Shown: positions 1 through 64,000 of the stretch, piece by piece
How the letters are laid out: each line of letters starts with the position of its first letter
Numbering within the stretch: position 1 is the first letter of the stretch
Source of the DNA: an uncultured Bradymonadales bacterium
GTDB taxonomy: Bacteria; Myxococcota_A; Bradymonadia; JAFGEP01
Direction of reading: 5' to 3'
DNA length: 64,000 nucleotides
Assembly (NCBI GenBank): GCA_964503485.1
Contig: CAZDBH010000002.1
Location: 508 to 64,507, forward strand
Position numbers and translations under genes: made by a program
Notes under the pieces: generated by a model
Told to the model about the DNA's origin: nothing
The model's database searches: none
What the model saw: the letters and a program-made list of their open reading frames with translations, nothing else

Positions 1-747
1 TTCAGCTGTCTCTGGGTCGAATCGCCACACGTCATTGCGAGGCTCGTAAGCCATGGAACTCAAGGATGTGTTTCCTCCAACCATCCAGAGCTGACCGCGG
101 CGCACGTCCCAGGCCATTGCAGCGTTCACGCGCGCAGATGGTTCCATCTCGCCCGACACCTCGACGGGCGACCAGGCCTCATCCTCGGCGTTGAAGCGCC
201 AGAGCGAATCGAAAATCGAGTAGGCGCCAGAGGCGCCGTCTGCCCGGTATCGTCCGCCGAACAGCCAATAGCCTCCGCCTCCGTAGGCCATCATATGGCG
301 TCCTCGAGCCTGTGGTGCGTCGCCCTCGATGAGTCGCCAGGCAGCGCACGGAACGTCGTACAACCAGGTGTCGCCGCTGAACTGGGAGGCCGGAAACCCG
401 CAATTCTCGGGTACCGACATGGAGCCACCAAACAAGAGCATCTGCTCCCGCTCGTAATCGTAGGCGACGGCGTGCTCGCTGAGGCGCTCAGGCTGCGCTT
501 CGCCAAAGGCTGCGCAGCGTTCTTCGGTCGCCTCGCACGCAAGTGCGGGCCAGTACTCGGTTTCTGACAAGACTATGTCCCCTTCGCCCGCGTCATTGGA
601 GCCGTCCGAAATGGAGTCGTCGACGGCATCCGAGCTTGCGGTGTCAGGATCCGACGAATCCGACGAGCCGTCGTCTGAAGAGCACGCTTGAAACAAAGTG
701 GCCGCACAAACAGCCCACAACACGGCAATCAAAATTCGGGTTTTCAT
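1..747 (-). CDS. Kelch-repeat (beta-propeller) lipoprotein, partial; the ORF runs off the window start. Manual minus-strand translation begins MKTRILIAVLWAVCAATLFQACSSDDGSS (lipobox LFQAC) and continues with Kelch-like GG...W..D..W repeats (LLFGG, YGGGGYWLFGG, WMVGG).
   Basis: Manual reverse-complement translation. ATG at 747..745, signal peptide plus Cys, repeated GG/W Kelch-like motifs. It is absent from the ORF track because there is no stop within the window. Confidence 0.5.
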   Translation of the reverse strand, partial: MKTRILIAVLWAVCAATLFQACSSDDGSSDSSDPDTASSDAVDDSISDGSNDAGEGDIVLSETEYWPALACEATEERCAAFGEAQPERLSEHAVAYDYEREQMLLFGGSMSVPENCGFPASQFSGDTWLYDVPCAAWRLIEGDAPQARGRHMMAYGGGGYWLFGGRYRADGASGAYSIFDSLWRFNAEDEAWSPVEVSGEMEPSARVNAAMAWDVRRGQLWMVGGNTSLSSMAYEPRNDVWRFDPETAE

Positions 748-917
748 TCACGCCTCAGAGTTCTAACTGGGTTATGCCCGTGGCCTTATAGCGAGCAATC
801 CAAGTAGATACCAGCGGATTCCACAGTTGAGGGTCTCCTTGGCGGTTTTGCCTGCCTACGTCCCCCTTCCGCTCACCGACGACTGGTGATAGAGCCAACA
901 CAGACACATCAAAGCAG

Positions 918-3185
918 GTGACGAAGCCCATGAGCATTCGCCCGAAAGACGTTCTCGAGTATCACGAGTTCCCAGCTCCTGGTAAGGTTGCGATCAAACC
1001 GACCAAACCGATGGTGACGCAACGCGATCTCTCGATCGCCTACTCGCCGGGGGTGGCAATCCCCTGCGAACACATTGCAGAGAAGCAGGGTGACGTCTAT
1101 CGCTACACGGCCAAGGGCAACCTGGTGGCTGTAGTCAGCAACGGGACCGCAGTACTGGGCTTGGGCAACATCGGGCCCCACGCCGCTAAGCCAGTGATGG
1201 AAGGCAAAGGCATCCTGTTCAAGAAATTCGCTGACATCGATGTCTTCGACATCGAGCTCGACGCGCCCGACCCCGACGACGTCATCCGTGCTGTGCAGAT
1301 GCTAGCCCCCACCTTTGGCGGCATCAACTTGGAGGACATCAAAGCCCCCGAGTGCTTCTACATCGAACGTAAGCTGCGCGAGACGTGCGACATTCCGATC
1401 TTTCACGACGACCAGCACGGCACCGCAATCATTACGGCCGCCGCCTTCATCAACGCGATGGACCTGATCGGCAAATCGATGGCAGACGTGAAAATCGTGT
1501 TTTCGGGCGCTGGAGCGGCCGCGGTTTCGTGTGCTCGTCTACTGATTCATATGGGCGCTTCGCGCGAAAACCTCATCATGTGCGACTCCCGCGGTGTTAT
1601 CTATGAAGGCCGCACCGACGGCATGAACCCCTACAAGGCCGAGTTTGCGATCGCCACCGACAACCGGACGCTCGGCGAAGCCATGGTGGGCGCCGACGCC
1701 TTCATTGGGGTCTCCGTGGCGAATCTACTGAAACCAGAAATGGTCAAGACGATGGCCGATGACCCGATTGTCTTCGCCATGGCCAACCCCGACCCGGAAA
1801 TCCGACCCGAAGACGCACACGCAGTTCGACCCGACGTGATCATGGCCACCGGCCGCAGCGACTATCCGAATCAGGTGAACAACGTGCTGGGCTTCCCCTT
1901 CATTTTTCGGGGTGCCTTGGACATTCGGGCCACCACCATCAACGAAGAGATGAAAGTGGCGGCAGTTCACGCGCTCGCGGAACTGGCTCGCGAAGATGTC
2001 CCAGAAGAGGTCAGGCGCGCATACGGTGGCAAACATTTTCGCTTCGGGCGGGACTACCTCATTCCCAAACCCTTCGACTGGCGTGTCCTGCTTTGGGTGG
2101 CACCCGCCGTTGCGAAGGCTGGAATGGACTCCGGCGTTGCCCGGGAACCGCTTCCTGACTTGGATGCCTATCGAAACAGGCTCGCCCAGCTGATCGACCC
2201 GTCCTGGCGCTTCATGGAACCCATCTACGATATCGCCTGCCAGGACCCGAAGCGAATCGTCTTCCCCGAGGGCCACCACCGGGCCATCATGAAGGCCGCC
2301 GAGTTGTGCGTGGACGAGGGCATTGCTCACCCAATTCTACTGGGCGAGGAGGCACGAATTCGCACCCTTGCCGAGGAGTTTGATATCGATCTCACCGGGG
2401 TCGAGGTTCTCGATCCACTCCAAGCGGAGGCGCTTGACGGCTACGTCGACAGCTACCTAGCCCAGCGCCAACGGAAAGGAATCACACCAGACGTCGCGTC
2501 CAAGCATATGCGCCGCAGAACCCATTTCGCGACCATGATGGTCGAGAAAGGTGACGCCGATGGCATGGTTTCAGGCTGGAACAAGGCCTATCCCGAGACC
2601 ATTCGTCCAGCTCTTCAAATCTCAGGGTTGAAGGAAGGGACCACAAAAGCCGTTGGTCTCTACATGGTAATTCAAGGACGTGAGCTGAAGTTCTTTGCCG
2701 ACACAACCGTCAACATCGATCCGGGTGCCGAGACCCTCGCCGAAATCGCAATCGCGTCGGCTGATTTTGCACAGTCGATGAAGCGAACCCCCCACGTCGC
2801 GATGCTCAGCTTCTCGAGCTTCGGAACCACTGACCACCCCGACGTCACCAAGATTCGCGAGGCGACAGAGCTCGTGAAGGAACGACGCCCAGATATCCAG
2901 GTTGACGGAGAAATGCAGGTCGATGTGGCGCTCGACAGCCAGCTCAGGGATCGGATTTTCCCCTTCTCGAGCTTGAAGGGTGAAGCAAATGTGCTGGTGT
3001 TTCCAAATCTCGCGTCTGGCAACATCGCCTACAAGCTCATGGGCAAGCTCGGCGATGCCCACTTGATAGGACCAATCCTCTTGGGACTCGACAAGCCGAT
3101 CAGCGTGCTCGAACGCCACTGCGACGTGAGGACAATCGTCAATATGACGGCTTTGACCACGATTCGTGCCCAGGGTAGATGGTGA
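918..3185 (+). CDS. maeB: NADP-dependent malic enzyme: malic enzyme N-terminal domain fused to a phosphotransacetylase-like C-terminal domain.
   Basis: 755 aa. Typical malic-enzyme N-terminus ([37 protein letters not shown]) followed by a PTA-like C-terminal half. This domain fusion is the classic MaeB architecture. Confidence 0.88.
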
Positions 3186-3186
3186 A

Positions 3187-4101
3187 ATGAACACTTCTTC
3201 TCTACTTGGTCCATTCGCCGATCTCCATCGCCATCTCGACGGTTCCCTTCGTCTACAGACGCTACAGGAACTCGCGGCCCAGCTGTCGATAGAGGTCCCG
3301 CAAGAGCTGTGCTTCTTCCAGGGAATGGGCCTCATGGAAGCGTTATCGCGATTTGAGGTGACCCTTTCGGTGCTTCAGACAGCGGATGCGGTGAAGCGGG
3401 TCGCCGGAGAGATCTGCGAGGACGCGATTTCAGACAACGTCACGAACCTCGAGATTCGGTTTGCCCCCCAACTCCATAAGGGGGCACCGATCGAGACCAT
3501 AGTCGACGCCGCACTCGATGGCATCGACGGCCGAGCTGGACTCATTCTGTGCGTGTTGTTCGGCGAGTCGCCCGAGGTCCCAGCGAAGCTGGTCGAGGTG
3601 GCCAGCTCCCGTTCAGGGGTAGTGGGGCTCGACTTGGCGGGGGGGCCGAGCGGTTCAGACCGTTGGGCCATGGCCGACTATGCTCAGGCGTTCGATGAGG
3701 CGCGGCAGGTGGGCATTGGACGGACCGTGCACGCCGGTGAGGGTCGCCCGCCCGAAGAGATTCGCACCGCTATCGAACTGCTGCATGCTCAGAGAATTGG
3801 CCACGGTACGACCATGCTCGATGATATGTCCGTGGTCGACCTGGTCTTGGAGCGCGACGTGACCATCGAGGCGTGTCCCACGTCGAATATGCATGTCGGC
3901 GCGATAGCGACGGTTGCCGACCATCCGATTGCCAAGTGGCTCGAGCTCGGCGTCACCGTGTGTGTGTGTCCGGACAATACCCTTCTGTCCGATGTCACAT
4001 CCAGCCAGGAACACCAGCGGGTCGCCAGGATTCAAGGAATCGAAGCGGAGCAGATGGCGCGCATTATCGAAGCTGGCCATCGGGGCATATTCTCGAGGTA
4101 G
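3187..4101 (+). CDS. Adenosine/adenine deaminase family metallo-amidohydrolase.
   Basis: HRHLDGS Zn-binding H-x-H motif near the N-terminus, TVHAGE and RIGHG motifs typical of the ADA family. The ATG lies 1 nt after the maeB stop (tgaaATG). At ~305 aa it is shorter than E. coli Add. Confidence 0.68.
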   Translation: MNTSSLLGPFADLHRHLDGSLRLQTLQELAAQLSIEVPQELCFFQGMGLMEALSRFEVTLSVLQTADAVKRVAGEICEDAISDNVTNLEIRFAPQLHKGAPIETIVDAALDGIDGRAGLILCVLFGESPEVPAKLVEVASSRSGVVGLDLAGGPSGSDRWAMADYAQAFDEARQVGIGRTVHAGEGRPPEEIRTAIELLHAQRIGHGTTMLDDMSVVDLVLERDVTIEACPTSNMHVGAIATVADHPIAKWLELGVTVCVCPDNTLLSDVTSSQEHQRVARIQGIEAEQMARIIEAGHRGIFSR

Positions 4102-4140
4102 GGCGGCCAGCTCTTCCACTGAGCGGTTGCCTGTGGCAGC

Positions 4141-4983
4141 TTGACGGGCATGGACGATTCGCCTCCAACCCTTCTGACGATCGCGGGAACCTCTCCGACG
4201 CTGGGTGCCGGTGTTGGAGCCGATGTCCAGGTCTTCAGAGATTTTGGCTACGAGCCCTTGTGGGTTCCGACCGTCCTGCTAGACCAAGACACGAGAACGG
4301 TTCGTTCGAGACAGAGCGTCGACCCGGGCTGGCTCACCGGGACCATTAGTACCGCCGTGCGGGTTGGCCAGCCCAAAGCAATCAAAATCGGCCTTCTGCC
4401 AAGCCCAGCCACCGTTGACGCTGTACTCACGGGACTCGGAAGCGTACCGCGGGATACCCCGATCGTGTTGGACCCGGTTTTGTCGACGGGATCGGGCGTG
4501 TCGTTGCACGAGGATGGGCTCGTGCACTGCCTTCGGGACACGTTGCTGAAAAGAGTGGCGCTGCTCACACCGAACATACCTGAGGCTGAAGCTCTGACGG
4601 GCCGTTCGATAAAGACCCTCGCAGAAGCAGAATCAGCGGCGGCTGCCCTTGTAGAGAGAGGGGCTCGAGCAGTGCTACTCAAAGGCGGGCATCTGCCAGA
4701 TGCGCCGGGCGATGTGCTGGCCACACCCGATAGTACTCGGGTTTTGAGCAACGATGCCCAGTTCGGGGTGGATGTACACGGGACCGGATGTCACCTCAGC
4801 AGCGCGCTTGCAGCGTTGCTCGCCCAGGGGCACGACATCGACACGGCATGTCGCAGGGCGCGCAGATATCTGGTCTTTTGTGTCTCTCTGGCGCGCTGCC
4901 TTCCAGGCGGAGGGCGCCCAATCATTCCACACAATGACGAGACCCAAAGCGTAGCCCGAAACTTGCGGTTCGAGATTCGATAA
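4141..4983 (+). CDS. Hydroxymethylpyrimidine/phosphomethylpyrimidine kinase (ThiD) / pyridoxal kinase family, ribokinase-like fold.
   Basis: N-terminal LTIAGTSPTLGAGVGADVQVF matches the ThiD/PdxK signature (TIAGSD..GGAGIQAD). Length 280 aa. Confidence 0.6.
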   Translation: MTGMDDSPPTLLTIAGTSPTLGAGVGADVQVFRDFGYEPLWVPTVLLDQDTRTVRSRQSVDPGWLTGTISTAVRVGQPKAIKIGLLPSPATVDAVLTGLGSVPRDTPIVLDPVLSTGSGVSLHEDGLVHCLRDTLLKRVALLTPNIPEAEALTGRSIKTLAEAESAAAALVERGARAVLLKGGHLPDAPGDVLATPDSTRVLSNDAQFGVDVHGTGCHLSSALAALLAQGHDIDTACRRARRYLVFCVSLARCLPGGGRPIIPHNDETQSVARNLRFEIR

Positions 4984-5010
4984 AACCGGTTGAACAAGGG
5001 AGCAGGAACC

Positions 5011-6285
5011 ATGACGAAGCGAGCTCACAGCAGTGGAAACCGGCCCTTCAACGCAGAAACGCTTGCGCTTGGGTACGGCTATGACCCCGCACTTTCACAG
5101 GGCTCGCTGAAGCCCCCAGTTTTTTTGACGTCCACCTTCGAGTTCACCTCGGCGCAGGAGGGGAAGCAGTTCTTCGAGTTGGCCTACGGACTGCGCGAGC
5201 CCGCTGACGGAGAAGAGATCGGCCTGATCTACAGTCGACTCAACAACCCGAACCTACAGATTTTTGAAGAGCGGATGGCGGTTTGGGACCACACCGAAAC
5301 CGGGGCGACGTTTGCCTCGGGCATGGCCGCGATCTCGACCACGGTTTTGGGGTTGTTGAGACCCGGAGACGTACTCATCTCGACCACGCCGGTCTATGGA
5401 GGGACTCACTACCTCTTTGAGCACATTCTACCGAGCTTCGGAATTCGGGTGTGCTGGGTCCCAGCGGGAGACGACGCCGCCGATGCCATGCGCCTTGCCG
5501 CCGACGAGGCTGGCGCGGACAAGGTCAGGTTGTTGTATCTCGAGACTCCAGCCAACCCGAGCAATGTTCACACTGACATCCAGGCGGTGAGCAATCTGGC
5601 GAAGGAACTCAGGGATGCCCACGGATCGCCGGTCTACACAGCCGTCGACAACACGTTCTTGGGCCCAGTTTTCCAACGTCCAGCCGACTTTGGGGCAGAC
5701 CTGGTGATTTGCTCAGCCACCAAATTTCTCGGCGGCCACAGCGATCTCATCGCGGGTGTGGTGACCGGCTCCAAAGAGCTTATTCACAACTTGCTCGACG
5801 TGCGAACCATCCTCGGGACGATGACAACGCCGTTCAACGGGTGGCTGCTGTTGCGCTCACTCGAGACGGTGTCAGTCAGAATGCGCCGCCAAGCCAAAAG
5901 CGCCCGAATTTTGGCTAAGCGTCTGAAGGAACATCCCAAGGTCAACTCGGTGAGCTTCCCCGGCTTGTTGTGCGAGGGGGATCCCCAATACGACCTCTGG
6001 AAGCGGCAATGTACAGGTACTGGCTCCCTCATTTCTTTTGAAGTCGAGGGGGGCGAAGAGGCCGCATTCAAGGTGCTCGACTCGTTCGAGGTGTTCAGGC
6101 TTGCGGTCTCACTGGGTGGAACCGAAAGCCTGGTCGAGCATCCGATGGCGATGACCCACGCCGATGTACCGCCCGAGCAGCTCGAAGCGCTCGGCGTATC
6201 CCCTGGGTTGATTCGGATGTCGGTCGGACTGGAGCACCTTTCTGACCTCAAACGGGACCTGAGTCACGCCTTGTCGGTCTTATAG
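5011..6285 (+). CDS. PLP-dependent Cys/Met-metabolism enzyme (O-acetylhomoserine sulfhydrylase / cystathionine gamma-synthase / methionine gamma-lyase family).
   Basis: [20 protein letters not shown]-lysine motif. ~425 aa. RBS gggagcagg lies upstream of the ATG at 5011 (the track ORF starts at a TTG at 4990). Confidence 0.75.
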
Positions 6286-6386
6286 GCTGGAGGCCCGGTG
6301 GCTGGAGGCCCTGATCGACCAGTTTTTCAACATCCCTTCCAATTGAACTGGATGATCGCTATGATGCCGTCGGACCTGGGATACGA

Positions 6387-7559
6387 GTGAGAACGATTGT
6401 GGCTGACAAGTGGATTCTAAGGAATGCGATCGCCTCGTTGGGCGCCTGTTTACTCATCTTCGGAGGCTGCGGAGGTGACACAGCGGGCTCGACAAACCGA
6501 GACGCTTCTGTGGTTGGCGGCGACCAAGGAAGCGACATCGCGTTCTTTGATGGACCGCAGGACACAGGCGACGCGGCAGATGCGGGAGACACCGCGCCAG
6601 ATATAGTGGACCCCGACGAGAGTTTCGAAGATCAGGCAACTGATACCGTCGAGGAGACCTCTGCCGATGTGATCGAAGATTCGGCAGATCTCGGTGAGGA
6701 TGATCTTGGCGAGGACTCGGACCTAGTTGACCTCTACGATGGGTTTGACAGCTTCGATGGAGATGACCTCTGGGATTGGTGGGACGGTGGCGACTGGGAC
6801 GACTGGGACGCGGACGAGGAGGTCGATTCGGGTGGCCCGGGTACGATCAGTATCTACCTGGCAGGCGATCTCACCGAGCGAAGCTTTGAGGCTGGGACGT
6901 CAGGACAAACGCCACGCGACTATTTCATCGCACTCAGCACATACTACATCCTGACCAATGCAGAGGACTCCGACCCTGACCTGTGCTTCGATCACGGCGA
7001 GGACCCGGTGGTTGCGAATATTCATCGTGACAACTTCATGGGGGCCTGCGACACGTCGTCGATTCCGAGCGCGACATACACTCACGGGCGCGTCAAAGTC
7101 GATTGGGTTCGCTACACGGTGGACGGCACGCTACAGACCGGAGCCGCGATTCCCGGCCAATTCGAGTTCTTTCGGGCCTTTTCAGACACGGAATACGAGG
7201 AAGAGGAGTACGAACCGGGCGAAGGGTACGTCGAGTTTTCGACCATCGGCTATTCGGCCAAATTCCCGTTCACATTCCCTCCGCTCGAGGACCCAGAGGG
7301 TGGGGACTTCGACCTGGATGAAGAGGGCAACTTCTGGATGACGTTCCCCTATGGCAGGCCGTTGCCCATCGTATCCGAAAGCGAGGGTGAGCACTGGGCC
7401 CGCTTCCATTGGGAGATTTTCGAGGGGTTTCGCTGGGTGGACTTGAGGTCGCTCGGGTTCGTTGCAGGAGTCTGGGACACCACGCCAAACTACACGTCGG
7501 GCGAGCAAGTCGTCGTCCCAGGTGTAACGGGATACTACGTAACGACGTCGATCGACTGA
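6387..7559 (+). CDS. Hypothetical secreted lipoprotein with a very acidic D/E/W-rich N-terminal region.
   Basis: Signal peptide with lipobox (LLIFGGCGGD). Long Asp-rich low-complexity stretch (DDLWDWWDGGDWDDWDADEE). No recognisable catalytic motif. Confidence 0.45.
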   Translation: MRTIVADKWILRNAIASLGACLLIFGGCGGDTAGSTNRDASVVGGDQGSDIAFFDGPQDTGDAADAGDTAPDIVDPDESFEDQATDTVEETSADVIEDSADLGEDDLGEDSDLVDLYDGFDSFDGDDLWDWWDGGDWDDWDADEEVDSGGPGTISIYLAGDLTERSFEAGTSGQTPRDYFIALSTYYILTNAEDSDPDLCFDHGEDPVVANIHRDNFMGACDTSSIPSATYTHGRVKVDWVRYTVDGTLQTGAAIPGQFEFFRAFSDTEYEEEEYEPGEGYVEFSTIGYSAKFPFTFPPLEDPEGGDFDLDEEGNFWMTFPYGRPLPIVSESEGEHWARFHWEIFEGFRWVDLRSLGFVAGVWDTTPNYTSGEQVVVPGVTGYYVTTSID

Positions 7560-7586
7560 AACAGCCTCTAGCCCGCCAACTAGCGC

Positions 7587-8504
7587 TTGCATCGATCGAG
7601 TTTGTCGGATATTGCCTCACGGGTGACTGATCGTTCTCCACAGTCCCGTTTCGGGCAGAAATCGCCCGCGCAGCGAACCAACCTGGAACCAGAGGCTGGC
7701 GACACGCTGAGGATATTCCACACGGAACTCACGTTCGCGCAGACCATGCGAAGGCCAACTGTGTGGACAGTGGGCCTTCTGGTGGCGATTGGAGTCGTGT
7801 ATGGGCTCATCGTTTTGGCCCAGGCGCTCATGAACGACTCGCTCAGTCTTCCTTCGATCCAATACATGGAAGTCGCCATTCTGGGGGCGAAAAACAACGA
7901 GGGGATCGAGGACGGCCAGATTTGGCGGTTGGGTACGAGTATTCTCCTGCACGCGAACCTCGTGCACTTGCTGATCAATGGGTACGCCCTCTGGGTTTTG
8001 GGTCGAATCCTCGAGAAACTATACGGCCCGAGACGCTTTGCAATCGTGTTCTTCTTTTCTGGCTTCGCTGGCGCATTGGCGAGTTTTGCCTTCATGGATC
8101 AGAACTCTGTGGGGGCCAGCGGGGCAATCTTCGGGCTGTTGGGTGCGGCTGTGGTGTTCGGATTCCGCTTCAAGGCAGAACTCCCTCCCCGGGTACGGCG
8201 CGCGCTCACGGTCGGTTTGCTGCCATGGGTGGCGATCAATCTGGCTATTGGGTTCAGCTGGAAGGGAATCGACAACGCTGCCCATCTCGGTGGACTAGTC
8301 GGAGGAGGGGTGGTGGCCCTGTTTCTGGGTTCTGCCCTGTCGGGACGAGAAACGAAGGCGGCGCGCGGGCTACAATTGGCTATCCTTGCGGGCTGTCTGT
8401 GTTATATGGGATGGAGCGTCTACTCGGGGATCAGCTATGGCGCTGGCTGCGCCGCCTCCGAGGCTGACTTGGTTCAATGTTGGGAGCTTCTGGTAAAAAG
8501 GTAG
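7587..8504 (+). CDS. Rhomboid-family intramembrane serine protease.
   Basis: Multi-TM protein with the rhomboid GASGAIFGLLGA (GxSG) motif and a downstream AAHLGGLVGG His-containing helix. The start may be an internal Met (MRRPTVW). Confidence 0.75.
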   Translation: MHRSSLSDIASRVTDRSPQSRFGQKSPAQRTNLEPEAGDTLRIFHTELTFAQTMRRPTVWTVGLLVAIGVVYGLIVLAQALMNDSLSLPSIQYMEVAILGAKNNEGIEDGQIWRLGTSILLHANLVHLLINGYALWVLGRILEKLYGPRRFAIVFFFSGFAGALASFAFMDQNSVGASGAIFGLLGAAVVFGFRFKAELPPRVRRALTVGLLPWVAINLAIGFSWKGIDNAAHLGGLVGGGVVALFLGSALSGRETKAARGLQLAILAGCLCYMGWSVYSGISYGAGCAASEADLVQCWELLVKR

Positions 8505-8542
8505 ACGCTCCGGGCACCGGAGCACCATTGGAGCTGTAAGAA

Positions 8543-9856
8543 ATGAAAATCTGCGTTGTTGGTACAGGGTATGTTGGTTTAGTCGTCGGGTGTTGTGTGG
8601 CCGGATCCGGTAATCACGTGATCTGGTCGGATCTGGAGGAGGACAATGTGGCTCGGGTGAAGGATGGACAGTGTCCGATCTACGAACCAGGTCTCGAAGA
8701 GATCTTGCGCAACAACTTCGCGGCCGGACGACTCGAGTTCACCACGGATGTCGGTCGCGGTGTCCGAGAGTCCGATGTTGTGTTCGTGGCGGTCGGCACG
8801 CCCCAGGGTGAGGACGGATCGGCCGACCTCCAGCACGTCGAAGCCGTGGCCCGAACGATCGCAGCCAACCTCAATGACTACAAGGTGGTCGTGTGCAAGA
8901 GCACGGTGCCGGTGGGTACCTGTGATCGCGTGCGCGAGATTATCTCGGAAAGCGCACAACATCCCTTCGACGTCGTCAGCAACCCCGAGTTCCTCAAAGA
9001 GGGGCATGCGGTTGAGGATTTCTTGCGCCCCAACCGGATCATCGTCGGCACGAACTCCGCCCGCGCCCGTGAAATGATGGAGCGGGTCTACGCGCCCTTC
9101 AATCGAACCAGTAATCGCATGGTCTTCATGGACGTTCGGAGCAGCGAGATGACCAAGTACGCTGCGAACGCGATGCTGGCGACCCGTATCAGCTTCATGA
9201 ACGAGATTGCCGGGTTATGCGATGCCGTGGGAGCAGATGTCGAGCTCGTTAGGCGCGGGATTGGTAGCGATCCCCGTATTGGTCCCAAGTTCATCTTCCC
9301 CGGCACTGGCTTTGGTGGTTCGTGCTTTCCGAAGGACCTTCGGGCGCTGATCGGGACGGGCAAAGAGAACGGCCACCAGCTGACCATTCTGGAGTCTGTG
9401 GTCGCAGTGAACCAGAGGCAGAAGACGACGCTCATCACGCGCTTTGTTGAACACTTCAACGGCAACACGAAGGGACTCAAGGTCGCAATCTGGGGCCTCG
9501 CCTTCAAGCCCCGAACCGATGATATTCGCGAAGCACCGGCCCTACAGATCATCGATAAGCTGCTCGAGCTCGGTGTGGAGGTGTGCGCCACCGACCCAGT
9601 GGCTATCGAGAACACCCAACAGATCTTCGGCGATCGCGTTCGCTGGAGCGGGAACGAGTACGCCGCTCTCGAAGGCGCTGATGCGCTCTTCATCGTCACC
9701 GAGTGGAATTCGTACCGGCAACCGGATTTCGAGAGAATGAAGGAGCTGCTGGCCCAGCCAGTAATCTTCGACGGTCGCAATCTCTACGACTTGGACCGAA
9801 TCCGTGATCGAGGCTTCTCGTACTACGCAATCGGCCGCCCGGTCGTAAACAGCTGA
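8543..9856 (+). CDS. ugd: UDP-glucose 6-dehydrogenase.
   Basis: MKICVVGTGYVGLV Rossmann N-terminus, catalytic GFGGSCFPKD motif, 437 aa. Confidence 0.9.
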   Translation: MKICVVGTGYVGLVVGCCVAGSGNHVIWSDLEEDNVARVKDGQCPIYEPGLEEILRNNFAAGRLEFTTDVGRGVRESDVVFVAVGTPQGEDGSADLQHVEAVARTIAANLNDYKVVVCKSTVPVGTCDRVREIISESAQHPFDVVSNPEFLKEGHAVEDFLRPNRIIVGTNSARAREMMERVYAPFNRTSNRMVFMDVRSSEMTKYAANAMLATRISFMNEIAGLCDAVGADVELVRRGIGSDPRIGPKFIFPGTGFGGSCFPKDLRALIGTGKENGHQLTILESVVAVNQRQKTTLITRFVEHFNGNTKGLKVAIWGLAFKPRTDDIREAPALQIIDKLLELGVEVCATDPVAIENTQQIFGDRVRWSGNEYAALEGADALFIVTEWNSYRQPDFERMKELLAQPVIFDGRNLYDLDRIRDRGFSYYAIGRPVVNS

Positions 9857-9874
9857 CGGCCCCGCTCGACCTGC

Positions 9875-11353
9875 TCACAGATCGAATCGTGCTCCAACTC
9901 CGATGCCCCAGTCATCCACCGGTTCATAGGTGCCGTCCTCTTGTGCTGCGAAGCGTCGGGAGAACTGACCGATCACGTAGAGCGGGCCGTAAACGCCGAC
10001 GCGCGCCTCACTGACAAGCAGCGCGTTGTCGAGGTCGAAGAACTCACCGACGCCATCGAAGTTCTGGTTCACATAGTAGGCGCCGATATCGACAGGTCCC
10101 AGCCCGGCAAGAGCGAGGCGGGCAAAGAAGCTCGAGTTGTCGTCGCCTTCGTAGTCCTCGTAGCCGGCTGTGATGAAGATCATCCCCAGAATGCCCAGCG
10201 TACCCTCGCCGTACCAACCAATTCGAGACTCAGGTGGTGAGTTGAGGAGGACCTGAAGTTTCGGGCGTCGCTGCCCAGTCGGATCCAGGGGTTGGAACAG
10301 GAGTCGCTCCAACTCGTACAGCGAGTCGAAATAGCCTGCGTAGTACCCCTCACCCAATACGCGAAATTCGAGCCGGGTATTGAGCGCCACAGCGTCGGTA
10401 AACGAGAAGTTGGCCAGGTTCCCGATGTGCAGTCCTGTGCCGTGCCCAAGGTGGACGTTGACGTCCGTGTACGGGGTCAGGCTCACGAATTCATTGGTGA
10501 AGGCCTGCAATTCTACATCGAAGCCCAGAACGCCGGTTCCCTCGTCCTCAGCGACCACCAGGTTCTGCTCGTCGTCCACGACGTAGGTCCCGTCTGTGGC
10601 CTGGGCAAGGGTACGTGGGGCCGCTGTGTCGCCGATTAGCGAGATACCGAAGGCCAAGTTTGTCAGGTAACTCTCAGGATCGATGAAGTGCCACGGTCGT
10701 ACGAATAGTCGGAGGCCCATGAGATCGGGATCGACGATGTTATCTAGAAGAACTTCACCGCCTCCGAAATTGAGATTGACCGCGCCGGTGAGTCCCCACT
10801 GGAAGTGATTCACGTCGATCACGTTGTTGTAGCCAGAGACGATTGTGCCGTGCCCGATCACGACGCTGGCAAGCTCGCCCGCTCGTCCGTAGAAGGTGTC
10901 TCCGCGGGAGCCATACTGGATATAGCGAAGGACTCGGAGGTAGTCGCTCGGCTCGTCCCAGTCCTGGGACCGAATGACCCCGTCGTCTTCAGGTGGATCA
11001 TCAATGACCCGAAAGCGTAGGGGCACGAGGACGCCGAGCTCGAGTTTGCCGATACCGAAGCTAAAGCCCAGATTGGTGTCGATGAAGCTATCTTCGGCGA
11101 TTTGGCTAAAGCCGACTCCCAGGTCCAAGCTCATCGAAGTCGCATCCTGCGGTTCGGTGAGTTCGCCTACGCCGGGTACATCCGCATCAGAATCCTGAGC
11201 AAGGGCTGGGGCCGACGAGAGGACTGTTGAGAGCAAAATCGAGACCGAGGCCAAATGAAAAACTGTGCGCTGCACCGTAAACTCCTTCCCTCTGGGGGAT
11301 GTCCAGAGCGATTCTTCCAGATTCTTTGCGACGACGCCAAAATCGCGCAGCAA
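9875..11353 (-). CDS. Hypothetical secreted / outer-membrane protein (predicted beta-barrel-like).
   Basis: Internal signal peptide (SVSILLSTVLSSAPALAQD), so the true start is probably downstream of the track Met. Alternating amphipathic strands, aromatic-rich C-terminus. No functional motif recognised. Confidence 0.4.
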   Translation of the reverse strand: MLRDFGVVAKNLEESLWTSPRGKEFTVQRTVFHLASVSILLSTVLSSAPALAQDSDADVPGVGELTEPQDATSMSLDLGVGFSQIAEDSFIDTNLGFSFGIGKLELGVLVPLRFRVIDDPPEDDGVIRSQDWDEPSDYLRVLRYIQYGSRGDTFYGRAGELASVVIGHGTIVSGYNNVIDVNHFQWGLTGAVNLNFGGGEVLLDNIVDPDLMGLRLFVRPWHFIDPESYLTNLAFGISLIGDTAAPRTLAQATDGTYVVDDEQNLVVAEDEGTGVLGFDVELQAFTNEFVSLTPYTDVNVHLGHGTGLHIGNLANFSFTDAVALNTRLEFRVLGEGYYAGYFDSLYELERLLFQPLDPTGQRRPKLQVLLNSPPESRIGWYGEGTLGILGMIFITAGYEDYEGDDNSSFFARLALAGLGPVDIGAYYVNQNFDGVGEFFDLDNALLVSEARVGVYGPLYVIGQFSRRFAAQEDGTYEPVDDWGIGVGARFDL

Positions 11354-11465
11354 AGGGCCCGAATTAGAACTGCGACGGCCTTCAAATCAATAACGAACGG
11401 GGAAACACCTCACTTTGACGTTCACACGCATTGAGGAATTCACAAAATGAGCACACAATCCGCCG

Positions 11466-12461
11466 ATGACTTGGTCAGTACAAAAACTGCTGGAGGCTGC
11501 AGCTTGGGAGGGGAACGGAATCCGCATAGCCGGGTCTCCTCTGTGGCTCGATTCGACTGAAGCGCGGGAACTGGCCGTAATCTCCCACGCTCATCGGGAC
11601 CACGTGGCGGACCACAGCCGGATCTTGGCTACAGCCGAGACGCTCTCCCTCTTGGGCATGTCGAACCGGCCTGGAGCGATGCCGTGCTCTTACCGGCGCA
11701 GTGTGACACTCGGTGAAATGCGCCTCGAACTTCTGCCCTCAGGCCACATCTACGGCGGGGCCCAGGTGCTGCTGGATTGGAAGGGCACCCGCATTCTCTA
11801 CACCGGCGACATCTACGATGGACGGCAGCGTTTTTCGGAGCCTCTGGTGATGACGACCTGCGATTTACTCATCATCGAGGCGACGTATGGGACTCCCGCC
11901 CATCGGTTTCCAAGTCGTGAAGAGGCCGCAGACGAACTAAGGCAAGAGGTGGGGACCGCGCTCGAGGAGGGCAAGGTGCCGCTGGTCTTGGTGGAAGGTA
12001 GCTTAGGCCGCGCCCAAGAAATCTGTACCGAGTTGGTGGAGTCCGGCTTTCGAGTCTTGGGAAGTAAGTCGGTCGCCCGTTGGACCAAGGCCCTGCAAGG
12101 TTGCGGCGTACCCGTCGCAAATGTGATGCCGACGAGAGGGCGCCCTCCCCGCGGCGCAGTGATGGTCTATCCGATGCGAAGCAGGGGATTGGCGGGACTC
12201 AACCGCCTCAAGAACCTCTACAAGATCGCATGTTCGGGGCAGGTTGGGCGCGGTGTCGCCCGGCGGCTCGGTGTCGATGTGGTGGTTCCGTTCGTCGATC
12301 ACGCTGATTTCGACGGCCTAATCCGAGTCGCCGAAGCATGCCGACCTCGAGCGATTATGACTGTCTTCGGCCATCCCGAGACCTTGGCCTCCGCTCTTCG
12401 CGATCGGGGCTATCGAGCACAGCCTCTTCCAGAAGCCTCCCAGCTGTGGTTGGAGTTGTGA
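11466..12461 (+). CDS. MBL-fold metallo-hydrolase (possibly nucleic-acid processing / beta-CASP-like).
   Basis: HAHRDH (HxHxDH) metallo-beta-lactamase motif. 331 aa. Its stop overlaps the next start (ATGA). Confidence 0.6.
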   Translation: MTWSVQKLLEAAAWEGNGIRIAGSPLWLDSTEARELAVISHAHRDHVADHSRILATAETLSLLGMSNRPGAMPCSYRRSVTLGEMRLELLPSGHIYGGAQVLLDWKGTRILYTGDIYDGRQRFSEPLVMTTCDLLIIEATYGTPAHRFPSREEAADELRQEVGTALEEGKVPLVLVEGSLGRAQEICTELVESGFRVLGSKSVARWTKALQGCGVPVANVMPTRGRPPRGAVMVYPMRSRGLAGLNRLKNLYKIACSGQVGRGVARRLGVDVVVPFVDHADFDGLIRVAEACRPRAIMTVFGHPETLASALRDRGYRAQPLPEASQLWLEL

Positions 12462-13606
12462 TGACACAAAAGTGGACCGGACATCCCGAGCACTGGGTGG
12501 TTCAGCTACGCAATCTCCTCGCTGAGGCCGGCCCCGAATCCGGTATCAGTGACGTAATCGATTTGAGCATCGGTCAACCCGATGGCGACCCACCGACAGC
12601 GGCGGTCACTGCCCTGGCCGACTCCGCAAAGGGTCTTCACAGCTACGCACCGAGTGTGGGACGGCCCGACCTGCGTCAGAGCATTGCGAGTTGGTGCACG
12701 CAGACGCTCGGTGTCCAGTCAGCAGCCGAGGATGTTCTGGTCCATCACGGCGCTAAACTGGCTGTCGCACTTGCGGTTAGTGCGTTCTCGAAGTTGGGCG
12801 ACACCGTAGTTGTCCCGACCCCCGGCTATCCGACGTATTGGATGGCGGTGCAGCACGCTGAAAGAAGTCTGAGATGGCTCCCACTCGCCTTCGAGGATAG
12901 CTACCTGCCATCGAACGACTCGCTCCGCACCGCCTTTGACGGTGCGGCGATGGCCTACCTGAACTATCCCTGCAACCCGACGGGAGCCGTTGCGAGCACC
13001 GAGTTTTTCGAGCAAGTGGTAGAAATAGCGAGGGACACGGGAACAATCGTTGTCCACGATGCGGCCTACGCCGCGCTTTGCCACGAGGGCCAACCCTCCA
13101 GTCTCATGGCGGTTCATGGGGCTGCTGAGGTTGCAATCGAGATCCACAGCTTCAGCAAAATGTTTCATTTGGCCGGATACCGAGTTGCGTTCACGATCGG
13201 CAAGGGTGGGCAAGGTTCGCTTATCGAACGGCTCGCACGAACTCTCCAACTTCATGACACCGGTGCATCTCAGCCGGCTCAGCAGGCGGCATTGGCTGCC
13301 ATCGAAGATGAGCCCGACTTCGCGCTGAAACGTCGTTCTCGGGACCATTCCAAAACCCACAAAATGGCGAGCGGGCTCCGAGATCTCGGTTGTCTAGTGG
13401 CCGAGCCAAAGGGGGCTTTCTACGTTTGGTTCAAGCCGCCCGATGGAAAGCCAGGCTGGGAGCGTATTGTCGCTGAGGCCAGGGTGGCATGTGCTCCCGG
13501 ACACGCATTTGGACCCGAAGGGCAGGGTTATGTTCGTTTCTCTTGTACGGCACCCCAATCGGAGCTAGATGAAGCGTTGCTGCGCTTGGCGCAACTCTGG
13601 GTGTAA
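12461..13606 (+). CDS. Class I/II PLP-dependent aminotransferase.
   Basis: SFSKMFHLAGYRVAF (SxSK..G.R) PLP-lysine motif. NYPCNPTG motif. ATG overlaps the upstream stop (gtgATGAca). The track ORF 12338.. has a longer, unlikely N-terminus. Confidence 0.7.
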   Translation: MTQKWTGHPEHWVVQLRNLLAEAGPESGISDVIDLSIGQPDGDPPTAAVTALADSAKGLHSYAPSVGRPDLRQSIASWCTQTLGVQSAAEDVLVHHGAKLAVALAVSAFSKLGDTVVVPTPGYPTYWMAVQHAERSLRWLPLAFEDSYLPSNDSLRTAFDGAAMAYLNYPCNPTGAVASTEFFEQVVEIARDTGTIVVHDAAYAALCHEGQPSSLMAVHGAAEVAIEIHSFSKMFHLAGYRVAFTIGKGGQGSLIERLARTLQLHDTGASQPAQQAALAAIEDEPDFALKRRSRDHSKTHKMASGLRDLGCLVAEPKGAFYVWFKPPDGKPGWERIVAEARVACAPGHAFGPEGQGYVRFSCTAPQSELDEALLRLAQLWV

Positions 13607-13677
13607 ATATGAAGGTAGATTTCGCTCGCGATTGTTGATAGCTGATAGCGAGTATCTGCTCGATAGGGGAAGAATCC

Positions 13678-14259
13678 TTGTTCGGCATGTCGATGACAGA
13701 AGTGGTCCTGATTCTCGCCATAGCCCTGGTGGTGTTGGGACCCGAGAAACTGCCCAGCATGGCAAAAGCGCTGGGGCGGGCTATGCGGGAGTTCCGAAAG
13801 GCGACCCGTGAGATTCAGGCCAGCCTTCATGTCGAGGAAGTGCGGCGCAACATAGGCCTCAAAGAGAAAGAAGAAGAACGGGCGCGGAAACACAAACAGA
13901 ACCGCGCCAAAGCCGCCAAGACCGAAGAGAGCGAGTCCGCCGAGTCCGAAGAGGCCGAAGAGGCCGAGTCCGCCGAAACTGACGAAGCCGACACCGAGAT
14001 CGAGTCCGACGAATCAGCGCCGGACGAGTCCGAGCCGACCATCAAGCCCGCGACGGGTACGGTGGCAACGGGAAGCACCGTCAAGGCCACCCCGAAGGCA
14101 AAAGCGACTCCCAAAAAGAAAGAACAACCAGCAGCCGAAAAGGCCGCGGCAGCTAAGAAGGCAGGGACTTCCAAGAAGAAAGTAGCCGCCAAAAACAATG
14201 CGGAGACCGAGAAGAAGACAAAGGCTGCCGCGAAGTCCAAGTCGATCTCTAAAGAATAG
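13678..14259 (+). CDS. TatA/TatB-family Sec-independent translocase component with a long Lys/Ala/Glu-rich C-terminal tail.
   Basis: N-terminus MFGMSMTEVVLILAIALVVLGPEKLPSMAKALGRAMREFRKA is the canonical TatA/B TM + amphipathic helix. The ~130-aa K/A/E-rich tail resembles histone H1. tatC lies downstream. Confidence 0.7.
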   Translation: MFGMSMTEVVLILAIALVVLGPEKLPSMAKALGRAMREFRKATREIQASLHVEEVRRNIGLKEKEEERARKHKQNRAKAAKTEESESAESEEAEEAESAETDEADTEIESDESAPDESEPTIKPATGTVATGSTVKATPKAKATPKKKEQPAAEKAAAAKKAGTSKKKVAAKNNAETEKKTKAAAKSKSISKE

Positions 14260-14316
14260 GCGCCTACAAAGATGAAGGCCGCTTAAAAGTCGAAGGCGGG
14301 GGGTAAGTCTTCTTCT

Positions 14317-14583
14317 ATGTCGAAAGAAGACGCCCCGGCCAAGAAGAAGGCCGCATCAAAGCCGAAAGCCAAGGCGGGTGGGAAAGCGGCAGCCAAGTCG
14401 AAACCTGCCACGAAGGCAAAGCCTGGCTCAAAATCGAAGCCGAGCAAAAAAGTTCAACCCGACGATAGCGCCAAGGCCGATCCTGACCGCGAAGACGATG
14501 CAAACAAGGAAGCGCTCGACGCATATCTGGACGGATCCGATCGCCAACCTGCTGATTCTGACAACCGAGACGAGTTGAGCTGA
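14317..14583 (+). CDS. Small Lys/Ala-rich histone H1-like protein (or a decayed extension of the TatB tail).
   Basis: MSKEDAPAKKKAASKPKAKAGGKAAAKSKPATKAKPGSKSKPSKK. In the same frame as the upstream TatB, separated only by TAG and TAA. Its stop overlaps the tatC ATG (tgatATG). Confidence 0.4.
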   Translation: MSKEDAPAKKKAASKPKAKAGGKAAAKSKPATKAKPGSKSKPSKKVQPDDSAKADPDREDDANKEALDAYLDGSDRQPADSDNRDELS

Positions 14584-14584
14584 T

Positions 14585-15427
14585 ATGGACGCCCCTGAAC
14601 CCGTCATCCAGCAAAAAATGCCCTTCCTGGAGCATCTGTCAGAGCTTCGCTGGCGAATACTGTGGTGTTTGGCGTCGATTGTCGTCGGTTTCATAGTCGC
14701 TTGGACCTTCCACACCGAGATCTTCAATTGGCTCATGGTGCCCTACGAGGACGCAGTCCGCTCCCTACCGGACCCCCTCCACACGGCCATCTTGAGCACA
14801 ATACCCGAGAGTGGGGTGGCGTTCGAGCCGCAGCACGTCCCGATATTGACCTACAAATCGCTGATCGAGCCCTTCTTCGTCTATTTGAAGACGGCGCTCC
14901 TGGCGGGTCTATTTCTCGCCATCCCCGTCATCTTCTGGCAGCTCTGGCTGTTTATCTCGCCGGGCCTGTACAAGAAGGAACGTAGGCTAGCGGCGCCGTT
15001 TATTATCGGTAGCACCCTGTTCTTTCTGTTGGGCGCATCGTTTTGCCGTTACTTCGTCATGGAGCCGGCCTGCAAAGTGCTGATGTCAATCGGTGCCCGA
15101 AACACTGAACCTCTCATCATGATGCAGGACTACTTCGGGCTCATGTCCCGCTTCCTGCTCGTGTTTGGGGCCGTTTTCGAGATGCCGATTATCATCGGGT
15201 TCCTGTCCGTTCTGGGCTTTGTGACCCACAAGACCCTGATTAAGCACTGGAAAGTCGCATTGGTCTGCTCGTTCATCATGGGGGCGATGCTGACACCACC
15301 AGATCCATTCACGCAGACCGCTCTCGCGGTGCCGCTGATCCTCCTGTACGGGATCAGTATCGGCGTAGCGTACGTATTCAGCACCCGAAGGCGGAAAAAG
15401 GTCGAAGCCTCTGTCTCGCTGGATTGA
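14585..15427 (+). CDS. tatC: Sec-independent protein translocase TatC.
   Basis: LEHLSELRWRILWCL N-terminus, six TM segments, FISPGLYKKERR motif. 280 aa. Confidence 0.9.
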   Translation: MDAPEPVIQQKMPFLEHLSELRWRILWCLASIVVGFIVAWTFHTEIFNWLMVPYEDAVRSLPDPLHTAILSTIPESGVAFEPQHVPILTYKSLIEPFFVYLKTALLAGLFLAIPVIFWQLWLFISPGLYKKERRLAAPFIIGSTLFFLLGASFCRYFVMEPACKVLMSIGARNTEPLIMMQDYFGLMSRFLLVFGAVFEMPIIIGFLSVLGFVTHKTLIKHWKVALVCSFIMGAMLTPPDPFTQTALAVPLILLYGISIGVAYVFSTRRRKKVEASVSLD

Positions 15428-15448
15428 CGCCGCCCGAGGCGATTCACC

Positions 15449-17977
15449 CTAGAACGTCCGATCGATCCGATCCAAGGTCCTCATATCCAGCTGTTCCGGG
15501 GTCAGGGCGTACTCCACAGGCTCCGTTCCTTCACGAAATGGAAGCCAAACACCGGGCGCACCCTCCTGGGCGAGCAGGCCGGTTTCGACATCGACTCGAA
15601 TCAGGTGAATGCCAGGTGGCAGCGGGTCTGTAAGGGAACGCTGCTCTAGGCCATCGAGAGCCGTCTGCATGAAGTCGAGCCAGATTGGTAGGGCGACCTC
15701 GGAGCCGTGTTCTCCTCTTCCCAGTGGGCGCGTGTTCCGATCGGTCCCGATCCACACCGTGGATACGATCCGCTCCGTGAATCCCACGAACCAGGCATCA
15801 AAGGCGTTGGTCGTCCCGGTCTTTCCCGCTGCTGGGTGGCCCAGCTCTCGGGCCGCGTGGCCCGTTCCCATCCGCACTACGTCGCGCAGCACAAACGTTA
15901 TCAGGTAAGCTGTCGTCGAATTGATGACGGGGTAGTCGATTTCTGACAGATCCCGGTAGGCCCGGTGCAACATCGCAGACACCTCCCCGGAGCTGTCGAA
16001 GAAGGCGCCCCGGTCGGCGATGAGTTCATCTCTGCCACTCACAACGGTGACGACACTGGTCGGACGATTACGGTACCCGCGGTTTGCGAACACTCCATAG
16101 GTCGTTGTGACGTCGATTGGGTGAACACAGGAAGCGCCCAGCGAAAGTGAATCGACTGATTCCATCGGCGTGGTAATGCCGAGTGCCCGCGCCCGCTCAA
16201 TGACATTGTAGACGCCAACCCGTTTGTATACCCGGATTGTGGGCAAGTTCCTGGAACGTATGAGCGCGTCTCGCAGCAGCAAATCGCCGTGAAAGTTGCC
16301 ATCAGCGTTGCGAGGCCGCCAAATCTCGATTCCGCCCTGGAAGAGCTGCATCGGCACATCGATGAGCGGCGTCGCCAACGTCATACCCAGGTCTAGCGCT
16401 CGGCTGAAGACGACCGGCTTGAAGGTACTTCCAGGCTGTCGGCATGCCCGCGTGACACGATTGAATTGGCTTCGGTCGTAGTCCGTTCCCGCGGCCATCG
16501 CCACGAGATAGCCCGTGTCCAGATCCATTGCCGATAGGGACCCTTCCAACCGTGGAACCTGAGTAAGAGTGGCGCCGGCAAGGTCATGAGCAAGCACCAC
16601 GACATCGCCGGGCGATACGACTCCGATAGCCGACTCCACCTCGACAGCGTTTTCCTCGGACTCCACATCGAAGGGCGACGCCCATCGCCAAGCGTCCAAC
16701 CCCAGTTCGATCTGGGCACCGTCACTCCACACCAGAATGCTGTTTTCATCCACGACCTCGACAAGCCCCGGGCGACGGGTCTGATGGTCTGGAAAGTGGC
16801 GCTCCGTCAGTTCGTCGAAGGTCTCTCGGCTGATGGACAGGTCCGAGCGGAGCGGGCCCCTATAGCCCTGCCGATGGTCTATCTCCTCGACGCCGCGAAG
16901 AAGGGCTGCCTCGGCTGTTCGCTGTTGGGTCAGGGAGGTCGCAGCAACCACCCGTAGGCCTCCATGTCGCCAGGCCTCTGGCCCGAACTCGTCGCGAACG
17001 TCGAGCCGAATCTGATCGGTGAGGAAGGGCAGAAGCCGCTCCGGAACCTCGCCCCGCTCTCTCAATACGAGGGGTTCCAAGGCCGCCAGTCGAGCCGCCT
17101 CGGTGCTCGCGAAGCCGAGAGCAGACATCCGCTCGAGCACCATATTCCGTCGTGTAAGGGCGCGTTCCGGGTAGTCGTACGGTTCAAAAGTGGAGGGAGC
17201 GGAGGCGATTCCCGCCAGTACTGCCACCTCAGCGAGAGACAATCCGTCCAGAGTTTGATCGAAGTACATCAGAGCAGCGGCCCGAACGCCGTAGGCCCCG
17301 GCGCCAAGGTAGATTCGGTTGAGGTAGGCCTCGAGTATATCTTCCTTGCTGTAGTTTGCTTCGATGCGCCGAGAAAGCAGGAGTTCGATGAGCTTGCGCT
17401 CGTAGGTTCGCGATTGCCCGACAAAAATCTTGGCTAGTTGCTGGGTGATCGTCGATCCGCCCTGCTGGATCTGGCCGCTTTGAAAGTTCGCGATTGCAGC
17501 TCGCGCAATGGCCCGAAGGTCCACCCCGCCGTGGAGAAAGAAGTCATCATCCTCAGCCGCAAGAAAGGCTTCGACCAGAAGTGGGGGCAACTCATTGTAG
17601 TTGGCCCAAGGAGCGCCGCCCCGCACGAGACCGCCGATCGGCGTCCCGTCAACCGTGTAGACTTGAGTTGCACTGCCCCGGGGTGGCTCCAAGATCAGCG
17701 GGCTCGCTTGGACGCTGTCGAGCATCGCTCCGTAGTAGACTGCCAGTGCGAGGCACGAGGGGAGTGGAAGCCAAATCGCGACGACGAACAACGCGCGCAG
17801 CAGAGTCCAGAGGAAGAACTTGCTTTGAGTGTTGCCGAGTATCAGCACGATACAGTCTATTCTGCTCCGTCTGGTGAGTCGTCGTCGCAGCCGTTGGGTG
17901 TGTCTCCCGGTGCATGAGCCGATTCGGGAGGGGTCTCGCCCAGGTCGCCCGGTGGCGACGAGAATGGCTCGTGACAC
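15449..17977 (-). CDS. Class A penicillin-binding protein (PBP1A-type bifunctional glycosyltransferase/transpeptidase).
   Basis: GT51 motifs (EDDDFFLHGGVDLRAI, QGGSTITQQLAKI), an N-terminal TM anchor, and a transpeptidase domain with STFKP-like and KTGT motifs (GSTFKPVVF, AGKTGTTNA). Confidence 0.85.
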   Translation of the reverse strand: MSRAILVATGRPGRDPSRIGSCTGRHTQRLRRRLTRRSRIDCIVLILGNTQSKFFLWTLLRALFVVAIWLPLPSCLALAVYYGAMLDSVQASPLILEPPRGSATQVYTVDGTPIGGLVRGGAPWANYNELPPLLVEAFLAAEDDDFFLHGGVDLRAIARAAIANFQSGQIQQGGSTITQQLAKIFVGQSRTYERKLIELLLSRRIEANYSKEDILEAYLNRIYLGAGAYGVRAAALMYFDQTLDGLSLAEVAVLAGIASAPSTFEPYDYPERALTRRNMVLERMSALGFASTEAARLAALEPLVLRERGEVPERLLPFLTDQIRLDVRDEFGPEAWRHGGLRVVAATSLTQQRTAEAALLRGVEEIDHRQGYRGPLRSDLSISRETFDELTERHFPDHQTRRPGLVEVVDENSILVWSDGAQIELGLDAWRWASPFDVESEENAVEVESAIGVVSPGDVVVLAHDLAGATLTQVPRLEGSLSAMDLDTGYLVAMAAGTDYDRSQFNRVTRACRQPGSTFKPVVFSRALDLGMTLATPLIDVPMQLFQGGIEIWRPRNADGNFHGDLLLRDALIRSRNLPTIRVYKRVGVYNVIERARALGITTPMESVDSLSLGASCVHPIDVTTTYGVFANRGYRNRPTSVVTVVSGRDELIADRGAFFDSSGEVSAMLHRAYRDLSEIDYPVINSTTAYLITFVLRDVVRMGTGHAARELGHPAAGKTGTTNAFDAWFVGFTERIVSTVWIGTDRNTRPLGRGEHGSEVALPIWLDFMQTALDGLEQRSLTDPLPPGIHLIRVDVETGLLAQEGAPGVWLPFREGTEPVEYALTPEQLDMRTLDRIDRTF

Positions 17978-18144
17978 TCTCTAACCTGACTGCCCCCACA
18001 AGCTACCGTGAGTGTCAGGACCATGAGCGCACCTAAACAGAACGCGTTGGGCAAGCTGAAGTTCATGTCTCGTAGGCTGCCCTGCGAGCGAGGGATTGTC
18101 AAAGGTGACGAGCGGTCGCGTCGGCAACGTTACCTGGCTGACAG

Positions 18145-20724
18145 CTACTCTCGACAGGTCCCCAGACCGGGGACAGTGCCCTCGACACAACTGAGCTGGA
18201 GTCGATCCCGCATCAGGATATCCTCGGCACCGCTGGCGGCGTTTACCAGTCGCAGAAGAGCCTCTCCGGTGCCGGCACCCGGAAGCTCGGGCACATCGAT
18301 AATCCAGTCCAACAGGTAGGGCGCTTCGTCAGCGTCAATCTCGAAGAGCATTTCGGTAACGTCCCCGTCGACAAAGTTCACGCTTGCGCCTTCGTACAGA
18401 AATGGGTCGCTCGGGTCGTCATTACTTGCTCGGACAACAACCTCTCGGGGGCCCGACCGGGTAGTGAACGTAGCGCCCGTCACCGGATACCTCTGACCGA
18501 CATCGAACCCCAATCCACCAGCTACCCTGGCGACGTTGACATCGCGGTGACTGAGGTTCGTGAATCGGTACTGAATTGAGTCGCCCACAGGAGTGCCAGG
18601 CCGCAGAATCATCAGTTCGCGATCGGAGCCGTCCGGATTGTCCCAGAAGACGACAGTGATGACGTCATCCGGAGCGATGAACTCGACACTCAACGTCGTT
18701 GAGTCGCCACCATCGTCGTCCCATGAGAGAGTTAGGCTGATGTTGCTACTGGAGCTGTCAGCCGGCACATTCTTGATTCGCCAATCGCTAGTCGTCTCGC
18801 CAAACCCTAGGTCATCCTGGTCTCCACTCGTGGTTCCCAACCAGTCGACATCGATGGGTCCGGTGCTGGCCGATGCATGAACGACCTGCAGGGCCGCGTC
18901 GCGGTCTCCCAAGGCGGGCGCGACCACCGGTACCGGGACTATCTCTGCCGGGTTGCCGTCTCCCTCTGGGTCGACATCGCCGATAAGCAAGAGTTCGACA
19001 TAGTCGTCGACGTTGAGGTCTTCGCCACCAACGGAGCTGAACACCGTCCAAGGCGTCGTGTCGGCCAGCCTACCTTTGGCGTAGAAACCCAGGCCCAGGT
19101 CAGTGTCTGCGGTAGCAGCTACAGTCAGCTCGGCGGCGCTGTCGCCCGACTCCAACTCGCCGAGCACGAGTTCGAAGAGCGCGCCAAACACATCTATCGG
19201 CTCATCGGTCAGGTTGTAGATGGTCACCCCGACTTGGTCCGAGGCAGGCGCTTGGCTATCTGTGGTCCAGTCTTCGACAACTGCAGTTTCGGCGCTGTGA
19301 AGCGCGATCACTGAATAGGCTATGCCCTCGCTCAGAGCCAAGTCATCAATCGTGGTGTGGCGTAGCTCCGTACCGTCGACCTCCCACAGATCGACAAGGC
19401 TGAGACTCGCATCTACGACAGCGTACTCGGACGCCTTCCCAACTTCGGTGGCCCCTACTTCAGCCCCGAGTAACGCGTCACCAGGGAGCCAGGGACAGTT
19501 GGCTAGGGCAGCATCGCTGCCTTCGGTTGGGTCGCAGTACTGCACACAGATGCCGTCACTATCCGCCGGCTCGCAGAAGTGGCCCTCGGAGCAGACGGTT
19601 ATCGGATCCGCAGCGGTGTCGCAAACCTCACTAGTCCCCACGAAATCTCCGTTAAAGTCGGCGAAATCTTGGCAATACCAGACGCTTGCAGATTCACCGG
19701 CCCCGTCGGTAAGCAGCGTACACAACGAGCTGTCTTGGCCGCACTCGCCGACTGTGAACGCTGAGCACGACTCGCCACAGATGCCGGGCCAGTTGTCACC
19801 AGCTCCCTGAAAGACCGGTATACAGACATCCGCACCGCAACCGAATTCTGGGTTGTCGGGATCGAAGGCGCAGGGTGCGACGCAGCTACCGTCGAAGCAG
19901 CGCAGACCGGGCTCGCACGGCAAACCCTCCTCAGTGGGATCGATGGGCAGTTCACATTCGTCGCTCTCAGCTCCCAACCCAGCCTCGAGACAGAGGTTGA
20001 CGTCGACAGACATGGCGACGCACGTTCGGGTACCGCTGGCGCACGAAAAGGCTGGATCGTCCCCACAGCTACCGGGGTCAAAACAAACGTCGTCGCAATC
20101 CGACCGACGACAAATGCCGTCCAACCCACCAACGGGCCGATCGGCGGGGACGCACCAACTCGCCGAGGGGCAAGTCGGGTCGTCGACCGTATCGCAGCGG
20201 CGACTACAGATGCCGTTCGATACGCTGCAAATGAACTCGTCACTGTCGAAGTCACCACTGTCGCAGGGTTGGTCGAGTGCCGCACAGGTGAAATTCGGTA
20301 CGCAGCAGCCATCGAAGCAATTGGTATCGCTACTGCAGCTGCCGCTTGTACCGCATACAGCCAATTCGCCGCACTCCGTGTCTGCGTCCGCCACGGGCCC
20401 GCCGTCCGTTGAATCAGCGGTTTGGTCCACAGTTCGGTCGGTCGAGTCTGCGAGGTTGGCATCAGTTACGTCGCCGTCGACCGTGTCACTGAGGTCGTCT
20501 TCATCGGGCCCTTCCGTCGAGTCGTTAGAGCTGTCTGGATTTGTGATTGGATTGTCGCTGCAGCCCCAACACAGCGTACCTAAAACCAGAAGCAAGCTGC
20601 CAAACGCTCGTGTGAACATACCCTGACCCTCCACCGCCCAGTGGCAACACAGCTCCCAGACCGGAGCACCCTTTGCTGGACAGCCACTCGTTGTGCCTGA
20701 TTTGTAGACGAGGCTGAAGCTCAA
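18145..20724 (-). CDS. Secreted Cys-rich repeat protein with C-terminal DUF4397-like repeats (probable lipoprotein).
   Basis: Signal peptide MFTRAFGSLLLVLGTLCWGCSD; the start is probably the internal Met at ~20617. Many CxxxC / Cys-rich modules similar to the other Cys-rich proteins in this window. The C-terminal half has repeated VVHAS..IDVDW-like segments reminiscent of DUF4397. Confidence 0.5.
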   Translation of the reverse strand: MSFSLVYKSGTTSGCPAKGAPVWELCCHWAVEGQGMFTRAFGSLLLVLGTLCWGCSDNPITNPDSSNDSTEGPDEDDLSDTVDGDVTDANLADSTDRTVDQTADSTDGGPVADADTECGELAVCGTSGSCSSDTNCFDGCCVPNFTCAALDQPCDSGDFDSDEFICSVSNGICSRRCDTVDDPTCPSASWCVPADRPVGGLDGICRRSDCDDVCFDPGSCGDDPAFSCASGTRTCVAMSVDVNLCLEAGLGAESDECELPIDPTEEGLPCEPGLRCFDGSCVAPCAFDPDNPEFGCGADVCIPVFQGAGDNWPGICGESCSAFTVGECGQDSSLCTLLTDGAGESASVWYCQDFADFNGDFVGTSEVCDTAADPITVCSEGHFCEPADSDGICVQYCDPTEGSDAALANCPWLPGDALLGAEVGATEVGKASEYAVVDASLSLVDLWEVDGTELRHTTIDDLALSEGIAYSVIALHSAETAVVEDWTTDSQAPASDQVGVTIYNLTDEPIDVFGALFELVLGELESGDSAAELTVAATADTDLGLGFYAKGRLADTTPWTVFSSVGGEDLNVDDYVELLLIGDVDPEGDGNPAEIVPVPVVAPALGDRDAALQVVHASASTGPIDVDWLGTTSGDQDDLGFGETTSDWRIKNVPADSSSSNISLTLSWDDDGGDSTTLSVEFIAPDDVITVVFWDNPDGSDRELMILRPGTPVGDSIQYRFTNLSHRDVNVARVAGGLGFDVGQRYPVTGATFTTRSGPREVVVRASNDDPSDPFLYEGASVNFVDGDVTEMLFEIDADEAPYLLDWIIDVPELPGAGTGEALLRLVNAASGAEDILMRDRLQLSCVEGTVPGLGTCRE

Positions 20725-20835
20725 ATCAAGTTTAGTAGCGGAAAGAGACGGCGTCGCCAGCCCTAATTGCGCTGCAGCGTAGAAGCGCGATGCACTGGCT
20801 GTTTCGAGAAGGTGTCGGTCGAAGGGAATGATCGT

Positions 20836-20847
20836 CCCCGCGCGGGG
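20836..20847 (-). terminator. Perfect GC palindrome ccccgcgcgggg 20 nt downstream of the 600-aa gene stop. Candidate intrinsic terminator, weak U-tract.
   Basis: Seen directly in the sequence. Followed on the minus strand by ACGAUCAUUCCCUUC. Confidence 0.25.
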
Positions 20848-20865
20848 CGGGGAACTCAGTCAGAC

Positions 20866-22668
20866 TTACTCGCAGCCTTCCTCGCCGCGGGTGTCGATTC
20901 CGCGGAACGGATTGAAGCAGTAGGTGTGCTCAAAGTCGTGGTCGAAGGAAAAGTGGGCTTCGAGAGCGAAGGCCGGGTCGACGAACCACATACCCTTGGT
21001 GGTGCAATCGTCGCAGGAGGTATCGATATCGAGGTCGACTCTAAAGGGAGCGGCTCGGCCCGAGTCGCTGACGCTACCACCGTGCTCTCCATCATCCGCC
21101 AAACGGCTCGGAAGCGGAACGACCTCACCCGTATTCTCGGGCGTATTGTAGTCGTAGTCGCCGCCGTAGAAGGCGGGGTTGCTGCGCTGTGTCCAGAACA
21201 GGTCGAGGAACGATGACAGACCGTAGCTGATTTCGGTGTCAGGCTCGACGCCATCTTCTACGTCTGTCCAGTTTCCGGCGACTCCCGGTGTCAGGATTCG
21301 GCTCCAGCTTGTATTCGCAAAAGGCGTGTCATCGTCGCCGCTCGGGACGTTATGACCACAGTAGTTGCTGGGAATTCGGGTCCGACCCGAACCATCGGAA
21401 CTCACAAGGCAGCTGGCATGAAGAATGTCGGACATGTAGAGCGCATAGCGACGGTCGTCTACGAGTGTGTCAGCCGACATGGTCTCCGTGATCGGAGGGC
21501 CGTCGCCATCGATGATGGCGCCGTGGCAGACGTCTTGTCCGTCACCGCCGCACTCGCTATCGGGATTCGGATACGAGTCGAGATTCCAACCCCAAATTTG
21601 CCCGTTTCCGAGACCTTCAGCCAACACAAAGTAGCCGAGCTCTTCCGTTTCCGACTTCCGCACAACAACCAAACTATACGCGAAATCATGTTCTACAGCG
21701 GTGCTATAGACCGTGCCGGATTCTTCCGCGCCGAGCGGATAGTAGAAGACGTACTGCACGAAGTAATGCGTCGTGGTCTCGAGCACGTTCCAGTAGGCGT
21801 GGGCCGGAAGCAGGTCGCCGGAGCGAGCGTTTGTCCAGTTGTTGGCAGCGTCCAAATCACCGTCGAAGTCGACTTTCGTGAACCAATCGATACGGTTGTT
21901 TCGGTTTCGGCCGTCAGCCGGGCGAACCTCGGCGTAGACGACGGGTGCGTAGGCTTCTGCAATCGCTTGATAGTCAGTCAAGTCGTAGCCGACGGTCGTG
22001 AACTCGAGGACGAAGTCCTGGGCCATGTTCAAGCTGTTCTCAGCGCGCACTTCGCGTTTGACCCGAAGAAGGTACGGCGAAGAGGGCTCGAAAGGCTGGC
22101 GGTCGCCACCTTCGGCCAACGCCAGAGTCACTGTCCGAGAACTCTCGTCGTAGGTCACAGTTCGGGTCAGTCGGTTTCCTCGCCAATCCTCGATGAAGAT
22201 GTTTGGCGGAATGCTGGTCGAACGCATTGGCTGGTCGAAGGTTACGCTGATGTCAGCGTCCAAAGCCACGTCGGTTGCTGCGTCAGCCGCGGGAACCGAA
22301 CTAACGACAGTCGGGGCGTCAGCGAAGACCTCCTCGGGAGCATCTTCAGTAGCGTCAGGCGTGACCGTGTCAGGTGTGCCTGTGTCAGGTGTGCCTGTAT
22401 CGTCGTCGGTGACGTCCCGGTCTGCTTCGCAGCTGCCTGCATTACAGATTTCGCCGGAGCGACAATCGTCGTTGTCTCTGCAGGCATCATCATTATTGCC
22501 ATCAACGCACTGGCCGCCTGTGCAGACCTGGCCTGTAGCACAATCCGAAGACAGGATGCAGCCACCTGGTTCATCGTCACCGCACGCCACAAAAAGTGTG
22601 AGCGACAATAGACTCAGGAGCGAAAGACATGAGAGTAGTGGGGAGAATAATCGATTGCGATGCGTCAT
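20866..22668 (-). CDS. Cys-rich secreted lipoprotein with an SbsA-like Ig domain and a TPDTG tandem-repeat linker.
   Basis: Signal + lipobox (LSLLSLTLFVACGDD). CxxGxxC modules (CATGQVCTGGQCVDGNNDDACRDNDDCRSGEICNAGSCE). Ig-like segment VVSSVPAADAATDVALDADISVTFDQPM. DTGTPDTGTPDTVTPD repeat encoded by a 15-bp tandem repeat at ~22340-22400. Confidence 0.5.
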   Translation of the reverse strand: MTHRNRLFSPLLSCLSLLSLLSLTLFVACGDDEPGGCILSSDCATGQVCTGGQCVDGNNDDACRDNDDCRSGEICNAGSCEADRDVTDDDTGTPDTGTPDTVTPDATEDAPEEVFADAPTVVSSVPAADAATDVALDADISVTFDQPMRSTSIPPNIFIEDWRGNRLTRTVTYDESSRTVTLALAEGGDRQPFEPSSPYLLRVKREVRAENSLNMAQDFVLEFTTVGYDLTDYQAIAEAYAPVVYAEVRPADGRNRNNRIDWFTKVDFDGDLDAANNWTNARSGDLLPAHAYWNVLETTTHYFVQYVFYYPLGAEESGTVYSTAVEHDFAYSLVVVRKSETEELGYFVLAEGLGNGQIWGWNLDSYPNPDSECGGDGQDVCHGAIIDGDGPPITETMSADTLVDDRRYALYMSDILHASCLVSSDGSGRTRIPSNYCGHNVPSGDDDTPFANTSWSRILTPGVAGNWTDVEDGVEPDTEISYGLSSFLDLFWTQRSNPAFYGGDYDYNTPENTGEVVPLPSRLADDGEHGGSVSDSGRAAPFRVDLDIDTSCDDCTTKGMWFVDPAFALEAHFSFDHDFEHTYCFNPFRGIDTRGEEGCE

Positions 22669-22837
22669 TTTTACAACATCCGAAATAAGGAAAACAAATG
22701 GACCATTGTTTCACTGGGGTGACGTCAGTATCATGCGGCGATTTTTGGTCGTCCGACGATGCCGGCGCACGGTGTTGCGGTTTATAGCAGACGCGCCAGG
22801 CGTTTCAAAGGAAAAGTAACAGCGAGTACCGCGGACA

Positions 22838-24085
22838 TTGTTTTACGAGACTTTCATTTCTACACGCTACCTCAGGGCGACCCGCAAGTCGTTTTTGAGC
22901 ACCATCACGCTGATCAGTGCGGTCGGGGTGATCCTCGGTGTAACCGCTCTGACCGCAGTTGTCAGCGTCACCGGTGGGTTCCAAACCGCCTATCGAGAGC
23001 GGGTCCTCGGCGTGTATCCGCACATCATGTTGTTGCCGACCTCGAGCCATTTTCCCGAATACCGCGAGGTGATGGCCGCCATTGATGGCGTCGACGGTGT
23101 GAGCAGCGTGAACGCCTTCGTGCGGCAGCCCCTCATGGTCTACACCGAGTCAGCGCGAGCCATGATTGTGGCCCGCGGAATGGATATGGAGTACCTCACC
23201 GGCGAGGCGGGGCTCGCCGAGTATGTCACCGAAGGTGAGCTCTCGGACCTCGCGTACGATCCCTATTCGCCCGACGAGCAGCTCCCCGGTCTCTTTTTGG
23301 GGAGCGAACTGGCTCGTACCCTCCAGGCGGAGATAGGGACTGAGGTGACAGCGGTCTCTCACCTACGCGGAACAGGCTTTGCCCTTGGGCCGAGTCAGAT
23401 GGCGCCAACCAGCGTTCGCTTCAGGGTCGCTGGTGTCTTCGAGGTCGGCTACAACGACTTCGACAGTCACTTGGCACTCACTGACCTGCGGACCGTCCAG
23501 CACTTTCTCAACCGGGGCGATGTGGTGACGGGAATCGATGTCCGGGTGGACGACATCTTCGCGACTGCCGCCATCGGTTCGACGATAACGGGACGCCTGC
23601 CAGCCGGTGGCTACCAAGCCCTTGGATGGGATGAAATCCACCGAAATCTCTTTCGAAGTCTCGCGCTCCAGAAGCTCGCGCTGAGCCTCATCATGATCAT
23701 CATCGTTGTCGTAGCCAGTTTCAACATCGTGAGTACCCTCGTGATGATGGTGCTCGACAAGACCAAAGAGATCGCCATTCTCAAGTCGCTCGGGGCGAGC
23801 AGGGGCGGGATCAGACGGATATTCATGACCCAGGGGCTCATCATCGGGACCGTGGGTACGTCGCTGGGCCTCGCGATGGGCTACGTCGTCTGCCGTCTCG
23901 TCGAACGCGTCGACTTCGGGCTCGATCCCAGCGTCTACAAGATCTCCTCTCTACCCGTGGACATGCAGCTGCACGAGTTCCTGTTCGTGGCCCTGATCTC
24001 TGTTTGCATCAGTATCGCCGCGACGGCGGTGCCGGCCGTTCTAGCGGGTCGCATCAAGCCAGTAGACGGTCTGCGATACGACTGA
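22838..24085 (+). CDS. Lipoprotein-releasing system permease, LolC/LolE (FtsX-like) family.
   Basis: N-terminus FISTRYLRATRKSFLSTITLISAVGVILGVTAL matches the LolC/E start (F..RYLR...F.S.IS.ISM.G...GV.AL). Large periplasmic loop and C-terminal FtsX-type 3-TM module. No adjacent LolD ATPase. Confidence 0.75.
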   Translation: MFYETFISTRYLRATRKSFLSTITLISAVGVILGVTALTAVVSVTGGFQTAYRERVLGVYPHIMLLPTSSHFPEYREVMAAIDGVDGVSSVNAFVRQPLMVYTESARAMIVARGMDMEYLTGEAGLAEYVTEGELSDLAYDPYSPDEQLPGLFLGSELARTLQAEIGTEVTAVSHLRGTGFALGPSQMAPTSVRFRVAGVFEVGYNDFDSHLALTDLRTVQHFLNRGDVVTGIDVRVDDIFATAAIGSTITGRLPAGGYQALGWDEIHRNLFRSLALQKLALSLIMIIIVVVASFNIVSTLVMMVLDKTKEIAILKSLGASRGGIRRIFMTQGLIIGTVGTSLGLAMGYVVCRLVERVDFGLDPSVYKISSLPVDMQLHEFLFVALISVCISIAATAVPAVLAGRIKPVDGLRYD

Positions 24086-24145
24086 TCTCGGCGTCGCCGT
24101 AGTCCGGACAGCCAACCTTGTGAGTAGGGAACGGAGCCTGGGCTG

Positions 24146-27100
24146 CTACCCGAGGCGCCTAGCTCTCATGTAGTGACCCTGGCTCGCGGCCAGCTGGACC
24201 GCCCGAGGAGTAGCATCTCGCCCTTTGCCGACCAGTCGCTCGGTCTCGGCGATCAACCAGGCGATATAGAGTGTATCGCCAGTCCGACCAGCGTCGTCAG
24301 CTAGTTTGAGCGAGGCTTCGAGCGGGGTCATTTGATCCGCCAGAGATTTGGGGTTGCGAAGCGCTCCCAGAGCGTGGGTCAGCGAACGCAAACGGTTTTC
24401 CACTGGCTTGGAGTCCAGCCGCCTAGCCAAGGCGCTAAACTCACTCAGACGAGAGGCCGCTTCCTTGGCGCGATCGGGAACAAGCAGCGACTCAACGATC
24501 CAGGGAGCGAGGCGCAAACAGAAGTCGTTGAGGCCTGCGTTGTGGGCCGCCACGAACGCTTCGTTCAACAGCTCAGCAGCCGACTCATTTTCGCCCGAGG
24601 CCAAGGCCAACAGTCCTTTGAGCTGTGCCGCGACGATGTCTCTGCCTTCCACCGGGCAGGCAGAGAGCAGTGACAAGACGGTCTCTCCGGTGCCCCTTCG
24701 GATTTCACAGCTGCCCAGTCGTGAAACAACCGCCACCCCTAACTGGGGACTACAGCGAACGACTGAAATAGCACGGACAGCGTCACTGTAGAGCTTTGAG
24801 GCTCGCTTCAGGTGGCCCTGAAAGTCATGCCACTCGCCCAGCGCCAGGGCCACACGTCCCACCGAACGGGCCGACGACGATCCAGATGCGTCCACTGACA
24901 GGCAAGCGATCGTGTCCGCGACCCCGTCCTCCTCTCCCGTCCGCAGAGCCAAGCGGAGCTGCTGCGACATAACTTGAAGGATTGCGTCTTCAGCCTTTAG
25001 CTCGGCACTCTGAGTGGCCAGTCTACCGAGGGCCTCGCGGACGCGGGCGATTCGGTGCGCGCTGAGGCCGTGGTCGACCTGCTCAATGCGGATTCGAACC
25101 GCCTGCGAGGAGTGTCTTCGACCGCCCGACATCGTTCGGGCCACAGAGCCGAGATAGTTGATTGCCAAGTCGGTGAAACCGGAAAACGCCAACAAGGAGG
25201 CGTGTTCTTTGGCGAGACTCTCGGCTCTATCCAAGTCGCCTACGTTGGCGAACAGTCGGGCAGCACGGGGTTTGCGAAGAACGGACCCTGGTCCTGGACC
25301 GGCCAGCCGCGTGGCAAGCCTGCGGGTCATTCGGAGCTGTTCTCTGTGGTCAGGCTCGCCGCCGAAGGCCTCGTAGACCGTTCTGAGGCCGATGGACCAA
25401 TGATCGACCGGCAGTTCGACCAGCAGATGCATACCCGCAAGGCGTCGGCACACCCGATGAACAGTCCCAGCCTCGTCTCCCACCAACCGCGCAAGCGAGA
25501 CACTGGGTATCGCGATTCGGGTGGCCGCCAACAGGGCCAGGATTCGAGCGGGCAGGGGTTCCAAACCCAAGGGAAGCCAGTCGAGACGCTCGGGACGTTT
25601 GCTCGGCGCTCGACCGAACTTCTGGCGGAGGGCTTGGTCCACCGCCAGCTGCGGACTGCCAGCCGCAACTCGCACCGCCTCGTCCGGCACCTCCTCATCG
25701 GTGATGTGGCCAATCAGCTTGCGAATCGCTACTTCTTCGAGGGGAGGCAACACAATCGTCGACCGTATGCTCTCGTCGGCTGCTCGGCCCAGCTGGGTCA
25801 GCAGACCCCGATTGCTGCTCGCGATGACGAGCAGCAGTGGCACCTTCTCGGAGGCAGCCAGCGCGCCGTGAATCAGCTCGAGTGACATCACGTCCGCTAG
25901 CTCGGCCGAATCGATGAGAACGGCTAACGCACTCTTTTCACATTCTGTCGTCGACTGAATCAGCGAGCCGATGCTGGTTCGAGCCTCTCGCATCGACGTG
26001 TTTTGCAGATTCATCAGCGATTTGAGGGCGGCACGAGTGGTGCTGTCGCCGATTTTGCTCCGCTCGAGGCCAGTTGCTAGCTCAGCGCCCGGGTCTGGAC
26101 CCCAGGAGAGGTCCTTGCCGGTGGTAATGAAGCTGAGTAGGTCGGCCATACAGCTGTACGGGTGGGCCGCCGAGTCCGAGTGAGGCTGAATCAAAAAGGC
26201 CCTGACGCCGCTCTCGTTCAGCTTCGAATGGGCAACTCGCAGCAAATGCGTCTTACCGCTACCGCGAGTTCCGCTCACAAACACAACCTGCGAAGCGCCC
26301 TTGCCCACCTTCTTGGAGGCCTCCACGATCAGATCGAGTTGCTCCTCGCGGCCGTTCGATTCCAGCAGTTCCTCGGCCTGATCGCGGAGCCGAAGCACGA
26401 AAAGCTCGCCCGAGGGCGGGCCGCTCCCGTCGACTCCCCATAAATCGTTTGTGGTGACGGCCTCGATCGCTCCGAGACCGGGATCGGACGTGAAGGAGCC
26501 GGTACCGATTTGGCTCGCGAGCATGCCCGAATACACGACAGACGTGCTCAGCTCGATGTCGCCCACATCTTCCAAAAACCGAGCCAGGGCTCTGGCTCCC
26601 ACATCCGGATGGCGAGCGTGCAAGTACGACACGATGCGGTCATAGAGGAGGTTCAGATCGACCCGGCGGTCGGCCGGGTTTTTGGAAAGCATGGCCTCGA
26701 CGATCTCTCGAAACGGCTCGGGCACACTTCGAAGAAGTTCCTCACCGACGTCACCCTTTTTCGCGTTCTTGCGTACCCGACTCGCTGTGCTGTCCGCGTA
26801 GGGATGGACTCCCGAGCACACCTCGACGATGTGAAGCCCCAGCGAGAAGAAGTCACTTCTCGGATCGGCCCATCCCCCCTCAGCCACCTCGGGGCTGGCA
26901 TAGCCGAATGCTCGAAGGACACCATCTTTCTCACTGAGGTCGAGCTCCTCTATTGGCCGAAACACACCGAAGTCCGCGACCTTGATTTCGCCCTGGACGC
27001 CGATGAGGACGTTGCGCGGATGCAAGTCGCAGTGGGCGAGTCGCACCGGCTCCAGTGAATTGCCAGCCGAGCGCCGGTGGGCATACTCTACGGCCTTCAC

Positions 27101-27484
27101 CAACTCCGAGACAATGAAGAGTCCGAGTGGGGCGTTCAAGACGAGGTTGCCGCTGTGGGCCGTATCACGAAGTTTTGCGAGATCGTATCCCTCGACGAAC
27201 TCTTCGGTGAGATAGTATTCACCGTCGAGCTCACCCAGATCGAGCGCTTGTACGATATTGGCGTGAGATAGTGAGCAGTGCAGACGAATCTGTTGCAGGT
27301 AGCGCTTTATGAACGCTTCGTCGGCAATGTCCTGGCGCAGCCGCTTTATGACGACGGTTCGACGAAAACCCTCGACTCCATGACTTGTCGCCAGAAAAAT
27401 CTCTGAGATACGCCCGATCGCTATGCGCTCGGCTAACTCGTACCGCCCAAAGAAGACCTGGCCGCTATTGGCCTCGTCCGACAT
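24146..27484 (-). CDS. STAND-type signalling protein: N-terminal Ser/Thr-kinase-like domain (atypical motifs) + AAA+/NACHT-like P-loop NTPase + TPR-like C-terminal repeats.
   Basis: Kinase-like motifs: VVIKRL, HCDLHPRN (in place of HRDLKPxN), DFG, SPE. Walker A VFVSGTRGSGKTHLL at ~aa 400. Long helical repeat C-terminus. 1112 aa. Confidence 0.7.
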   Translation of the reverse strand: MSDEANSGQVFFGRYELAERIAIGRISEIFLATSHGVEGFRRTVVIKRLRQDIADEAFIKRYLQQIRLHCSLSHANIVQALDLGELDGEYYLTEEFVEGYDLAKLRDTAHSGNLVLNAPLGLFIVSELVKAVEYAHRRSAGNSLEPVRLAHCDLHPRNVLIGVQGEIKVADFGVFRPIEELDLSEKDGVLRAFGYASPEVAEGGWADPRSDFFSLGLHIVEVCSGVHPYADSTASRVRKNAKKGDVGEELLRSVPEPFREIVEAMLSKNPADRRVDLNLLYDRIVSYLHARHPDVGARALARFLEDVGDIELSTSVVYSGMLASQIGTGSFTSDPGLGAIEAVTTNDLWGVDGSGPPSGELFVLRLRDQAEELLESNGREEQLDLIVEASKKVGKGASQVVFVSGTRGSGKTHLLRVAHSKLNESGVRAFLIQPHSDSAAHPYSCMADLLSFITTGKDLSWGPDPGAELATGLERSKIGDSTTRAALKSLMNLQNTSMREARTSIGSLIQSTTECEKSALAVLIDSAELADVMSLELIHGALAASEKVPLLLVIASSNRGLLTQLGRAADESIRSTIVLPPLEEVAIRKLIGHITDEEVPDEAVRVAAGSPQLAVDQALRQKFGRAPSKRPERLDWLPLGLEPLPARILALLAATRIAIPSVSLARLVGDEAGTVHRVCRRLAGMHLLVELPVDHWSIGLRTVYEAFGGEPDHREQLRMTRRLATRLAGPGPGSVLRKPRAARLFANVGDLDRAESLAKEHASLLAFSGFTDLAINYLGSVARTMSGGRRHSSQAVRIRIEQVDHGLSAHRIARVREALGRLATQSAELKAEDAILQVMSQQLRLALRTGEEDGVADTIACLSVDASGSSSARSVGRVALALGEWHDFQGHLKRASKLYSDAVRAISVVRCSPQLGVAVVSRLGSCEIRRGTGETVLSLLSACPVEGRDIVAAQLKGLLALASGENESAAELLNEAFVAAHNAGLNDFCLRLAPWIVESLLVPDRAKEAASRLSEFSALARRLDSKPVENRLRSLTHALGALRNPKSLADQMTPLEASLKLADDAGRTGDTLYIAWLIAETERLVGKGRDATPRAVQLAASQGHYMRARRLG

Positions 27485-27679
27485 GCCGCCCCTATTGCAC
27501 CTTCAACACTGGAAATTACTCCGTCTTGAGGCAATTTGCCAAACGATCGCCGACCATTGTTCACGATTTTTTTTGAGGGCGCCGCCCAGTGGCCTATTCT
27601 CCACAGTGCAGAGGAGCCCCGCGGGGTACTTTCTGGGCTACGGATGGCCGTGCGGAGTGTTTCACTATTGGAGGACAGG

Positions 27680-28453
27680 ATGTCTTCGTCATACGCTCGA
27701 TTCGTTTTTCCCATTCTGATTCTATCTGTTGCTCTGGCGTGTGGACCCAGCGCTCCCGAGTCGATGGAGGATACCGCTCTATACCACCTCGAGCTTGCAC
27801 AGGGGCACTGGGACGGCGGTGAGGTACCGGCAGCAATCGAGGAGTGCCAGTTCGCATTGGCTCTGGATCCCCAGCTTGCCGAGGCTCATTTTCTCTTGGC
27901 GTTCATTTTCAGCGGACGCAACTTGCTGCCCCAGGCAGTTCAGCACTACCGCCAAGCTCTGCTCCTGAGGCCGGACCACCATGAGATTACCAACAATCTC
28001 GGCGTCGTTTTCCTTCAACTCGAGCGATGGGAGGAGGCCGAGGAACTCTTCATGCAACTCACTGAGATTCCGAGCTACGCTACCCCAGGCCATGCATACA
28101 ACAACCTAGGTTGGGCTCGATTCAAACAGGATCGAATCCGTGAAGCCCTGGCCGATTTCGAGATGGCAACCTATCTTCAGCCCGATTTGTGCTTGGCCTA
28201 CAACAATCAAGGCCTAGCTCTTATCGAACTCGAACGATTCGATGACGCAACCGATATACTGTCTCGCTGTATCGAGCGATGCGCTCGCTATCCAGAACCG
28301 CGCTATCATCTCGGACGGATTTATCATGGAACCGGGCGATACACAGAAGCGGAGACGCTCTTCGAAGAATGCGTCGAAATGGGGCCCTACACTGATTTGG
28401 GTCGTCGCTGCACTGAGTATCTGGATGTATATCAACCTTCCGCCCGCAGATAG
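27680..28453 (+). CDS. Tetratricopeptide-repeat lipoprotein.
   Basis: Signal + lipobox (ILILSVALACGPS). Several TPR units (AEAHFLLAFIFSGRNLLPQAVQHYRQAL, AYNNLGWARFKQ, AYNNQGLALIE). RBS ggagg precedes the ATG at 27680. Confidence 0.6.
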   Translation: MSSSYARFVFPILILSVALACGPSAPESMEDTALYHLELAQGHWDGGEVPAAIEECQFALALDPQLAEAHFLLAFIFSGRNLLPQAVQHYRQALLLRPDHHEITNNLGVVFLQLERWEEAEELFMQLTEIPSYATPGHAYNNLGWARFKQDRIREALADFEMATYLQPDLCLAYNNQGLALIELERFDDATDILSRCIERCARYPEPRYHLGRIYHGTGRYTEAETLFEECVEMGPYTDLGRRCTEYLDVYQPSARR

Positions 28454-28546
28454 GGGCGCTCCTCCGTCCCTGAACCCGACACTCGGACAGGGGCCGTTTA
28501 GAGGTGGGCTGGTGAGTTCACCACCATTGCCGCCGCGGCGGATTCT

Positions 28547-29863
28547 CTAGAAATCCTGCCTCAACTCGAGACCGACATTCCAGATCGTACCTCCAGTCTC
28601 CATTGCCCCCTGTTCGAGGGCCCCGTGCTCGGTGTCTTTGACTGTATTGCGCGGAACGAGCTGGTTGAGTTGAAGATGAAAGTCAATCGTCATGGGGAGT
28701 TCGGCCACTTGCAAGGGATCGGGGAAGGTAGCACCGCCGCCCAGAGAGAAGACGTTCACGCTGTTGTCCATCATCGACGTGTAGCCGACCTGATCAGGTA
28801 GAATTGCCGGGCGGTGGAAATAGCCGGCCCGCGTCACGAATATGTCATTGATCTGCCACTCGATTCCAAATCGCGGAATGACCACGTCTTGTGCACCCAA
28901 GTTCAGATCCGTTGATTGAATATCGAAAAGGGTACTCACGGTATCCTCTTCGGGCCGCAGCTCTTCGTCAGTTACAACGGCGCTGATTTGTGCGGTGGGA
29001 TCGGGTGCAGAGCTCCACAGTGCGATGGTGAGATCGGCCGCGAGCAGGATGTCCGGTTCGGCGATTCGGTAGGCCGTCCCCACATTGACCTGTCGCGGCG
29101 AGTACAGCGTGGTTCCCGCGACGTCCAGAGTGAGGGTCCCAACGCCTTCGAAATCAAAGAGAATCGGAAGGTCGTAGGTGAGTTCCAATTCGTCCCTGAA
29201 GGTGACGCCGAGTTCGAAGGGCCCGTAGCCGGTGCTCAGACCGACAATGGGACCAGTGGTGCCGGATAGTTCGACGGTCAGCGATCGCGATTCCATACGG
29301 CGGTCAATGACGTCGCCGGTGACATTCACTCCGGAGTCGAGAGCCGCCAGGATCTGAACACCAACCCCGATGCGGAGCCAGTCGGTAATCCGAAATCCGA
29401 TCGCGGGAGCGATGACCAGATGGTCGGGCAGACCTTCGTACATGTAGAAAAAGGGTCTGGCAGGATCGATGGCTTCCAACCGCGTCAGTTCGATGAGCGG
29501 AACAAAGAGAGCGAATCCGATTGAGACCCGGTAGTCGATTCGACCCCCCAAGGGGAAAACAAAACCGAGACTCAAACCCATGTTTTGAGAGGGCAGTTCG
29601 GGCTCCGCTTGGTCGGGTACATCCGATTCGATGTACATCTGCGGATTGACGTAATTGGTCGCCAATCCGAAGTGGGTGTTGCGACGCAACACGAGATTTG
29701 CGGGATTGTAATAGATGGCTGCGTGGTCTCTAGCCGCTGCGCCTTGGGCGCTTCCCATAGCAGTGGCGCGCGAGCCAAACCCGAACACATCGAAGGGGGA
29801 GGCCTGGGCAGAACTGGACGAAACCAATAGGACTGCAAAAACGAGTGAGGAGAGGTACCGCAT
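28547..29863 (-). CDS. Outer-membrane transport protein, FadL/OmpP1/TodX-like family.
   Basis: Signal peptide, N-terminal hatch region with a conserved NPA motif (AAIYYNPANL), beta-strand-rich body, C-terminal aromatic (…LRQDF). The family assignment is tentative. Confidence 0.45.
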   Translation of the reverse strand: MRYLSSLVFAVLLVSSSSAQASPFDVFGFGSRATAMGSAQGAAARDHAAIYYNPANLVLRRNTHFGLATNYVNPQMYIESDVPDQAEPELPSQNMGLSLGFVFPLGGRIDYRVSIGFALFVPLIELTRLEAIDPARPFFYMYEGLPDHLVIAPAIGFRITDWLRIGVGVQILAALDSGVNVTGDVIDRRMESRSLTVELSGTTGPIVGLSTGYGPFELGVTFRDELELTYDLPILFDFEGVGTLTLDVAGTTLYSPRQVNVGTAYRIAEPDILLAADLTIALWSSAPDPTAQISAVVTDEELRPEEDTVSTLFDIQSTDLNLGAQDVVIPRFGIEWQINDIFVTRAGYFHRPAILPDQVGYTSMMDNSVNVFSLGGGATFPDPLQVAELPMTIDFHLQLNQLVPRNTVKDTEHGALEQGAMETGGTIWNVGLELRQDF

Positions 29864-29866
29864 CGC

Positions 29867-31150
29867 CTAAAAGCTGAGCAGGAGCCCCACATTCAAGTCG
29901 AGCTGGACGGACAGTTCATCGAAGAGCACCATCGAGTAGACATCGACGAGGAGGCCCACATTGTCGGTGAAGAAGTAGGCGTAGCCGAAGCCGACACCGC
30001 CGTGAAACGGGCCTTCTCTGGTTGTGTCGACAAACTCAACCGTGGGGCTGAGGTCGACGGTATGTCGGATGTGACCCCAACCGCCACCGAAGGAGGCGTA
30101 CATTCGGGTCGGTCCGTCGAGCAGGAAGTACCATTTCAGTTTGCCGCCGACGATGATTTCGAGCTCGACTCCGTTCTCGAGCAAGACAGTCTGAAGACGC
30201 AGGAAGGGACCAAACTGGAACGCGTCGGCAAAGTAGAAGCCGATATCGGCAAAGAAATGGAGTGGGGTTAGCGCAACACCCGGATTCAGGTCGACGCGCC
30301 CACCCATGACCAAGGGTTCGCCGGTGGCGAGTCCACCGCCAGAGCCGACCCCCAAGGCAATCGCGATGACTTCATTGATTGCGTTGCCGGTTTCTGGTCC
30401 ATCTCCGTCCAGAATGACCACGGTATGCGGGGCGTTCGGCGTGGCGCTGGTGGCCAGAATTCGGTCGTCGGGACCCACTGCCTGAAGGAAGTACTCGACT
30501 TGGAGCCCTGCATCCTCTGTGAAGCTGCCTGGAACCGTCGCGTAGAACTCCGTGGGGCTGCTCAACATCATATTCGAGAGATGGTACCGGGTCTGCCCGT
30601 GAGCTCTGTAACCCAACACGATTCGATGAACTCCGGCCCCGCCGGGAATGCTGGCGGTCACTGTCAGAGGTTGACCGGCCCGAACCGTAACGGGTGGGGC
30701 GTGGGTGAGTAGTTCTTCCGGTGGCTCGATCGTCTGATTGGGCACACGCTCCCGCGCGGCGGCGAGCAGAGCCTCAAGCTCGGGGTTCGTGTAGTAGGGA
30801 TTGAGAACGGCCTCAGGGGCCTCGAGCAGACCGTCAACGAACCGCTGAATCGTGATCTCGGGGTCCGCATACAGTGCGTGCTCAACGATACCCAACATCA
30901 TGTGGACATCGGCCAGGGCCTCGCCGTGGACCGCATTTTGCTCGGCGACACCGACCGCTTCTTCGAGAACTCGGACCGCATCTTCGAGCTGCAGCGTATC
31001 GTAGTGATCGAGCGACTGATCGACGAGCGCTTGAATCCGCTCCTCGGGCGTTGGGCTCTGGCCAAACGCCAGAGTCGGCGAGAGCACAATCAGAGCCCCG
31101 ATCAGCAACGTGACCGAAGTGAGGAGTCTATAACTTGAGACACATTTCAT
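29867..31150 (-). CDS. Hypothetical outer-membrane / secreted protein.
   Basis: Signal peptide (LLIGALIVLSPTLAFGQSP), Gly/aromatic-rich beta-strand C-terminal half ending …LLLSF. 3-bp gap to the downstream FadL-like gene. Confidence 0.45.
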   Translation of the reverse strand: MKCVSSYRLLTSVTLLIGALIVLSPTLAFGQSPTPEERIQALVDQSLDHYDTLQLEDAVRVLEEAVGVAEQNAVHGEALADVHMMLGIVEHALYADPEITIQRFVDGLLEAPEAVLNPYYTNPELEALLAAARERVPNQTIEPPEELLTHAPPVTVRAGQPLTVTASIPGGAGVHRIVLGYRAHGQTRYHLSNMMLSSPTEFYATVPGSFTEDAGLQVEYFLQAVGPDDRILATSATPNAPHTVVILDGDGPETGNAINEVIAIALGVGSGGGLATGEPLVMGGRVDLNPGVALTPLHFFADIGFYFADAFQFGPFLRLQTVLLENGVELEIIVGGKLKWYFLLDGPTRMYASFGGGWGHIRHTVDLSPTVEFVDTTREGPFHGGVGFGYAYFFTDNVGLLVDVYSMVLFDELSVQLDLNVGLLLSF

Positions 31151-31155
31151 TTGAG

Positions 31156-32286
31156 TTACTGCGCGACAATATGGAATTCAACACGGCGATTTGCAGCTCG
31201 ACCGTCAGCTGTCTCGTTCGTCTCGATAGGTGATTCTTCGCCGTGACCAACCGATGTGGTTCGCCCAGCGCTGATTCCCGCTCTAATCAAGTAGGACCGG
31301 ACGCTACCGGCGCGCTCATCGGAGAGGCGCAGGTTGTAGCGAGCCGATCCAGAGCTGTCGGTGTGGCCTTCTATGCGAAGCTCCATCCCCGGATTCGACG
31401 CGAGGATAGACACAATCTCGTCCAAGATTGGGTAGCTGTCAGGCAGAATATCCGACGAGTCATAGGCGAAGTGAATCTGCTCCGTGATTTCGATGCGATC
31501 GTCGTGAATGACGGTAAACTCGAGCTCGGGTTCGGGGTCATCCTCGGGACAGCCGTCCTCATCCTCGTCCCCATCGAAATCTTCGGGGTCGTTGGGGCAT
31601 TGGTCGTCGTAGTCGAGAACGCCGTCGCCATCGTTGTCTAGGTCCGGGCAGCCGTCCTCATCCTCGAATAGGTCGAAGTCCTCAGGATCGTTGGGACACT
31701 GATCCTCGAAGTCGTAGAGACCGTCGAGATCATTGTCTTCCTCGGGTCAGCCGTCCTCATCCTCAAAATCATCGAAGTCTTCTGGATCCAGCGGGCATAG
31801 GTCGTCGTTATCGAGGATCCCATCGCCGTCAGAGTCGGCTACGAAGTCGGGCCAACACTCCGGTCGGACATCGACGATCGCGGCCGCCGCATCGGCATTG
31901 ATGTGGGCGATCTCTAGGTGGTGCGTCGCTTCGAGATAGGAGCCCCGGTCGAGTTCGTAGTTTCCGAAATCGAGATTCGACTCGGCCATCGCGAGTTCAC
32001 GCTCGGCACAGCGATAAGCTGCCTCGCGAATCCGATCGAGGGTCGACCCAACGTAAAGCGCTTCGGCCTGCAGCTGTTTTCCAGATGCGCAGCCCGTTGT
32101 GGCCGTCGACAGGGCAGTTATCAAACCCAGCAGTCCCAGGATGACGACTGAAGCGTTGAGCTTCCAGTATGAAGCCGGCCCACTCTGCGAATGAACGACG
32201 ATGGGGCTGTGCACTGTATTCACCAACTGGGTTCGCACCAGATTCTCTCCATGTCTCCTGCAACTACGAGCCAGCGGAGACGCCAT
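31156..32286 (-). CDS. OmpA-family peptidoglycan-binding lipoprotein with thrombospondin type-3 (TSP3) Ca-binding repeats. The reading frame is continuous except for ONE in-frame TGA at 31747..31749 in place of a conserved Cys codon (either a pseudogene or recoding).
   Basis: Manual minus-strand translation in a single frame gives …CPLDPEDFDDFEDEDG*PEEDNDLDGLYDFEDQCPNDPEDFDLFEDEDGCPDLDNDGDGVLDYDDQCPNDPEDFDGDEDEDGCPEDD… then the OmpA C-terminal domain (LRIEGHTDSSGSARYNLRLSDERAGSVRSYL…NRRVEF). The track splits it into 31747..32286 and 31156..31425. Confidence 0.65.
31500..31860 (-). repeat. Tandem TSP3-repeat-encoding DNA repeats (units like gggcagccgtcctcatcctc).
   Basis: Near-identical ~24-nt units recur four times on the plus strand and encode EDEDGCP(D/E) on the minus strand. 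Confidence 0.6.
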
Positions 32287-32294
32287 TCTTGGTC

Positions 32295-32660
32295 CTATTC
32301 GCCCAGACCGTCGTCATCCAATCCCAAACCTGGAGCGTTCCTGTTGGGATTCGCAACCGCCCGCTCCAGAGCCGCTTCGGCCAACTCGCGGGCACGCTGT
32401 CCGTACTCTTCAGCGTGTTGGAAGTCGGAATACCCCCATTCTTCTTTGGCTTTCTCGAGATATTGAACTGCGCTCACATACTCGTATGTGGCGAACTCCT
32501 CCGCCTGCTCCATTTCTGCTGCCCGAACGGCGAGCTCGGCGTCTCGAATTGTGGGAGTCGAAATTACAGCCCCGCAAGCCCCTAAAAGGGTGACCATGCC
32601 GCAGAGGCACAGCACTGGGACGAAAAACGCTCTAACCATGTTCATACCCCATCGTCCCAA
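32295..32660 (-). CDS. Small lipoprotein, DUF4398-like (commonly partnered with OmpA-family proteins).
   Basis: Signal + lipobox (MVTLLGACGA). Helical AELAVRAAEMEQAEEFA…AKEEW content. Its stop lies 8 bp upstream of the OmpA/TSP3 gene. Domain assignment is from memory and tentative. Confidence 0.35.
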   Translation of the reverse strand: MGRWGMNMVRAFFVPVLCLCGMVTLLGACGAVISTPTIRDAELAVRAAEMEQAEEFATYEYVSAVQYLEKAKEEWGYSDFQHAEEYGQRARELAEAALERAVANPNRNAPGLGLDDDGLGE

Positions 32661-32873
32661 AGTGACAGGACGGCGGGTACAGGCATAGCAAGAGCGGAAT
32701 TACCATGTCAACTTAGTGTGAACATGGTAAAGCTCTATAAAGGGTTAGGTCTCCAATGATTCTACAGGTTTTATTTACCAGAAGACGTTGCTGGCCTATA
32801 CTCACGTCAATGCGGGTCACCACGCCCTAAATGGGCATGCAACCCAGTACCGCGTCGCGAAACGAGGGTTCCC

Positions 32874-34835
32874 ATGTCCCGGCCCAAGGGGCTACTTGAA
32901 TATGTCGTGGTTTTTGAGAACGGACGACGTTCCGACCCGCTATCTCTGTCTACTCTCAGAGAGATGATATCCGGAGGCCTCATTGGTGAGGGCGACCGGG
33001 TCTCGAAGGACGGCTCCGAGGCATCTGAGTACTACCTGTTCGATGAACTCGTCGACCTGTGGGATGTCGAATCCGCGACCTTCGATATTGGTGGAGATCC
33101 CCGCGACGACGGGCCCATCCTGGCAAGTATCAGGACAGCTTCCTCTCCGCCACCCGTGCCGAGCAGGCAACCGGCCCCGCAGAGTCCCCAGGAAGAAGAC
33201 GAAGGCAGCACCTCGAACCTGGGAGTTCGGGCCGCACAGGACGTATTGACTGCGAGTCTCGGAGTCGAGTCCGGTGAGCCCCTGCCAGCCGAGACCGCGG
33301 CACTTCTGGACGACATTGCTTCGATGTTGGAATTCGAGATCGCAGATCTCGGCTCGGCACCCGCAGCGCCGCCAGTACAACCCGTCAGCCCGGCGCCGCT
33401 GCCCGCACCACCAGGTTTTGCTGGCTACGACGCCCTGTCGGATGATCTACTCGACCCGGTCACGATTCGTGACCTTCTGTTTGACGCATCGCTCTACACG
33501 GCACTGGCCGTCTCCTACGAAGCCACCGAACAAGAGCTGAACGAGGCCTATCTCACACGCGCCGAGCTGATCGCTCAGCGTCAACGAGTCATGACGACCA
33601 AGGACATCGACCAGGTCGCGGCCCTCGAAGATATTAGGCGCCTGATTTTCCAATCCTTCGAGTTTCTTCGCAACGACGCAAAGCGGACCGCCTATGATCG
33701 TGCAGGCCAGCGCTCGGGTTCTTTCAAACCGTCAGCCCAGGAGTTGGGGCTGACCAGAATGGACCCAGACTCGCAAGAGTTCAGGACCACTGGCACCTTC
33801 TCGAGCGCGAGCAGAATGGCGCTCAAAAACCGCACCAAGGGCGACATCACGCAGCGCCTCAAGCAGTTCACGACCGCCAGCTTGCCGCAGGTCAATCGCT
33901 CTCGTTTGAGCGGTTCGATGCCTGCCCTGAGATCGATCGATGATCCACTGCTCGGGCAAAACGCGGGGCCGCGAGTTTACACCGCGCCGCACAAGGCCCT
34001 CGAGTCGGGTGAGCTGTCCACCATCGGGCTGAGTGACGCCAAACTCTTCAAGGGTGAAGTACCCACCGACGCACGCGAGCGGGAAGAGCGGTCGAAAACC
34101 TCCGACAAGCCGAGGGCACACCGCCGCACCTTCGAAGCGCTTGATATCACCGGCGAGCAAGATGCTGTCCAGTGGGGTTCCCTAAGCCACCAGAGGGGGA
34201 CCGGCTTTCTACAGGCCGCACTCCTGACAGTCGGGCTTTGCCTTATCTCGATTGTGGTCGTCCTCACCACCGAATTGGGTGCGAACGAATTCGACTACAA
34301 CGGCCCCACCGAGTGGTTCTACGGCAGAAATGGGCTTCTGATCGTGGGGGCGATCCTCGCACTGATCGCACTCCGGAAGGAGTCCCCAATCGCACTCGGT
34401 TTTCGGCCTGCCATACTCTTTTCGATCCTGGCCGTGATGATCGGAGTCGCCCTCGGCTTTGTTGGCTCATTTGTAGCCCCGATTCGGATTGCCGAACCAA
34501 AACCGCTCTTAATCATGGGCGTCATCCTGCTCCAGGCCGTGGCTCACGAAACCTACTTCCGCGGCTTTGTGACCCGAGTACTACTCCTCGAAATGAAGAG
34601 CCCAATGGTGGCGGTTTTCACAAGCTGCTTCTTCTACGGTGTGTTCTATCTGACCTTCAGAAACGTCATGGTCCAAGAGGGTTTCTGGCGCATCTACTAC
34701 AGCCTCTTGCTCTACGGCTTCGGGCTGGGCGGTGTCTACGGATGGCTCTACTACAAGTCGAAGAGCGTCTGGCCGAGCTTCCTCGCTCATTTCCTGACCA
34801 TCATGGTCACGTTCCTCACCTCTAGAGTAGCTTGA
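32874..34835 (+). CDS. Multi-domain membrane protein: N-terminal DUF4339/GYF-like domain, a degenerate J-domain-like segment (no HPD), Pro-rich linker, and a C-terminal CPBP (CAAX-protease/Abi-like) intramembrane metalloprotease domain.
   Basis: C-terminal TM region with HETYFRGFV (EExxxR-like CPBP motif 1), FYGVFYLTFRN, and HFLTIM (HxxxN/D-type motif). The N-terminus VVFENGRRSDPLSLSTLREMISGG resembles DUF4339. 653 aa. Confidence 0.5.
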   Translation: MSRPKGLLEYVVVFENGRRSDPLSLSTLREMISGGLIGEGDRVSKDGSEASEYYLFDELVDLWDVESATFDIGGDPRDDGPILASIRTASSPPPVPSRQPAPQSPQEEDEGSTSNLGVRAAQDVLTASLGVESGEPLPAETAALLDDIASMLEFEIADLGSAPAAPPVQPVSPAPLPAPPGFAGYDALSDDLLDPVTIRDLLFDASLYTALAVSYEATEQELNEAYLTRAELIAQRQRVMTTKDIDQVAALEDIRRLIFQSFEFLRNDAKRTAYDRAGQRSGSFKPSAQELGLTRMDPDSQEFRTTGTFSSASRMALKNRTKGDITQRLKQFTTASLPQVNRSRLSGSMPALRSIDDPLLGQNAGPRVYTAPHKALESGELSTIGLSDAKLFKGEVPTDAREREERSKTSDKPRAHRRTFEALDITGEQDAVQWGSLSHQRGTGFLQAALLTVGLCLISIVVVLTTELGANEFDYNGPTEWFYGRNGLLIVGAILALIALRKESPIALGFRPAILFSILAVMIGVALGFVGSFVAPIRIAEPKPLLIMGVILLQAVAHETYFRGFVTRVLLLEMKSPMVAVFTSCFFYGVFYLTFRNVMVQEGFWRIYYSLLLYGFGLGGVYGWLYYKSKSVWPSFLAHFLTIMVTFLTSRVA

Positions 34836-34838
34836 GTC

Positions 34839-35165
34839 GTGCGCAAGTCGGGCTGGGTACTTCCGACGTTGCTACTGATTCCTCTACTGGCCTGGTCATG
34901 GCGCCAGCTGCGCTCAGACCAGCCGCCCTTGACCTTCACAACCGCCAGTATGCAAGTCGAACTGGGAACCAAAGAGCCGCAACCCGGCCTGCTCCAGTGT
35001 ACTCCCAGCGACGAGGTGCTCAGCACAGAGCTGGCGGCGCTACAATACGTCCACTTCTCAGGGCAGCCATGCGCCGAAGATAGGGGCACGCATGTGCTCG
35101 AAGAGTGGCTCGGTGGCAGGTTGCTCTGGAGTCCTGGCAATACGATACGAGTCGAGAGATGGTAA
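34839..35165 (+). CDS. Possible small secreted protein (GTG start).
   Basis: 108-aa ORF in the gap between the CPBP gene and lnt, with a hydrophobic N-terminus (WVLPTLLLIPLLAWSW). No similarity recognised. May be spurious. Confidence 0.25.
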   Translation: MRKSGWVLPTLLLIPLLAWSWRQLRSDQPPLTFTTASMQVELGTKEPQPGLLQCTPSDEVLSTELAALQYVHFSGQPCAEDRGTHVLEEWLGGRLLWSPGNTIRVERW

Positions 35166-36637
35166 GCCGTCTTCTGTGGGCCAGCATTGCCGGAATCCTA
35201 TTTGCCCAAGCCTACCTCCACTCGGCCCCCTTCGCTCTGGCCGGTGCAGTCGCTCTGGGACTTGCGCTGAGGCCTCCCTTCGACCGGAATTGGCGACGGC
35301 AGATAGCGAGAGTCTTCATCGTTCAACAAATCTGGATCGCCCTGCACGGTTGGGGGTTCCTGCACTACGGCTGGAGGCTATATGTCGCCACGCTCTTCTA
35401 CTTCGCGCTTTCCGGCGCCCTGCTGTCGATTCTGGTGATCGGTTTCGCCCGCAGGCCTCGGGTAGGCCCGCTGCGGGTGGCCGCAGCTTGGATGACGGTG
35501 GAAGCGCTCCACCAGGTCGGATCCTTCGGCTTCCCGCTTTTTTTGGGCGGGACCCAAATCGAAATGCCGTGGCGCACCTCGATGGGCGTTATCGGGGCTG
35601 TCGGCCTGAGTGGTCTGATTATCGGGTTGGGCGTCGCTGCCACCCGTGCTCGCATGTCGGCCCTTCGCTGGGCAGCAGCCCTCGTTGTGTTTTCACTCTT
35701 GGGTCTGTGGCAGCCCGGGATAGAAGAGGTTGGCGAATCACAGGATGTAGCGATTGTTCAGGGCGGTGTCCCCAGTTGGTTCTACCAGATCGTGGATGAC
35801 TCGGAAGCGGCTGCCTATCTTGTCGAGGACCACTATTTCGGGCTCGCCGAAGAGGCATTTGTCGGCGGTCCTGATCTCGTCCTGCTACCCGAAGCTGCAC
35901 TCCACCACGCAATTGCCCAAACTGGTGACTATTCGGTTGATCCATTGTTTCGAGCCTCGGACAACCCAGAGAACGCAACGACCCAGCTTTTGACTGGAGC
36001 CTATCGAGAGACCTGGGTCGGAGACGATCTGCGCCTCTACAACTCGGCCCTCCTGCTCGATGCGTCAGACAGCCGGCACCTAATCGCTGTGGTCGACAAG
36101 CGTCTGCTGGCCCCCGTCGTCGAGTCCCTGTTTACGCCAGGAACCGGTGATGGTCTGGTCGAGGCCCGCGCTATGACGATCGGCGTGCTCATCTGCTTCG
36201 AATCGATCTATCCCAGAATGGGCAGGCAAGTTGCGGAATCGGCGAGCGTGGTAGCGATTCTCACCAACGACGCGGGCTTTGTACGAGCTCCAGTGAGCCT
36301 CACGCACGCCCGCCAGGGTTGGAGCCGAGCGATCGAACTGGGACGGCCGATCGTACGCTCTGCCCAAGCAGGTATCTCCTTCATCGTCGACCACCGGGGA
36401 CAGATCCAGGCCCAGCTCGACTTCTTCGAGCAAGGTGTTCTGCGTGGAACGGTTCAACCCACCACTGGCTGGACCTGGTTTACCCTCTTCGGCTTCATGC
36501 TCGCGCCGGTTGCGGGGTTACTACTCTGCCTCTTCATCGTTCTGGGTGACCGCCGGTTTGGAAAGCCCGCGGCGGTAGAGCCAGCCGAGGAGGCCAAGGA
36601 TGAGGGCGTAGCCGACAAGGAAACTGGCGTACCCTGA
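35162..36637 (+). CDS. lnt: Apolipoprotein N-acyltransferase (Lnt).
   Basis: N-terminal polytopic membrane region followed by a CN-hydrolase (nitrilase) domain with the catalytic-Cys context IGVLICFESIYP. Length ~490-510 aa. The start is ambiguous (35105 or 35162). Confidence 0.7.
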   Translation, partial: VSRLLWASIAGILFAQAYLHSAPFALAGAVALGLALRPPFDRNWRRQIARVFIVQQIWIALHGWGFLHYGWRLYVATLFYFALSGALLSILVIGFARRPRVGPLRVAAAWMTVEALHQVGSFGFPLFLGGTQIEMPWRTSMGVIGAVGLSGLIIGLGVAATRARMSALRWAAALVVFSLLGLWQPGIEEVGESQDVAIVQGGVPSWFYQIVDDSEAAAYLVEDHYFGLAEEAFVGGPDLVLLPEAALHHAIAQTGDYSVDPLFRASDNPENATTQLLTGAYRETWVGDDLRLYNSALLLDASDSRHLIAVVDKRLLAPVVESLFTPGTGDGLVEARAMTIGVLICFESIYPRMGRQVAESASVVAILTNDAGFVRAPVSLTHARQGWSRAIELGRPIVRSAQAGISFIVDHRGQIQAQLDFFEQGVLRGTVQPTTGWTWFTLFGFMLAPVAGLLLCLFIVLGDRRFGKPAAVEPAEEAKDEGVADKETGVP

Positions 36638-37378
36638 GACGTTGTGCATCGGACCCATCGCAAGCTCGCTGCCTCCGTGCTCACCCAGAGTCGAAATCGT
36701 GGCGATTCGAGTGCCGTTCACAAGCAGTGAGAAGGGCAGGGCCAGAACAACCAGAACCAGAAGTTGGCGCTCGCGAATCCGGAAAATTAGACCGAGAAGC
36801 AAGGTGTACAACGACAGTGCTGCCAACGTGTTGACCCCACTGCATGTCTCATCGACTAGGTTGTAGAAGGTAGGGGTGAGTATCAGGAGGTCTTGCTTTT
36901 GTACCTCGAAACCGAGGACCGTCAACCACACACAGGCCACGTTCGCCGACAAGTGTTGCAGCATCAGCTCGAATCGGGCCATCCATCCTGTAGTTAGAGG
37001 CGCCATCAAAATGAGTGGCGTGAGCGGCAGTAGGTAACGCCCGAGCAGTTCGCGTCCGCCGACTAGCCCAACAGCTGCCCCGACGGTGAGCCAAAACCCC
37101 ACAGCCCCGACGATCGGTTCATCCAACACCCAGGCGAGGCAGTTGACGCACAGGGCCAGTAACGTTGCGACGACAAGGACGTGCGAGGAGGTGCGTGAGC
37201 GGGTTCGGTCGTCGTCGGTTCGAAAACGGATCCAACAGGCGACGCCGGCGATAATCGGCATCATTGCGCTGAACGAAACGTCGATGAGTTCGTTGCTTCG
37301 CCACCAACCGAGGAGGTCTGTCAGGAATGGGACAGTCGAAGCGATGAGGACTACTGCGAAGGCGAGCCGGCGCATCAT
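36521..37378 (-). CDS. Exosortase/archaeosortase-family transpeptidase-like membrane protein.
   Basis: 8-TM-type protein of 285 aa with the family's catalytic-Cys motif (DETCSGVNTLAALS), an NxxR motif (LLVNGTRIATI) and a downstream His (GEHGG). It starts 11 bp after the stop of the 1365-aa gene, so the two are co-transcribed. Its 3' end overlaps lnt by ~117 nt. Confidence 0.6.
   Translation of the reverse strand: MMRRLAFAVVLIASTVPFLTDLLGWWRSNELIDVSFSAMMPIIAGVACWIRFRTDDDRTRSRTSSHVLVVATLLALCVNCLAWVLDEPIVGAVGFWLTVGAAVGLVGGRELLGRYLLPLTPLILMAPLTTGWMARFELMLQHLSANVACVWLTVLGFEVQKQDLLILTPTFYNLVDETCSGVNTLAALSLYTLLLGLIFRIRERQLLVLVVLALPFSLLVNGTRIATISTLGEHGGSELAMGPMHNVSGYASFLVGYALILGLLGWLYRRGLSKPAVTQNDEEAE
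36550..36575. other. Imperfect palindrome ccgccgg-tttggaaag-cccgcggcgg inside the lnt / exosortase convergent 3' overlap (possible bidirectional terminator, or a sign that one gene end is mis-called).
   Basis: Seen directly. Both convergent ORFs read through it. Confidence 0.3.
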
Positions 37379-37389
37379 CCTCTCTCGCG

Positions 37390-40300
37390 TTAGTCAGCGC
37401 ACTCGCAGCTGTCGCTGCAGCTGCTGCACTCCCCAATATGGCCCGTATCACAGTCTTCGTTTACAGACCAAAGAACCTGGCCGGCCTTCGACTCGTCCTC
37501 TCCTTCACCCGAAGTCACTGCGCCGACTGTTCCACCGCAGGCATCGTCATTGATGAAGATCTTGTAATACGGGTTCGGGAAGCCGCCGCCATACGGATAC
37601 TGGCGTACCCGCACTTGGTAGTCGCCCGCCGGCAGGTCATAGAAAGCGAATTCACGGCCCGGGAAGTCCGCGACCGATCGCGACACCTGAGTCTCGCAGA
37701 CGTAGTGGTCGCTCTCTGGGTCCAATTCGGGCAGACAGGGGCAGTCCTCGTCCGCCGGGAAACCACACTCGTAAACAGTCTGGTCAATCCCATCCCGCAA
37801 CGGATCGGGATACAGTAGGGCAATCGCCTGGCCTGCTTCATCGAAGTGCCTGAGGTACAGTTCGATGTCGCCGCCTTCGGTGGTGAATGAGAACCAGTCA
37901 TCTTTGTCCCAGCTACAGAGCGAGCCCACGTGATCAGACGCGGAAGTTCCCGGCTCTAGAACACAGGTCTCGTCAGTACAACCGAGGTCGTTTGGTCCGG
38001 GATAGCGATCCCAATCTTCGGGCGTCAAATCCCACGGATCGTAACGTTCCGGCGGTGGACAGTCTCGCCCGCCCGCGCCGTTTACCTCGACCAAGATGTC
38101 GTAATCGGCCCCAGCCACGAGACTTCCCGCGTCGACCGTAAGCCGGTAGGTCGCTACAATCTTGCCCGCTGGGGCGTTGGCTGTCCCGTCGATGAGGATG
38201 TCGTAACAGGTGTTCGCTGACTCGCAAGCCGGTGTCACATCGACCCCGTACCGGAATTGATCGGAGCCTTCTCGGCCGAAGAAGACTTCGACTTTCTCGG
38301 CGTTATCCTCGGCGTCATCGCCGTTCATTCGAACGCGCACTGTATACCGGTCACCTTCGAGAAAACGTAGGTGGTAGACGTCTTCGTCGGAGGGACAAAT
38401 CACGAGATTATCAGCCGGCAAACATTCGCAGAACGCCGTGTCGTCGGTACCGCAGGTCGTCGTGAGGAACTCGCCGCAGCCGTCGCCCCAACCAGCCAAC
38501 AACGTGGCTCGGTGAAGCAGTTCTGGATGCTCGGAGTCGTTGGGCTCGAGTTCGTCATCCTCACAGGGCGTTTCAATGTAGTCGATCGTCAACGAGTAGG
38601 ACTCGCCGAGTACCGGGATGAGTTCATCATCGTCCGGGTTGCTGCTGGCGACCCGCACGAAATAGATGGCTGCTTCCCCGTCGACTGTGCCGCCCACTCG
38701 TTCGTAGATGGGTTCGTCGGTCAGAAGCACACCACTGGGCAGACCGGTTGTATCCATCTCGACCAACTCCCGATCCTCCCCGTCGAGTACCCATTCGTAG
38801 ATGGTCATTTCGAGGGCGTCGTCTTCCTGGAAGAGGGAGGCTTGCAGGAACCCTTCTGATGGGGCCCGGAAAATCTGGACCAGATAGAAATCCTCATCTA
38901 GATCCACGGAATCATCGACTACTGCTGGGCAGATGCGCGCTTCCTCGAAGGACGCGGTGGCAGGCCGACTCGGGATGATGAACTTGCTATCGGTCGGCAA
39001 GTCCTGGGCATTTTCTGGGGTATTGTTGTGTCGGTCGGCACCCAGCGCGATGCTATCATAGTAGTCTCGTTCACAGCGCGCCGTTCCCATCCCGCTCTCG
39101 AACCGAAAGGTGTAGGCCGCTTCTGCGCTCCCTCCGGGGATTTGCATACGGAAGTAGTACTCATCGGTGGCAGCCACGGACCGGTCCAGAATCCGGTCGT
39201 CTGTGTCGTCCAAGTCGGCCGGATTGTCCCAGGCGCCGGCAGAAACGATGGAGTCGGCTTCCAAATCGACACCCCCATCTGTACCCAAGTCCATTTGTAT
39301 TCCGGGATGACCGTCACGCGAATCAGTGACCGCTGTCAGGGTTTGACCGGCAAAGAGCACCATGCTGAAGAAGTCCACGTCGCCCGTGCACATGGTGAGG
39401 TCGGTGAAACTGCGGTCGACCAGGCGGCCGGCTGAGCCCAGAGGTGTAGCAGAAATCGTGCTGTTGTTCACCTCGAGAGGGTCTGCTTCGCAGAGGAACG
39501 GGCGGTCGAGCAGCACTTCGAGTGAGTAGTCGACGCACTCGAGACCGACCGTGAAGACTTGAACGAAATAGAGTTCGCTTTCGGGCACGAGGTAATCGTT
39601 AACCTGAACGTCGGTCGGTACTTCGGAATCGGTCGGTCGGAACACCACGTCCCCACCGTTGTTGAAAAAGGACATCGCTATGAAGCCCTCCGATTGCGCG
39701 TGCACCGATATGCGGTCGCCGGCGTTGAGATACATGACGTAGTGGTCGAAATCGGCGCCGGTTGACGCGGTAGCATCGGCACACCAGCTGTCCTCAGTGT
39801 CGTCACATGGCCTCAGATCAGTTGAGCCGGTGCAGTCCCGGAAGCTGACCACGGCGTCGCCAGAGTAGAATGGAATACAGGTAGCCGTAGAGCGGGTATC
39901 GTCGCGAATCACGTCCGTCTCGAGGGCATCGAGACACCCGCTCTGGCATCGGCCGGTGAGTGGATTGCAGGATTGACCGTCCGGGCAACTGTCCTCGGTT
40001 TCGTCGCTCTCTGGCGTACAGTCGACTTCACATTCTGGGGTCGAACAATGCGTACCCAGCGGGCACTCCTCATCTGCGACGCAGCCGCACTGATCTGTCG
40101 CGACCGAGCAAACCTGCCCGTCGGGGCAGTGGCACTCGTCGCCGTCACAGCCAGGTATGCAGCGCTGCAGTGTCGGTGAGCAGAATTCGCCAAGCGGACA
40201 CTCGTCGCAGGCTCCGTCCGGGTCGCAGCGCGGGATCCCGCAGTCACGGGTTTCGGGATCGCATATGAGTTCGTCGAAACAGGTGTCCTCGTCGGCCTCT

Positions 40301-41487
40301 GTTTCCGGATCGTCCGGTAAGCAGCCGTCCTCACAAAACTCACCGTTGCAGTACAACCCGTTGTAGTCGCCGCCATCCCAACAGTCTTCGTCAGTGGCGC
40401 ACTCCTCAGCGCAGCACACATGATCGGGGCAGCAGTGGGTGTCCTTTCCGCACTCGCCCGGTTTACAGCCCGGCGAGCAGACCGGATTGTCGAGCTCCAG
40501 GTCGCAGTACGTTCCGAACGGGCAATCCGCGTCTCCGTGGCAGCCGTCGATACAGGTGTGCGTGGCCAGATCGCACAGCGTCCCGGGCCGACAGGTATCT
40601 GACCCATCGTTGCGGATTCGGCATCCAGGCTGGCACGTCTCGGTCGACTCCTCGCAGTAGAACGCGCTGATCCTCCCGTCGTCGTTGCAAAACGCATCAC
40701 ACGTTTCTGGATCGTCGTCTTCGGCGCAGGTGCACGGTGTCGCCTCACAGGAGTGCGACTCTGTGTCGCATTGCAGGCCGCTACCACAATTGTCCGGTTC
40801 GCTTCGGCAGCCCTCTAGGCAGACGTCCAAATCAGGATCGCAATAGAAGCCCTCTAGGCAGATTTCGTCACCGCGGCAGGCACTACCCTGGCATCGTCGA
40901 GAGACCTCGTCGCAGACTAAGGGCACCTCCCCAACGGGCGCGATTGGGCAGTTATTGGGCTCAATCCGGCAGCCTTCCTCACAGCCCGACTCAGGATCGC
41001 AGTATTGGTGATCCTCGCAGTCGTCATCTTCTTCACAACCAGCAACGCATTCCCTCGAGTTTGGGCTACAGTGAAAATCGTCTTCGCAGGTATTGGGATA
41101 GAGGTCGCAGTCACCGCAGTTGTCGGGATCGACCCGACAACCGGGCTCGCACTCTCCGTCGTCGCAGTATTGACCCGCGGCGCAATCTTCGTTCTCCGTC
41201 GCGTCGGTGCAGCCCGATCGTTCGTCCACGGTGTCAGGAGTTACGTCTACATCGCCCGAGTCAGGAATATCCATGTCCCCCGCGTCGGTCGGTGGGCGAA
41301 CACACAAACCAGCGTCGTCACAAACAAACGGTGCCGAGCAGTTGCATTCGAAGCCCGCGTCGTTGGTTGGCGGAGTATCGCAGTCGCAGGCCTGGAACCA
41401 AGCTAACGTGAGCGGGATGGCGAGGACCAGGAATCGGGCCCTGATCTGTTCGGATACCGAACGGGATCCGTCTCGTCGCATGTGCAC
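37390..41487 (-). CDS. Giant (1365 aa) secreted Cys-rich repeat protein: ~10 N-terminal Cys-rich modules (C..GCR…C..G..CD) followed by multiple PPC (pre-peptidase C-terminal)-like beta-sandwich domains.
   Basis: Signal peptide (LVLAIPLTLAWFQAC). Repeats such as EGCRIEPNNCPIAP, EGCRSEPDNCGSGLQCD, PGCRIRNDGSDTCRPGTLCD. C-terminal half with DxD(F/W/Y)(F/Y) PPC signatures (GDVDFFSMVLFAGQTLT, DEDFYLVQIF, KDDWFSFTTEGGDIELYL). Confidence 0.7.
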   Translation of the reverse strand: MHMRRDGSRSVSEQIRARFLVLAIPLTLAWFQACDCDTPPTNDAGFECNCSAPFVCDDAGLCVRPPTDAGDMDIPDSGDVDVTPDTVDERSGCTDATENEDCAAGQYCDDGECEPGCRVDPDNCGDCDLYPNTCEDDFHCSPNSRECVAGCEEDDDCEDHQYCDPESGCEEGCRIEPNNCPIAPVGEVPLVCDEVSRRCQGSACRGDEICLEGFYCDPDLDVCLEGCRSEPDNCGSGLQCDTESHSCEATPCTCAEDDDPETCDAFCNDDGRISAFYCEESTETCQPGCRIRNDGSDTCRPGTLCDLATHTCIDGCHGDADCPFGTYCDLELDNPVCSPGCKPGECGKDTHCCPDHVCCAEECATDEDCWDGGDYNGLYCNGEFCEDGCLPDDPETEADEDTCFDELICDPETRDCGIPRCDPDGACDECPLGEFCSPTLQRCIPGCDGDECHCPDGQVCSVATDQCGCVADEECPLGTHCSTPECEVDCTPESDETEDSCPDGQSCNPLTGRCQSGCLDALETDVIRDDTRSTATCIPFYSGDAVVSFRDCTGSTDLRPCDDTEDSWCADATASTGADFDHYVMYLNAGDRISVHAQSEGFIAMSFFNNGGDVVFRPTDSEVPTDVQVNDYLVPESELYFVQVFTVGLECVDYSLEVLLDRPFLCEADPLEVNNSTISATPLGSAGRLVDRSFTDLTMCTGDVDFFSMVLFAGQTLTAVTDSRDGHPGIQMDLGTDGGVDLEADSIVSAGAWDNPADLDDTDDRILDRSVAATDEYYFRMQIPGGSAEAAYTFRFESGMGTARCERDYYDSIALGADRHNNTPENAQDLPTDSKFIIPSRPATASFEEARICPAVVDDSVDLDEDFYLVQIFRAPSEGFLQASLFQEDDALEMTIYEWVLDGEDRELVEMDTTGLPSGVLLTDEPIYERVGGTVDGEAAIYFVRVASSNPDDDELIPVLGESYSLTIDYIETPCEDDELEPNDSEHPELLHRATLLAGWGDGCGEFLTTTCGTDDTAFCECLPADNLVICPSDEDVYHLRFLEGDRYTVRVRMNGDDAEDNAEKVEVFFGREGSDQFRYGVDVTPACESANTCYDILIDGTANAPAGKIVATYRLTVDAGSLVAGADYDILVEVNGAGGRDCPPPERYDPWDLTPEDWDRYPGPNDLGCTDETCVLEPGTSASDHVGSLCSWDKDDWFSFTTEGGDIELYLRHFDEAGQAIALLYPDPLRDGIDQTVYECGFPADEDCPCLPELDPESDHYVCETQVSRSVADFPGREFAFYDLPAGDYQVRVRQYPYGGGFPNPYYKIFINDDACGGTVGAVTSGEGEDESKAGQVLWSVNEDCDTGHIGECSSCSDSCECAD

Positions 41488-41571
41488 TTTCCTTTAACGG
41501 TGTACCTGGGGTGGCTACCTAAGCCTGACCACAAGGTAATGTAGCGATCACCGCGAGTGGAAGCAAGGAAG

Positions 41572-43137
41572 CTAAGGCCCGGTTGTTCCCGGTACCCGAT
41601 CGAGAGGTTGAGGCGCAGTAGGCTCCGGCATGTCCGGTTGAATAGAACGCACAAGTGGAAGAGTGTCCCACTGGATTCGTCCGTTGCGGACCCAGCCCAG
41701 TAGCACGTTTTCTGCACCGGCCGGATTGGAACAGATGGCCCTCGTACGAGCAGCGACAACCACGTGTGGATGGTCCATCGACTCGAGGTCGTCGCTCCAG
41801 GTCACAGAGTACGAATACCGGACCGAACTCGGCCGGAATGAGAGCAATTCCCAGCCGTTTTCTGACCAGCTGTCCTCTGTGGCGCGGGGTCTAGATATGC
41901 ACGGTGTGATGGCGGGCGTTCGAGGAAGCGACAGTTGGATTCCCCGCGAAAAGGCCTCGCCGACCGCTTGGCTCAACTCCAACAACAGTGCTTCGCCTTC
42001 AGACTCTTGTATCCACTTGATTCGATTGGCAATCGCGTTACCGAGTAAACTACCGACCATCATCGAGGTCACCTCGACCGAGGGTGATGCTGTGAACGTC
42101 GGCCCTCGAGCGCCAACACTCGCGACCATCCCCTCAAAGTACCTGAGGTCGTGTGGGTCCGCATTGCTCGCGACCACATCAGGAAACGCCGTCGCAGTCG
42201 CTGACGCTACGCTAGCCTCTGAAAACACGGCGTGGAGTGTCAGGTTCAAGACGTTTTCTGACGGAATCGTCCCACTCAGTTCGACCAATCGCGCCCGTTC
42301 CGAGGCCAAGAGAATGACGCCGACAGGCGCAAGCCGTTCACCGCTGTCCAAGAGGTGCACTGGTAGGTCCGGATCGAGAGCTTGGCCGAGGACGGATCGG
42401 TTGGCCAAAGTCCCACTCGAGGCTTGTTCCGCCCACTCGAGGATTCGACGCTCCCCGTCTGGCGCCACCCCGCGGCCCACGACGAGGAACTCCCCTCGAA
42501 GAATGAACACGCCGTTTCCGTAGAACTGCATTTCCGGAATATCACCCAACACGGGGTGAGCGACCTGCGGGGCATCCGGAAGCCAACCTGCTGTCGAGTA
42601 GTCACCTTGGCAGGCAAAAATCGACTCGCCGCCGCCCGCACCGAAGGCGCACGCTTCACTTGCCTCTAGAAACGGCGTGAAGTGTTCATCCAGAAACGCC
42701 AAATTGGCAGGAGTGAAAGACACGGGGTTGTTGTAGCGAAAGACCTCCTGCCAAGAATCATGAACTGACTCCATCTGAAGGACGCTGAGGTGAAAGTAAA
42801 GGGCGGACTCGCACACCTCGGGCAGAAAGCCGAGCAACGGAGCGCCCTGCCCGCTCGCCTGGAACAAGGTGCCGGCCGCCCCTTCGGGCATTTCTGCGAC
42901 CGGAATCTCCAGCTCGAAGTAGGCGGAGATGGGTGAAGGTTCTACGTCTTCCTCTGGCGTGACCGTGGGCTCCGCGTGCTCAGGGGCGGGCTCACTGGTG
43001 GTGGCTGCCGGGGCGACTGCCGGAGTCGGTTCCGGCTCTCCAGTCCCGCTCTGCTCCGTATCTTCCGCTGATCCGCATCCGAACGTGCCGACAAGACACA
43101 CGGTGATCATCGCTGTGAACGCTATTCTAACTGCCAT
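41572..43137 (-). CDS. Hypothetical lipoprotein.
   Basis: Probable start MAVRIAFTAMITVCLVGTFGCGSAED (lipobox). Pro/Glu/Thr-rich linker, then a ~450-aa domain with no recognised motifs. The track start 43179 would overlap the divergent neighbour. Confidence 0.5.
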   Translation of the reverse strand: MAVRIAFTAMITVCLVGTFGCGSAEDTEQSGTGEPEPTPAVAPAATTSEPAPEHAEPTVTPEEDVEPSPISAYFELEIPVAEMPEGAAGTLFQASGQGAPLLGFLPEVCESALYFHLSVLQMESVHDSWQEVFRYNNPVSFTPANLAFLDEHFTPFLEASEACAFGAGGGESIFACQGDYSTAGWLPDAPQVAHPVLGDIPEMQFYGNGVFILRGEFLVVGRGVAPDGERRILEWAEQASSGTLANRSVLGQALDPDLPVHLLDSGERLAPVGVILLASERARLVELSGTIPSENVLNLTLHAVFSEASVASATATAFPDVVASNADPHDLRYFEGMVASVGARGPTFTASPSVEVTSMMVGSLLGNAIANRIKWIQESEGEALLLELSQAVGEAFSRGIQLSLPRTPAITPCISRPRATEDSWSENGWELLSFRPSSVRYSYSVTWSDDLESMDHPHVVVAARTRAICSNPAGAENVLLGWVRNGRIQWDTLPLVRSIQPDMPEPTAPQPLDRVPGTTGP

Positions 43138-43238
43138 ATGAGTCTCCCAACGGACCGAGGCGACTCTACCATTTGTCATCCCAAAGTGAAGACGGATTTG
43201 AAGCGGTTGAGTTCAACGTCTACAATCGGGGCTCCATG

Positions 43239-45308
43239 TTGTGGCAACAAAAATCTCGCTACATTGCTTGCGTCACAGCGGCCCTGCTCGTTGGATGCTC
43301 GAGTCAGAACGAGATCTCCTCGGACCAATCCGACAGTTCAGCTGTGGTAGACTCGACCGACACGGCCCAACAGACCGATACCGAGCCAACCGATTCGTCA
43401 GCTGCTGACCTAGTCGCCCAAGATACCTCCGACGCATTGAGTTCGGACGCTGCTGAGGATCCCATCCTCACTGACCGGACCCAATTGGATAGGGACTCAG
43501 ACGGCGCGCTGGATCGACGACAAGACAGCGAACTGCACAATGTCGACCAACCGGATGCGTCAGCGGAACTCGATACTCCCGTCGACAGCGGCCCGGATGT
43601 CATTTCGGAGTTCGACATCCCGTCGGATCCGGATATCACGACCGATCCTGTGGATGGTCAAGACCCCGTGCTCGACCAGGACCTCGAATCAGACACCCCC
43701 GATCTCGCCGACGAGGACGTTCGGCCACCTATCGATTGCCCCGAGTCAGACTGGGAGGTGCAGTTCCAAGACCGCACCGACGAGGTCGGGCTTGCACCAT
43801 GGTCGACCAGAGGTCAGCCCCTCGGAGCCGTTGTCGTCCTAGACGTCAATGGCGACATCTACCCTGACCTGTTTTCGCCTTCGGACGGGGAGGTCGCTCA
43901 CCTGTACATCAATCAAGGTAGCTGGACATTCGTCGAAGCAACCGAAGGAAGTGGAATCGAAGACATCGCGCTCGGCGAGTTTGCCGCCGCGAGAGACTTC
44001 GATAATGACGGCATAACCGATCTGTTCGTATCAGCCGGGTGGCGAGACTACATCTTCCTCGGGGACGGGGAGGGCCATTTCGAGGATGTCAGTTCCGAGT
44101 GGGGCTTGGGCGCTTCTGTCGCGAGTCGGGAAGCGTTGGCTGTGGCCGATTTTGACGGCAATGGCTGGCTGGACGTCTACGAGAGCCGTGGAACGGTTCC
44201 TGTCTCGACTACCGGGAAAGCAGACCGGATTTTCTTCAACCAAGACGGCTATTTCACAGCCCAACTCCTCGATGCGATGGGCCACCCCAAAGCTGCCGCC
44301 GCTGTCGACTGGGACAGGGACGGTTGGGTCGACTTGTTCATCGGCAACGACTTCGGCTGGATTCTCGAAGGCAATGCGCTCTTGCGAAACCTCGGTGAAG
44401 CAGACGAGGAAGGTGATTGGCGCTTCGAAAACGTGGCATCCGAGTGGGATGTTGCCCAAGAACTCGCGAGCATGAGCGCCACCGTGGCCGACTTCGACAA
44501 CGACGGGGACCTAGACGCCTACGTAACCAATATGTGCGACAACCTCTTGCTGGTCTCCGAGGATGGCGTCGCCGTGGACCGTGCCCGCGAGTTTGGTGTG
44601 AACGCGGGGTACTTCTCCGATCCAGACCCACCCGAGCCCGAGCCCAACTGGCCTGAAGTCGATGAGGGCCGCACGCTGTTTTTCGAAACGTACTGCAGAG
44701 ACCGTGGACCTGACGACTGGGTCCTCACCAGCTGGGCCTCGGTCTTTGCCGATTTTGACCAGGACGGTTGGCAAGAACTCTTCGTAGCAAACGGAAACCT
44801 CGGGCATTCCTACGGCTATCCGGACGGCACGGCGCAGCCAAACCTGCTCTTCAGAAACCGCTGCGGCCAAGCCTTCGAGCCCGTGGTTTCCGAGTGGCCC
44901 GACCTCCGAGCGCCCTCCAGAGGTGCTGTCGTCGCCGACTTCGACGTTGACGGAGACCTCGATCTAGTTTGGGTCGAAGCTGGTCATGGTTCCGACAGAG
45001 GCCTACGCTTTTTGTCGAACGAAAGCGTCGCGGGAAACTGGTTGAAACTCGAGCTCGAGGCGACGAGCACCCATCCTTCGGCGATCGGCACCAGTGTCAC
45101 CCTCGCCAGCGGGTCAATCGAACAATACCGGCAACTCGATGGCGGCCAAGGGTACTTGGGGCAGCATGAGGCGATCGTGCATTTCGGATTGGCAGACGTC
45201 ACCGCAGCTGACACGATCACAATCCGCTGGCCTAGCGGTCGGACCCAGGTCCTCGAAGGGGTCGATGCGAATCAAACGCTCCGTTTGGTCGAACCAGCAG
45301 TCGAGTGA
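43239..45308 (+). CDS. CRTAC1-family protein: FG-GAP/VCBS beta-propeller repeats with a C-terminal ASPIC/UnbV domain; lipoprotein.
   Basis: Lipobox (AALLVGCSSQ). Repeated FDNDG…D, FDGNGWLDVY, DRDGWVDLFIGND, DQDGWQELFVANGN FG-GAP-type Ca-binding repeats. C-terminal NWLKLELEATSTHPSAIGTSVTL…RQLDGGQGYLGQHEAIVHFGL matches the UnbV_ASPIC signature. Confidence 0.7.
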   Translation: MWQQKSRYIACVTAALLVGCSSQNEISSDQSDSSAVVDSTDTAQQTDTEPTDSSAADLVAQDTSDALSSDAAEDPILTDRTQLDRDSDGALDRRQDSELHNVDQPDASAELDTPVDSGPDVISEFDIPSDPDITTDPVDGQDPVLDQDLESDTPDLADEDVRPPIDCPESDWEVQFQDRTDEVGLAPWSTRGQPLGAVVVLDVNGDIYPDLFSPSDGEVAHLYINQGSWTFVEATEGSGIEDIALGEFAAARDFDNDGITDLFVSAGWRDYIFLGDGEGHFEDVSSEWGLGASVASREALAVADFDGNGWLDVYESRGTVPVSTTGKADRIFFNQDGYFTAQLLDAMGHPKAAAAVDWDRDGWVDLFIGNDFGWILEGNALLRNLGEADEEGDWRFENVASEWDVAQELASMSATVADFDNDGDLDAYVTNMCDNLLLVSEDGVAVDRAREFGVNAGYFSDPDPPEPEPNWPEVDEGRTLFFETYCRDRGPDDWVLTSWASVFADFDQDGWQELFVANGNLGHSYGYPDGTAQPNLLFRNRCGQAFEPVVSEWPDLRAPSRGAVVADFDVDGDLDLVWVEAGHGSDRGLRFLSNESVAGNWLKLELEATSTHPSAIGTSVTLASGSIEQYRQLDGGQGYLGQHEAIVHFGLADVTAADTITIRWPSGRTQVLEGVDANQTLRLVEPAVE

Positions 45309-45333
45309 AAAAGAGGTCGTGCTGACCCGATGC

Positions 45334-48300
45334 CTAGAGGCAGCTGGGACAGCGAGGTATCGGAGCGAATTGGTACTCAAAAGGCTGATCCGCGTCCGAC
45401 GCGATGTGGACATAGATAGTCCGTTCGTCGGAGCCGGCGTTGATTTCGGGGGTGCGAATTCGTTTGTTTTCGACCACCGCTGTCTCATCGGTGACTGTCG
45501 CCAGAACTGTGCCGTCAGAATCGACGATCTCGAACACGAAGTCAGGTAATGGGTCGGTACTGCTCGGTTCGAAGTCGAAGGACAGATTCCAGTCGCCGCC
45601 CCTAGGCGGCGGAACGGTATAGGCCAACCAATCCTCATCCGTCCCTGTCGGGCACATGGCGAAGGCACCGCCTTGCCAGTTGATTTCGTAGGCTGTCCCA
45701 CGTGTGTCGTTCGCTCCCTCAGGAACGTCCGACGGGTCGATGAAACACTCGTCCTGGCTGACCCGCATGCAGTAATCGGTTGTGTCGCCGCCTTCGAGCT
45801 GAAAGTCGTACGTTCCAGCCTCTACGTAGCCCTCCATCACAATCTCGTCGACCTGGAACGATGCCATTTCGACTGCGGGGACAACGTCGCCGTCCTGCAG
45901 GACTCGGACAGATAAGTTGGAGAGGTCGTCCCCAGTAATAATGAGCCGTAGGATGCCGTCGTCGACGGTCACGCTGTAGAAATCCGAGTTGTCAGGACAG
46001 CGATTTGAGCACACGTCCTCCTCGTCGAGGACGAGCTCCACAGCGTCCTCGATCTCGTGATTGTCGCGCTCCGAGACGCACATGGGCGCCGCACTGGCCA
46101 GCAGAGTATAGTCCACCGGTTCGCCGAACTCTTCGTCGAGCGACGCGACCACATAGTAAACCGTCTCGCTCGGATAGGCTCCGACGGCCAGTTTCATCGG
46201 CATGAAGCGCGTGTCGTTAATCTGGGCGAGGACCTCGCTGTCGCTGTCGTAGATCGCGACCCGAAAGCGTGCCGCACGCTGAGCTAGACTCGCCTCGGTC
46301 GCCAAATCCCAACTCTCGTCCAGGAACTTGATTCCCAGCCCAGGCCCGCACGGGGGCTCTGAATCCTCTTCGCACCGGAAGCAGTCCGGGTCGCCACTAT
46401 CCGGATCACAGGTCACTACGGGCCCGACTGACGTCTGAAGCTGGAAGATATCCCTGTCCCCCGGGCACAACCGGAAAGCGTTCGGCTCACCGCTCTCGAC
46501 GTCGCGACGCAGCGCCACGTCGCCGTCGATCGGGTCGTCGAATGAATCGGGGCCACCTTCAAATTCATCGTTTTCGCACAGCGGTAGTTCTTCGATGGCC
46601 AACTGGTATGGCAGGCCGATCGATCCCACGTCTTCTTCACTCGAAACCCTCAGGTAATAGGTGTAGGCGTCTTCCGTGGAATTGGAAACCGCAAGTTGGC
46701 CCGGCGGAGTGTCGCCCGAAACGGTCACGTACCGCAGCTCAGTCTCGTCGGATGTGTGGAGGCATGCGACGAGCTCCGTCGGATTGCCTGTTGCGCCTTC
46801 GATCGTGACGAGCAACCCGGTCGTCGTCTCCAGAGTAAGGTAATCTTGTTCGTCCTGACAGATTCTAAACTCGCCGACAGTACCATCAAACGGTAACGGG
46901 TCGCCGGACCGGTCACTTGGCACCGAAGCGCCAGCGAAGCTCTCGTTCGGTTCCGACGTATCGTTGATGCATCCGCGCTCTTCCCTCTCGATGGTGAGTT
47001 GGTAGTCGGCGCCTTCGGAGTCGATGACGCCATCGGCCGAGACCTGGATGAGATAGGTTCCGGGGGACAATTCTGGCGCAAACAAGGTAACACCCTCACC
47101 GGAATCGCTGGTGTCCGACAGGGCCCCATCACAGGTCCAGGCCCCACTGCTGCCCGTGACGTCGCTCCCGGTGCAGCCTGCAACCGCAGTGGAACCGTCG
47201 GCCTCGTAGAGGTCGACCTGGAAACTGGCTCCCGATTCGGAACTCAGCCCAATGTAAATCTCGCCATCGGTCGACACGATTTCCTGGGAGTACCAATCGG
47301 ATTGAGCCGGGCAGAGATTGGCGCCATGGGCACCGCTGGACAGCGCAAATGGCTCAGACTTGGTGTCGTTCGGTTCAAACCCATCATCGATACACGGCGA
47401 GTCGTCCGACAGCGTATGCCACAACTTGTAGCGCAAACCGTCATCGCCAACACTAGCCGATACCCACACATAGTAGGTCGCAACCGGTAGATTGAAGGTC
47501 CAGAACCCCATGAAACCCAGGCTGCCCTCCACAAAGGAGTTTTCTGCCACTAAAACTCCGTCGCCGTCGAGCACGACGACCCGCACTGGGTTGTCCCCGG
47601 GGCTGTGCTGAATGCTGACACTCAGGTTTTGGCCCTCGACGGTGTTCACCACCCGATAGACGTCGACGTCGCCTGGGCAAAGGACTTGTGCACGCGAGTC
47701 GGACCGCTCTGGAATCAGCGGCAGACCTTCACCGATGCTGTCGTTGGGCTCGAACGGATCGAGGACGCACCCGTCGCTTTCACTGCTGATGCTCAAAACG
47801 TACGCTCTGCCCCGTTTCGGTGCGGCCGTCGTCGTCACTTGAACGTAGTAGGTACCCGCCGCCAAACTATTGAGAGACACCTCGCTTCCGTCGTCACCCA
47901 GTTCCTCCTCGGCGCCGTCCAATAACGTGATTGTGAATGGCCCTGGGTCGATCGGAGTCAAACTGGCGGTTATCGCCACCGGGCCGAGTGGGACCTCGAT
48001 TTTGTAGACATCAGCGTCCTCACAGGCCAGAGCGGCCAATGACGCCGTCGACTCCCCGAGAACTGTCGCAGTCGCGGGTGTGTCATTGCCCCCCTCTCCT
48101 TCGTATTGGTCGGTACAATCGAAAGGCTCATCGACAACGATTGACAGCGAGTAGTTTTCGCCGAGCTCGGATGGGTCAGTGGCTGTCACCCGAACGTAGA
48201 ACGTGCCGGGGTCGAGCTCGGTCTCAGATAGGCTAATCAGCGCGCCGCTTCCTGTCTGGCTGCTAATCTCGGTGCCGTCGTCTTCGAGAAACTCGAGTCG

Positions 48301-51300
48301 CATCGATACTGACGGAGCGACTCGACTGACAGACAGATCCAAACTGGCGGGACCTTCACCGACGATGACTTCGAAAACGTCGCTATCACCTTCGCAGGCG
48401 GTCAGGTTGAGAAACCCGGATTCGGCGCCCAGGAAGTCGCTGGCGGTCTCGATGGTGTCGTTGTCTTCGAGAGAGTCGGTGCATTCCAGCCGCCCGATTT
48501 CAACCGATAGCGAATAGGCGATTCCTGCAACAGGAATTCCGTCGCTCCCCGAAACGTGAACTGAGTAAACCCCACCGATCAGATCCGCCATGGCGAGGGT
48601 CTTGTCTGCATTGGTGTCCGTCACAGGCCCGGCAACTGTCTCGCCCTCAGAGTTTAGAATCACGAGTGTAAGTGGTGCCGAGGTGTCTGACTGGTGAATC
48701 GAGACCGTCACGTCCTTGGTGCCAATCACGTCGAAAGCGAACCAGTCGTCGTCTGCCTCGCAGAGCGACAAGGGCACATCCACGTCGCCAGCGATGTAGA
48801 CCGCCTGTTCAGCACTCTCGTTGGGCTCCAGGCGGTCACGGCATTCAGTGACCACCTCTGAAGTCGCGAGCAGAGTGAATGGCAGTCCGTTGATCGGGGC
48901 AGTCGCCTCGGGTTCGACCTTCAGCAGGGCCATGCCCTCCCAGGCCGACGATCGTACGATGACGGTGCTGCTGTCGCTCGTGGAATCTTGCGCGATCCAA
49001 ACCAGGTCTTCGCCGTCCAGCTGATAGAGCGTCAACTCGAGGTCGGCGGTCGCTCCGGTGTTGTCCAGAGTGAAACTGAACACCCGCTCGTCATCGACGG
49101 GTAAGATGTACCACAACTCGTGGCCGTCACAGACCTTTCCGGTGGTCGTTCGATCGAGGACTAGGCTCTGTGCGAATCCAGACTCACTGTTGGACGAAGG
49201 CTGACAGACATCGACGCTGCTCAAGATCACATCGAACCCGTAGGCGTCCCCCAGCTCCTCGGTCGACTCGTTGGAGTCAATCTCGATGATCACCGCTTGC
49301 CCCGTAAGGAAGTCACCCTCGACGATGCCCGACCCGTTCTGATTGTCGCGTAACACCAGGTCGTCTTCATCGCCGTCTGGGGGGAGCTCGTAGAGACGCA
49401 CTGCGCCTGATGCGCCGTCTTCGAATCTGACGTCCACCTCGACATGAGTCGGGCCACCGAGGCTGACCCACCAGTGATCGTTGTCTTCGGGGCACAGCCG
49501 CTCACAGAAGTAGGCTGGGTCGTCGGGCGATTCCGCATCGCACAGAGTTTCGGGCAGGACGGCCCAAGAGAACTCGAAGCCATTGTTGGGCTCTCGGCCC
49601 TCGTCGATGCATTCGACGTCATCCAGAGCCAGACGCGCAGTCAGTTGATACGTCGCCCCACCCAGAACCGGAATGAAACCGGTCTGTCGAACGCGAAGAT
49701 AGTAGAAACCCGCGGTCATGCGTTCATCGACGATACTGACCGCGCTTGCCGTACGAACACACTCCGACCCTCGGATGCACTGCTTGACCAACTCGAGCTC
49801 GCCGCCGTCTGTTTCGCGCAGAAGGTCCAGACCGAAGGAACTGGCAAAAAGCACCGGATTGACGGTTACGTTCAGAGTCGCGTCACGCCGGACCTCGAAC
49901 CGATAGTAGTCGACGTCTTCGACGCAAAGGACCGCGTCATCGCCACTGTCGAAAGTGGATGAACCGCTCAGAATCGAGGTGGCATCGTCCGACACGTCGT
50001 TCTCCTCGAATCCGTCAGTGCAGCGTGGCGTGGCGAATTGGAAGTCGATGTCGTAGTCCACGCCCTCGACATCCGCCCCATCGAGGCAGTCGAGGTTGGT
50101 GACCTGCACAGCATAGGAGCCGCTATCGAGCAGTCCCTCTACTTCGAGCTCCTTCGATGGGTGACTATTCTCAACCGTTTGAAGCGCCTCGCCGCTCGGG
50201 GCAAAGAGAGTGAGGCGAAGGGTGCAGGCCGCCGAGGACTGCTCGAAACTCACCCGGAGGTCGCCTCCAGTGATTCCCTGAGTGACGAACCAGTCCTCAT
50301 CATCTTGGCACGCCGTCAGGCCGTCGAAACTCTCTCCCGACTCCGCAAAAGTCGCACTCTCACGCTCATTGTCGGGCTCCAAGTCGTCGTCTGGGCAGGA
50401 GCCAAATCGGCTGTCCGTCCGGTAGAGTTCGTAGCCGCTCTCGTCTGACGAGGAGTGTCCCCTCACGGCCACGTACCAGGTCGATTCTTCCGAGGTCGGG
50501 CCCGCAAAGATCAGTTCCGTCTGCTCCCCGCTATCTACCCGGTCGACCTCGCTCCGGGTTTCGTCGTAGAGGATCAAGTCGAGGTTTTCCCCGGCTTCGG
50601 CGATGAAGAGGGTGATCTCAACCCGTTCGTCAGGCGCGACGTCGAAGATCCAGTAGTCAGTATCGTCTGCGCAGAGGGTGAGGCCCCGGGTCGGGCCGTC
50701 CTCGAGTCGCCTCGATTGACCGAACGAGTTGTTCTCTTCGTACTCGTCAGGTCGGCACTCATGCGACGGATAGCGCTCTACCCGGGTGTTGTACCCGACT
50801 TGTGAGCATCCCTGGTCATCGGTAATGCCCGCTCCGAAAATCGAGATATAGTACGTGCCGTCCACCGTGACCGGGTAGGCAATCTGAAGGAACTGGCCCG
50901 GTCCATCGATGGTCTCGTGGTGCTCGACGAGCGGTAAGCCATCCCAATTGGGACTATCATGAAGTTGAACGGTAATCTCACCTCGGTCGGGGGTCACCAG
51001 GACGTTTAGGGTCTCGCCGGCATTTCCAACCACGCGGTATCGGTCGATATCGGCGCCACACAACACGCCGAAGAAGAGGCTTTCAGAAGAGGGCGCGACT
51101 GTGTCGCCATCATCGATATCGGCCTCGTCGAAGCACTCGCAGTCGACGCAACGCCCGTTCTCTGGGTTACACATCGGCAGGTCGAAGAGTTCACAGTCGA
51201 CGTTCCGATCGCAGCTCGCCACGCAATGCTCGTCGACACAAACTAGGTCTTCGAGACCCGCACAGCTGAAGTCCGATTCACACCGGCAGCTCCGAGTCGT

Positions 51301-52185
51301 CAGATCGCAGGGCTGGTCCTCGGAGCAATCGGCATTGCTGCGGCAACCGGGGCGACAACGGTCGATGTCACACACATAACCCACAGGACACAGATCATTA
51401 TGCGGGTCACACAGTAGGCGCTCGCAGTATCGGAGCTCGTCGTTGCACACCCAATCGGGCTCGTTCCCCCACGCCGTCGCGCAATCGTCCTCGTTTTCGG
51501 GCGTGTCGGGGTCGTCAACTCGGCAACCCGACCGACATTCGGCCGCCTCTTCTTCGCCTTCCTCCGAAAAGCAAAACTCGAGGTTGCTGCACTCGTCGTC
51601 CGCCGTGCAGGCATAGGCCACACAGGTGTGCTCCTCAGAGCAGAACGAGTCGCTACCGCAACAATGCGAGATGTCGGCGTTCGGGCATTCCTCGGCCTCC
51701 AGACGGCAGCCCACGAGGCACCGTTCGGTCTCTGGGTCGCACCAGGTACCATCGTCGCAGGCGGAGTTGTCTTCGCAGCCTGGCTCACAGCCGGGCAACG
51801 TGTGATTCTCGACGCATGTACGGGTCTCGATATCGCAGCTGTGGCACGACGCTTCGCAGCTTCCCGCGCCGGGTCGGTCCCCAGCTCGGCATCCATTCAG
51901 GCAGTCGCCCGATTCGATGTCGCAATACAGACCCTCATCGCACGCGTCGTCTTCTTCGCATGGCACGAAGACATCAATTTCTTCCGTCGCGTCAGGCTCG
52001 TCCTGGACGTCCTCGTCAGGCTCAGCGTCGATATCCGCGTCCGCATCGCCGGTCGCCGTATCGGCAGTCGGAGGGGTCACCGGAGGAGGATCTTCGCCGC
52101 ACGATGCGGCAGCGAGCAGGACGACAACTAAAACACCACAGATCGATCGCAAATGTTGGGAGCAGATCAAGCTAGAATCCGGCAT
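45334..52185 (-). CDS. Giant (2283 aa) secreted lipoprotein: N-terminal Cys-rich modules (paralogous to those of the 1365-aa protein) followed by a long tandem array (>12) of PPC-like domains.
   Basis: Lipobox (LLAAASCGED). Cys-rich NGCRAGDRPGAGSCEASCHSCD, VGCRLEAEECP, SGCRVDD…, PGCRSNADCSEDQPCD modules. Then repeated C..D.D(Y/W/V)(Y/F)..(V/I) PPC signatures (DIDRYRVVG, DTDYWIFDVAPDERVEITLF, DVDYYRFEV, DDDWFAFDVIGTKDVTVSI, DSDVFEVIVG, DADVYKIEVPLG, DVDVYRVVNTVEG…). Confidence 0.75.
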   Translation of the reverse strand: MPDSSLICSQHLRSICGVLVVVLLAAASCGEDPPPVTPPTADTATGDADADIDAEPDEDVQDEPDATEEIDVFVPCEEDDACDEGLYCDIESGDCLNGCRAGDRPGAGSCEASCHSCDIETRTCVENHTLPGCEPGCEDNSACDDGTWCDPETERCLVGCRLEAEECPNADISHCCGSDSFCSEEHTCVAYACTADDECSNLEFCFSEEGEEEAAECRSGCRVDDPDTPENEDDCATAWGNEPDWVCNDELRYCERLLCDPHNDLCPVGYVCDIDRCRPGCRSNADCSEDQPCDLTTRSCRCESDFSCAGLEDLVCVDEHCVASCDRNVDCELFDLPMCNPENGRCVDCECFDEADIDDGDTVAPSSESLFFGVLCGADIDRYRVVGNAGETLNVLVTPDRGEITVQLHDSPNWDGLPLVEHHETIDGPGQFLQIAYPVTVDGTYYISIFGAGITDDQGCSQVGYNTRVERYPSHECRPDEYEENNSFGQSRRLEDGPTRGLTLCADDTDYWIFDVAPDERVEITLFIAEAGENLDLILYDETRSEVDRVDSGEQTELIFAGPTSEESTWYVAVRGHSSSDESGYELYRTDSRFGSCPDDDLEPDNERESATFAESGESFDGLTACQDDEDWFVTQGITGGDLRVSFEQSSAACTLRLTLFAPSGEALQTVENSHPSKELEVEGLLDSGSYAVQVTNLDCLDGADVEGVDYDIDFQFATPRCTDGFEENDVSDDATSILSGSSTFDSGDDAVLCVEDVDYYRFEVRRDATLNVTVNPVLFASSFGLDLLRETDGGELELVKQCIRGSECVRTASAVSIVDERMTAGFYYLRVRQTGFIPVLGGATYQLTARLALDDVECIDEGREPNNGFEFSWAVLPETLCDAESPDDPAYFCERLCPEDNDHWWVSLGGPTHVEVDVRFEDGASGAVRLYELPPDGDEDDLVLRDNQNGSGIVEGDFLTGQAVIIEIDSNESTEELGDAYGFDVILSSVDVCQPSSNSESGFAQSLVLDRTTTGKVCDGHELWYILPVDDERVFSFTLDNTGATADLELTLYQLDGEDLVWIAQDSTSDSSTVIVRSSAWEGMALLKVEPEATAPINGLPFTLLATSEVVTECRDRLEPNESAEQAVYIAGDVDVPLSLCEADDDWFAFDVIGTKDVTVSIHQSDTSAPLTLVILNSEGETVAGPVTDTNADKTLAMADLIGGVYSVHVSGSDGIPVAGIAYSLSVEIGRLECTDSLEDNDTIETASDFLGAESGFLNLTACEGDSDVFEVIVGEGPASLDLSVSRVAPSVSMRLEFLEDDGTEISSQTGSGALISLSETELDPGTFYVRVTATDPSELGENYSLSIVVDEPFDCTDQYEGEGGNDTPATATVLGESTASLAALACEDADVYKIEVPLGPVAITASLTPIDPGPFTITLLDGAEEELGDDGSEVSLNSLAAGTYYVQVTTTAAPKRGRAYVLSISSESDGCVLDPFEPNDSIGEGLPLIPERSDSRAQVLCPGDVDVYRVVNTVEGQNLSVSIQHSPGDNPVRVVVLDGDGVLVAENSFVEGSLGFMGFWTFNLPVATYYVWVSASVGDDGLRYKLWHTLSDDSPCIDDGFEPNDTKSEPFALSSGAHGANLCPAQSDWYSQEIVSTDGEIYIGLSSESGASFQVDLYEADGSTAVAGCTGSDVTGSSGAWTCDGALSDTSDSGEGVTLFAPELSPGTYLIQVSADGVIDSEGADYQLTIEREERGCINDTSEPNESFAGASVPSDRSGDPLPFDGTVGEFRICQDEQDYLTLETTTGLLVTIEGATGNPTELVACLHTSDETELRYVTVSGDTPPGQLAVSNSTEDAYTYYLRVSSEEDVGSIGLPYQLAIEELPLCENDEFEGGPDSFDDPIDGDVALRRDVESGEPNAFRLCPGDRDIFQLQTSVGPVVTCDPDSGDPDCFRCEEDSEPPCGPGLGIKFLDESWDLATEASLAQRAARFRVAIYDSDSEVLAQINDTRFMPMKLAVGAYPSETVYYVVASLDEEFGEPVDYTLLASAAPMCVSERDNHEIEDAVELVLDEEDVCSNRCPDNSDFYSVTVDDGILRLIITGDDLSNLSVRVLQDGDVVPAVEMASFQVDEIVMEGYVEAGTYDFQLEGGDTTDYCMRVSQDECFIDPSDVPEGANDTRGTAYEINWQGGAFAMCPTGTDEDWLAYTVPPPRGGDWNLSFDFEPSSTDPLPDFVFEIVDSDGTVLATVTDETAVVENKRIRTPEINAGSDERTIYVHIASDADQPFEYQFAPIPRCPSCL

Positions 52186-52696
52186 CGGGTGAACGCCTCC
52201 GCCCGTTTGTTTGTTTCAAATGCGCATTTGTGGCTACCAGACCGCACACGGGCGCCACTACTCGGGAACAATAGCCGTGTGGCCAGTTCGATGCAAGGAA
52301 CCCCAGGATTGCACGGTTATCCACCGAACTGGCTCCCGGGTTCTCAATTCCCACGGCCAGTCGACAGCCGTAGTACGCCGTTTGAGCCGGTGCTGGCTCG
52401 TTTTCGGTCTACAAGGTCTGGAAATGGGTTTGCGCCCTGATTTGTACCATAATGGAACGTTGTGTGGGGCGGTGTGGTTGTTCGGCCTACCACATGCTCG
52501 CAGAGCCTCGGTTTCTACCCCCCGTTAGCTTGATTTTTTCGCACTTCTTCCATATTAATGGTTCGGGTACTTTGGGTAAGGTCCCGTGCATCATTTTCAT
52601 TTGCTAACTGACAGTATTGCTAACTTCTTGAAGTTCAACGGTAAATTCCGCATTCGCGTGCCGGGTCGCTCTAGTCGTGGCATTGTCGGGGGTCGT
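52186..52696. promoter_or_regulatory. 510-bp comparatively AT-rich divergent intergenic region between the two giant genes; presumed divergent promoters/regulatory sites.
   Basis: Drop in GC and loss of coding periodicity. Contains tttgtttgtttcaaatgcgcatttg and ttttcatttgctaactgacagtattgctaacttcttgaag (direct repeat ttgctaac x2). No ORF with recognisable features. Confidence 0.35.
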
Positions 52697-55600
52697 ATGA
52701 GTCATTTCTTGAGACGGTTGATCAGTGTCTTGGCTGTTGTGGGCGTGGTCTGCGGCTTCGTACCGCTCGCCACCGCCCACGATCCGATCACAGACGAAAC
52801 CATGAACAACATAGGGAACTGCAGCTCAGGAACCCCAGGTTACAACTGCCAAAACCTGGCGCAATCCGGGTCGGATCTTGCCCTGCTCGGCAACACCTCG
52901 GGGTTGAGTACGTGGGCTTTCAACGATGGCGGCACAGCCGTGATTTCAGTCGGGACGGGGTTTCCAATCCTGTTCGGCGGCAACACCTACACGACGGCCT
53001 ACATCAGCCCGAACGGCTTCGTTTCTTTTAACAACGAGCCTGGGATCGAGCCTCCGATGTACAACGACTACCCGGCTCTCCCCAACGGTACGGGAGCCGG
53101 AAACCGACCGAACAACGGTGTGGCGATCCACGGAACCGATTTGCAGCACAACGGCACCCTTTGGCAAGGAGACAACGATGGCGTCATTCGGTACGGTACC
53201 CGCGGTAGCACCCCCAACCGTCAGTTCATTGTCTGGTTTCACAGCGGCAAGCACTTTGCGAATTCCGATCACTGTGGTCCTACGGAAAACTATCGGATCA
53301 ACTCGATGGCGGTCTGGGAGGAAAACAACCCGGGTTACTTCCGGCTCATCCTCGACAACGCCTCCACTGATTGCCCAACTCCTATCGTCCTGTCGGGCGA
53401 AGAAGCAGAGACGATTGGCTTCGAGAACGCGGCCGGAAACGGAGCCACCTTCTGGCGGGAACGATCACGCAGCTCGTTCCACGGTTTCGGTTGGGCGCAC
53501 CACGAACAACATCGAGATCGGGTGGTCAACCGCACCCTTCACATGACACACGACGAGGCACCCCGCCCTTGTGTGACTCCAGTTGCCGATGGGTCGTTCA
53601 CCTGTACAAACGCCGCCTGGGGGCCCTGGGAGGGTACCGCGGGGGCATACGATATCGGTCGGGCCGACGATGGAAGTGTGTACATCGACCTGAACAACTT
53701 CCCAGGGGGCGGGTCTTGCGTCGATGCGGGCGCGCCAACTTGGTACGCGTACATCGGTGGTGATGCACAGCCCGGCGTGTACATGAACCGCAACGGCTGG
53801 GTCGGGTTGGAATCGAGCACCTCCTCAGACTACGTACCAGAACCAGGGGACAATTCCTCCGATCCAAACACCATCGTGGCCGGGTTTTGGGACGATCTGT
53901 ACTCGCTTGGGGGTAACGGCGCAGTGTACGCCGAATGCAAGGGTACCGCCCCCAACCGGGAGGCTTACTTCACATGGGAGAACGTGCCCCATCTGTGGAA
54001 CTCGACTAAAACTGCCACGTTCCAAATTGTACTCAAAGAGAATCTGGGTGACTTCGAAATCCGGTGGCTCATGGCAACGCCCGATTCGAGTCCAAACAAT
54101 GTCAGCAGCTGGCAAAATCCGGCTGGCGATGGCGAAGTCATCTACGTCGGTAACACCGACCCGATCATCGAAGAAAGGGTCCTGTTGGACAACCACCTGA
54201 ACGGTTGCGGTGTCGTTCCCGAGATCATTGTCGGCAACGGCGAGAATCGTGAAATCAACTGTGACGTGCTCACCACTCGCCTCGACGTCCACCCCAACGG
54301 AACCCTCACCATCGCCAACAACTCGACCTTTATCGCCAAATACGAGGACGATATCGTCCGTTACATCGGCGGCGACTTGATCATCGAGGCTGGCAGCGTC
54401 TTTCAGACAGATGAGATCGACCGCTGGAACAGTTGCCTCGAATCAAACGCCAGTTTCACAGACAGTGCGAATGATCGCTTCGTCTTCGACGAAAACGCCA
54501 CGATCACTGTGAACGGAGAGATGAACCTCGACCTGTGCATCTCAGATTGGCAAACCGACTGGGAGTTTCACTGGTTGGGCGACATCACGGTCAACGCCGG
54601 AGGCAAGATTCAATCTGTTCGCTCGGGCGGCGGCTCATTGCCGTTCCCACCCCCAACCCCCGAGATCACGGACTACGGTCTGTGGCGGATGCGAAACACG
54701 AACCAGAACGCGTCCCTCACCATCAACGGAGGAACGACCAGCCTCGGCCAACTCTACGTCATGGATCAAGGCATCCTCACCATCAATGCGGCCACGGTGC
54801 AGATCGCCAAAATCCTGCGTATTGGTGACAATTCGACCATGAATTTGGGCGTCGGCACAGGTCTTCACATCACAGACGGTACCCTGATCTGCGAGGGCGA
54901 CATCACCATGAGCGGTGGTACACTCAACATCGATGGTGATGCCGACTTCCCCACCGGTGGTACGCCCGGCGGATACAACATCTTCACCGATATCACGACC
55001 AACGATGTCTACGAACGAATCTGGGAGACCGGTGTCACAGATACCATCATCATCGGGTACGCGCCTGATACCTTCTACCGCAGCCTTCATGTGACCGATA
55101 CCTGTAACTTCGTGATGAATTCCGGCACCTTAACCGCTGAGACGGGTCTCTCTGTCGACGGCGGTACCTTCGACCTCAACGGCGGTAATGTCGTCTTCGG
55201 CGACTCGCCAGCACCGGTCGCAATGACCGGTCTCACCAATGTCACCGATGGCGGAACCCTCGACCTCAACGGTGGCACCTTTACAACCGCCTACGTCGGT
55301 GCCGATCTGCTGCAGACCAACGGCGACGTCAACTGGAGTGGCGGAACGGTATCGATCGGGGGCGATGTGCTCGTCAGCCTGTCAGAGACATTCGTCGCTA
55401 CAGCTGGCGCCACCGATTTCGACGTCGCTGGCAACTTCGCTCTCTACGGCACCATGGACCACACTGGCAATGGCACGTTCGATATTGCTAGCCAGCTGCG
55501 TACCTACGGCGGCGGTGACTGGAATTCGTCGGCCGGAATGCTCGAAGCCGGGACGATTCAAATCGACGCCGACAGTGAACTCGATATCACCTCCACCGGC

Positions 55601-58600
55601 GACCTCAACGTCATCGATACGGTCAGTGTGGTCTGCAATACCACCACCGACATGGCCCACTTCGGCCTCGACGGCAACATCACCAAGGAGGTGGGCGAGG
55701 TATTCATCGGCAACGGTACCGATAACGACTGTCGAGCCGAGATGGTCATGACGGGCACGGGCCGAGTCGATTGCGACAACATCGTTATCGCCAACACGGG
55801 TCTGTTTCAAATGGACAATGGAACCCTCGATTGTGACGATGGTTCAGGCGGATACGGATTGCGGGTCGGTGACTATGGCCGCTACGAGCAGAACGGCGGT
55901 ATTGCTGACTTTTACTACGACGTGTTGATCGGCGAAGACATCAATGGCTTCACCGGTCCCTCAAGTCCCCATGGCGACGGTGACAACTTCGAATTGACGG
56001 GTGGCCAATTCTCGACCAGCCGCTTCTCGGCCGATTTCGACTTGGTGAACTCAGGCCGAGCTCACCTAGTAAACGGGGTTGTCCTGCTCATCAACGCCAA
56101 CGCAGACCTCCGCCTTTTCGATAACTCGTACATGGACGTCGACCCCGGAGCGAGATTGAGCGCTGCCGACGGACTCCACGTCTTGGACACCTCGACACTC
56201 GACCTCGATGACAATGTCACATCAACATCGCCATATGACATGGACTTTGGCGGACCCATCGAGGTCGAAGGAACCCTGACTCTTCGAGACCGTGCGGACA
56301 TTCGCGGGGTCGGATACTACAGCTACGACTACACCTTGGGTGGTACCCCTGACGGCGGCGGTGGAAGCGTCGACATGCTAAACCGGTCCACGATGGTCAT
56401 CAACGGCGACTTCGACGGCCGTGAGGACGGCCAGATTAGCCTCGCGAACCGAGCCGTCCTGACGGTTAACGGTAACGTCGCCAATACCGACAACCACGAC
56501 TTCTTGGTGAACAACGGAAACACCGGTTTTGGCGTCATAGTCAACGGGAACGTGACGAACTCGGGGACTGGATCCACCATCAACGTCGGTAACAAGGGTG
56601 GGTTCGACGTCACAGGTCTCTTTGACAATCTGGCTAGCGGCAGTTTTCTGTACCTCTCGAGCGATACCAGCACGATCAATCAGTTCTCGAACGCCGGTAC
56701 ATTCATCAAGAATCTGGCGAACTCGACGCTCGTATTCTCGAACGGCTGGGCCAACACAGGGACGTCTACCCACAGCGACGGTGTCATCCGGCTCGACGCG
56801 GGCGTCTTCTCGGTAGCTGGCGGCAACGTCTATCTAAATGAAACCTTCGACCAAAACTCCAATTCAGCCGCCTCGGTGACGGGCGGTGTGGTGCACGTCA
56901 CCAACAGCAACAGCGACTGGAACAATCCGAACGCCCACATCAATGTCAACAGCACGGGCGGCGGCCAGATTCTGATGAGCGATGGCAACATCGATCACGG
57001 TGTTGGTTTCGACATCAACGTAGACGGCGACAACGCCCTCGATTGGAGCGGTGGTGACATCAACGGCGGTGGTCTCCGGGTAAACTCTGGCGCTCAGACA
57101 TTCGACGGGACCGCTGAGGGCGTGTTCGCACGGACCTTCTTCGTTGAAGACGGAGCCACAGTGGTGCTCGACGCGGCCAACGGCGGCGGCTGGGAGTTTG
57201 ACCTCCAGGGCGGCACGTTGCTCGAAGGCAACGTGACCCAAAGCGGTGCCAACGAGGTCCGTACCACCACATTCCAGGTCGATGTCGGCTCCATCACAAC
57301 CGATGGTCGCTACCGTCAGGACACGTCTGAACTCGAGGTCACCGGTAACGCTACCTTCAACGGCGGCGATTTTCTCAGCCAGGGTGCCGCGGTGACCGAC
57401 TTTCAGGGCAGTCTTACGACAAACGCGGGTGGAGATGGCCCAGACCTCCTGTTCCGCGGAAACACCTCCGTCGGCGACGTCGTTGATCAAAACGCTGGTA
57501 CGCTTATCATCGACGGCATAGGGGCAGCGCCGGGCCAATTCATCGTTTCTGGCTCGACGATTCCCTCCCATACCATCAATAACGCCGATTTCAGTGCCAT
57601 CATGGGCGCGGTCTATCTCAACTCGACCGGTTTCACCCACACCTCTGGTACTTTCAACGCAAACGACTCCTCTGTCCGCCTCAGTTTCGGTGCGGGCAAT
57701 GACGCCGTTTTCTCGAGTGTCACGGGGACGATCACGGACGCAGGGATCAGTGTAGCCGATCGCCTCGAGATCAAGGATGGGTCTGCGTTTACCGTGACTG
57801 ACGGAGCGTCCCCCTATTCAATCTCGGTCGGCGGTACCCTCGAAGTCTCGAGTGTGGCGGCCAGCCAAAGCACCTTCACGATCGACCAACTGCCGGCAAC
57901 ATCAGTCAGTTTTGGTGGGCTGTGGGTGGGCGGCAATGCCGAAGCCACCTTCTCTGCGTCGGGCGGGGCCAAGACCTACGACTTTGGTCTGGTCAGTGTC
58001 TCAACCGGCGGGCACTACTGCGACGGAGCGACAAACCGCTGCAGCGTCGTTGTCGACAACAAGGGCGTGGCGTTCACCGGCAGGCTGATTGTCGGCGACA
58101 ACGTCACCTTCGACCTCGATGAGTCCGTCTACATTAGCCGAGGCGACCTAGAAGTTGGTGAGACCGCAATCGTCAACGTCACCGGTTCGGGCCTGCAAGA
58201 CGAAGTGTTTTTGGACACTGTCTACGGCACGCCCCGAATCGAGATCGACGGCGAAGTGCACGTCAATAACTTCATCAGCGAGGGTGACACCATTCTCTCA
58301 GATAGCGGGGGCGCAGCCCTCTTGGATGTCTGGACTGATGCAACATTCAACGGTGGAACAGGCGACCTCAACGCCAACGGCGTGTTCGACGTAGGAAACA
58401 ACTTGACCACCTCGAGCGCCGCAATCGACTCGGAGTCGCTGGTCACGGTCGGAAACAACATGACCGTCGATGGGGGCAACTGGTACCAAGACACCAACGA
58501 TCTCAGTGTAGCTTCACGCCTGATCGTTGACGGGGCCGCGGCTGATCACGGCGACCTGCAAACACTGGGTGGGGTCACGTCATTCGAGACGCTGCTCGTA

Positions 58601-61600
58601 CGTAGCTACGGTGACTGGCTCATCACCACGCCAGGCTCGGCCGAAACGACGAACACTCAGACCGGGATTCCGGTCCCCGCTGCCGCCAGGGTTCTGGCAA
58701 ACGGCACACTGACCGTGACCAATACCACTCTGGACCTCATCAATGGCGTTGTAGACGGAACCGGAGTCTCGCCCGGCGGAGCGAATCTGCTGGTTCGAGG
58801 TGACGTAACCAACAACGGTACGATTTGGGTCCATCGCCAGCTCGCTGTCGACGATTTAGGCCAGCTCAACACCAGTGGCGTATTCAATGTGTCTCGAAAC
58901 ACGGGCGGCCAGTACTCGATGATCGGGTGCGGTACCAACGGCAACTGCTCGAGTCCCGGTGTGGCTGGAATATTGAACTCAGGTGATCTCAATTTCGGAA
59001 ACGACCTGCTGGTAGCCAGACGCTACGATTCGGTCGGCGGCAACCAAAATACTGGCTGCCGGTCCTTCCCGTGCTTCCCTGGAAACACGAACGGGACAGA
59101 CGAAGGAGCCATCTGGGTCGAGCCAGGCGCACTGTTTTTGACGAGTGCCAATTCCACCGTTACGACGGCCACTGGGACCGCGGCGCGCAACGGTTGCTCG
59201 GCCACAGACGCCTTCATCTCGGCAGGTACAAGCACCTTCGGAGGCGGGCTAGCCACAATCAACGGCGACGTCTGTGTATCCGGTACCGGCGATATGGCAG
59301 CCGACGGTACAGCCGGCTTCTCGCGGATCATCATCGCGGGCGTTTCCGGCGGAGTCGACGATGCCGTCATTACCGTCAATAGTGGCGGTTCTTTCGCCCT
59401 CGACGGCGACGCACTAGTGCAGGGCAACGACTATCTCGGTTCGCCTGGCAGTACGCTCAGCTTGACCGGCAACGGACCCAACCAGAACATCGACTTCAAC
59501 GGCGACGGCCTTGGAGCGTTCGACGTCCCGGGTCCCGTTCTCCAACTGGATGCCGACGTCGGGGGCGTTGCCGAGAACGTCGTCCGCACCGGTACGCTCG
59601 ACCAGCAAGACGGTACAGTCTGGGCGGACAGCATCGTGTCGATTCTCGGCGTTGGAAGCGTCAGTGTAGTTGAGGCCGACGCCCGTCTGTATGGCCAATA
59701 CCTGCAAGTTTCCTCAGTCACGACGAGCTTCACGGTCAACGACACCGCCCAGGTCATCATGGCCGCAGACGCCTTTGACAACACCACCCAGAACCAATTC
59801 AACAGTCAGGTCCTATTCGACGATTCGAGTGTGTTCACCACAACTCAGGACGTCTTCGTCGGAGGCGCAGGTCAGCTCGCATTCCGAGGTACGACATTTA
59901 CAATGGACGACGCGGTGACGACTGACCTGGTTCTATCGGTGGCCCCCGATTCAACTGCCAGCTTCGAAGGTGGTGTGGCGAACGTCGATGGACATCTCCA
60001 TCTGACAGAAGGAACCGCCGGTCCGGTCCAGCCGGCAACCTTGTCAATGTCGAACAACGCCCAGCTGACGGTGACTACAAACGATGACTCGGCGTACTTC
60101 CTCGGCGGCATCGTCAATCTCTTGGATACCAGCCGTTTGACCCTGTCCTCGTTCATGCTCAAGTCAAACACCGATCCGGACACCAACGCCGCCGATCGCG
60201 CCCAGATCACTGTGTATCAAGACGCCTGGTTGATCGCCGACTTGCCAGGGACCACGCTCCCGGCGGGTTATAGCTGTACCGATCCGGCCTACGGACCATC
60301 AGGTGCAGGCCCCACATTCTCGAATCATCAGTGGTGTTCGCGACTGCACGGAAATGCCCGAATCGACGTCGTCGACAACGGGACATTCGACACAGACAAC
60401 CGACTCATCATCAACAGCGATTCGAGCTTCACAGCAAACGGGCAATGGGACGCCGACCCCTCCACTCGTTTAGGTCTACACGTCGTCGATACCGCAGATC
60501 TCGTTTCCCGTTGGTTGCCCGGCGGCAACTCGCTGCACGGCATCTCGGTTCGACAGGACGCCGTTCTCGTGGCCGAAGACTCGGCAACGATTGATGCTGG
60601 TGTCATTCACGCCAACACCGTAGGAACCAATTCGGGTTGGGCTGGCACGTTGGTCTTGGCCGATTCTGCGTCACTCCAGGTCGACTACCTCAATCTCGAT
60701 GGCAACAGTCGGATGCTGTACTACGGGCTTCCTACGACCGTGATCCGCAACCTGCCGGCTTATGCCGCGCTCCACGCACTGTTGCCCTGGGAGCTCGACC
60801 TGCCCGACAACTCCGTCGTGGCGGCTCCTGCCGATGGACTATACGGGACCACCAATCCCGGGCCGGGTACGCCGCCCGGATTCGCATGCGGCGGAGGCGG
60901 CGGTGGCCAGGTTACGCCAGGTGGCGGTGGCCAGGACGATAGCAACAACCCGTCTGGCGTAGGCGGAATCTGTGGTGGCTGCGATACATTCGACGTTCAC
61001 CCAACAAGTACCGAAACCATGTTCGTGCCGCCCGGTGTCTCGAGCCGCGGTGGGGACGGTGGCCCGGCAATCTTTGGTGGATTCGCGTCCAGCCGAATCT
61101 ACTTCTACGGCGAAGACGGAACGCTCCTACACTTGTGGGGCGACATGTTGGCCAATGGTGGCGACGCGCCCGACAACAACTGTGCCGGCGGCGGGGCTTC
61201 CGGCGGCTCGATCTACGTGGAAGGCGACGACCTCGATATCGGCAGCTCGCTAACGGTTACGGCAGACGGCGGTGATGGAGGCCAGAACGCTGCTCAGACC
61301 GAATGGCGCGGCGGCGGCGGAGCCGGCGGCACGATTCAGTTTATCTATCGCAACAACGCGGGCGGTAGCGGTGACTTCCGCCGAGTCTACTCACGCGGTG
61401 GATCTGGTTACGAGGACGGTACACACGGGACAGCGGTTCTGGCCGAATGGAACCCAATACTGAACCGAATTCAGAATGTCGACTCGACCTACTTGGTCTT
61501 CAAATCGGCGGCCACCGATTCATTCACCTTCTATTCGCGCTGGAACCAGCTCAATCCAATCAACCCGAGCATTCGCGGCGAAGTGACCGAGTTTGGTGAC

Positions 61601-64000
61601 ACACTGTTGACCGTCCACGGCGACATCACGATGGAAGACAGCGACTGGCGCCAGCGTTCTGCTGCCTTGGATATCGTTATGCTGCCCAACGCGCCCGAAG
61701 ACGGCAGCATCCACATGGATGACTCCACCATCGTTCTGCTCGACAGCGCGCCCGACCCAGCTGTTAGTTTTACCAGCTCGGGTGTTGGCAACCTTCTGGA
61801 CCAGGGCTCCTTTGTCGAGATTCCCAACATCAACGTGATTGGCGCCAGTGGCGTCTGGAATATCAATGGGACCAGTGCCGCCAATCGAAGCGGGATGAAG
61901 GGCACTAACATCACCTTTACCAACATCGACGACCTAACTGTCGGCACTTGGGCGTACCTGGAAGGCAACGTCGATGTCACAGCCAACAACACCATCACCA
62001 CGTCCCGCTCAACAGACCCGGCATCAGCGACCTATGTATCGGCCGATGGTGTCGCTTGTGCAGGACCGCAACCCGGAGGCGCAGCCGCGGGCGGCGGGCA
62101 CGGTGGGGCAGGCGGTGACGGTATCGGCCTTGGTGGCGACTACTACGACAACGCAATCCTACCGCTTCTCGGTGGCAGCGAGGGCGGCAACGGGGCAACC
62201 GGAACCGGCGGCTGCGGCGGAGGTGTCGTCACCTTCACCGCACCCACATGCACCATCGACTCTCTGGTAACCGCCAACGGCGCAGATGGCATTGTGGACG
62301 GTGGAGGCGGATCAGGTGGATCGATCGTCCTCGCCTGCGCGGCCCTCACGTTTACCAACCCATCGACCAGTGTGCTCACCGCCCAGGGCGGAGACGGCAC
62401 GGGCGTAGCCGGCGGCGGTGGCGGTGGAACTGTGAGTATCGTCACTGACACTGAGGTGGCGAATGTCGAGTGTGACGTCGACGGTGGTACCGGAGCCACA
62501 GGCGACGGTGGAATCGGAAACTGTAGTCAACGCTACGGAACCGCCGCGCCATACTCGCTGCGAGTCGCCGAAGGCTTCCGAATGCAGGAGAACGACCGCG
62601 CCAACCTCGGGGCCGGCGCCGCGCCCCCGGCGGTGGCTCTAGATACCTTCCTCGCCGAGTCTGGAACTGAGGTGACGAGCAACTTCAGTGAGACCTCGGG
62701 CGGAACGGGTCTGATCGAGGCCGACAATGACTTCACGCTAGAAACTGTCGCAAAATGGGACCCCTGGGCCGCGACGAACCTGACCGTGCACGAGACGCTC
62801 TACTGGCAGCAAGACAGCTACGTAGGCAGCTCGGTCAACTCACCAGATATGGCGTTGAACGTCGGCACCTTCGCTTTCTTCCGAAATCAAGCCGAACTGG
62901 GCGACGTGATCGTGCGGGCAATCCCCGGAAAGGCCCCGAGTGTCGAATTTGGCGATCTGGCTGGAGGGTCCTTCGGACCGTGGTACGCCAACCGCACAGA
63001 CGTCCATCTCACAAACACGGGAGTCCTAACCGGCGACATTACTCACTTCTCTCCCTACCAAATCGACGCCAATGGGCGCGGTAGCGCGGGTGGTGTCTCC
63101 GAAGACGAGTCAGGCACCGGTCCCGGCGGTGGAGAATACGGTCGCAATGCAGGTGGCGCCGGCGGCGGTTCGGGCGGCCGAGGTGCCCAGCCGCAGGTCG
63201 TTATCGGGTCAACACCCTCCCCCGGGCTCTACGCAGGTACTTCTCGCAATCCCAATGCCACGGGCGGCGGTGGCGGCGTTGGTTTCATTACGGCTCCCGG
63301 CCTCTCGGCCGGCGGTAACGGTGGTGGTCAAGTACGGTTGGCGGCGACACTCGTCGATGTAGCCAGTACGATCAGCGCCGACGGAGCCGCTGGCTCGACG
63401 AGTTCCGACTTCCAAACAGGCGGCGGCGGCGGCGGTGGTGGCCAAATCGCGATTCAGGCAGCAGGGCTCACAGTCAATCCAGCGACGACTCTCTTCTTTG
63501 CTCGCGGTGGCGCGTCTGGAACCGGTGTACAGGCGGCAGGTGGTGCCGGTGGTGGCGGTCGCGTCATGATCACACTCGAAGGGGGATCGGCTGCTGCTGC
63601 CGAGACCCTCGCGGACCAACTCAACGCGACATTGGGCCACGTCGATCCCGGCCTGAACTGGGATCCGGCCAATGGTGCTGAGGTTGGGACGATGGGTGTT
63701 CTCTGGGTCGGCCCGCCCAACCAGGATCAGCTCTTCGCCGTCAGCGGTTGGCGACACGACGACTTCCAAGCGGTTCTTCTAGATCGCTTCGATGCCACAC
63801 GGTCCGTTTTTGTTCACGATTTGGGTCTTCCGGCTGTCACAATCAGCGCTGGAACGCAGCTCGAGCTCGACGGGGTGGAATGGGGCGCGAATGACGACGT
63901 CACCTTCATCACTCCGTCTATTCTGTTTGACGCCGTCGTCTTCAAGATGGTCGGAACACTCTCATTTCAGGTCGATACGCCAACCACGGTCAACGGCTCA
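52697..64000 (+). CDS. Giant (>3760 aa, 3'-truncated by the window end) secreted glycine/Asn/Thr-rich beta-helical repeat protein (adhesin/autotransporter-passenger-like).
   Basis: ATG at 52697 (frame 2) opens MSHFLRRLISVLAVVGVVCGFVPLATAHDP (signal peptide). No stop in this frame to position 64000; every track ORF in this span lies in another frame or strand. Recurrent G.L.LNGGT(F/L), DGG…, NGN…, and poly-Gly tracts (GGGGGGGQIAIQAAG, GGAGGGGRVMITLEGG) typical of parallel beta-helix/pectate-lyase-like adhesin repeats. Confidence 0.7.
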   Translation, partial: MSHFLRRLISVLAVVGVVCGFVPLATAHDPITDETMNNIGNCSSGTPGYNCQNLAQSGSDLALLGNTSGLSTWAFNDGGTAVISVGTGFPILFGGNTYTTAYISPNGFVSFNNEPGIEPPMYNDYPALPNGTGAGNRPNNGVAIHGTDLQHNGTLWQGDNDGVIRYGTRGSTPNRQFIVWFHSGKHFANSDHCGPTENYRINSMAVWEENNPGYFRLILDNASTDCPTPIVLSGEEAETIGFENAAGNGATFWRERSRSSFHGFGWAHHEQHRDRVVNRTLHMTHDEAPRPCVTPVADGSFTCTNAAWGPWEGTAGAYDIGRADDGSVYIDLNNFPGGGSCVDAGAPTWYAYIGGDAQPGVYMNRNGWVGLESSTSSDYVPEPGDNSSDPNTIVAGFWDDLYSLGGNGAVYAECKGTAPNREAYFTWENVPHLWNSTKTATFQIVLKENLGDFEIRWLMATPDSSPNNVSSWQNPAGDGEVIYVGNTDPIIEERVLLDNHLNGCGVVPEIIVGNGENREINCDVLTTRLDVHPNGTLTIANNSTFIAKYEDDIVRYIGGDLIIEAGSVFQTDEIDRWNSCLESNASFTDSANDRFVFDENATITVNGEMNLDLCISDWQTDWEFHWLGDITVNAGGKIQSVRSGGGSLPFPPPTPEITDYGLWRMRNTNQNASLTINGGTTSLGQLYVMDQGILTINAATVQIAKILRIGDNSTMNLGVGTGLHITDGTLICEGDITMSGGTLNIDGDADFPTGGTPGGYNIFTDITTNDVYERIWETGVTDTIIIGYAPDTFYRSLHVTDTCNFVMNSGTLTAETGLSVDGGTFDLNGGNVVFGDSPAPVAMTGLTNVTDGGTLDLNGGTFTTAYVGADLLQTNGDVNWSGGTVSIGGDVLVSLSETFVATAGATDFDVAGNFALYGTMDHTGNGTFDIASQLRTYGGGDWNSSAGMLEAGTIQIDADSELDITSTGDLNVIDTVSVVCNTTTDMAHFGLDGNITKEVGEVFIGNGTDNDCRAEMVMTGTGRVDCDNIVIANTGLFQMDNGTLDCDDGSGGYGLRVGDYGRYEQNGGIADFYYDVLIGEDINGFTGPSSPHGDGDNFELTGGQFSTSRFSADFDLVNSGRAHLVNGVVLLINANADLRLFDNSYMDVDPGARLSAADGLHVLDTSTLDLDDNVTSTSPYDMDFGGPIEVEGTLTLRDRADIRGVGYYSYDYTLGGTPDGGGGSVDMLNRSTMVINGDFDGREDGQISLANRAVLTVNGNVANTDNHDFLVNNGNTGFGVIVNGNVTNSGTGSTINVGNKGGFDVTGLFDNLASGSFLYLSSDTSTINQFSNAGTFIKNLANSTLVFSNGWANTGTSTHSDGVIRLDAGVFSVAGGNVYLNETFDQNSNSAASVTGGVVHVTNSNSDWNNPNAHINVNSTGGGQILMSDGNIDHGVGFDINVDGDNALDWSGGDINGGGLRVNSGAQTFDGTAEGVFARTFFVEDGATVVLDAANGGGWEFDLQGGTLLEGNVTQSGANEVRTTTFQVDVGSITTDGRYRQDTSELEVTGNATFNGGDFLSQGAAVTDFQGSLTTNAGGDGPDLLFRGNTSVGDVVDQNAGTLIIDGIGAAPGQFIVSGSTIPSHTINNADFSAIMGAVYLNSTGFTHTSGTFNANDSSVRLSFGAGNDAVFSSVTGTITDAGISVADRLEIKDGSAFTVTDGASPYSISVGGTLEVSSVAASQSTFTIDQLPATSVSFGGLWVGGNAEATFSASGGAKTYDFGLVSVSTGGHYCDGATNRCSVVVDNKGVAFTGRLIVGDNVTFDLDESVYISRGDLEVGETAIVNVTGSGLQDEVFLDTVYGTPRIEIDGEVHVNNFISEGDTILSDSGGAALLDVWTDATFNGGTGDLNANGVFDVGNNLTTSSAAIDSESLVTVGNNMTVDGGNWYQDTNDLSVASRLIVDGAAADHGDLQTLGGVTSFETLLVRSYGDWLITTPGSAETTNTQTGIPVPAAARVLANGTLTVTNTTLDLINGVVDGTGVSPGGANLLVRGDVTNNGTIWVHRQLAVDDLGQLNTSGVFNVSRNTGGQYSMIGCGTNGNCSSPGVAGILNSGDLNFGNDLLVARRYDSVGGNQNTGCRSFPCFPGNTNGTDEGAIWVEPGALFLTSANSTVTTATGTAARNGCSATDAFISAGTSTFGGGLATINGDVCVSGTGDMAADGTAGFSRIIIAGVSGGVDDAVITVNSGGSFALDGDALVQGNDYLGSPGSTLSLTGNGPNQNIDFNGDGLGAFDVPGPVLQLDADVGGVAENVVRTGTLDQQDGTVWADSIVSILGVGSVSVVEADARLYGQYLQVSSVTTSFTVNDTAQVIMAADAFDNTTQNQFNSQVLFDDSSVFTTTQDVFVGGAGQLAFRGTTFTMDDAVTTDLVLSVAPDSTASFEGGVANVDGHLHLTEGTAGPVQPATLSMSNNAQLTVTTNDDSAYFLGGIVNLLDTSRLTLSSFMLKSNTDPDTNAADRAQITVYQDAWLIADLPGTTLPAGYSCTDPAYGPSGAGPTFSNHQWCSRLHGNARIDVVDNGTFDTDNRLIINSDSSFTANGQWDADPSTRLGLHVVDTADLVSRWLPGGNSLHGISVRQDAVLVAEDSATIDAGVIHANTVGTNSGWAGTLVLADSASLQVDYLNLDGNSRMLYYGLPTTVIRNLPAYAALHALLPWELDLPDNSVVAAPADGLYGTTNPGPGTPPGFACGGGGGGQVTPGGGGQDDSNNPSGVGGICGGCDTFDVHPTSTETMFVPPGVSSRGGDGGPAIFGGFASSRIYFYGEDGTLLHLWGDMLANGGDAPDNNCAGGGASGGSIYVEGDDLDIGSSLTVTADGGDGGQNAAQTEWRGGGGAGGTIQFIYRNNAGGSGDFRRVYSRGGSGYEDGTHGTAVLAEWNPILNRIQNVDSTYLVFKSAATDSFTFYSRWNQLNPINPSIRGEVTEFGDTLLTVHGDITMEDSDWRQRSAALDIVMLPNAPEDGSIHMDDSTIVLLDSAPDPAVSFTSSGVGNLLDQGSFVEIPNINVIGASGVWNINGTSAANRSGMKGTNITFTNIDDLTVGTWAYLEGNVDVTANNTITTSRSTDPASATYVSADGVACAGPQPGGAAAGGGHGGAGGDGIGLGGDYYDNAILPLLGGSEGGNGATGTGGCGGGVVTFTAPTCTIDSLVTANGADGIVDGGGGSGGSIVLACAALTFTNPSTSVLTAQGGDGTGVAGGGGGGTVSIVTDTEVANVECDVDGGTGATGDGGIGNCSQRYGTAAPYSLRVAEGFRMQENDRANLGAGAAPPAVALDTFLAESGTEVTSNFSETSGGTGLIEADNDFTLETVAKWDPWAATNLTVHETLYWQQDSYVGSSVNSPDMALNVGTFAFFRNQAELGDVIVRAIPGKAPSVEFGDLAGGSFGPWYANRTDVHLTNTGVLTGDITHFSPYQIDANGRGSAGGVSEDESGTGPGGGEYGRNAGGAGGGSGGRGAQPQVVIGSTPSPGLYAGTSRNPNATGGGGGVGFITAPGLSAGGNGGGQVRLAATLVDVASTISADGAAGSTSSDFQTGGGGGGGGQIAIQAAGLTVNPATTLFFARGGASGTGVQAAGGAGGGGRVMITLEGGSAAAAETLADQLNATLGHVDPGLNWDPANGAEVGTMGVLWVGPPNQDQLFAVSGWRHDDFQAVLLDRFDATRSVFVHDLGLPAVTISAGTQLELDGVEWGANDDVTFITPSILFDAVVFKMVGTLSFQVDTPTTVNGS

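Follow-up and report, generated by a model that had tools for sequence, protein, structure and literature searches.

A private in-frame TGA in an OmpA/TSP3-repeat lipoprotein gene is most likely an artefact of one metagenome assembly

A single in-frame TGA interrupts an OmpA-family lipoprotein gene at a conserved cysteine codon in the stretch of 64,000 nucleotides that was analysed here (the window). This TGA is a private singleton of one assembly in a nearly clonal population, and it is most likely an assembly or base-calling artefact. In the reading that we prefer, a single-base error (TGC to TGA) would have arisen during the sequencing or assembly of an internally repetitive gene, and the true gene of the organism would carry TGC and encode an intact OmpA-family lipoprotein with a Cys at this position of the thrombospondin type 3 (TSP3) repeat, as it does in the other assemblies. 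Recoding of the UGA is effectively excluded. The gene itself is an ordinary OmpA/TSP3-repeat lipoprotein gene of a type that is common in Myxococcota/Bradymonadia-like metagenome-assembled genomes (MAGs), and it holds no new biology.

RESULTS

The interrupted gene and its surroundings

The features discussed below are listed in Table 1. The TGA is codon 164 of the OmpA/TSP3 gene when the GTG is taken as the first codon, and the minus strand around it reads gag gat gag gac ggc TGA ccc gag gaa gac. The third base of this codon (31747) is A on the coding strand and T on the plus strand. No other in-frame stop is present between 32286 or 32238 and the TAA at 31156..31158, and the codon occupies the conserved Cys position of a TSP3-type repeat. 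The initial annotation was therefore right to describe a sole TGA at a conserved TSP3 cysteine, and it also gave the right sequences for the two repeat copies further downstream, gac ggc TGC ccg gac in one and gac ggc TGT ccc gag in the other. The other five of the six equivalent repeat cysteines are encoded by ordinary TGC or TGT codons.

The start that had been assigned to the gene, 32286, proved to be slightly off. The ATG at this position is not conserved, and frame-breaking indels relative to L001, a contig of a related organism, are located between 32286 and the GTG at 32238. Gene starts called in relatives are either the equivalent of this GTG, as in the best homologue of the protein search (P0001), giving a gene of 360 codons, or a later GTG (the 352-aa calls P0140 and P0141).

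The read-through translation begins with a signal peptide that contains a lipobox-like motif (...TTGC), followed by a helical DUF4398-like N-domain, three Asp-rich TSP3-type repeat pairs with six Cys positions in total, and a C-terminal OmpA peptidoglycan-binding domain. The latter was detected by the OmpA profile PF00691 at residues 273-367 of this translation (E 2.5e-22, 79.5 bits against a cut-off of 27.2). The TSP_3 profile PF02412 gave no match for the gene product at E <= 0.01; the Asp-rich DxDxDGxxDxxDxCP motif is visible by eye, and precomputed PF02412 matches are present on many homologues of the protein.

It had also been proposed that the gene heads an operon. A DUF4398 lipoprotein gene is located directly upstream, which makes the OmpA gene the second of four. 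The gaps between the second, third and fourth genes measure only 3-5 nt. A scan of GTDB genome contigs with the 427-aa protein encoded by the third gene found no relative. A protein search with it gave a 100% identical entry on an NCBI contig of 70,216 bp, from which the window comes. Adjoining the operon is an envelope-biogenesis gene cluster, the arrangement of which is kept in L001. This cluster comprises a 653-aa protein with a C-terminal Rce1-like/CPBP protease domain, an apolipoprotein N-acyltransferase-like gene, and an exosortase EpsH gene, and the 1,365-aa protein adjacent to the EpsH gene gave no Pfam match.

Elsewhere in the window, a 2,283-aa protein carries a PPC (pre-peptidase C-terminal) domain and a weak match to a Por secretion-tail-like domain, which is internal and not C-terminal. 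A 437-aa UDP-glucose dehydrogenase is also encoded. The region between 52.2 and 64 kb was considered as an 'ORF desert', which might have indicated many broken genes, but this description was rejected, since the region consists of one giant plus-strand open frame of more than 3,806 codons, which runs off the window end. Codon periodicity is constant over approximately 11 kb of this frame, and it has no Pfam match at E <= 1e-5.

Table 1. Positions of the features discussed in the text (window coordinates)
Feature	Position	Strand	Basis or remark
Error-like patch in the TatA/B-family gene (13678..14583)	14246..14318	+	16 private substitutions in 73 nt, two in-frame stops
FadL/Toluene_X-like outer-membrane channel, 438 aa, operon gene 4	28547..29863	-	
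427-aa protein, operon gene 3	29867..31150	-	No Pfam match; start 5 nt past the OmpA stop
OmpA-family lipoprotein gene, 360 codons	31156..32238	-	GTG start 32238 by homology with P0001/L001
Repeat-3 counterpart of the mutated stretch, GGCTGTCCCGAGGATGAC	31537..31554	-	Sequence comparison of repeats
Second private substitution, 9 nt downstream of the first	31738	-	C>A on the coding strand (G>T on the plus strand); GAA (Glu) vs GAC (Asp) in all others
In-frame TGA	31747..31749	-	
DUF4398 lipoprotein gene, operon gene 1	32295..32660	-	
Envelope-biogenesis gene cluster	32874..41487		
Exosortase EpsH gene	36521..37378		
2,283-aa protein with PPC domain	45334..52185	-	
Giant open frame	52580..64000	+	

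The TGA is private to one of four assemblies

Three independent metagenome contigs, which come from different samples and assemblers, represent the same population as the window. L005 (JGI 3300008954) is 99.96% identical to the window over 12.1 kb, L006 (ENA ERZ23498677) 99.86-99.96%, and L007 (JGI 3300007512) 99.91%. At 31747, the coding-strand base is C in all three, giving TGC, versus A in the window, and thus the TGA allele is found in one assembly of the four. The same picture is obtained with the protein records. The cluster of P0001 contains the truncated 179-aa ORF of the window itself (P0139, NCBI), two JGI proteins (P0140 and P0141) and an ENA protein (P0142), and the latter three differ from the read-through translation by 1-3 residues besides the stop position, where they have Cys.

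Only 5 differences separate the window from L005 over the 12.1 kb, all of them nonsynonymous or nonsense, and with L001 as outgroup the window state is derived for at least 4. The TGA is accompanied by a second private substitution close by (Table 1). Further along, an adjacent dinucleotide change at 39054..39055 is nonsynonymous and replaces ER in the 1365-aa protein of L005 by DS in the window, and a nonsynonymous change at 36129 gives L in the window versus P in L005 in the Lnt-like protein. The window state is derived at 39055 and 36129 by comparison with L001, and 39054 is ambiguous.

Private nonsynonymous differences, one or two per contig, are present in L006 and L007 as well, and some of these may be true micro-diversity. 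Of note, the 427-aa gene is called as 451 aa in L006, where an N run and approximately 80 nt of unrelated sequence are inserted (L006:3501-3592). This insert is a scaffolding artefact, and a reminder that every one of these assemblies has local defects.

Orthologues have Cys at the site and the gene has been under purifying selection

A protein search recovered intact full-length homologues, the best of which, P0001, shows 91% identity. Its contig, L001, is syntenic with the window over approximately 21-41 kb and has TGC at the site. Together, L001-L003 represent a relative that is approximately 80% identical in DNA (82% over the OmpA gene), and all three have TGC. In an alignment of orthologous proteins that takes in Persicimonas caeni and Bradymonadales/Myxococcales MAG proteins, with identities down to 51%, the stop column is occupied by Cys in 15 of 15. 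The initial annotation had suggested a comparison with orthologues and had stated that TGC at this position would make the observation trivial; TGC or Cys is what the 15 orthologues and the three 99.9% identical conspecifics have.

Between the window and L001, with a dS of approximately 1.3-1.5, dN/dS was 0.024 downstream of the stop, compared with 0.007 in the mature part ahead of it. The part behind the stop has thus been subject to strong purifying selection for essentially the whole divergence of the two, and has been coding until now. The low downstream value implies that any inactivation is very recent, or is not real.

Private changes in the window cluster at internal repeats

Repeats 1 and 3 of the OmpA gene have a 30-nt stretch in common in which only two positions differ, C/C in the one versus T/T in the other. 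The two private A's of the window (31735..31752 region) fall exactly on these two positions. The chance of such a coincidence is roughly 1/435 to 1/45, and we found no mechanism for it. Gene conversion from repeat 3 was considered and rejected, since this would yield T/T and not A/A. Another idea, that IUPAC ambiguity codes (Y) had been turned into A, is unsupported, because the other private differences are not single-letter on one strand, and it is also opposed by the 179-aa ORF that was called on the NCBI contig, indicating that the TGA is really in the record.

A second and far more conspicuous cluster of private changes is located in the Lys/Ala/Ser-rich repeat tail of a TatA/B-family gene, where the substitutions are mostly G>T on the plus strand (Table 1). 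Beside this patch one 72-nt repeat unit is missing in the window (14222..14318 region). The gene is intact in 5-7 other conspecific assemblies, and past the two stops in the patch the same frame runs on to a C-terminus identical with that in these assemblies. The region from 14.2 to 25.4 kb was compared with the conspecific contigs L008-L015, and immediately after the patch the window is 100% identical to L008 over 14320..25427 (11.1 kb). A patch with 22% divergence and stops in the middle of 100% identity is not plausible biology. It indicates that the contig is locally mis-assembled or of low quality where genes contain internal repeats.

The private changes are also unevenly distributed over the strands. 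Among the 21 substitutions that only the window has, 15 lead to T and 3 to A when read on the plus strand (11 G>T and 3 C>A), an asymmetry with a two-sided binomial p of approximately 0.0075, and the TGA itself is a G>T change on this strand. Miscalls at the level of reads are expected to leave such an imbalance between the strands, and fixed double-strand mutations are not.

Artefact versus recent nonsense mutation

The initial annotation had left three options, a sequencing error, a young nonsense mutation, and recoding as selenocysteine, of which the first two remain. We judge it probable that the TGA is an artefact and not a rare allele that really exists. The lesion is private, and the same assembly contains another lesion that looks non-biological; it is because of this demonstrable error-like patch elsewhere in the contig that error is favoured over recent mutation. 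The two private changes only 9 nt apart, in a region with so few differences from L005 and on the very positions that separate repeats 1 and 3, also point to an error, and so do the strand asymmetry and the fact that all 5 differences from L005 are nonsynonymous or nonsense, with a derived window state for at least 4. On the other side, well-covered short-read assemblies seldom contain consensus errors, and a comparison with L008 shows the contig to be free of errors over 11 kb. Moreover, an enrichment in nonsynonymous changes is also expected of very recent real polymorphisms.

It is possible, although rather unlikely, that the TGA is a real and very recent strain-specific nonsense mutation, which would make the gene a young pseudogene. 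The stop is present in the sequence as given, and the intact orthologues together with the downstream dN/dS of 0.024 would then indicate a very recent inactivation. The private differences in L006 and L007 suggest that there is strain micro-diversity in the population, and G:C>T:A is also a natural class of mutation, caused by oxidative damage. What argues against such an allele is that none of the three independent conspecifics carries the lesion, that a second private change lies next to it, that the same contig has a patch of obviously non-biological appearance, with 16 substitutions in 73 nt and two stops, and that the private changes are strand-asymmetric.

A real allele would encode a truncated pre-lipoprotein of 163 residues, in which the OmpA domain and all but one of the three TSP3 repeat pairs would be missing. 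Some 590 nt of the mRNA would be left untranslated, with possible polarity on the two tightly coupled downstream genes. The longest in-frame restart, a TTG at 31425, gives 89 aa without a signal peptide and with an incomplete OmpA domain. No termination context known in E. coli is weaker than UGA followed by C, and it is conceivable that near-cognate read-through of UGA-C, at a level of a few percent, would produce some full-length protein. We consider it highly improbable that this is a genuine one-strain allele of which the protein is completed, either by UGA-C read-through with Trp or Cys, or by selenocysteine insertion without a canonical SECIS element. If true, the strain would tune the dosage of a full-length outer-membrane tether versus a truncated lipoprotein.

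No allele-specific SECIS element and no change of the genetic code

The proposal that UGA is recoded as selenocysteine by SelB and Sec-tRNA via a downstream hairpin, resulting in a variant TSP3 repeat with Sec for Cys, derives its appeal from the position of the codon. All homologues have Cys opposite to it, and coding sequence is conserved on either side, which is a classical search criterion for selenoprotein genes. In addition, a hairpin is formed when the 50-101 nt behind the UGA are folded. It starts 14 nt past the codon, and the spacing of its apical loop is within the range of bacterial SECIS elements. However, this hairpin is no more stable than shuffled sequence, with z-scores of -0.27 to -1.09 relative to dinucleotide shuffles, 79/200 and 22/200 of which fold as well. 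The apical loop, UCUAC, contains no G. A scan for a geometry like that in published descriptions of bacterial SECIS elements required a loop of 3-14 nt at 16-37 nt from the UGA, at least 4 bp in the upper stem, and a G as one of the first two loop bases. At the UGA, it gave no candidate within 4 kcal of the minimum free energy (MFE). The same scan returned chance candidates at 4 of 8 ordinary Cys codons of the OmpA gene.

Importantly, what hairpin there is does not depend on the UGA. An equivalent one is formed by the TGC allele of L001 (z -1.69), and through the hairpin stretch L005-L007 differ from the window only at its two private bases and, in L007, at one further base of its own (31702). 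The bSECIS-like hairpin that the initial annotation had envisaged is therefore not specific to the UGA allele. Since conspecifics with 99.9% identity have TGC, no SECIS can have co-evolved with the UGA. The Cys concerned belongs to a set of six equivalent cysteines in the repeats of an exported protein and would not be a redox-active site.

Searches for the machinery agree with this. In the 64-kb window there is no tRNA, tRNA-Sec included, and no SelA/SelB/SelD-type domain among the proteins scanned. Rfam returned only chance snoRNA-like noise for the locus at E <= 10, and nothing for the whole window at gathering score. Scanning JGI metagenome contigs with a TGA-fixed degenerate pattern and with a lineage-specific TGN pattern gave no match, although JGI contigs of this population are present in another collection. 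A search of the literature on selenocysteine in Myxococcota yielded nothing useful. Thus, UGA aligned with Cys and coding conservation downstream of it were both found, whereas a SECIS hairpin and conservation of the UGA in close relatives, which a selenoprotein gene should also show, were both absent, and we regard selenocysteine insertion as extremely improbable.

The least probable reading of all, that UGA is a sense codon in this organism (a reassignment of the code-4 or code-25 type), has nothing more than the single in-frame TGA in its favour and is refuted by stop usage: TGA terminates 10 of 29 window genes, in a sequence with a GC content of 59%, and occurs in frame once in the 16,448 codons of these genes and not at all in the further giant open frame.

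DISCUSSION

The biological importance of the TGA is small, and its value is a practical one. One base that is private to a metagenome-assembled contig is enough to create a textbook selenoprotein signature, in which an in-frame UGA replaces a conserved Cys between conserved flanks, and independent assemblies of the same population settle such a question quickly. The analysis also flags the contig for local error patches at internal repeats, by which the OmpA and the TatA/B-family genes are both broken. Neither gene should be annotated as a pseudogene, or as recoded, without a check of the reads.

The observations resemble most closely the consensus or base-calling errors and collapsed repeats of short-read metagenomes, with a private singleton that is absent from independent assemblies, a clustered change in an internally repetitive gene, a strand-asymmetric spectrum dominated by G>T, and a second patch in the same contig with a collapsed repeat unit and multiple stops. 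They differ from these in that the remaining comparable part of the contig is error-free. With a young pseudogene or nonsense allele of an OmpA-family gene, the window shares a single disabling substitution in an intact and strongly constrained gene with intact orthologues, but there is no second lesion or relaxed constraint, and the allele is found in one assembly only. Bacterial selenoprotein genes, such as fdhF with its UGA and in-frame SECIS, likewise have UGA at the Cys of homologues and coding conservation on both sides. Unlike in those genes, the hairpin found here is neither significant nor specific to the allele, conspecifics do not share the UGA, no Sec machinery was found in the window, and the Cys is a structural one in an exported repeat protein. 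Finally, the OmpA/TSP3 proteins of Myxococcota/Bradymonadia MAGs and of Persicimonas caeni have the same architecture as the protein described here, including the DUF4398-like N-domain, and their genes follow the same order of DUF4398 gene, OmpA gene, 427-aa protein and FadL-like protein; in contrast to the window, the OmpA/TSP3 genes of all these relatives, P. caeni included, are uninterrupted.

Follow-up and report, generated by a model that had tools for sequence, protein, structure and literature searches.

What draws together, in an uncultured Bradymonadales bacterium, the genes for an exosortase, a CPBP-fold membrane protein and apolipoprotein N-acyltransferase (Lnt), and do these genes form a functional unit? 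The question is raised by positions 32874-37378 of the 64-kb stretch of DNA that was analysed (hereafter the window), in which the original prediction saw three envelope-protein processing enzymes in a locus dedicated to the acylation, cleavage and sorting of surface lipoproteins. The three genes are present at these positions and their identities are borne out by Pfam and NCBIfam matches (Table 1). The surroundings also agree with that description: most large secreted proteins of the window have lipobox-like N-termini, TatABC is encoded in it (TatA/B at 13678-14259, TatC at 14585-15427), and a LolC/E-like permease lies at 22838-24085, scoring 288 bits against TIGR02212, under the cut-off of 362. 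The interpretation favoured here, to which a probability of about one half is given, is that uncultured marine Bradymonadales-like Myxococcota have at this locus an exosortase module peculiar to their lineage, with the CPBP-fold protein as a non-proteolytic partner.

Table 1. Features of the exosortase locus and its immediate neighbours, in positions of the window.
Feature	Position	Strand	Size and basis
DUF4398 lipoprotein gene	32295-32660	-	PF14346, E 3.5e-9; divergent from CPBP gene
CPBP-fold membrane protein gene	32874-34835	+	653 aa; PF02517, E 3.6e-12
CPBP-fold TM domain	34191-34835	+	Motif mapping against canonical CPBP and MrtX residues
Small conserved ORF	34839-35165	+	108 aa; homologues at same position in relatives
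lnt	35159-36637	+	492 aa from ATG 35159; CN_hydrolase and LNT_N
lnt/xrt 3'-end antisense overlap	36521-36637	.	117 nt, from gene coordinates
Exosortase gene (xrt)	36521-37378	-	285 aa; PF09721, E 5.5e-38
Cys-rich giant lipoprotein gene	37390-41487	-	1365 aa; lipobox-like N-terminus

The CPBP gene, a small ORF and lnt follow one another in an operon that is opposed by xrt. The small ORF starts 4 nt past the CPBP stop codon and runs 7 nt into lnt as counted from the ATG of the latter; the lnt frame is open from a GTG at 35105 to 36637, with the ATG given in Table 1, which is also the start called in relatives, as its likeliest start. The lnt and xrt genes meet tail to tail with shared 3' ends, and the last transmembrane (TM) helix and tail of the exosortase are encoded antisense to an unconserved C-terminal tail of Lnt. 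A similar convergent overlap, of about 60-120 nt by called coordinates, is found in six related loci (L005, L010, L012, L018, L019, and L021). Both the small ORF and the convergent overlap had been overlooked in the original prediction. The gene for a giant Cys-rich secreted protein ends 11 nt upstream of xrt, and on the other side of the locus the DUF4398 gene, a neighbour also in L005, L010, L012, L013, and L019, opens a conserved envelope block that encodes the DUF4398 lipoprotein, an OmpA-like protein, a 427-aa protein and a FadL-like protein.

The exosortase passes both the Pfam family model (PF09721, 131.2 bits against a cut-off of 25.7) and the TIGR04178 signature (57.3 against 23). It has approximately eight TM helices and a predicted catalytic triad of Cys179, Arg224, and His245, and the Cys-Arg-His triad is invariant in all 11 clade sequences aligned. 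No cut-off of a named NCBIfam subtype (XrtA, B, C, D, J, N, O, T, V, W, and the cyanoexosortases) was reached by this protein or by 5-9 of its relatives, the best score of the exosortase being 87.5 against 208 for XrtA, with all others lower; by its sequence, it is a member of an unnamed subfamily. Exosortase E/protease XrtE (VPEID-CTERM system) is the NCBIfam name for one family in which an exosortase is fused to a CPBP domain, and the XrtE model gave no match to the exosortase at E<=0.01. The clade is a tight one, with about 10 clusters at 162-495 bits followed by matches of at most 120 bits in a HMMER search of 1.84 billion representatives, and it became visible only through this exhaustive search, word-indexed protein searches having returned 3, 5, and 2 relatives. 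A scan of the GTDB genome collection with exosortase and Lnt peptide patterns, which were probably too clade-specific, gave no relatives, and a scan of JGI metagenome contigs that used the alignment of 11 exosortase sequences found nothing. Exosortase-CPBP fusions were also sought in 10 long proteins from the top 150 matches; not one of the ten had a CPBP domain, and all proved to be exosortase-DUF3485 (EpsI) fusions. With the PEP-CTERM/exosortase systems (EpsH, XrtA; PMC1569441) the protein shares the PF09721/TIGR04178 family and the conserved Cys-Arg-His, and one lineage encodes a PEP-CTERM protein beside xrt. Unlike in those systems, the exosortase lies outside an exopolysaccharide locus, has no EpsI/DUF3485 domain or neighbour, and is instead accompanied by a CPBP-fold protein, a small secreted protein, Lnt and a giant lipoprotein.

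The gene arrangement recurs in seven lineages of distant, uncultured marine Bradymonadales-like bacteria, one of them a MAG given as 'Bradymonadales bacterium' in a paper, at exosortase identities of 38-71%. The expectation that CPBP, lnt and xrt would be kept together in related genomes is thus borne out in several lineages, and because the cluster recurs in seven of them, down to 38% exosortase identity, the association goes beyond chance. The order giant gene-xrt-lnt-small ORF-CPBP gene is found in L005 (71% exosortase identity), L010/L014 (46%), and, apart from the small ORF that L019 lacks, in L019/L020 (41%). In L012/L009 (45%) the module is kept; in L012 the flank has an Amidase_3 gene and a gene for a PEP-CTERM mini-protein in place of the giant gene. 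The contigs of L018 (39%) and L021 (38%) are short, break off within lnt and display the giant gene, xrt and lnt alone. The pairing of the exosortase and CPBP genes survives the absence of Lnt from L017 and of the small ORF from L019, as well as the exchange of the giant gene in L012. The exosortase clade is rare and so is the CPBP clade, and on all contigs of sufficient length a member of either is accompanied by one of the other. The constant pair of the locus is the exosortase and the CPBP-fold protein.

Part of this conservation may be simple descent, since a block of about 25 kb that includes unrelated genes for FadL-like, TPR and Ser/Thr kinase proteins is itself syntenic at approximately 50% protein identity. 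This leads to the alternative that there is no functional unit at all, and that independent housekeeping envelope genes are neighbours through a long, retained syntenic block. Such a view, which we consider unlikely, draws on the collinearity of the Ser/Thr kinase-TPR-FadL-like-OmpA-like-DUF4398-giant protein block in L005, L010, and L019, with neighbouring genes at 47-65% identity in L010 and L019, on the ability of Lnt and of the small ORF to leave the locus (L017 and L019, respectively), and on a scan for promoters and terminators whose signal stayed at chance level. It is opposed by lineages in which the flanks are reshuffled (L012, L017) and yet xrt and the CPBP gene stay together, by the consistent co-occurrence of two rare clades, and by the start/stop overlaps, both those inside the CPBP-small ORF-lnt operon and those that join the giant gene to xrt. 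Proteins in which exosortase and CPBP domains are fused provide an independent precedent that points the same way (PMC1569441).

The 653-aa protein consists of a cytoplasmic N-terminal half followed by a C-terminal, multi-TM CPBP/Rce1-like domain (approximately aa 440-653). As had been predicted, this domain does match PF02517 (Rce1-like), with 46.8 bits against a gathering cut-off of 22.4 over aa 544-642; neither tblastn against plasmids nor phmmer against the PDB gave a match to it. The full length of the protein, with its N-terminal extension, is backed by conservation in the related proteins P0007-P0009. Within the extension, a weak GYF-like region (approximately aa 10-65) matches GYF_2 below its cut-off (E 0.003), and a second region (approximately aa 200-280) scores 14.4 bits against 27.8 for DnaJ (PF00226; E 0.041). 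In a profile search of the PDB with aa 178-313 the top matches were all J domains (E 0.009-0.05), though this second region has QRQR in place of the HPD motif and is at best J-like.

The active-site motifs of the CPBP domain were mapped by hhalign to one canonical CPBP sequence (P0160) and by the published numbering of the myxosortase MrtX, the catalytic residues of which are E146, H188, H223, and N227 (PMC11980579; bioRxiv 10.1101/2023.06.07.544157). Motif 1 reads HETYFR against the canonical EExxxR, the His position of motif 2 is Tyr592, and motif 3 reads HFLTI against HxxxN. Across the family the catalytic Glu of motif 1 is replaced by His or Gln, the His of motif 2 by Tyr, Phe or Trp, and the Asn of motif 3 by Ile, Leu, Phe or Val, so that three of the four catalytic residues are substituted and the EExxxR, FxxxH and HxxxN motifs are all broken. 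Because of this loss, the CPBP-fold protein is probably a non-proteolytic partner as judged from its sequence, and the predicted trio of processing enzymes, although all three genes exist, more likely comprises two enzymes and a pseudo-protease.

Loss of canonical residues is no proof of lost activity, and the domain could still be a working protease that relies on other catalytic residues ([H/Q]-E, Tyr, His) and makes a second cleavage in exosortase substrates, as has been supposed for exosortase/protease fusion proteins. The second Glu of motif 1 (E559) and Arg563 are invariant, the His of motif 3 is kept in seven of eight sequences, and no other part of the protein is as well conserved as the TM domain, all of which would suit an active enzyme. 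The positions of MrtX E146, H188 and the Asn are nevertheless taken by His/Gln, by Tyr/Phe/Trp and by assorted hydrophobic residues, and dissimilar, variable residues at catalytic sites are typical of pseudoenzymes, which renders retained proteolysis distinctly unlikely. AlphaFold2 models of the TM domain (pLDDT 52.8) and of the J-like region (pLDDT 57.6) were too poor for the geometry to be checked.

The likeness to MrtX that had been raised for this protein does not hold at the level of models: there was no match to the myxosortase core (NF040914) or to MrtP (NF040674) at E<=0.01, and the sole Mrt match was one of 20 bits to MrtS, which has a cut-off of 130. The myxosortases MrtX, MrtC, and MrtP (PMC11980579; bioRxiv 10.1101/2023.06.07.544157) do have in common with it the Pfam family, the phylum and a variable N-terminal domain before the CPBP core, but the present protein differs from them in having other residues in place of the catalytic E, H, and N and in matching no myxosortase model. 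Bradymonadales already have MrtP for MYXO-CTERM proteins (bioRxiv 10.1101/2023.06.07.544157).

By all appearances Lnt is a standard enzyme of lipoprotein maturation, usually but not always found at the locus. Besides the Pfam CN_hydrolase and LNT_N domains, it falls 1.5 bits short of the TIGR00546 equivalog (131.4 against a cut-off of 132.9), and ten of its ten PDB sequence matches are Lnt. Glu245 (LPE), Lys314 (DKRLLAP), and Cys346 (ICxES) are invariant in four orthologues and the triad is intact; in the alignment with P. aeruginosa Lnt the ICxE Cys falls on the ICYE motif, and the Glu and Lys are presumably the catalytic ones, an assignment made by motif position and by correspondence to E267 and K335 of E. 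coli. The enzyme thus has the LNT_N and CN_hydrolase domains, the Glu-Lys-Cys triad and the C-terminal TM helix of the E. coli and P. aeruginosa proteins (PDB 5N6H, 5N6M), and departs from them in being marginally below the TIGR00546 cut-off and in being encoded last in a CPBP operon by a gene with a 3' end that overlaps an exosortase gene. Its absence from the L017 locus means that it is not an obligate part, and no paper connecting an exosortase with Lnt was found in the literature. The 108-aa small ORF product begins with a hydrophobic stretch, either signal or anchor, has a pair of conserved Cys residues and a conserved C-terminal W...ERW, and is without a Pfam match; homologues are present at the same position in L006, L010, L012, L013, and L017.

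Substrates were sought as PEP-CTERM- or MYXO-CTERM-like C-termini in all six frames of the window and of the related loci that were fetched. No PEP-CTERM protein was found in the window or in approximately 250 kb of related loci, with the exception of a 66-aa protein beside xrt in L012/L009 (TIGR02595, 17.1 against a cut-off of 16), which is the sole credible classical substrate among all loci searched. None of the ORF C-termini in the window has the MYXO-CTERM arrangement of a Cys motif, TM helix and Arg cluster. The terminal Cys residues of 2283-aa, 600-aa and 859-aa secreted proteins were considered as a shared tag, an idea rejected in the case of the 2283-aa family, in which conservation of this Cys extends no further than the closest relative.

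A hybrid anchoring route had been put forward as a possibility. Spelled out for the giant lipoproteins, it would have the local Lnt triacylate their N-terminus (lipobox-like, ...AWFQAC) while the CPBP protein, the exosortase or both process a conserved Cys-containing C-terminal tail. In all but one of the seven lineages (L005, L010, L017, L018, L019, and L021) the giant gene stands immediately before xrt, its stop overlapping the xrt start in L017 and L019, and a 1288-aa gene occupies this place on the P0014 contig. The protein has a conserved C-terminal end (WS..E[DE]C...CxC(x)[DE]), of which the CxC(x)[D/E] terminus is kept across orthologues at 32-80% overall identity, and CPBP enzymes typically act beside a modified Cys (PMC11980579; bioRxiv 10.1101/2023.06.07.544157). 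Set against this, the giant lipoproteins have neither a C-terminal TM/basic tripartite sorting signal nor an internal TM segment, and a tail with no TM helix or basic cluster offers neither membrane-embedded enzyme its usual handle. Read by eye from the alignment, the tail resembles the end of a Cys-rich repeat (CG.G..W...EEC); L012 keeps the remaining module with the giant gene absent, and the CPBP domain has lost its catalytic Glu, His, and Asn and matches no myxosortase model. Such a route is very unlikely. A more elaborate scheme would make the locus a lipid-coupled exosortase machine, in which the pseudo-protease guides the transfer of giant CxC[D/E] lipoprotein cargo onto a phospholipid-derived acceptor that Lnt supplies or remodels. 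Lnt, adjacent and in this scheme translationally coupled, uses phospholipid as acyl donor with release of lysophospholipid; the giant cargo would have to be recognised by a C-terminal tag that has no TM segment. Though we rate this scheme as highly improbable, it would, if true, reveal to what kind of acceptor exosortases attach their substrates and establish a new type of C-terminal tag.

For the favoured exosortase module, the following course of events may be proposed. The exosortase would cut tripartite signals of the PEP-CTERM type on the periplasmic side of the inner membrane, as suggested by the 66-aa PEP-CTERM protein that one lineage encodes beside xrt. The CPBP-fold protein would serve as a non-proteolytic intramembrane partner that holds the substrate or regulates the exosortase, a role in agreement with the known exosortase-CPBP fusion proteins, and its GYF-like and HPD-less J-like domains may work in the cytoplasm, for example on the basic tail of the substrate or on chaperones. 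Lnt would N-acylate the many lipoproteins of the envelope as usual, co-expressed with the module and not mechanistically required by it, and the upstream giant lipoprotein may be a co-expressed accessory or cargo. A comparable division of labour is reportedly found in gamma-secretase, of which APH-1 is said to be a catalytically inactive CPBP-fold subunit. APH-1 resembles the partner proposed here in combining a CPBP fold that is devoid of catalytic residues with another intramembrane protease, but it belongs to eukaryotes and works with another partner enzyme, and the two are likened by role, not by sequence.

Four examples of exosortase-CPBP ('CAAX protease-like') fusion proteins were described by Haft et al. 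2006 (PMC1569441), and the linkage of the two families is already known through them. The present exosortase is likewise linked to a PF02517 domain, whereas here the two are encoded by separate genes on opposite strands, and the CPBP protein has a cytoplasmic extension of approximately 440 aa and has lost three of four catalytic residues. Taken as a whole, the original prediction stands in its genes, their synteny and the PF02517 assignment. A likeness to MrtX, an obligate Lnt and a hybrid anchoring route are not supported, and a link between exosortase and CPBP domains had been seen before (PMC1569441).

If the linkage is inherited synteny only, what remains is three correctly annotated envelope genes. 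If the module is real, it offers a compact natural system made up of an exosortase, a separate and apparently non-catalytic CPBP-fold partner, a small periplasmic protein and usually Lnt, with a single tiny PEP-CTERM substrate adjoining xrt in one lineage of the clade. To our knowledge, the attachment target of exosortases and the reason for their fusion to CPBP domains are still open questions in the field, and in such a system the role of the CPBP protein, as scaffold or protease, and a possible connection to lipid become directly testable. To the gap in the annotation of Bradymonadia, a class of predatory Myxococcota, the locus contributes one exosortase subfamily and one CPBP-like family, neither of which has a name.

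The original prediction placed three envelope genes in this region of the window, and all three are confirmed: a CPBP-fold protein, apolipoprotein N-acyltransferase (Lnt, gene lnt) and an exosortase (Xrt, gene xrt), accompanied by a fourth gene, a small 108-aa ORF. The TatA/B, TatC and LolC/E-like permease genes and the lipobox-like N-termini on many large proteins, likewise predicted for the window, are also borne out. The small ORF starts 4 bases past the stop of the CPBP gene, and its own stop overlaps the lnt ATG (35159), while lnt and xrt converge and overlap antisense at their 3' ends, as they do by ~60-120 nt in each of the six further lineages that carry both. Within the overlap, the exosortase contributes its conserved last transmembrane helix and Lnt its unconserved tail, encoded on opposite strands.

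Features of the window discussed in the text
Feature	Position (strand)	Length	Remarks
OmpA-like lipoprotein gene	31156-32286 (-)		in-frame TGA at 31747-31749
CPBP-fold protein	32874-34835 (+)	653 aa	PF02517 (Rce1-like/CPBP) at residues 544-642, 46.8 bits, E 3.6e-12
Small ORF	34839-35165	108 aa	hydrophobic N-terminus
lnt	35159-36637		ORF open from 35105; Pfam CN_hydrolase and LNT_N
lnt/xrt overlap	36521-36637	117 nt	last 39 codons of each gene
Exosortase	36521-37378 (opposite to lnt)	285 aa	PF09721, E 5.5e-38
Giant lipoprotein	37390-41487	1365 aa	Cys-rich; lipobox-like N-terminus; ends 11 bases upstream of the exosortase start
Giant lipoprotein C-terminus	37390-37470 (-)		CxC(x)[D/E] end
FG-GAP/ASPIC-UnbV lipoprotein	43173-45308 (+)	711 aa	insertion separating the two giant protein genes
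Large lipoprotein	45334-52185 (-)	2283 aa	PPC (pre-peptidase C-terminal) domains
Single ORF	52580-64000 (+)	at least 3807 codons	continues past the window end; signal-peptide-like start near codon 40

The exosortase is genuine, probably active and a member of an unnamed subfamily. Searching 1.84 billion cluster representatives exhaustively with HMMER delimits a discrete clade of ~10 clusters at 162-495 bits, after which scores drop to 120 bits or less, and Cys179, Arg224 and His245 are invariant across 11 clade members. The window protein and five other clade members tested pass the general exosortase family signature and reach the cut-off of no named NCBIfam exosortase subtype. Its sequence is found unchanged on marine metagenome contigs, and GCA_016931535.1, tabulated as 'Bradymonadales bacterium', class Bradymonadia (PMC11509652), carries the same locus with a 38-41%-identical exosortase homologue. 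Judged by these relatives, the window most likely comes from an uncultured, Bradymonadales-like myxococcotal bacterium (phylum Myxococcota). Lnt, for its part, looks competent and ordinary: it scores 131.4 on TIGR00546 (cut-off 132.9), its PDB matches are Lnt structures only, four orthologues share the motifs LPE, DKRLLAP and ICxES without change, and in alignment its Cys falls on the catalytic Cys motif of Pseudomonas aeruginosa Lnt.

The CPBP-fold protein is not a myxosortase: neither a myxosortase core nor an MrtP model matches at E<=0.01, and MrtS stays at 20 bits (cut-off 130). The catalytic residues of MrtX are E146 (first Glu of EExxxR), H188, and H223 and N227, the two of HxxxN (PMC11980579), a numbering confirmed by a 13-mer that the Haft preprint gives. 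Motifs were mapped by profile alignment to one canonical CPBP protein, P0160 (SEELFFRGF, YGCAHL, THALV), and catalytic positions were compared in eight family members. The position of E146 is occupied by His (6/8) or Gln (2/8), that of H188 by Tyr in six members and Phe and Trp in one each, and that of N227 by Ile, Leu, Phe or Val. All eight members keep the second Glu and the Arg of motif 1, and seven keep the motif 3 His. Catalytic positions holding such variable and chemically unlike residues point to a pseudo-protease and argue against an active but atypical protease with an altered residue set, which is quite unlikely. The 440-residue N-terminal half lacks a signal peptide and is thus presumably cytoplasmic; within it, one stretch matches GYF weakly (E 0.003) and another is J-like. 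In the J-like region the Pfam DnaJ match is weak (E 0.041), J-domain proteins account for 23 of the top 25 PDB profile matches (E 0.009-1), and QRQR stands in place of HPD.

In related loci the giant lipoprotein gene is followed by xrt, beyond which, in convergent orientation, come lnt, the small ORF and the CPBP gene (percentages give exosortase identity to the window; paired handles denote one lineage). The arrangement is full in L005/L006 (71%) and L010/L014 (46%), and in L019/L020 (41%) except for the small ORF, which is absent; giant gene, xrt and lnt are present in L018 (39%) and L021/L022 (38%), where the contigs stop inside lnt. L017 (46%) has all of these genes except lnt, which is absent from the cluster, and L012/L009 (45%) has all except the giant gene, whose place is taken by a gene for a 66-aa protein and one for Amidase_3. 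Each of three components (Lnt, small ORF, giant gene) is therefore missing in one lineage, whereas exosortase and CPBP-fold gene occur together at every locus whose contig is long enough. Synteny inherited without function is an unlikely explanation: the far-side neighbours (DUF4398, OmpA-like, 427-aa protein, FadL-like, TPR and Ser/Thr kinase) are also collinear in L010 and L019 at 47-65% identity, so part of the synteny is plain descent, but the pair stays together in rearranged loci, and it is on these that the argument for linkage rests.

The gene cluster itself thus stood, while its interpretation as a (lipo)protein sorting locus was only partly upheld. The proposed hybrid anchoring route for giant lipoproteins is quite improbable. 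The C-terminus of the giant lipoprotein upstream of xrt is conserved in seven lineages (the window, L005, L010, L017, L018, L019 and L021) as WS..E[DE]C…CxC(x)[D/E]-COOH, with the ends CECAD, CECVE, CTCD, CSCD, CVCD, CVCE and CECSD occurring among them, and the CxC(x)[D/E]-COOH end of the ~1350-aa protein persists at 32-80% overall identity; this tail is more like the terminus of a Cys-rich repeat than a sorting signal. The large proteins of the window have no C-terminal transmembrane helix with basic tail and no internal transmembrane segment. The sole classical substrate is the 66-aa protein adjoining xrt (L012:5976-6176 (+); L009:1460-1660 (-)), which comprises a signal peptide, 11 residues, PEP, a transmembrane helix and RARRAQR, and passes TIGR02595 (17.1, cut-off 16); with its exosortase it looks like a dedicated enzyme-substrate pair. 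This PEP-CTERM protein turned up only in the L012/L009 lineage, and the Amidase_3 gene comes after it.

Several further features of the window were recorded. The in-frame TGA that interrupts the OmpA-like gene coincides exactly with the Cys codon of a recurring 'EDEDGCP' unit in the L006 orthologue (15119-16201; 91% identity over 360 aa). The gene could be a pseudogene, or the TGA a mistake of assembly or consensus calling; recoding of the codon is improbable. At the corresponding place L005 shows no more than a fragment-like match of 56 aa to the 711-aa lipoprotein (69.6% identity), located within a 156-aa ORF; close relatives therefore differ in gene content. A weak T9SS Por_Secre_tail match in the 2283-aa lipoprotein (residues 1158-1214; 27.1 bits, cut-off 27) is internal and therefore probably just a beta-sandwich domain, and the C-terminus of the ORF running off the window, where a sorting signal would sit, lies outside it.

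An exosortase-CPBP association is already known from four fusions of EpsH-like and CAAX-protease-like domains, read as a functional link by Haft et al. (2006) (PMC1569441); the literature search found no paper on an exosortase-Lnt connection. Structure prediction, scans of genome and metagenome collections and comparator searches returned nothing usable. New here are the exosortase subfamily, the separate, apparently catalytically degenerate CPBP partner whose predicted cytoplasmic half is J-like/GYF-like, the small secreted protein in the module, the frequent operon linkage with lnt together with the lnt/xrt antisense overlap, and the giant lipoprotein as a constant upstream neighbour. With a probability of about 0.5, the locus would represent an exosortase module with an obligate, non-proteolytic CPBP-fold partner, in which Lnt is a co-expressed housekeeping enzyme and the PEP-CTERM-type substrates are mostly encoded elsewhere.

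Follow-up and report, generated by a model that had tools for sequence, protein, structure and literature searches.

Among the described sorting systems closest to the locus considered here, XrtE, from the VPEID-CTERM system, combines exosortase and CPBP protease in one fusion protein, and XrtV is an exosortase that we take to be cognate with PEPxxWA-CTERM, the accessions NF035943 and NF035944 being consecutive. More generally, exosortases carry a putative Cys/Arg/His catalytic triad; their clients need, by definition, a tripartite signal, and where one enzyme is dedicated to one client, the two genes are as a rule neighbors (Haft 2023, bioRxiv 10.1101/2023.06.07.544157). What the acceptor is, and whether the enzymes act as one-step transpeptidases, is unsettled for exosortases generally (Haft 2023, bioRxiv 10.1101/2023.06.07.544157). 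The window analyzed here, a 64,000-nucleotide stretch of DNA from an uncultured Bradymonadales bacterium, contains an exosortase gene directly downstream of a gene for a giant Cys-rich protein, and no client of the expected kind is visible in it.

The exosortase-family protein (Xrt; 285 aa; 36521..37378, minus strand) matches PF09721 in Pfam with 131.2 bits (cutoff 25.7; E=5.5e-38) and the TIGR04178 signature in NCBIfam with 57.3 bits (cutoff 23). Its putative catalytic triad comprises Cys179 in a TCSG motif, Arg224 in the motif NGTR (Asn221-Gly-Thr-Arg224), and His245. Cys179, Asn221-x-x-Arg224, and His245 are invariant in an alignment of 11 clade sequences from both locus types described below (A1), which has 31 invariant columns, including the full triad and the TCSG and NGxRIA motifs. 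A simple hydropathy scan finds seven hydrophobic segments (mean Kyte-Doolittle value of at least 1.6 over 19 residues); the family expectation is a polytopic protein with about eight TM helices. The hallmarks by which the first-pass annotation recognized an exosortase are thus borne out. No named subfamily model in NCBIfam (XrtA, B, C, D, J, N, O, T, V, W; CrtA, CrtC) is reached by the protein: the best-scoring one, XrtA (TIGR03109), gives 87.5 bits against a cutoff of 208, with XrtD at 85.2 versus 400, XrtW at 84.9 versus 425, and XrtV at 68.3 versus 313, and the score against TIGR02602 (8TM_EpsH) is 78.3 bits (cutoff 105.55). Since a word-indexed protein search returned just 3 proteins, the clade was defined by an exhaustive HMMER search of 1.84 billion proteins, which yielded 10 cluster representatives at E<=1e-30, after which the scores fall from 127 to 95 bits. 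This gap, together with the subthreshold scores, agrees with the earlier suggestion of an uncharacterized clade. A profile scan of genome contigs with the clade alignment returned one locus, from a Bradymonadales MAG; the scan of metagenome contigs gave zero matches, and no relative with a structure was found in the PDB. The clade comprises about 12 lineages, seen only in MAGs labeled Bradymonadales or Myxococcales, the closest relative of the window enzyme being P0002 (71% identity). These matches identify the product of the 285-aa gene as a genuine exosortase, apparently an active one as predicted from its sequence, and place it in an unnamed Bradymonadales/Myxococcota subfamily.

Directly upstream and in the same direction lies the giant Cys-rich predicted lipoprotein (37390..41487, minus strand), a 1365-aa ORF that gene callers begin at MRRDG to give 1363 aa. 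Its signal peptide carries a lipobox-like WFQA-C34 (LAAC in the orthologue at locus L010). The protein has a Cys content of 8.1%, Cys-rich repeats at about residues 90 to 520, and four or five beta-rich modules with a D-x-D-[WFY]-[FY] motif. It ends in a six-Cys knot whose last residues are CECAD; the C-termini quoted earlier, GECSSCSDSCECAD for this protein and PIPRCPSCL for the 2283-aa protein, are correct. The extreme C-terminus is among its best-conserved parts, and the tail pattern C-x-[DG]-G-x-W-S-x-x-E-[ED]-C...C...C..C-x-C-[DE]* is kept in eight lineages, always at the very end of the protein; no other protein in the window has a tail of this type. Past the signal peptide, hydropathy and motif scans found no TM helix, PEP motif, or basic cluster in the giant protein, and it matches no Pfam or NCBIfam domain, including TIGR02595. 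The PPC domain formerly assigned to it is not confirmed: PF04151 gives nothing at E<=1 with the whole protein or with five overlapping pieces, and in the window PPC is limited to the 2283-aa protein, to whose region beside the PPC hits residues 593-734 of the giant protein are weakly similar (blastp E=3e-4). The C-terminal region of one of seven orthologues weakly matches TIGR02232, a common myxobacterial Cys-rich acidic repeat (E=0.0012). A protein search with the C-terminal 216 aa gave zero matches, the query itself included, as did a metagenome contig scan with the C-terminus alignment, and the single-sequence structure model of these 216 aa was unusable (mean pLDDT 36.6). The two ORFs and their 11-nt spacer, from the giant stop to the Xrt start, are confirmed, with GAGAGAGG immediately 5' of the ATG. 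Translational coupling, which had been read from this spacing, is made more plausible by the spacings in orthologues (-8, -4, -4, 11, 15, 34, and 67 nt), and the tight junction is kept in nine lineages whose exosortases, P0002 apart, are just 34-48% identical to that of the window or to one another.

The giant gene is the last of a syntenic set encoding predicted lipoproteins of 2283, 535, and 1365 aa. The first (45334..52185, minus strand) is Cys-rich, with a lipobox LAAAS-C and PPC-type domains (PF04151 in Pfam, E=1.8e-14), and its N-terminal Cys-rich part is paralogous to that of the 1365-aa protein (blastp E=2e-24); the 2283-aa protein shows no PEP motif, no hydrophobic segment past the signal peptide, and no TIGR02595 match. 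The middle one (41572..43179, minus strand) has the lipobox LVGTFG-C and no family match. Orthologues of 2293-2296 aa and, at the same position, 502-543 aa are present at the loci L005 and L010, which are syntenic with the window for more than 20 kb on both sides. Downstream of the exosortase and convergent with it is a gene for an Lnt-family apolipoprotein N-acyltransferase (35105..36637, plus strand; 510-aa ORF, called as 492 aa; TIGR00546, PF00795, PF20154), which scores 131.4 bits against the TIGR00546 equivalog cutoff of 132.9; the family is expected to have a nitrilase-type Glu/Lys/Cys triad, and the motifs LPEAAL, DKRLLAP, and ICFES can be seen in the translation. The 3' ends of the two genes overlap by 117 nt, and a convergent overlap of 60-120 nt recurs in 10 lineages. 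Next comes a 108-aa membrane-anchored protein (34839..35165, plus strand) whose gene overlaps the Lnt start; it has zero family matches, and an alignment of six lineages of both locus types (A4) shows an N-terminal TM helix, two invariant Cys, and a W-x-P-G motif. Beyond it lies a CPBP/Rce1-like intramembrane protease with a long cytoplasmic N-terminal region (32874..34835, plus strand; 653 aa; PF02517, 46.8 bits), with only weak NCBIfam matches, to ABC_perm_CPBP and MrtS. Further envelope-biogenesis genes (LolC/E-like, PBP1A, TatC, OmpA, FadL) are nearby, and several window proteins besides the three encoded upstream of the exosortase possess a lipobox. Rfam and tRNA scans of the 64-kb window were empty, and a promoter/terminator scan gave the same result as shuffled controls.

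Comparison across the clade distinguishes two kinds of locus. In Type A, the window and eight other lineages, the giant lipoprotein gene is directly upstream of the exosortase gene. In Type B, three lineages with locus context (L009, L015, L017-L020), its place is taken by a divergent gene for a 66-69-aa mini protein, located about 65-85 nt from the Xrt start. The mini proteins begin with a Sec signal peptide and a short mature stretch, of about 12 residues in Type B and 6-16 over all mini clients, followed by GSSPEP, a TM helix with GAIPA, and an Arg-rich end (RxR); one of them (P0154) passes TIGR02595 (PEP_CTERM) with 17.1 (cutoff 16), two of the other three fall below cutoff (PEPxxWA-CTERM or PEP_CTERM), and P0156 is unmatched. 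The mature starts of the giant protein (C-DCDTPPTND) and of the mini clients (A-DPPPADT) are alike, which we put down to low-complexity coincidence. At two loci of the nearest outgroup (L024 and L025; Xrt 31-32% identical), five co-directional genes follow one another in the order mini PEP-CTERM protein (68 aa), Xrt, 179-aa protein, Lnt, CPBP; an Amidase_3 gene lies alongside, as in Type B. The outgroup mini protein scores 48 bits against the mini-protein HMM, and in both groups the mini proteins show the PEP-CTERM layout of signal peptide, motif, TM helix, and basic cluster. A mini-protein profile search of 5.8 billion proteins gave four clusters, of which three belong with Type B loci and the fourth comes from a contig of 609 nt that shows no locus context; this search is insensitive, as it missed the true 68-aa homologue of L024. 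In a neighbor-joining tree the Type B enzymes form one branch among the Type A lineages. Because the outgroup carries an adjacent mini PEP-CTERM gene and Amidase_3, we take Type B to represent the ancestral state, with a canonical, dedicated mini PEP-CTERM protein as the ancestral client. CPBP orthologues are present at every long-enough locus of both types and in the outgroup, and Lnt is lacking at this position in one lineage (L013); Lnt and CPBP are the constant partners of this exosortase clade. Since the triad is invariant across both types and no Xrt residue is conserved in Type B yet different in Type A, the enzyme has probably retained its activity unchanged.

The client itself was sought around the Type A enzymes. 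Six-frame scans of the window found no tail of motif, TM helix, and basic cluster on any real gene, in keeping with the first-pass view that no client is visible. Its statement that no large secreted protein has a PEP-CTERM tail stands for those that end within the window, but it overlooked an ORF for a secreted protein of 3767 aa or more (plus strand), which extends from 52697 past 64000 and whose C-terminus thus lies past the edge. At three other Type A loci, scans of about 20 kb of surroundings revealed no PEP-CTERM client either, and the mini-client gene is absent from all Type A loci examined. We also weighed the product of the 71/108-aa gene that separates CPBP from Lnt as a hidden client and rejected it: it has an N-terminal anchor and lacks a C-terminal TM helix. 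Some ArtA substrates carry their tripartite signal internally; the 1365-, 2283-, 535-, and 711-aa proteins were checked for this arrangement too, and none has it.

Of the two options raised earlier, cargo encoded elsewhere and a signal in the Cys-dense C-terminus, the first is favored by the mini PEP-CTERM proteins of the sister and outgroup loci and the second is not supported. As the relatives have an adjacent mini client, a client that has moved away or escaped view is a likelier explanation of the absent cargo than a new Cys-rich sorting signal. On balance we think it probable, with confidence well short of certainty, that the exosortase is functional and continues to cleave a signal of the PEP-CTERM type, carried by a client whose gene lies beyond the 64 kb, and that the giant protein is an operon neighbor. 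The enzyme would be a polytopic inner-membrane Cys/Arg/His endopeptidase or transpeptidase, with the 66-69-aa protein and its classical tripartite signal as the presumed ancestral dedicated client, acting within a conserved envelope module of Lnt-family N-acyltransferase, small membrane protein, and CPBP protease. In Type A, the mini-client gene and the neighboring Amidase_3 gene have gone from the locus, and the three-gene lipoprotein set, probably co-transcribed with the exosortase, now adjoins it. Either a mini protein whose gene has moved or some other protein may serve as the client, the product of the ORF of 3767 aa or more being one possibility; the 1365-aa protein would be lipid-anchored at its N-terminus, its Cys-rich end forming a structural disulfide knot with no sorting role. 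Some points count against this favored reading. No Type A genome yielded a PEP-CTERM client, either in the window or beside the three other loci; the mini-protein profile search, insensitive as it is, recovered just the four clusters mentioned; and the tight junction with the conserved C-terminus of the giant protein is also the pattern expected of a dedicated client.

We hold it unlikely that the module works without protein cargo, with Xrt, Lnt, CPBP, and the small membrane protein modifying the envelope or providing a general lipoprotein-maturation step. The product could then be the processed mini peptide itself, e.g., a lipid-linked or N-acylated oligopeptide, or, in the maturation version, the Type A exosortase, together with Lnt and CPBP, could act on lipoproteins, for example those from the three upstream genes. 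The conserved Xrt-Lnt-CPBP association, which extends from the co-directional outgroup operon to both locus types, fits this proposal, as do the mere 6-16 mature residues of the mini clients, the many lipobox proteins, and the envelope-biogenesis surroundings. However, the Lnt, so close to the equivalog cutoff, may be a plain housekeeping enzyme; in this clade it is convergent with Xrt, with no co-transcription, and it is missing from its position in L013. Moreover, the proposal has no biochemical precedent, a functional link between exosortases and Lnt being absent from the literature searched.

That the Type A exosortase has switched clients and adopted the giant lipoprotein, recognizing the six-Cys knot at its end (…W-S-x-x-E-E-C…C-x-C-[DE]-COOH) with neither TM helix nor Arg cluster present, seems to us quite unlikely. 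It would account for the consecutive genes with tiny gaps or overlaps in nine lineages, the loss of the mini client from all Type A loci, and the strong conservation of the tail at the extreme C-terminus, and enzyme and client side by side are typical of dedicated systems. Yet with neither a hydrophobic segment nor a basic cluster nothing in the tail would keep the scissile bond in place at an active site embedded in the membrane, and for the same reason the sequence does not support the CxC[DE] disulfide knot as a sorting signal. No enzyme residue conserved in Type B is changed in Type A, the tail is found in no other window protein, and in one orthologue the C-terminal region has the weak TIGR02232 match noted above, to a generic repeat. 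Also, because synteny with L005 and L010 extends more than 20 kb both ways, the adjacency may reflect descent and not function. A fuller version, in which the subclade exosortase dropped the ancestral mini client and matures the 1365-aa lipoprotein via the knot, with Lnt and CPBP possibly taking part by analogy with CaaX processing by Rce1, strikes us as decidedly improbable. A functionless or decaying relic, kept by position alone after client loss, would explain why no client is detectable in the window or the other Type A flanks but is hardly credible given intact full-length ORFs in nine divergent Type A lineages, the 31 invariant columns with the whole triad, TCSG, and NGxRIA, and the maintained operon-like junction.

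The subfamily represents an unusually small system, with one enzyme and one 66-69-aa client, and it may therefore offer a tractable route to the acceptor by mass spectrometry. Its repeated association with an Lnt-family acyltransferase and a CPBP protease hints at lipid chemistry. The window arrangement amounts to a natural experiment, with the client gene gone from the locus and a giant lipoprotein in its place, and it poses the question of an exosortase persisting without an adjacent client or switching clients. Should the ordinary reading, a PEP-CTERM-type client elsewhere, be right, annotation would gain two models, one for a new Xrt subfamily and one for a new variant of PEP-CTERM.

With XrtA/EpsH (TIGR03109; PF09721) the window enzyme shares the fold family, length (about 260-290 aa), multi-TM nature, and Cys/Arg/His region, and the sister and outgroup loci likewise have clients with P-E-P, a TM helix, and an Arg cluster, as in TIGR02595. 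It differs in its score, far under the XrtA cutoff, and in having no EPS biosynthesis locus, EpsI, or PrsK/PrsR around it; XrtA serves many PEP-CTERM proteins, whereas this subfamily has one tiny dedicated client, with none visible in the window, and Lnt and CPBP as conserved partners. The one-enzyme/one-client systems, such as that of XrtV (NF035943/NF035944) and those of further lettered NCBIfam Xrt subfamilies, are closer in organization, since Type B and the outgroup also pair the enzyme with an adjacent client, and the mini-client motif SPEPxAW resembles the PEPxxWA of PEPxxWA-CTERM (14.6-14.9 bits, subthreshold); the window locus, in contrast, has no adjacent client, and its enzyme scores far below the XrtV cutoff. 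The myxosortases (MrtX/MrtC/MrtP, of the CPBP family), with MYXO-CTERM clients such as TraA, occur in the same phylum-level hosts, Myxococcota and Bradymonadales, and their clients are Cys-rich surface proteins, just as the window has Cys-rich proteins with a CPBP protease nearby. Here, however, the sorting enzyme is an exosortase, the CPBP protein matches neither MrtP nor MrtX, and the giant protein, missing a TM helix and Arg tail, bears no MYXO-CTERM signal. No XrtE model is among the NCBIfam hits at E<=0.01, and, unlike in XrtE, exosortase and CPBP are separate genes here, the CPBP protein having a long cytoplasmic N-terminal region; nonetheless, XrtE sets a precedent for exosortases and CPBP/Rce1-like intramembrane proteases being functionally linked.

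At the family level, the 285-aa product of the gene at 36521-37378 (minus strand; hereafter Xrt) is an exosortase, in which every testable defining feature of the family is present. The Exosortase_EpsH model of Pfam covers it along its full length (131 bits, E=5.5e-38), and its score of 57.3 bits exceeds the cutoff (23) set for TIGR04178, the exosortase/archaeosortase signature model of NCBIfam. The hallmarks from which the first-pass annotation had made this assignment can be placed at Cys179 (T-C-S-G), Arg224 (N-G-T-R), and His245, and all three are among the 31 columns that stay invariant when 11 clade members (37-71% identity to the window protein) are aligned; a hydropathy scan yields seven strongly hydrophobic segments, in keeping with its earlier description as a membrane protein. 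At the subfamily level, Xrt lies outside all named groups, which bears out the suggestion that it might belong to an uncharacterised clade. It misses the curated cutoffs of all the named Xrt subfamily models of NCBIfam (XrtA, 87.5 bits against 208; XrtW, 84.9 against 425; XrtD, 85.2 against 400; XrtV, 68.3 against 313) and falls below that of the general model TIGR02602 (78.3 against 105.55). When 1.84 billion cluster representatives were searched exhaustively with HMMER, 2186 relatives emerged at E<=1e-3 and just 10 at E<=1e-30, with the score dropping from 127 to 95 bits after the top ten; the clade is thus a small one with sharp boundaries. Its named members come from MAGs labelled Bradymonadales and Myxococcales and are annotated only as "exosortase/archaeosortase family protein"; no solved structure of any relative was found.

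Two kinds of loci harbor these enzymes. In Type A, to which the window belongs, a giant protein of ~1290-1420 aa is encoded immediately upstream of Xrt in the same direction, and it is Cys-rich wherever its sequence was read (the locus of the relative P0007 is known from its gene table alone). Besides the window, this arrangement accompanies the exosortases P0002 (contigs L005-L008), P0004 (L010-L012), P0005 (L013), P0006 (L014), P0007, P0008 (L021), P0009 (L016, a Bradymonadales MAG), and P0011 (L022 and L023). In the window, the giant gene (1365 aa; 37390-41487, minus strand) and Xrt lie exactly where the first-pass annotation had put them, separated by an 11-nt gap (TAA CGCGAGAGAGG ATG) in which a purine-rich stretch resembles a Shine-Dalgarno sequence; across Type A, the spacing is -8, -4, -4, 11, 11, 15, 34, or 67 nt, and 266 nt at P0007. 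In Type B (contigs L009, L015, and L017-L020), the giant protein is absent upstream of Xrt, and its place is taken by a divergent gene for a 66-69-aa mini protein, set ~65-85 nt away from the start of Xrt; an Amidase_3 gene comes next.

The opposite side of Xrt is common to both types and carries a convergent gene for an Lnt-family N-acyltransferase (35105-36637, plus strand), which is missing from its usual position only in L013. The 3' ends of the two genes overlap by 117 nt in the window (36521-36637) and by 60-120 nt in ten lineages (beside the window, L005, L009, L010, L014-L017, L021, and L022); the overlapping tails encode cytoplasmic extensions that are charged and poorly conserved. 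Ahead of Lnt comes a gene for a ~110-aa protein (34839-35165, plus strand) with an N-terminal TM anchor, two invariant Cys residues, a W-x-P-G motif, and no family match, and ahead of that, one for a CPBP/Rce1-like protease (32874-34835, plus strand; 570-980 aa across the clade). The small gene, which gene prediction shortens to 71 aa in some contigs, always lies between the other two with overlapping start and stop codons. The protease has a cytoplasmic N-terminal region of ~440 aa that is conserved in orthologues and in the outgroup, and its motif 1 reads H-E-x-x-F-R-G in place of the usual E-E-x-x-x-R. Elsewhere in the window, the gene at 24146-27484 (minus strand) encodes a 1112-aa fusion of a Ser/Thr kinase with an AAA_16 (STAND-type) ATPase; it neighbours a TPR protein and is syntenic in L005 and L010. 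Such fusions are typical of Myxococcota-like genomes.

The Type B mini proteins (P0153-P0156) combine a signal peptide ending in AFA, 11-16 further residues, the motif G-S-S-P-E-P, a hydrophobic helix, and an Arg/Lys-rich end; judged by these sequences, they are classical PEP-CTERM clients. P0154 passes the cutoff of TIGR02595 (PEP_CTERM; 17.1 bits against 16), P0153 and P0155 have PEPxxWA-CTERM and PEP_CTERM matches below cutoff, and P0156 has no match. A comparable protein accompanies the nearest outgroup exosortase, P0013, which is 31-32% identical to the window Xrt and is found on two MAG contigs. There (L024, 6745-12094; L025, 1755-7042), genes for a mini protein, Xrt, a 179-aa protein, a 537-aa Lnt homologue, and CPBP run in one direction, with Amidase_3 just upstream, as in Type B. 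The outgroup mini protein, of 68 aa, reads MNRRVLAWVTTVMIFAPSMAWA-GGPNAD-SPEP-SFWIFLLMGAIPAVWLVV-RHNRQ…, matches an HMM built from its Type B counterparts at 48 bits, and has a predicted mature part of ~6-10 residues (GGPNADSPE). The outgroup Lnt and CPBP are homologous to their counterparts in the window, CPBP having the same N-terminal region, and Amidase_3 is homologous to that of L017. This gene string and these homologies thus point to an old association of mini client, Xrt, Lnt, and CPBP that Type B has retained. A neighbor-joining tree places the three Type B enzymes on a single branch, which Type A lineages surround, the deepest (P0008) among them. Neither the mini gene nor Amidase_3 is found at the Xrt locus or anywhere else in the window, where the upstream side is occupied by a set of lipoprotein genes (2283, 535, and 1365 aa) that is syntenic in L005 and L010. 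The window (Type A) arrangement is best read as derived.

The most economical reading, which we regard as probable on balance, is that Xrt is a canonical member of the exosortases, belongs to a new subfamily, and has its PEP-CTERM-type client encoded elsewhere in the genome, one of the two options offered by the first-pass annotation; the giant lipoprotein would then be an operon neighbour of the enzyme. Since no position conserved in Type B is altered in Type A, the enzyme itself gives no hint of changed specificity. Six-frame scans of the whole window disclosed no credible sorting tail (a hydrophobic stretch and then a basic cluster near the stop) on any gene. The earlier statement that the large secreted proteins of the window lack such tails therefore stands for the visible C-termini; it had overlooked an ORF for a secreted protein (plus strand, from 52697 to beyond 64000; signal peptide MSHFLRRLISVLAVVGVVCGFVPLATA). 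This ORF, of at least 3767 aa, is divergent from the 2283-aa gene, and its product, without matches in Pfam or NCBIfam, comprises 15% Gly and is also rich in Thr, Asp, and Asn. As this ORF ends beyond the window, a sorting tail on it is possible. The negative evidence on the client is weak also because the search covered ~64 kb of the source genome and the surrounding ~20 kb at three other Type A loci, and because the database-wide search for mini proteins was word-indexed and missed a genuine 68-aa homologue in L024. A rhomboid-family protease in the window (PF01694; 7587-8504, plus strand) has a sub-threshold match to the rhombosortase model TIGR03902 (54.7 bits against 84). The old association can also be read as a module in which Xrt acts together with Lnt and CPBP, the real substrate being the processed peptide of 6-16 residues or lipoproteins in general, but we consider this unlikely.

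The second option of the first-pass annotation, a new sorting signal in a Cys-dense C-terminus, finds no support in the giant protein. Its signal peptide closes on a Cys in a lipobox-like setting (WFQA-C34 in the window; LAA-C and NPG-C in L010 and L016, respectively), Cys-rich repeats span residues 90-520, and four or five beta-rich modules with D-x-D-[WFY]-[FY] motifs follow; in all, 110 of its residues (8.1%) are Cys. The tail is kept in eight lineages as C-x-[DG]-G-x-W-S-x-x-E-[ED]-C … C … C-x-x-C-x-C-[DE]-stop. This conservation, together with the tight, conserved junction between the giant gene and Xrt, would suit a switch of client to the Cys knot of the giant protein. However, the tail is not tripartite, because past the signal peptide there is no hydrophobic segment to form a TM helix, no PEP motif, and no basic tail with an Arg cluster, and synteny in the window's lineage reaches far beyond the giant gene and Xrt; such a switch is accordingly quite doubtful. 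From its sequence, the tail looks like a module, locked by disulfides, at the end of a surface protein that a lipid anchors by its N-terminus. The C-terminal module is absent from every other protein of the window, and of seven orthologues, one has a C-terminal region with a weak match (E=0.0012) to TIGR02232, the myxobacterial "cysteine-rich acidic repeat". A word-indexed protein search with the C-terminal 216 aa (37393-38040, minus strand) returned zero matches, though the gene is present on ENA contigs (L002), which probably reflects a limitation of the index rather than biology. The 1365-aa and 2283-aa proteins share the Cys-rich region at their N-termini and, with weak similarity, one beta-rich module, and their C-termini had been quoted correctly; the PPC domain attributed to the former has to be withdrawn, as Pfam has no PPC match to it, whole or in pieces, and detects PPC only in the 2283-aa protein. 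The window is dense in predicted lipoproteins or secreted Cys-containing proteins (18145-20724, 20866-22668, 41572-43179, and 45334-52185, minus strand; 43173-45308, plus strand), several of which finish with Cys and an acidic residue (…GTCRE, …EEGCE, …CECAD). Such C-termini may represent a lineage habit of disulfide-locking rather than a signal.

That Xrt is a relic gene is very improbable: its full-length ORFs, with 31 invariant columns that include the triad, are kept in nine divergent Type A lineages, and the window enzyme is hence almost certainly still active.

The searched literature holds no description of a dedicated mini client with an SPEPxAW-type motif, of a conserved association of Xrt with an Lnt-family acyltransferase, a CPBP protease, and the ~110-aa protein, or of a giant lipoprotein operon that has taken the place of the client, as in Type A. 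There, exosortases and Lnt are mentioned jointly only in the context of archaeal cell surfaces or lipoproteins, never of bacterial exosortases, and Bradymonadales and exosortases only in that of the CPBP myxosortase MrtP. The CPBP protease of the window has no match to MrtP, the Bradymonadales myxosortase model. The tripartite sorting signal has been defined as a motif, a TM segment, and an Arg cluster, and in dedicated exosortase systems the enzyme and its single client are encoded by adjacent genes (Haft 2023, bioRxiv 10.1101/2023.06.07.544157). The Type B mini proteins fit both this definition and this pattern of adjacency, and the comparative picture is that of a compact, testable exosortase system.

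Follow-up and report, generated by a model that had tools for sequence, protein, structure and literature searches.

Two giant predicted lipoproteins with Cys-rich modules and PPC-type domain arrays in an uncultured Bradymonadales bacterium

Results

The locus and the architecture of genes A and B

The window analysed here, a whole stretch of 64,000 nucleotides of contig CAZDBH010000002.1 from an uncultured Bradymonadales bacterium, holds two genes for giant proteins, which we call A and B, an exosortase-family gene next to A and two other genes for Cys-rich proteins. The features are as follows.

37390..41487 (-): gene A, 1365 aa; lipobox signal, eight Cys modules, five PPC-like domains and a Cys-rich C-terminal tail (ORF and translation)
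41386..41487 (-): predicted signal peptide of A with a lipobox-like Cys (…LTLAWFQAC, aa ~1-34; sequence reading)
39937..41211 (-): Cys-rich putative stalk of A, eight modules of ~48 aa (aa 93-517) with eight invariant Cys each (module HMM)
38083..39942 (-): PPC/CBD-like domains 1-4 of A (aa 516-1135; iterated HMM)
37558..38070 (-): fifth, divergent PPC-like domain of A with extra cysteines (aa ~1140-1310; weak in A itself)
37393..37557 (-): Cys-rich C-terminal tail of A (…ACGG…W…EDCD…C..C…C.C[DE]), no TM segment, kept in orthologs
45334..52185 (-): gene B, 2283 aa; lipobox signal, five Cys modules and 15 PPC-like domains (ORF and translation; HMM)
52099..52185 (-): predicted signal peptide of B with a lipobox (…VVLLAAASC, aa 1-29; sequence reading)
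51142..51960 (-): Cys-rich putative stalk of B, five modules (aa 76-348; module HMM)
45361..51141 (-): array of B, 15 tandem PPC/CBD-like domains (aa 349-2275; iterated HMM)
36521..37378 (-): exosortase-family gene of unclassified subtype, 285 aa, 11 bp downstream of A (Pfam Exosortase_EpsH, 131 bits)
18145..20724 (-): 859-aa Cys-rich/DUF4397 protein, not made of the A/B module (DUF4397 33.6 bits, cut-off 30.6)
22423..22584 (-): Cys-rich head of a 600-aa Big_5 protein, two C-x5-C-x5-C-x4-C units of marginal kinship to the A/B module

A and B are distant paralogs (BLASTP E 9e-25) and have signal, Cys modules and PPC-like domains in the same order, so that the common architecture proposed in the initial annotation is borne out. 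Its count of five and more than 12 PPC-like domains also stands, with four clear domains and a weaker fifth in A and 15 in tandem in B; of the roughly eight to ten Cys modules that it had given to each protein, A does have eight, but B has just five. Both proteins are strongly acidic: Asp and Glu make up 22% of the residues of A and 21% of those of B, against 5% for Lys and Arg, and the net charge is about -230 for A and -370 for B.

Each protein begins with a hydrophobic stretch that ends in a lipobox-like Cys, in agreement with the lipoprotein or secretion signal noticed earlier. The orthologs of A keep an equivalent Cys (GLQAC, GLAAC, ALSAC, NPGC), those of B read LFAVGAC and LWCMGC, and a lipobox Cys after a hydrophobic region is retained in all orthologs of either protein and in 16 remoter family members (P0007-P0022). 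By this pattern, in which the signal peptide closes with a lipobox whose +1 Cys does not vary, A and B are predicted to be bacterial lipoproteins.

At the other end, A finishes in …CSDSCECAD and B in …PRCPSCL, neither with a hydrophobic segment. The C-terminus of B is not conserved among its orthologs. In the distant ortholog P0006 the tail that corresponds to that of A scores 17.2 bits against TIGR02232, below the cut-off of 20.8, and 16 bits against DUF4215. A CAAX-like reading of the C-termini was rejected, given that the Cys positions are inconsistent among orthologs and the tail of B is not conserved. The tail of exosortase substrates and MYXO-CTERM proteins (motif, TM helix and basic cluster) is absent from A and B, and among all six-frame ORFs of the window we found no relevant PEP-CTERM- or MYXO-CTERM-like tail and none adjoining A or B. 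Scanned for Rfam families and for tRNAs, the window gave no match.

PPC-like domain arrays

The reading of the C-terminal repeats as PPC-type beta-sandwiches is upheld by Pfam, by structure-profile searches and by AF2/Foldseek comparison. B as a whole scores 54.8 bits with the Pfam PPC model (PF04151; cut-off 25.9), as a sum of weak domain matches, and A as a whole gives no match to this model. Taken individually, eight of the 20 domains match it (best E 0.0011), each below the Pfam threshold. A profile of the 20 domains matches the ColG structure 5IKU (s3a-s3b) with an E of 2.7e-11 over profile positions 8-123 of 125; it also matches 1NQD and 4HPK at ~5e-6, and 3JQW. The AF2 model of domain 2 of A, predicted as a single domain (pLDDT 89.3, pTM 0.85), has eight strands. 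Foldseek relates it with probability 1.0 to the CBDs of ColG and ColH (1NQD, 3JQW), to a PPC domain of B. anthracis (5SV5) and to PliG (4DZG), and the target-normalised TM scores for 1NQD, 3JQW, 5SV5 and 4DZG lie between 0.66 and 0.74. Family-model score, structure homology and the beta-sandwich (jelly-roll) fold thus place the domains solidly in the PPC/CBD superfamily, of which collagen-binding domains are a subclass (PMC4356367). The PPC fold is also found in non-adhesive roles, in the lysozyme inhibitor PliG and in protease pro-domains.

The fifth domain of A is found at a domain E<0.01 in the orthologs P0004-P0006 and aligns with the invariant Cys pair and a DxDW motif. Domain 13 of B carries a Cys-rich insertion of ~40 aa. 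Across the alignment two Cys columns are occupied in 20/20 domains, and the other conserved columns are a D (18/19), an E/D (19/19), an N (15/19), a second D (15/20) and a third D that precedes an aromatic residue (19/20). In the match to ColG the conserved motif columns face its ENND/EPND and D..DYY segments, and the putative Ca2+ ligands among them are assigned from published ColG structures. The E.ND motif is missing in domains 1, 6, 14 and 15 of B and in domains 1, 3 and 5 of A.

Domain-model scans of A and B found no peptidase domain, and the pre-peptidase context is lacking. The Pfam PPC model does not itself require such a context. Long PPC arrays without a protease had been called atypical, a view that an exhaustive profile search overturns, since many such proteins exist: among 1.84 billion representative proteins the profile recovers 30,227 at a limit of E<=1e-3, of which 1,777 remain at E<=1e-30. 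In the 150 best matches there are 6-55 PPC-like copies per protein, and in 67 of these proteins the copies fill at least 80% of the length.

The Cys-rich module

Eight Cys are invariant in the 46 modules that we aligned, with the consensus CxxDxDCxxGxYCDx5CxxGCRx3DxCx5Cx3TxxC. The internal periodicity noted in the Cys-rich regions is real, with eight repeats in A and five in B found by the module HMMs. An HMM made from the modules of A alone reaches 57.6 bits on those of B, far above the best of 200 composition-preserving shuffles (-53.8), and an HMM from the modules of B scores A at 59.9 bits, against -98.4 for shuffles. The AF2 model of module 3 of A (pLDDT 89.4) consists of two beta-hairpins.

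TIGR02232, the family first suggested for the module, was tried and rejected: it matches neither the whole proteins (E<=0.1) nor any of the 46 single modules (E<=1), and the sub-threshold score of the P0006 tail is its sole match. The broader suggestion of a resemblance to myxobacterial Cys-rich repeats survives as a loose likeness, but the nearest model is TIGR04201 and not TIGR02232. TIGR04201 (cut-off 25 bits) gives weak matches in 13 of the 46 modules (best E 8e-4), all below the cut-off, and this is resemblance, not membership. Dickkopf_N (PF04706) gives weak matches in 25 of the 46 (best E 9e-6), with neither the 25 bits or more nor the structural similarity that would define a member, and DUF7107 gives sub-threshold scores only. 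Dickkopf_N, the Cys-rich domain of Draxin and DUF7107 are similar to the A/B module in Cys spacing and in the C..D.DC..G.YC motif. When compared with PDB sequences, the module profile finds no match even at E<=10, and a Foldseek search of PDB with the module model finds nothing at E<=0.001; the top match, with an E above this value, is chain B of the DCC-Draxin complex 5Z5K, which we take to be the Dickkopf-like Cys-rich domain of Draxin. A word-indexed comparison of the module alignment with a large protein database gave no scored match, a result that is not evidence of absence because the method is weak for 48-aa profiles.

Other Cys-rich proteins of the window

According to the initial annotation, five proteins of this region reuse one module. 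The window has four Cys-rich proteins, and only A and B share the module. The domains assigned to the other two were correct, namely DUF4397 in the 859-aa protein and an Ig-like domain (Big_5, 52.7 bits) in the 600-aa protein, but the A/B module that was said to head both is undetected in the first and marginal in the second. For the 859-aa protein the two module HMMs score -28 and -15 bits and hhalign gives a probability of 1.7%; for the 600-aa protein the kinship is marginal only (8.0 and 0.9 bits; hhalign probability 61%). Half-module HMMs were also tried on the two proteins and were negative or marginal. The head of the 600-aa protein scores 17 bits with TIGR04201 (cut-off 25) and 20.7 bits with DUF7107 (cut-off 24.6).

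Orthologs and age of the repeats

Full-length orthologs of A, at 80-33% identity, all lie in metagenome or MAG contigs. A profile search of genome contigs with the ortholog alignment found only the Bradymonadales MAG JAFGEP01, and a genome-contig scan with a single protein query found nothing. Orthologs of B, of 2293 aa (locus L002) and 2354 aa (locus L001), occupy the equivalent position. The unit counts, 8+5 in A and 5+15 in B, are identical in orthologs at 33-80% identity. Seven of the eight modules of A and 4/4 of its PPC-like domains are closest to the unit in the same position of the 33%-identity ortholog and not to a sibling; the same holds for 12 of the first 13 PPC-like domains of B. 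Sibling PPC-like domains are only 9-24% identical, and no DNA tandem repeats were found within the repeat regions. The repeats are therefore old and positionally fixed, not recently duplicated, and the active domain shuffling or expansion that had been read from them does not hold. The best explanation is that A and B are anciently diverged paralogs from a widespread, uncharacterised class of giant lipoproteins. In the wider superfamily the copy numbers vary broadly (~5-29 Cys modules and 0-15 PPC-like domains), so that, over long spans of evolution, there has been both gain and loss of modules.

Discussion

How might such proteins work? With moderate confidence, and arguing by analogy, we propose that A and B are N-terminally lipid-anchored surface proteins in which a disulfide-bonded stalk carries a Ca2+-stiffened rod of binding domains, probably as an adhesin or binding scaffold. 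The lipobox, judged from its sequence alone, would lead to export and N-terminal lipidation of the protein and so anchor it in a membrane, the outer membrane being the likeliest. Domain homology and analogy suggest that an acidic, Pro/Thr-rich linker of ~40-60 residues would come next. The eight (A) or five (B) double-hairpin modules, with eight presumably disulfide-bonded Cys each, could then form a stiff, protease-resistant stalk similar to the one proposed for TraA, and the distal rod would be made of five or 15 beta-sandwiches of the PPC/collagen-binding type. The D..E.ND and DxD-aromatic motifs of these domains may act as their counterparts do in clostridial CBDs, where they bind Ca2+ at the N-terminal linker and Ca2+ turns the helical s3a-s3b linker into a strand (PMC4356367); the extra Cys pair would staple this linker. 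Where the habitat is saline and rich in Ca2+, such a rod would be stiff as well as strongly polyanionic, and its many diverged binding surfaces might let it adhere to prey cells, to polymers of the matrix or to particles. Such a role is consistent with the contact-dependent predation reported for Bradymonadales, which live in saline habitats (PMC7460792).

Two known systems are helpful for comparison. The clostridial CBDs (ColG s3a/s3b and ColH s3; PDB 1NQD, 2O8O, 5IKU, 3JQW) are like the domains of A and B in their beta-sandwich fold, in sequence and in the acidic N-terminal E.ND and DxD-aromatic motifs, and ColG also has tandem copies. Unlike the clostridial collagenases, A and B lack both peptidase and PKD modules and carry 5-15 copies of the domain instead of one or two, and they are predicted to be N-terminally lipid-anchored whereas the collagenases are secreted enzymes. 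Moreover, the Ca2+-motif region of A and B is flanked by a further pair of invariant Cys; in ColG the second of these sites has no Cys and the first falls outside the aligned region. For a marine organism that preys on bacteria, collagen itself is improbable as a ligand.

TraA of Myxococcus xanthus shares with A and B the tandem small Cys-rich repeats, with a half-unit of the C..D.DC..G..C type, and its repeats have been proposed to be a rigid stalk that shows a distal binding domain at the Myxococcota cell surface (PMC3325183). The TraA model gives weak matches in three of the 46 modules. In A and B the unit is double, with 48 aa, 8 Cys and a GCR at the junction, unlike the TIGR04201 repeat of TraA, and the distal domains are PPC in A and B and PA14 in TraA. 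Given that the anchor is the predicted N-terminal lipobox in A and B and the C-terminal MYXO-CTERM in TraA, the polarity would be reversed.

A and B could instead be structural components of the envelope or matrix, that is, a polyanionic Ca2+-binding coat, an S-layer- or capsule-like spacer, or a biomineral or ion buffer, and not specific adhesins. Their extreme acidity and the Ca2+-type motifs in most domains would suit a coat, as would a saline habitat (PMC7460792) and an architecture that has stayed unchanged over long evolutionary time, and the conserved neighbours encode envelope proteins (OmpA-family, a FadL/PorV-like barrel and a 427-aa protein with a weak OMP beta-barrel match). We nonetheless regard this role as rather unlikely: a purely structural repeat is expected to be more uniform than sibling domains of 9-24% identity, the characterised members of the fold bind ligands (collagen-binding domains, the C-terminal domain of C. 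perfringens enterotoxin, PliG), and no self-assembly domain was detected in A or B.

Another question regards the exosortase-family gene beside A. Its product scores under every NCBIfam Xrt subtype cut-off, and so falls outside all named subtypes, and it retains catalytic-looking motifs (DETCSG, NGTR and a His). The tight spacing between A and the exosortase gene is kept over A orthologs of 33-80% identity, with an 8 bp overlap in L001 and 15 bp in between in L002, and in all three loci (the window, L001 and L002) genes for an Lnt-like acyltransferase and a 617-663-aa CPBP (Rce1-like) protein follow. Together with the conserved Cys-rich tail of A, which ends in C-x-C-[DE], these observations would fit A, and perhaps B, being a cargo or partner of the divergent exosortase, the Lnt-like and the CPBP protein, sorted or anchored in the envelope without a PEP-CTERM signal. 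We consider this improbable. A and B lack a C-terminal motif with TM helix and basic tail, no ORF of the window is PEP-CTERM-like, and the C-terminus of B is unconserved. The search for exosortase homologs gave only three matches, and one of them, in locus L010, is not next to a giant gene, which makes a dedicated pair less likely: there a 45%-identical exosortase is still convergent with an Lnt-like gene (44% identity), but lies behind an amidase gene. No exosortase gene adjoins P0010, P0014 or P0018 of the wider family, and the CPBP protein does not match the model of MrtP, the myxosortase of Bradymonadales (bioRxiv 10.1101/2023.06.07.544157). We give very little credence to the joint reading, in which the double-hairpin module of 48 aa and 8 Cys forms a domain family of its own that no model yet describes and, at the same time, A is functionally coupled to a translationally linked, unclassified exosortase paired with the Lnt-like and CPBP proteins for PEP-CTERM-free anchoring, perhaps via the Cys-rich C-terminus.

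Least credible is the hotspot first envisaged, in which domain shuffling and duplication within genes are still under way and spread a single Cys-rich module over five neighbouring genes: four Cys-rich secreted proteins within 35 kb and the broad variation in the wider superfamily speak for it, but at the A/B locus it is already contradicted by constant unit counts, by units that are nearly all nearest to their positional counterparts, by repeat regions free of nucleotide tandem repeats, and by module HMMs that give no signal in the 859-aa protein and hardly any in the 600-aa one.

Returning to A and B as lipid-anchored binding proteins, if they are indeed surface adhesins they would be candidate proteins for the step of predation in which Bradymonadales make contact with prey. 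The analysis provides a testable domain map for two giant proteins, annotated as 'hypothetical', from a predatory lineage that is uncultured. Current understanding is not overturned by it, as the domains are of known types and the function is proposed from homology and analogy. Since Pfam misses PPC in the 1365-aa protein and no model covers the 8-Cys module, the present alignments could seed better models.

Finally, metagenomic PPC-array lipoproteins have the same domain types in the same order (lipobox, Cys modules, PPC-like domains), and A and B belong to this class, which is very large and unannotated, with thousands of cluster representatives and up to 55 copies per protein. The 55 copies are found in P0023, of 6725 aa, while P0007-P0022 combine 6-29 Cys modules with 0-5 PPC-like domains. 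Copy numbers thus differ in other class members, and the 8+5 and 5+15 paralog pair beside an exosortase is seen only in the Bradymonadales lineage of A and B.

Shared architecture of genes A and B

The initial annotation gave the two giant proteins A and B one architecture, which is real and well defined: a lipobox-like start, Cys modules and a PPC-like array. The interval from A to B comprises four genes:

37390..41487, minus strand: gene A, 1365 aa
41572..43179, minus strand: putative lipoprotein, 535 aa, without a family match
43173..45308, plus strand: FG-GAP/ASPIC-UnbV protein
45334..52185, minus strand: gene B, 2283 aa

At each N-terminus, a hydrophobic segment runs up to a lipobox-like cysteine. 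Cysteines (110 in A, 96 in B) cluster in the N-terminal quarter, and their spacing in the N-terminal regions is periodic, giving eight modules in A (aa 93-517) and five in B (aa 76-348). In an alignment of 46 modules, taken from the two proteins and five A orthologs, eight cysteines are invariant, with the consensus CxxDxDCxxGxYCDx5CxxGCRx3DxCx5Cx3TxxC. An HMM from the A modules alone recovered the B modules in register (57.6 bits; best of 200 shuffles, -53.8), and the reverse search gave 59.9 bits versus -98.4 for shuffles, so the periodicity is not an artefact of composition. One module was modelled by AlphaFold with confidence (pLDDT 89.4); the model shows two beta-hairpins, and comparison with solved structures returned no significant neighbour for it.

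The suggested family TIGR02232 matched none of the 46 modules; its sole match was sub-threshold, in the C-terminal tail of a distant A ortholog (P0006). Sub-threshold matches within the modules were to Dickkopf_N (25/46), the TraA-type repeat TIGR04201 (13/46) and DUF7107 (7/46). Five proteins were thought to reuse one module, but the window has just four Cys-rich proteins. Two of these are the 859-aa (DUF4397) protein, in which the A/B module is not detectable (HMMs -28 and -15 bits; hhalign probability 1.7%), and the 600-aa (Big_5) protein, in which it is marginal only (8.0 and 0.9 bits; 61%). The C-terminus of the A family is likewise Cys-rich, a conserved acidic tail lacking a TM segment (37393..37557, minus strand, and ortholog tails; ACGG…W…E[ED]C[DE]…C…C.C[DE]), which in P0006 weakly resembles TIGR02232 and DUF4215.

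PPC-like domains

An HMM built on five seed domains from B and then iterated tiles B end-to-end with 15 PPC-like domains (aa 349-2275); A has four clear domains and a weaker fifth, the latter detected in orthologs. Their assignment to the PPC type is borne out by Pfam PPC on whole B (54.8 bits), by a profile of 20 domains that matches the ColG tandem collagen-binding domain 5IKU nearly full length (E 2.7e-11), and by the AlphaFold model of A domain 2 (pLDDT 89.3), which Foldseek places with probability 1.0 next to the ColG and ColH collagen-binding domains, the B. anthracis collagenase PPC domain and PliG. A Pfam PPC search of A gave no match. The PPC superfamily includes the collagen-binding domains as a recognised subclass (PMC4356367).

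Two cysteines are invariant in 20/20 domains of the A/B alignment, the first at the very start of the domain, before a D..E.ND motif, and the second just before a DxD-aromatic motif. Both the D..E.ND and the DxD columns show strong conservation and align with the Ca2+-binding segments of ColG, whereas ColG has no cysteine at the second site and its first site lies outside the aligned region. Our inference from these alignments is a variant of the PPC-like domain that would bind Ca2+ and in which the cysteine pair may form a disulfide stapling the Ca2+-binding N-terminal strand.

Stability and abundance of the repeats

The claims about evolution and rarity that made A and B look unusual do not hold. 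Of ongoing domain shuffling or expansion there is no sign: counts are fixed, units are positionally orthologous, and Tandem Repeats Finder detected no DNA repeat within the repeat regions of either gene. Orthologs from other metagenomes and a Bradymonadales MAG (33% identity) keep the counts exactly: for A, 8 modules with 4-5 PPC-like domains detected; for B, 5 modules with 15 PPC-like domains. The closest unit is the same position in the distant ortholog, not a sibling, for 7/8 A modules, 4/4 A PPC-like domains and 12 of the first 13 B domains; identity between sibling PPC-like domains is 9-24%. The order lipobox, ~5-29 Cys modules, 0-5 PPC-like domains recurs in sixteen relatives of A that are more distant, and copy number therefore varies across the superfamily over long timescales.

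Protease-free PPC arrays, supposedly atypical, are common. An HMM of the PPC-like domain, searched exhaustively against 1.84 billion representative proteins, matched 30,227 of them at E<=1e-3 and 1,777 at E<=1e-30. Among the best 150, each protein has 6-55 copies (median 12), and in 67 of these proteins such domains make up >=80% of the length. Many array proteins have lipoprotein-type N-terminal signals, and many of those listed have a lipobox-type N-terminus followed by a poly-Asp linker. The metagenomic proteins P0023 (6725 aa, 55 copies), P0024 (3913 aa, 32) and P0026 (4428 aa, 33-35) are almost wholly PPC-like domain (87-98% of length). These array proteins look like a large unannotated class.

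Proposed role

A and B combine known types, namely PPC-domain repeat proteins and myxobacterial-type Cys-rich stalks. The best-supported reading is that they are lipid-anchored surface proteins with a disulfide stalk and a Ca2+-stiffened binding rod. An N-terminal lipid anchor would hold the protein at the cell surface, an acidic linker would lead to a disulfide-rich stalk of Cys modules, and the stalk would carry a rod of diverged binding domains, stiffened by Ca2+, the whole acting as an adhesin or binding scaffold. A stalk role has been proposed for the Cys repeats of TraA (PMC3325183), although the polarity is opposite in A and B. Both proteins are extremely acidic (D+E 22% in A and 21% in B, versus K+R 5%; a cytoplasmic kinase of the window has 13% and 12%), and the main rival reading is a structural polyanionic coat. 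An adhesin or scaffold would fit the contact-dependent predation that Bradymonadales are reported to carry out in saline habitats (PMC7460792).

Genomic neighbourhood

The window belongs to Bradymonadales, its only match among GTDB species representatives being MAG JAFGEP01. Two other contigs (L001, L002) keep the order B, A, exosortase-family gene, convergent Lnt and CPBP/Rce1-like protein, followed by DUF4398, an OmpA-family gene, a 427-445-aa protein, a FadL/PorV-like barrel, a TPR protein and a kinase-AAA_16 protein. B directly adjoins A in the distant L001, so the two genes between them in the window appear to have been inserted later; the 535-aa putative lipoprotein has a 502-aa counterpart between A and B in L002, and the FG-GAP/ASPIC-UnbV protein is seen between them in the window only.

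The exosortase, which fits no named subtype, starts 11 bp past the A stop codon, and this spacing and the kept gene order would suit a functional system with A. However, A and B lack a PEP-CTERM- or MYXO-CTERM-like tail, the C-terminus of B is not conserved, the wider-family members P0010, P0014 and P0018 have no exosortase neighbour, and in L010, from a genome further away, an exosortase with 45% identity keeps its Lnt-like partner without the giant lipoprotein gene. We therefore hold this link as a low-probability lead. The conserved membrane-enzyme trio lies at:

window, 32874..37378
L001, 14022..18354
L002, 14072..18465
L010, 1744..3439

It consists of the unclassified exosortase, convergent and overlapping with an Lnt-like CN-hydrolase, followed by a CPBP/Rce1-like protein of 617-663 aa that carries a long extension at its N-terminus; no substrate was identified for it.

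Divergent from B, a single giant ORF (52697..64000, plus strand; at least 3767 aa) runs from its ATG at 52697 to the window end with no stop codon. It has a signal-peptide-like N-terminus, no Pfam match at E<=0.001 and neither Cys nor PPC-like modules; a 6766-aa Laminin_G_3 protein occupies its position in L001. The FadL/Toluene_X-like barrel has weak N-terminal similarity to the PorV/PorQ family and adjoins the 427-aa protein, itself with just a weak OMP beta-barrel match; the pair (28547..31150, minus strand) stays syntenic with the A/B locus in L001 and L002. The OmpA-family gene (31156..32286, minus strand), intact in L001 (351 aa) and L002 (352 aa), is split in the window: its lipoprotein N-terminus and its TSP3-like DxDxDG repeats lie in a 179-aa ORF, and its OmpA C-terminal domain lies in one of 89 aa. 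The cause is probably a frameshift within the acidic repeat or an error of assembly there.
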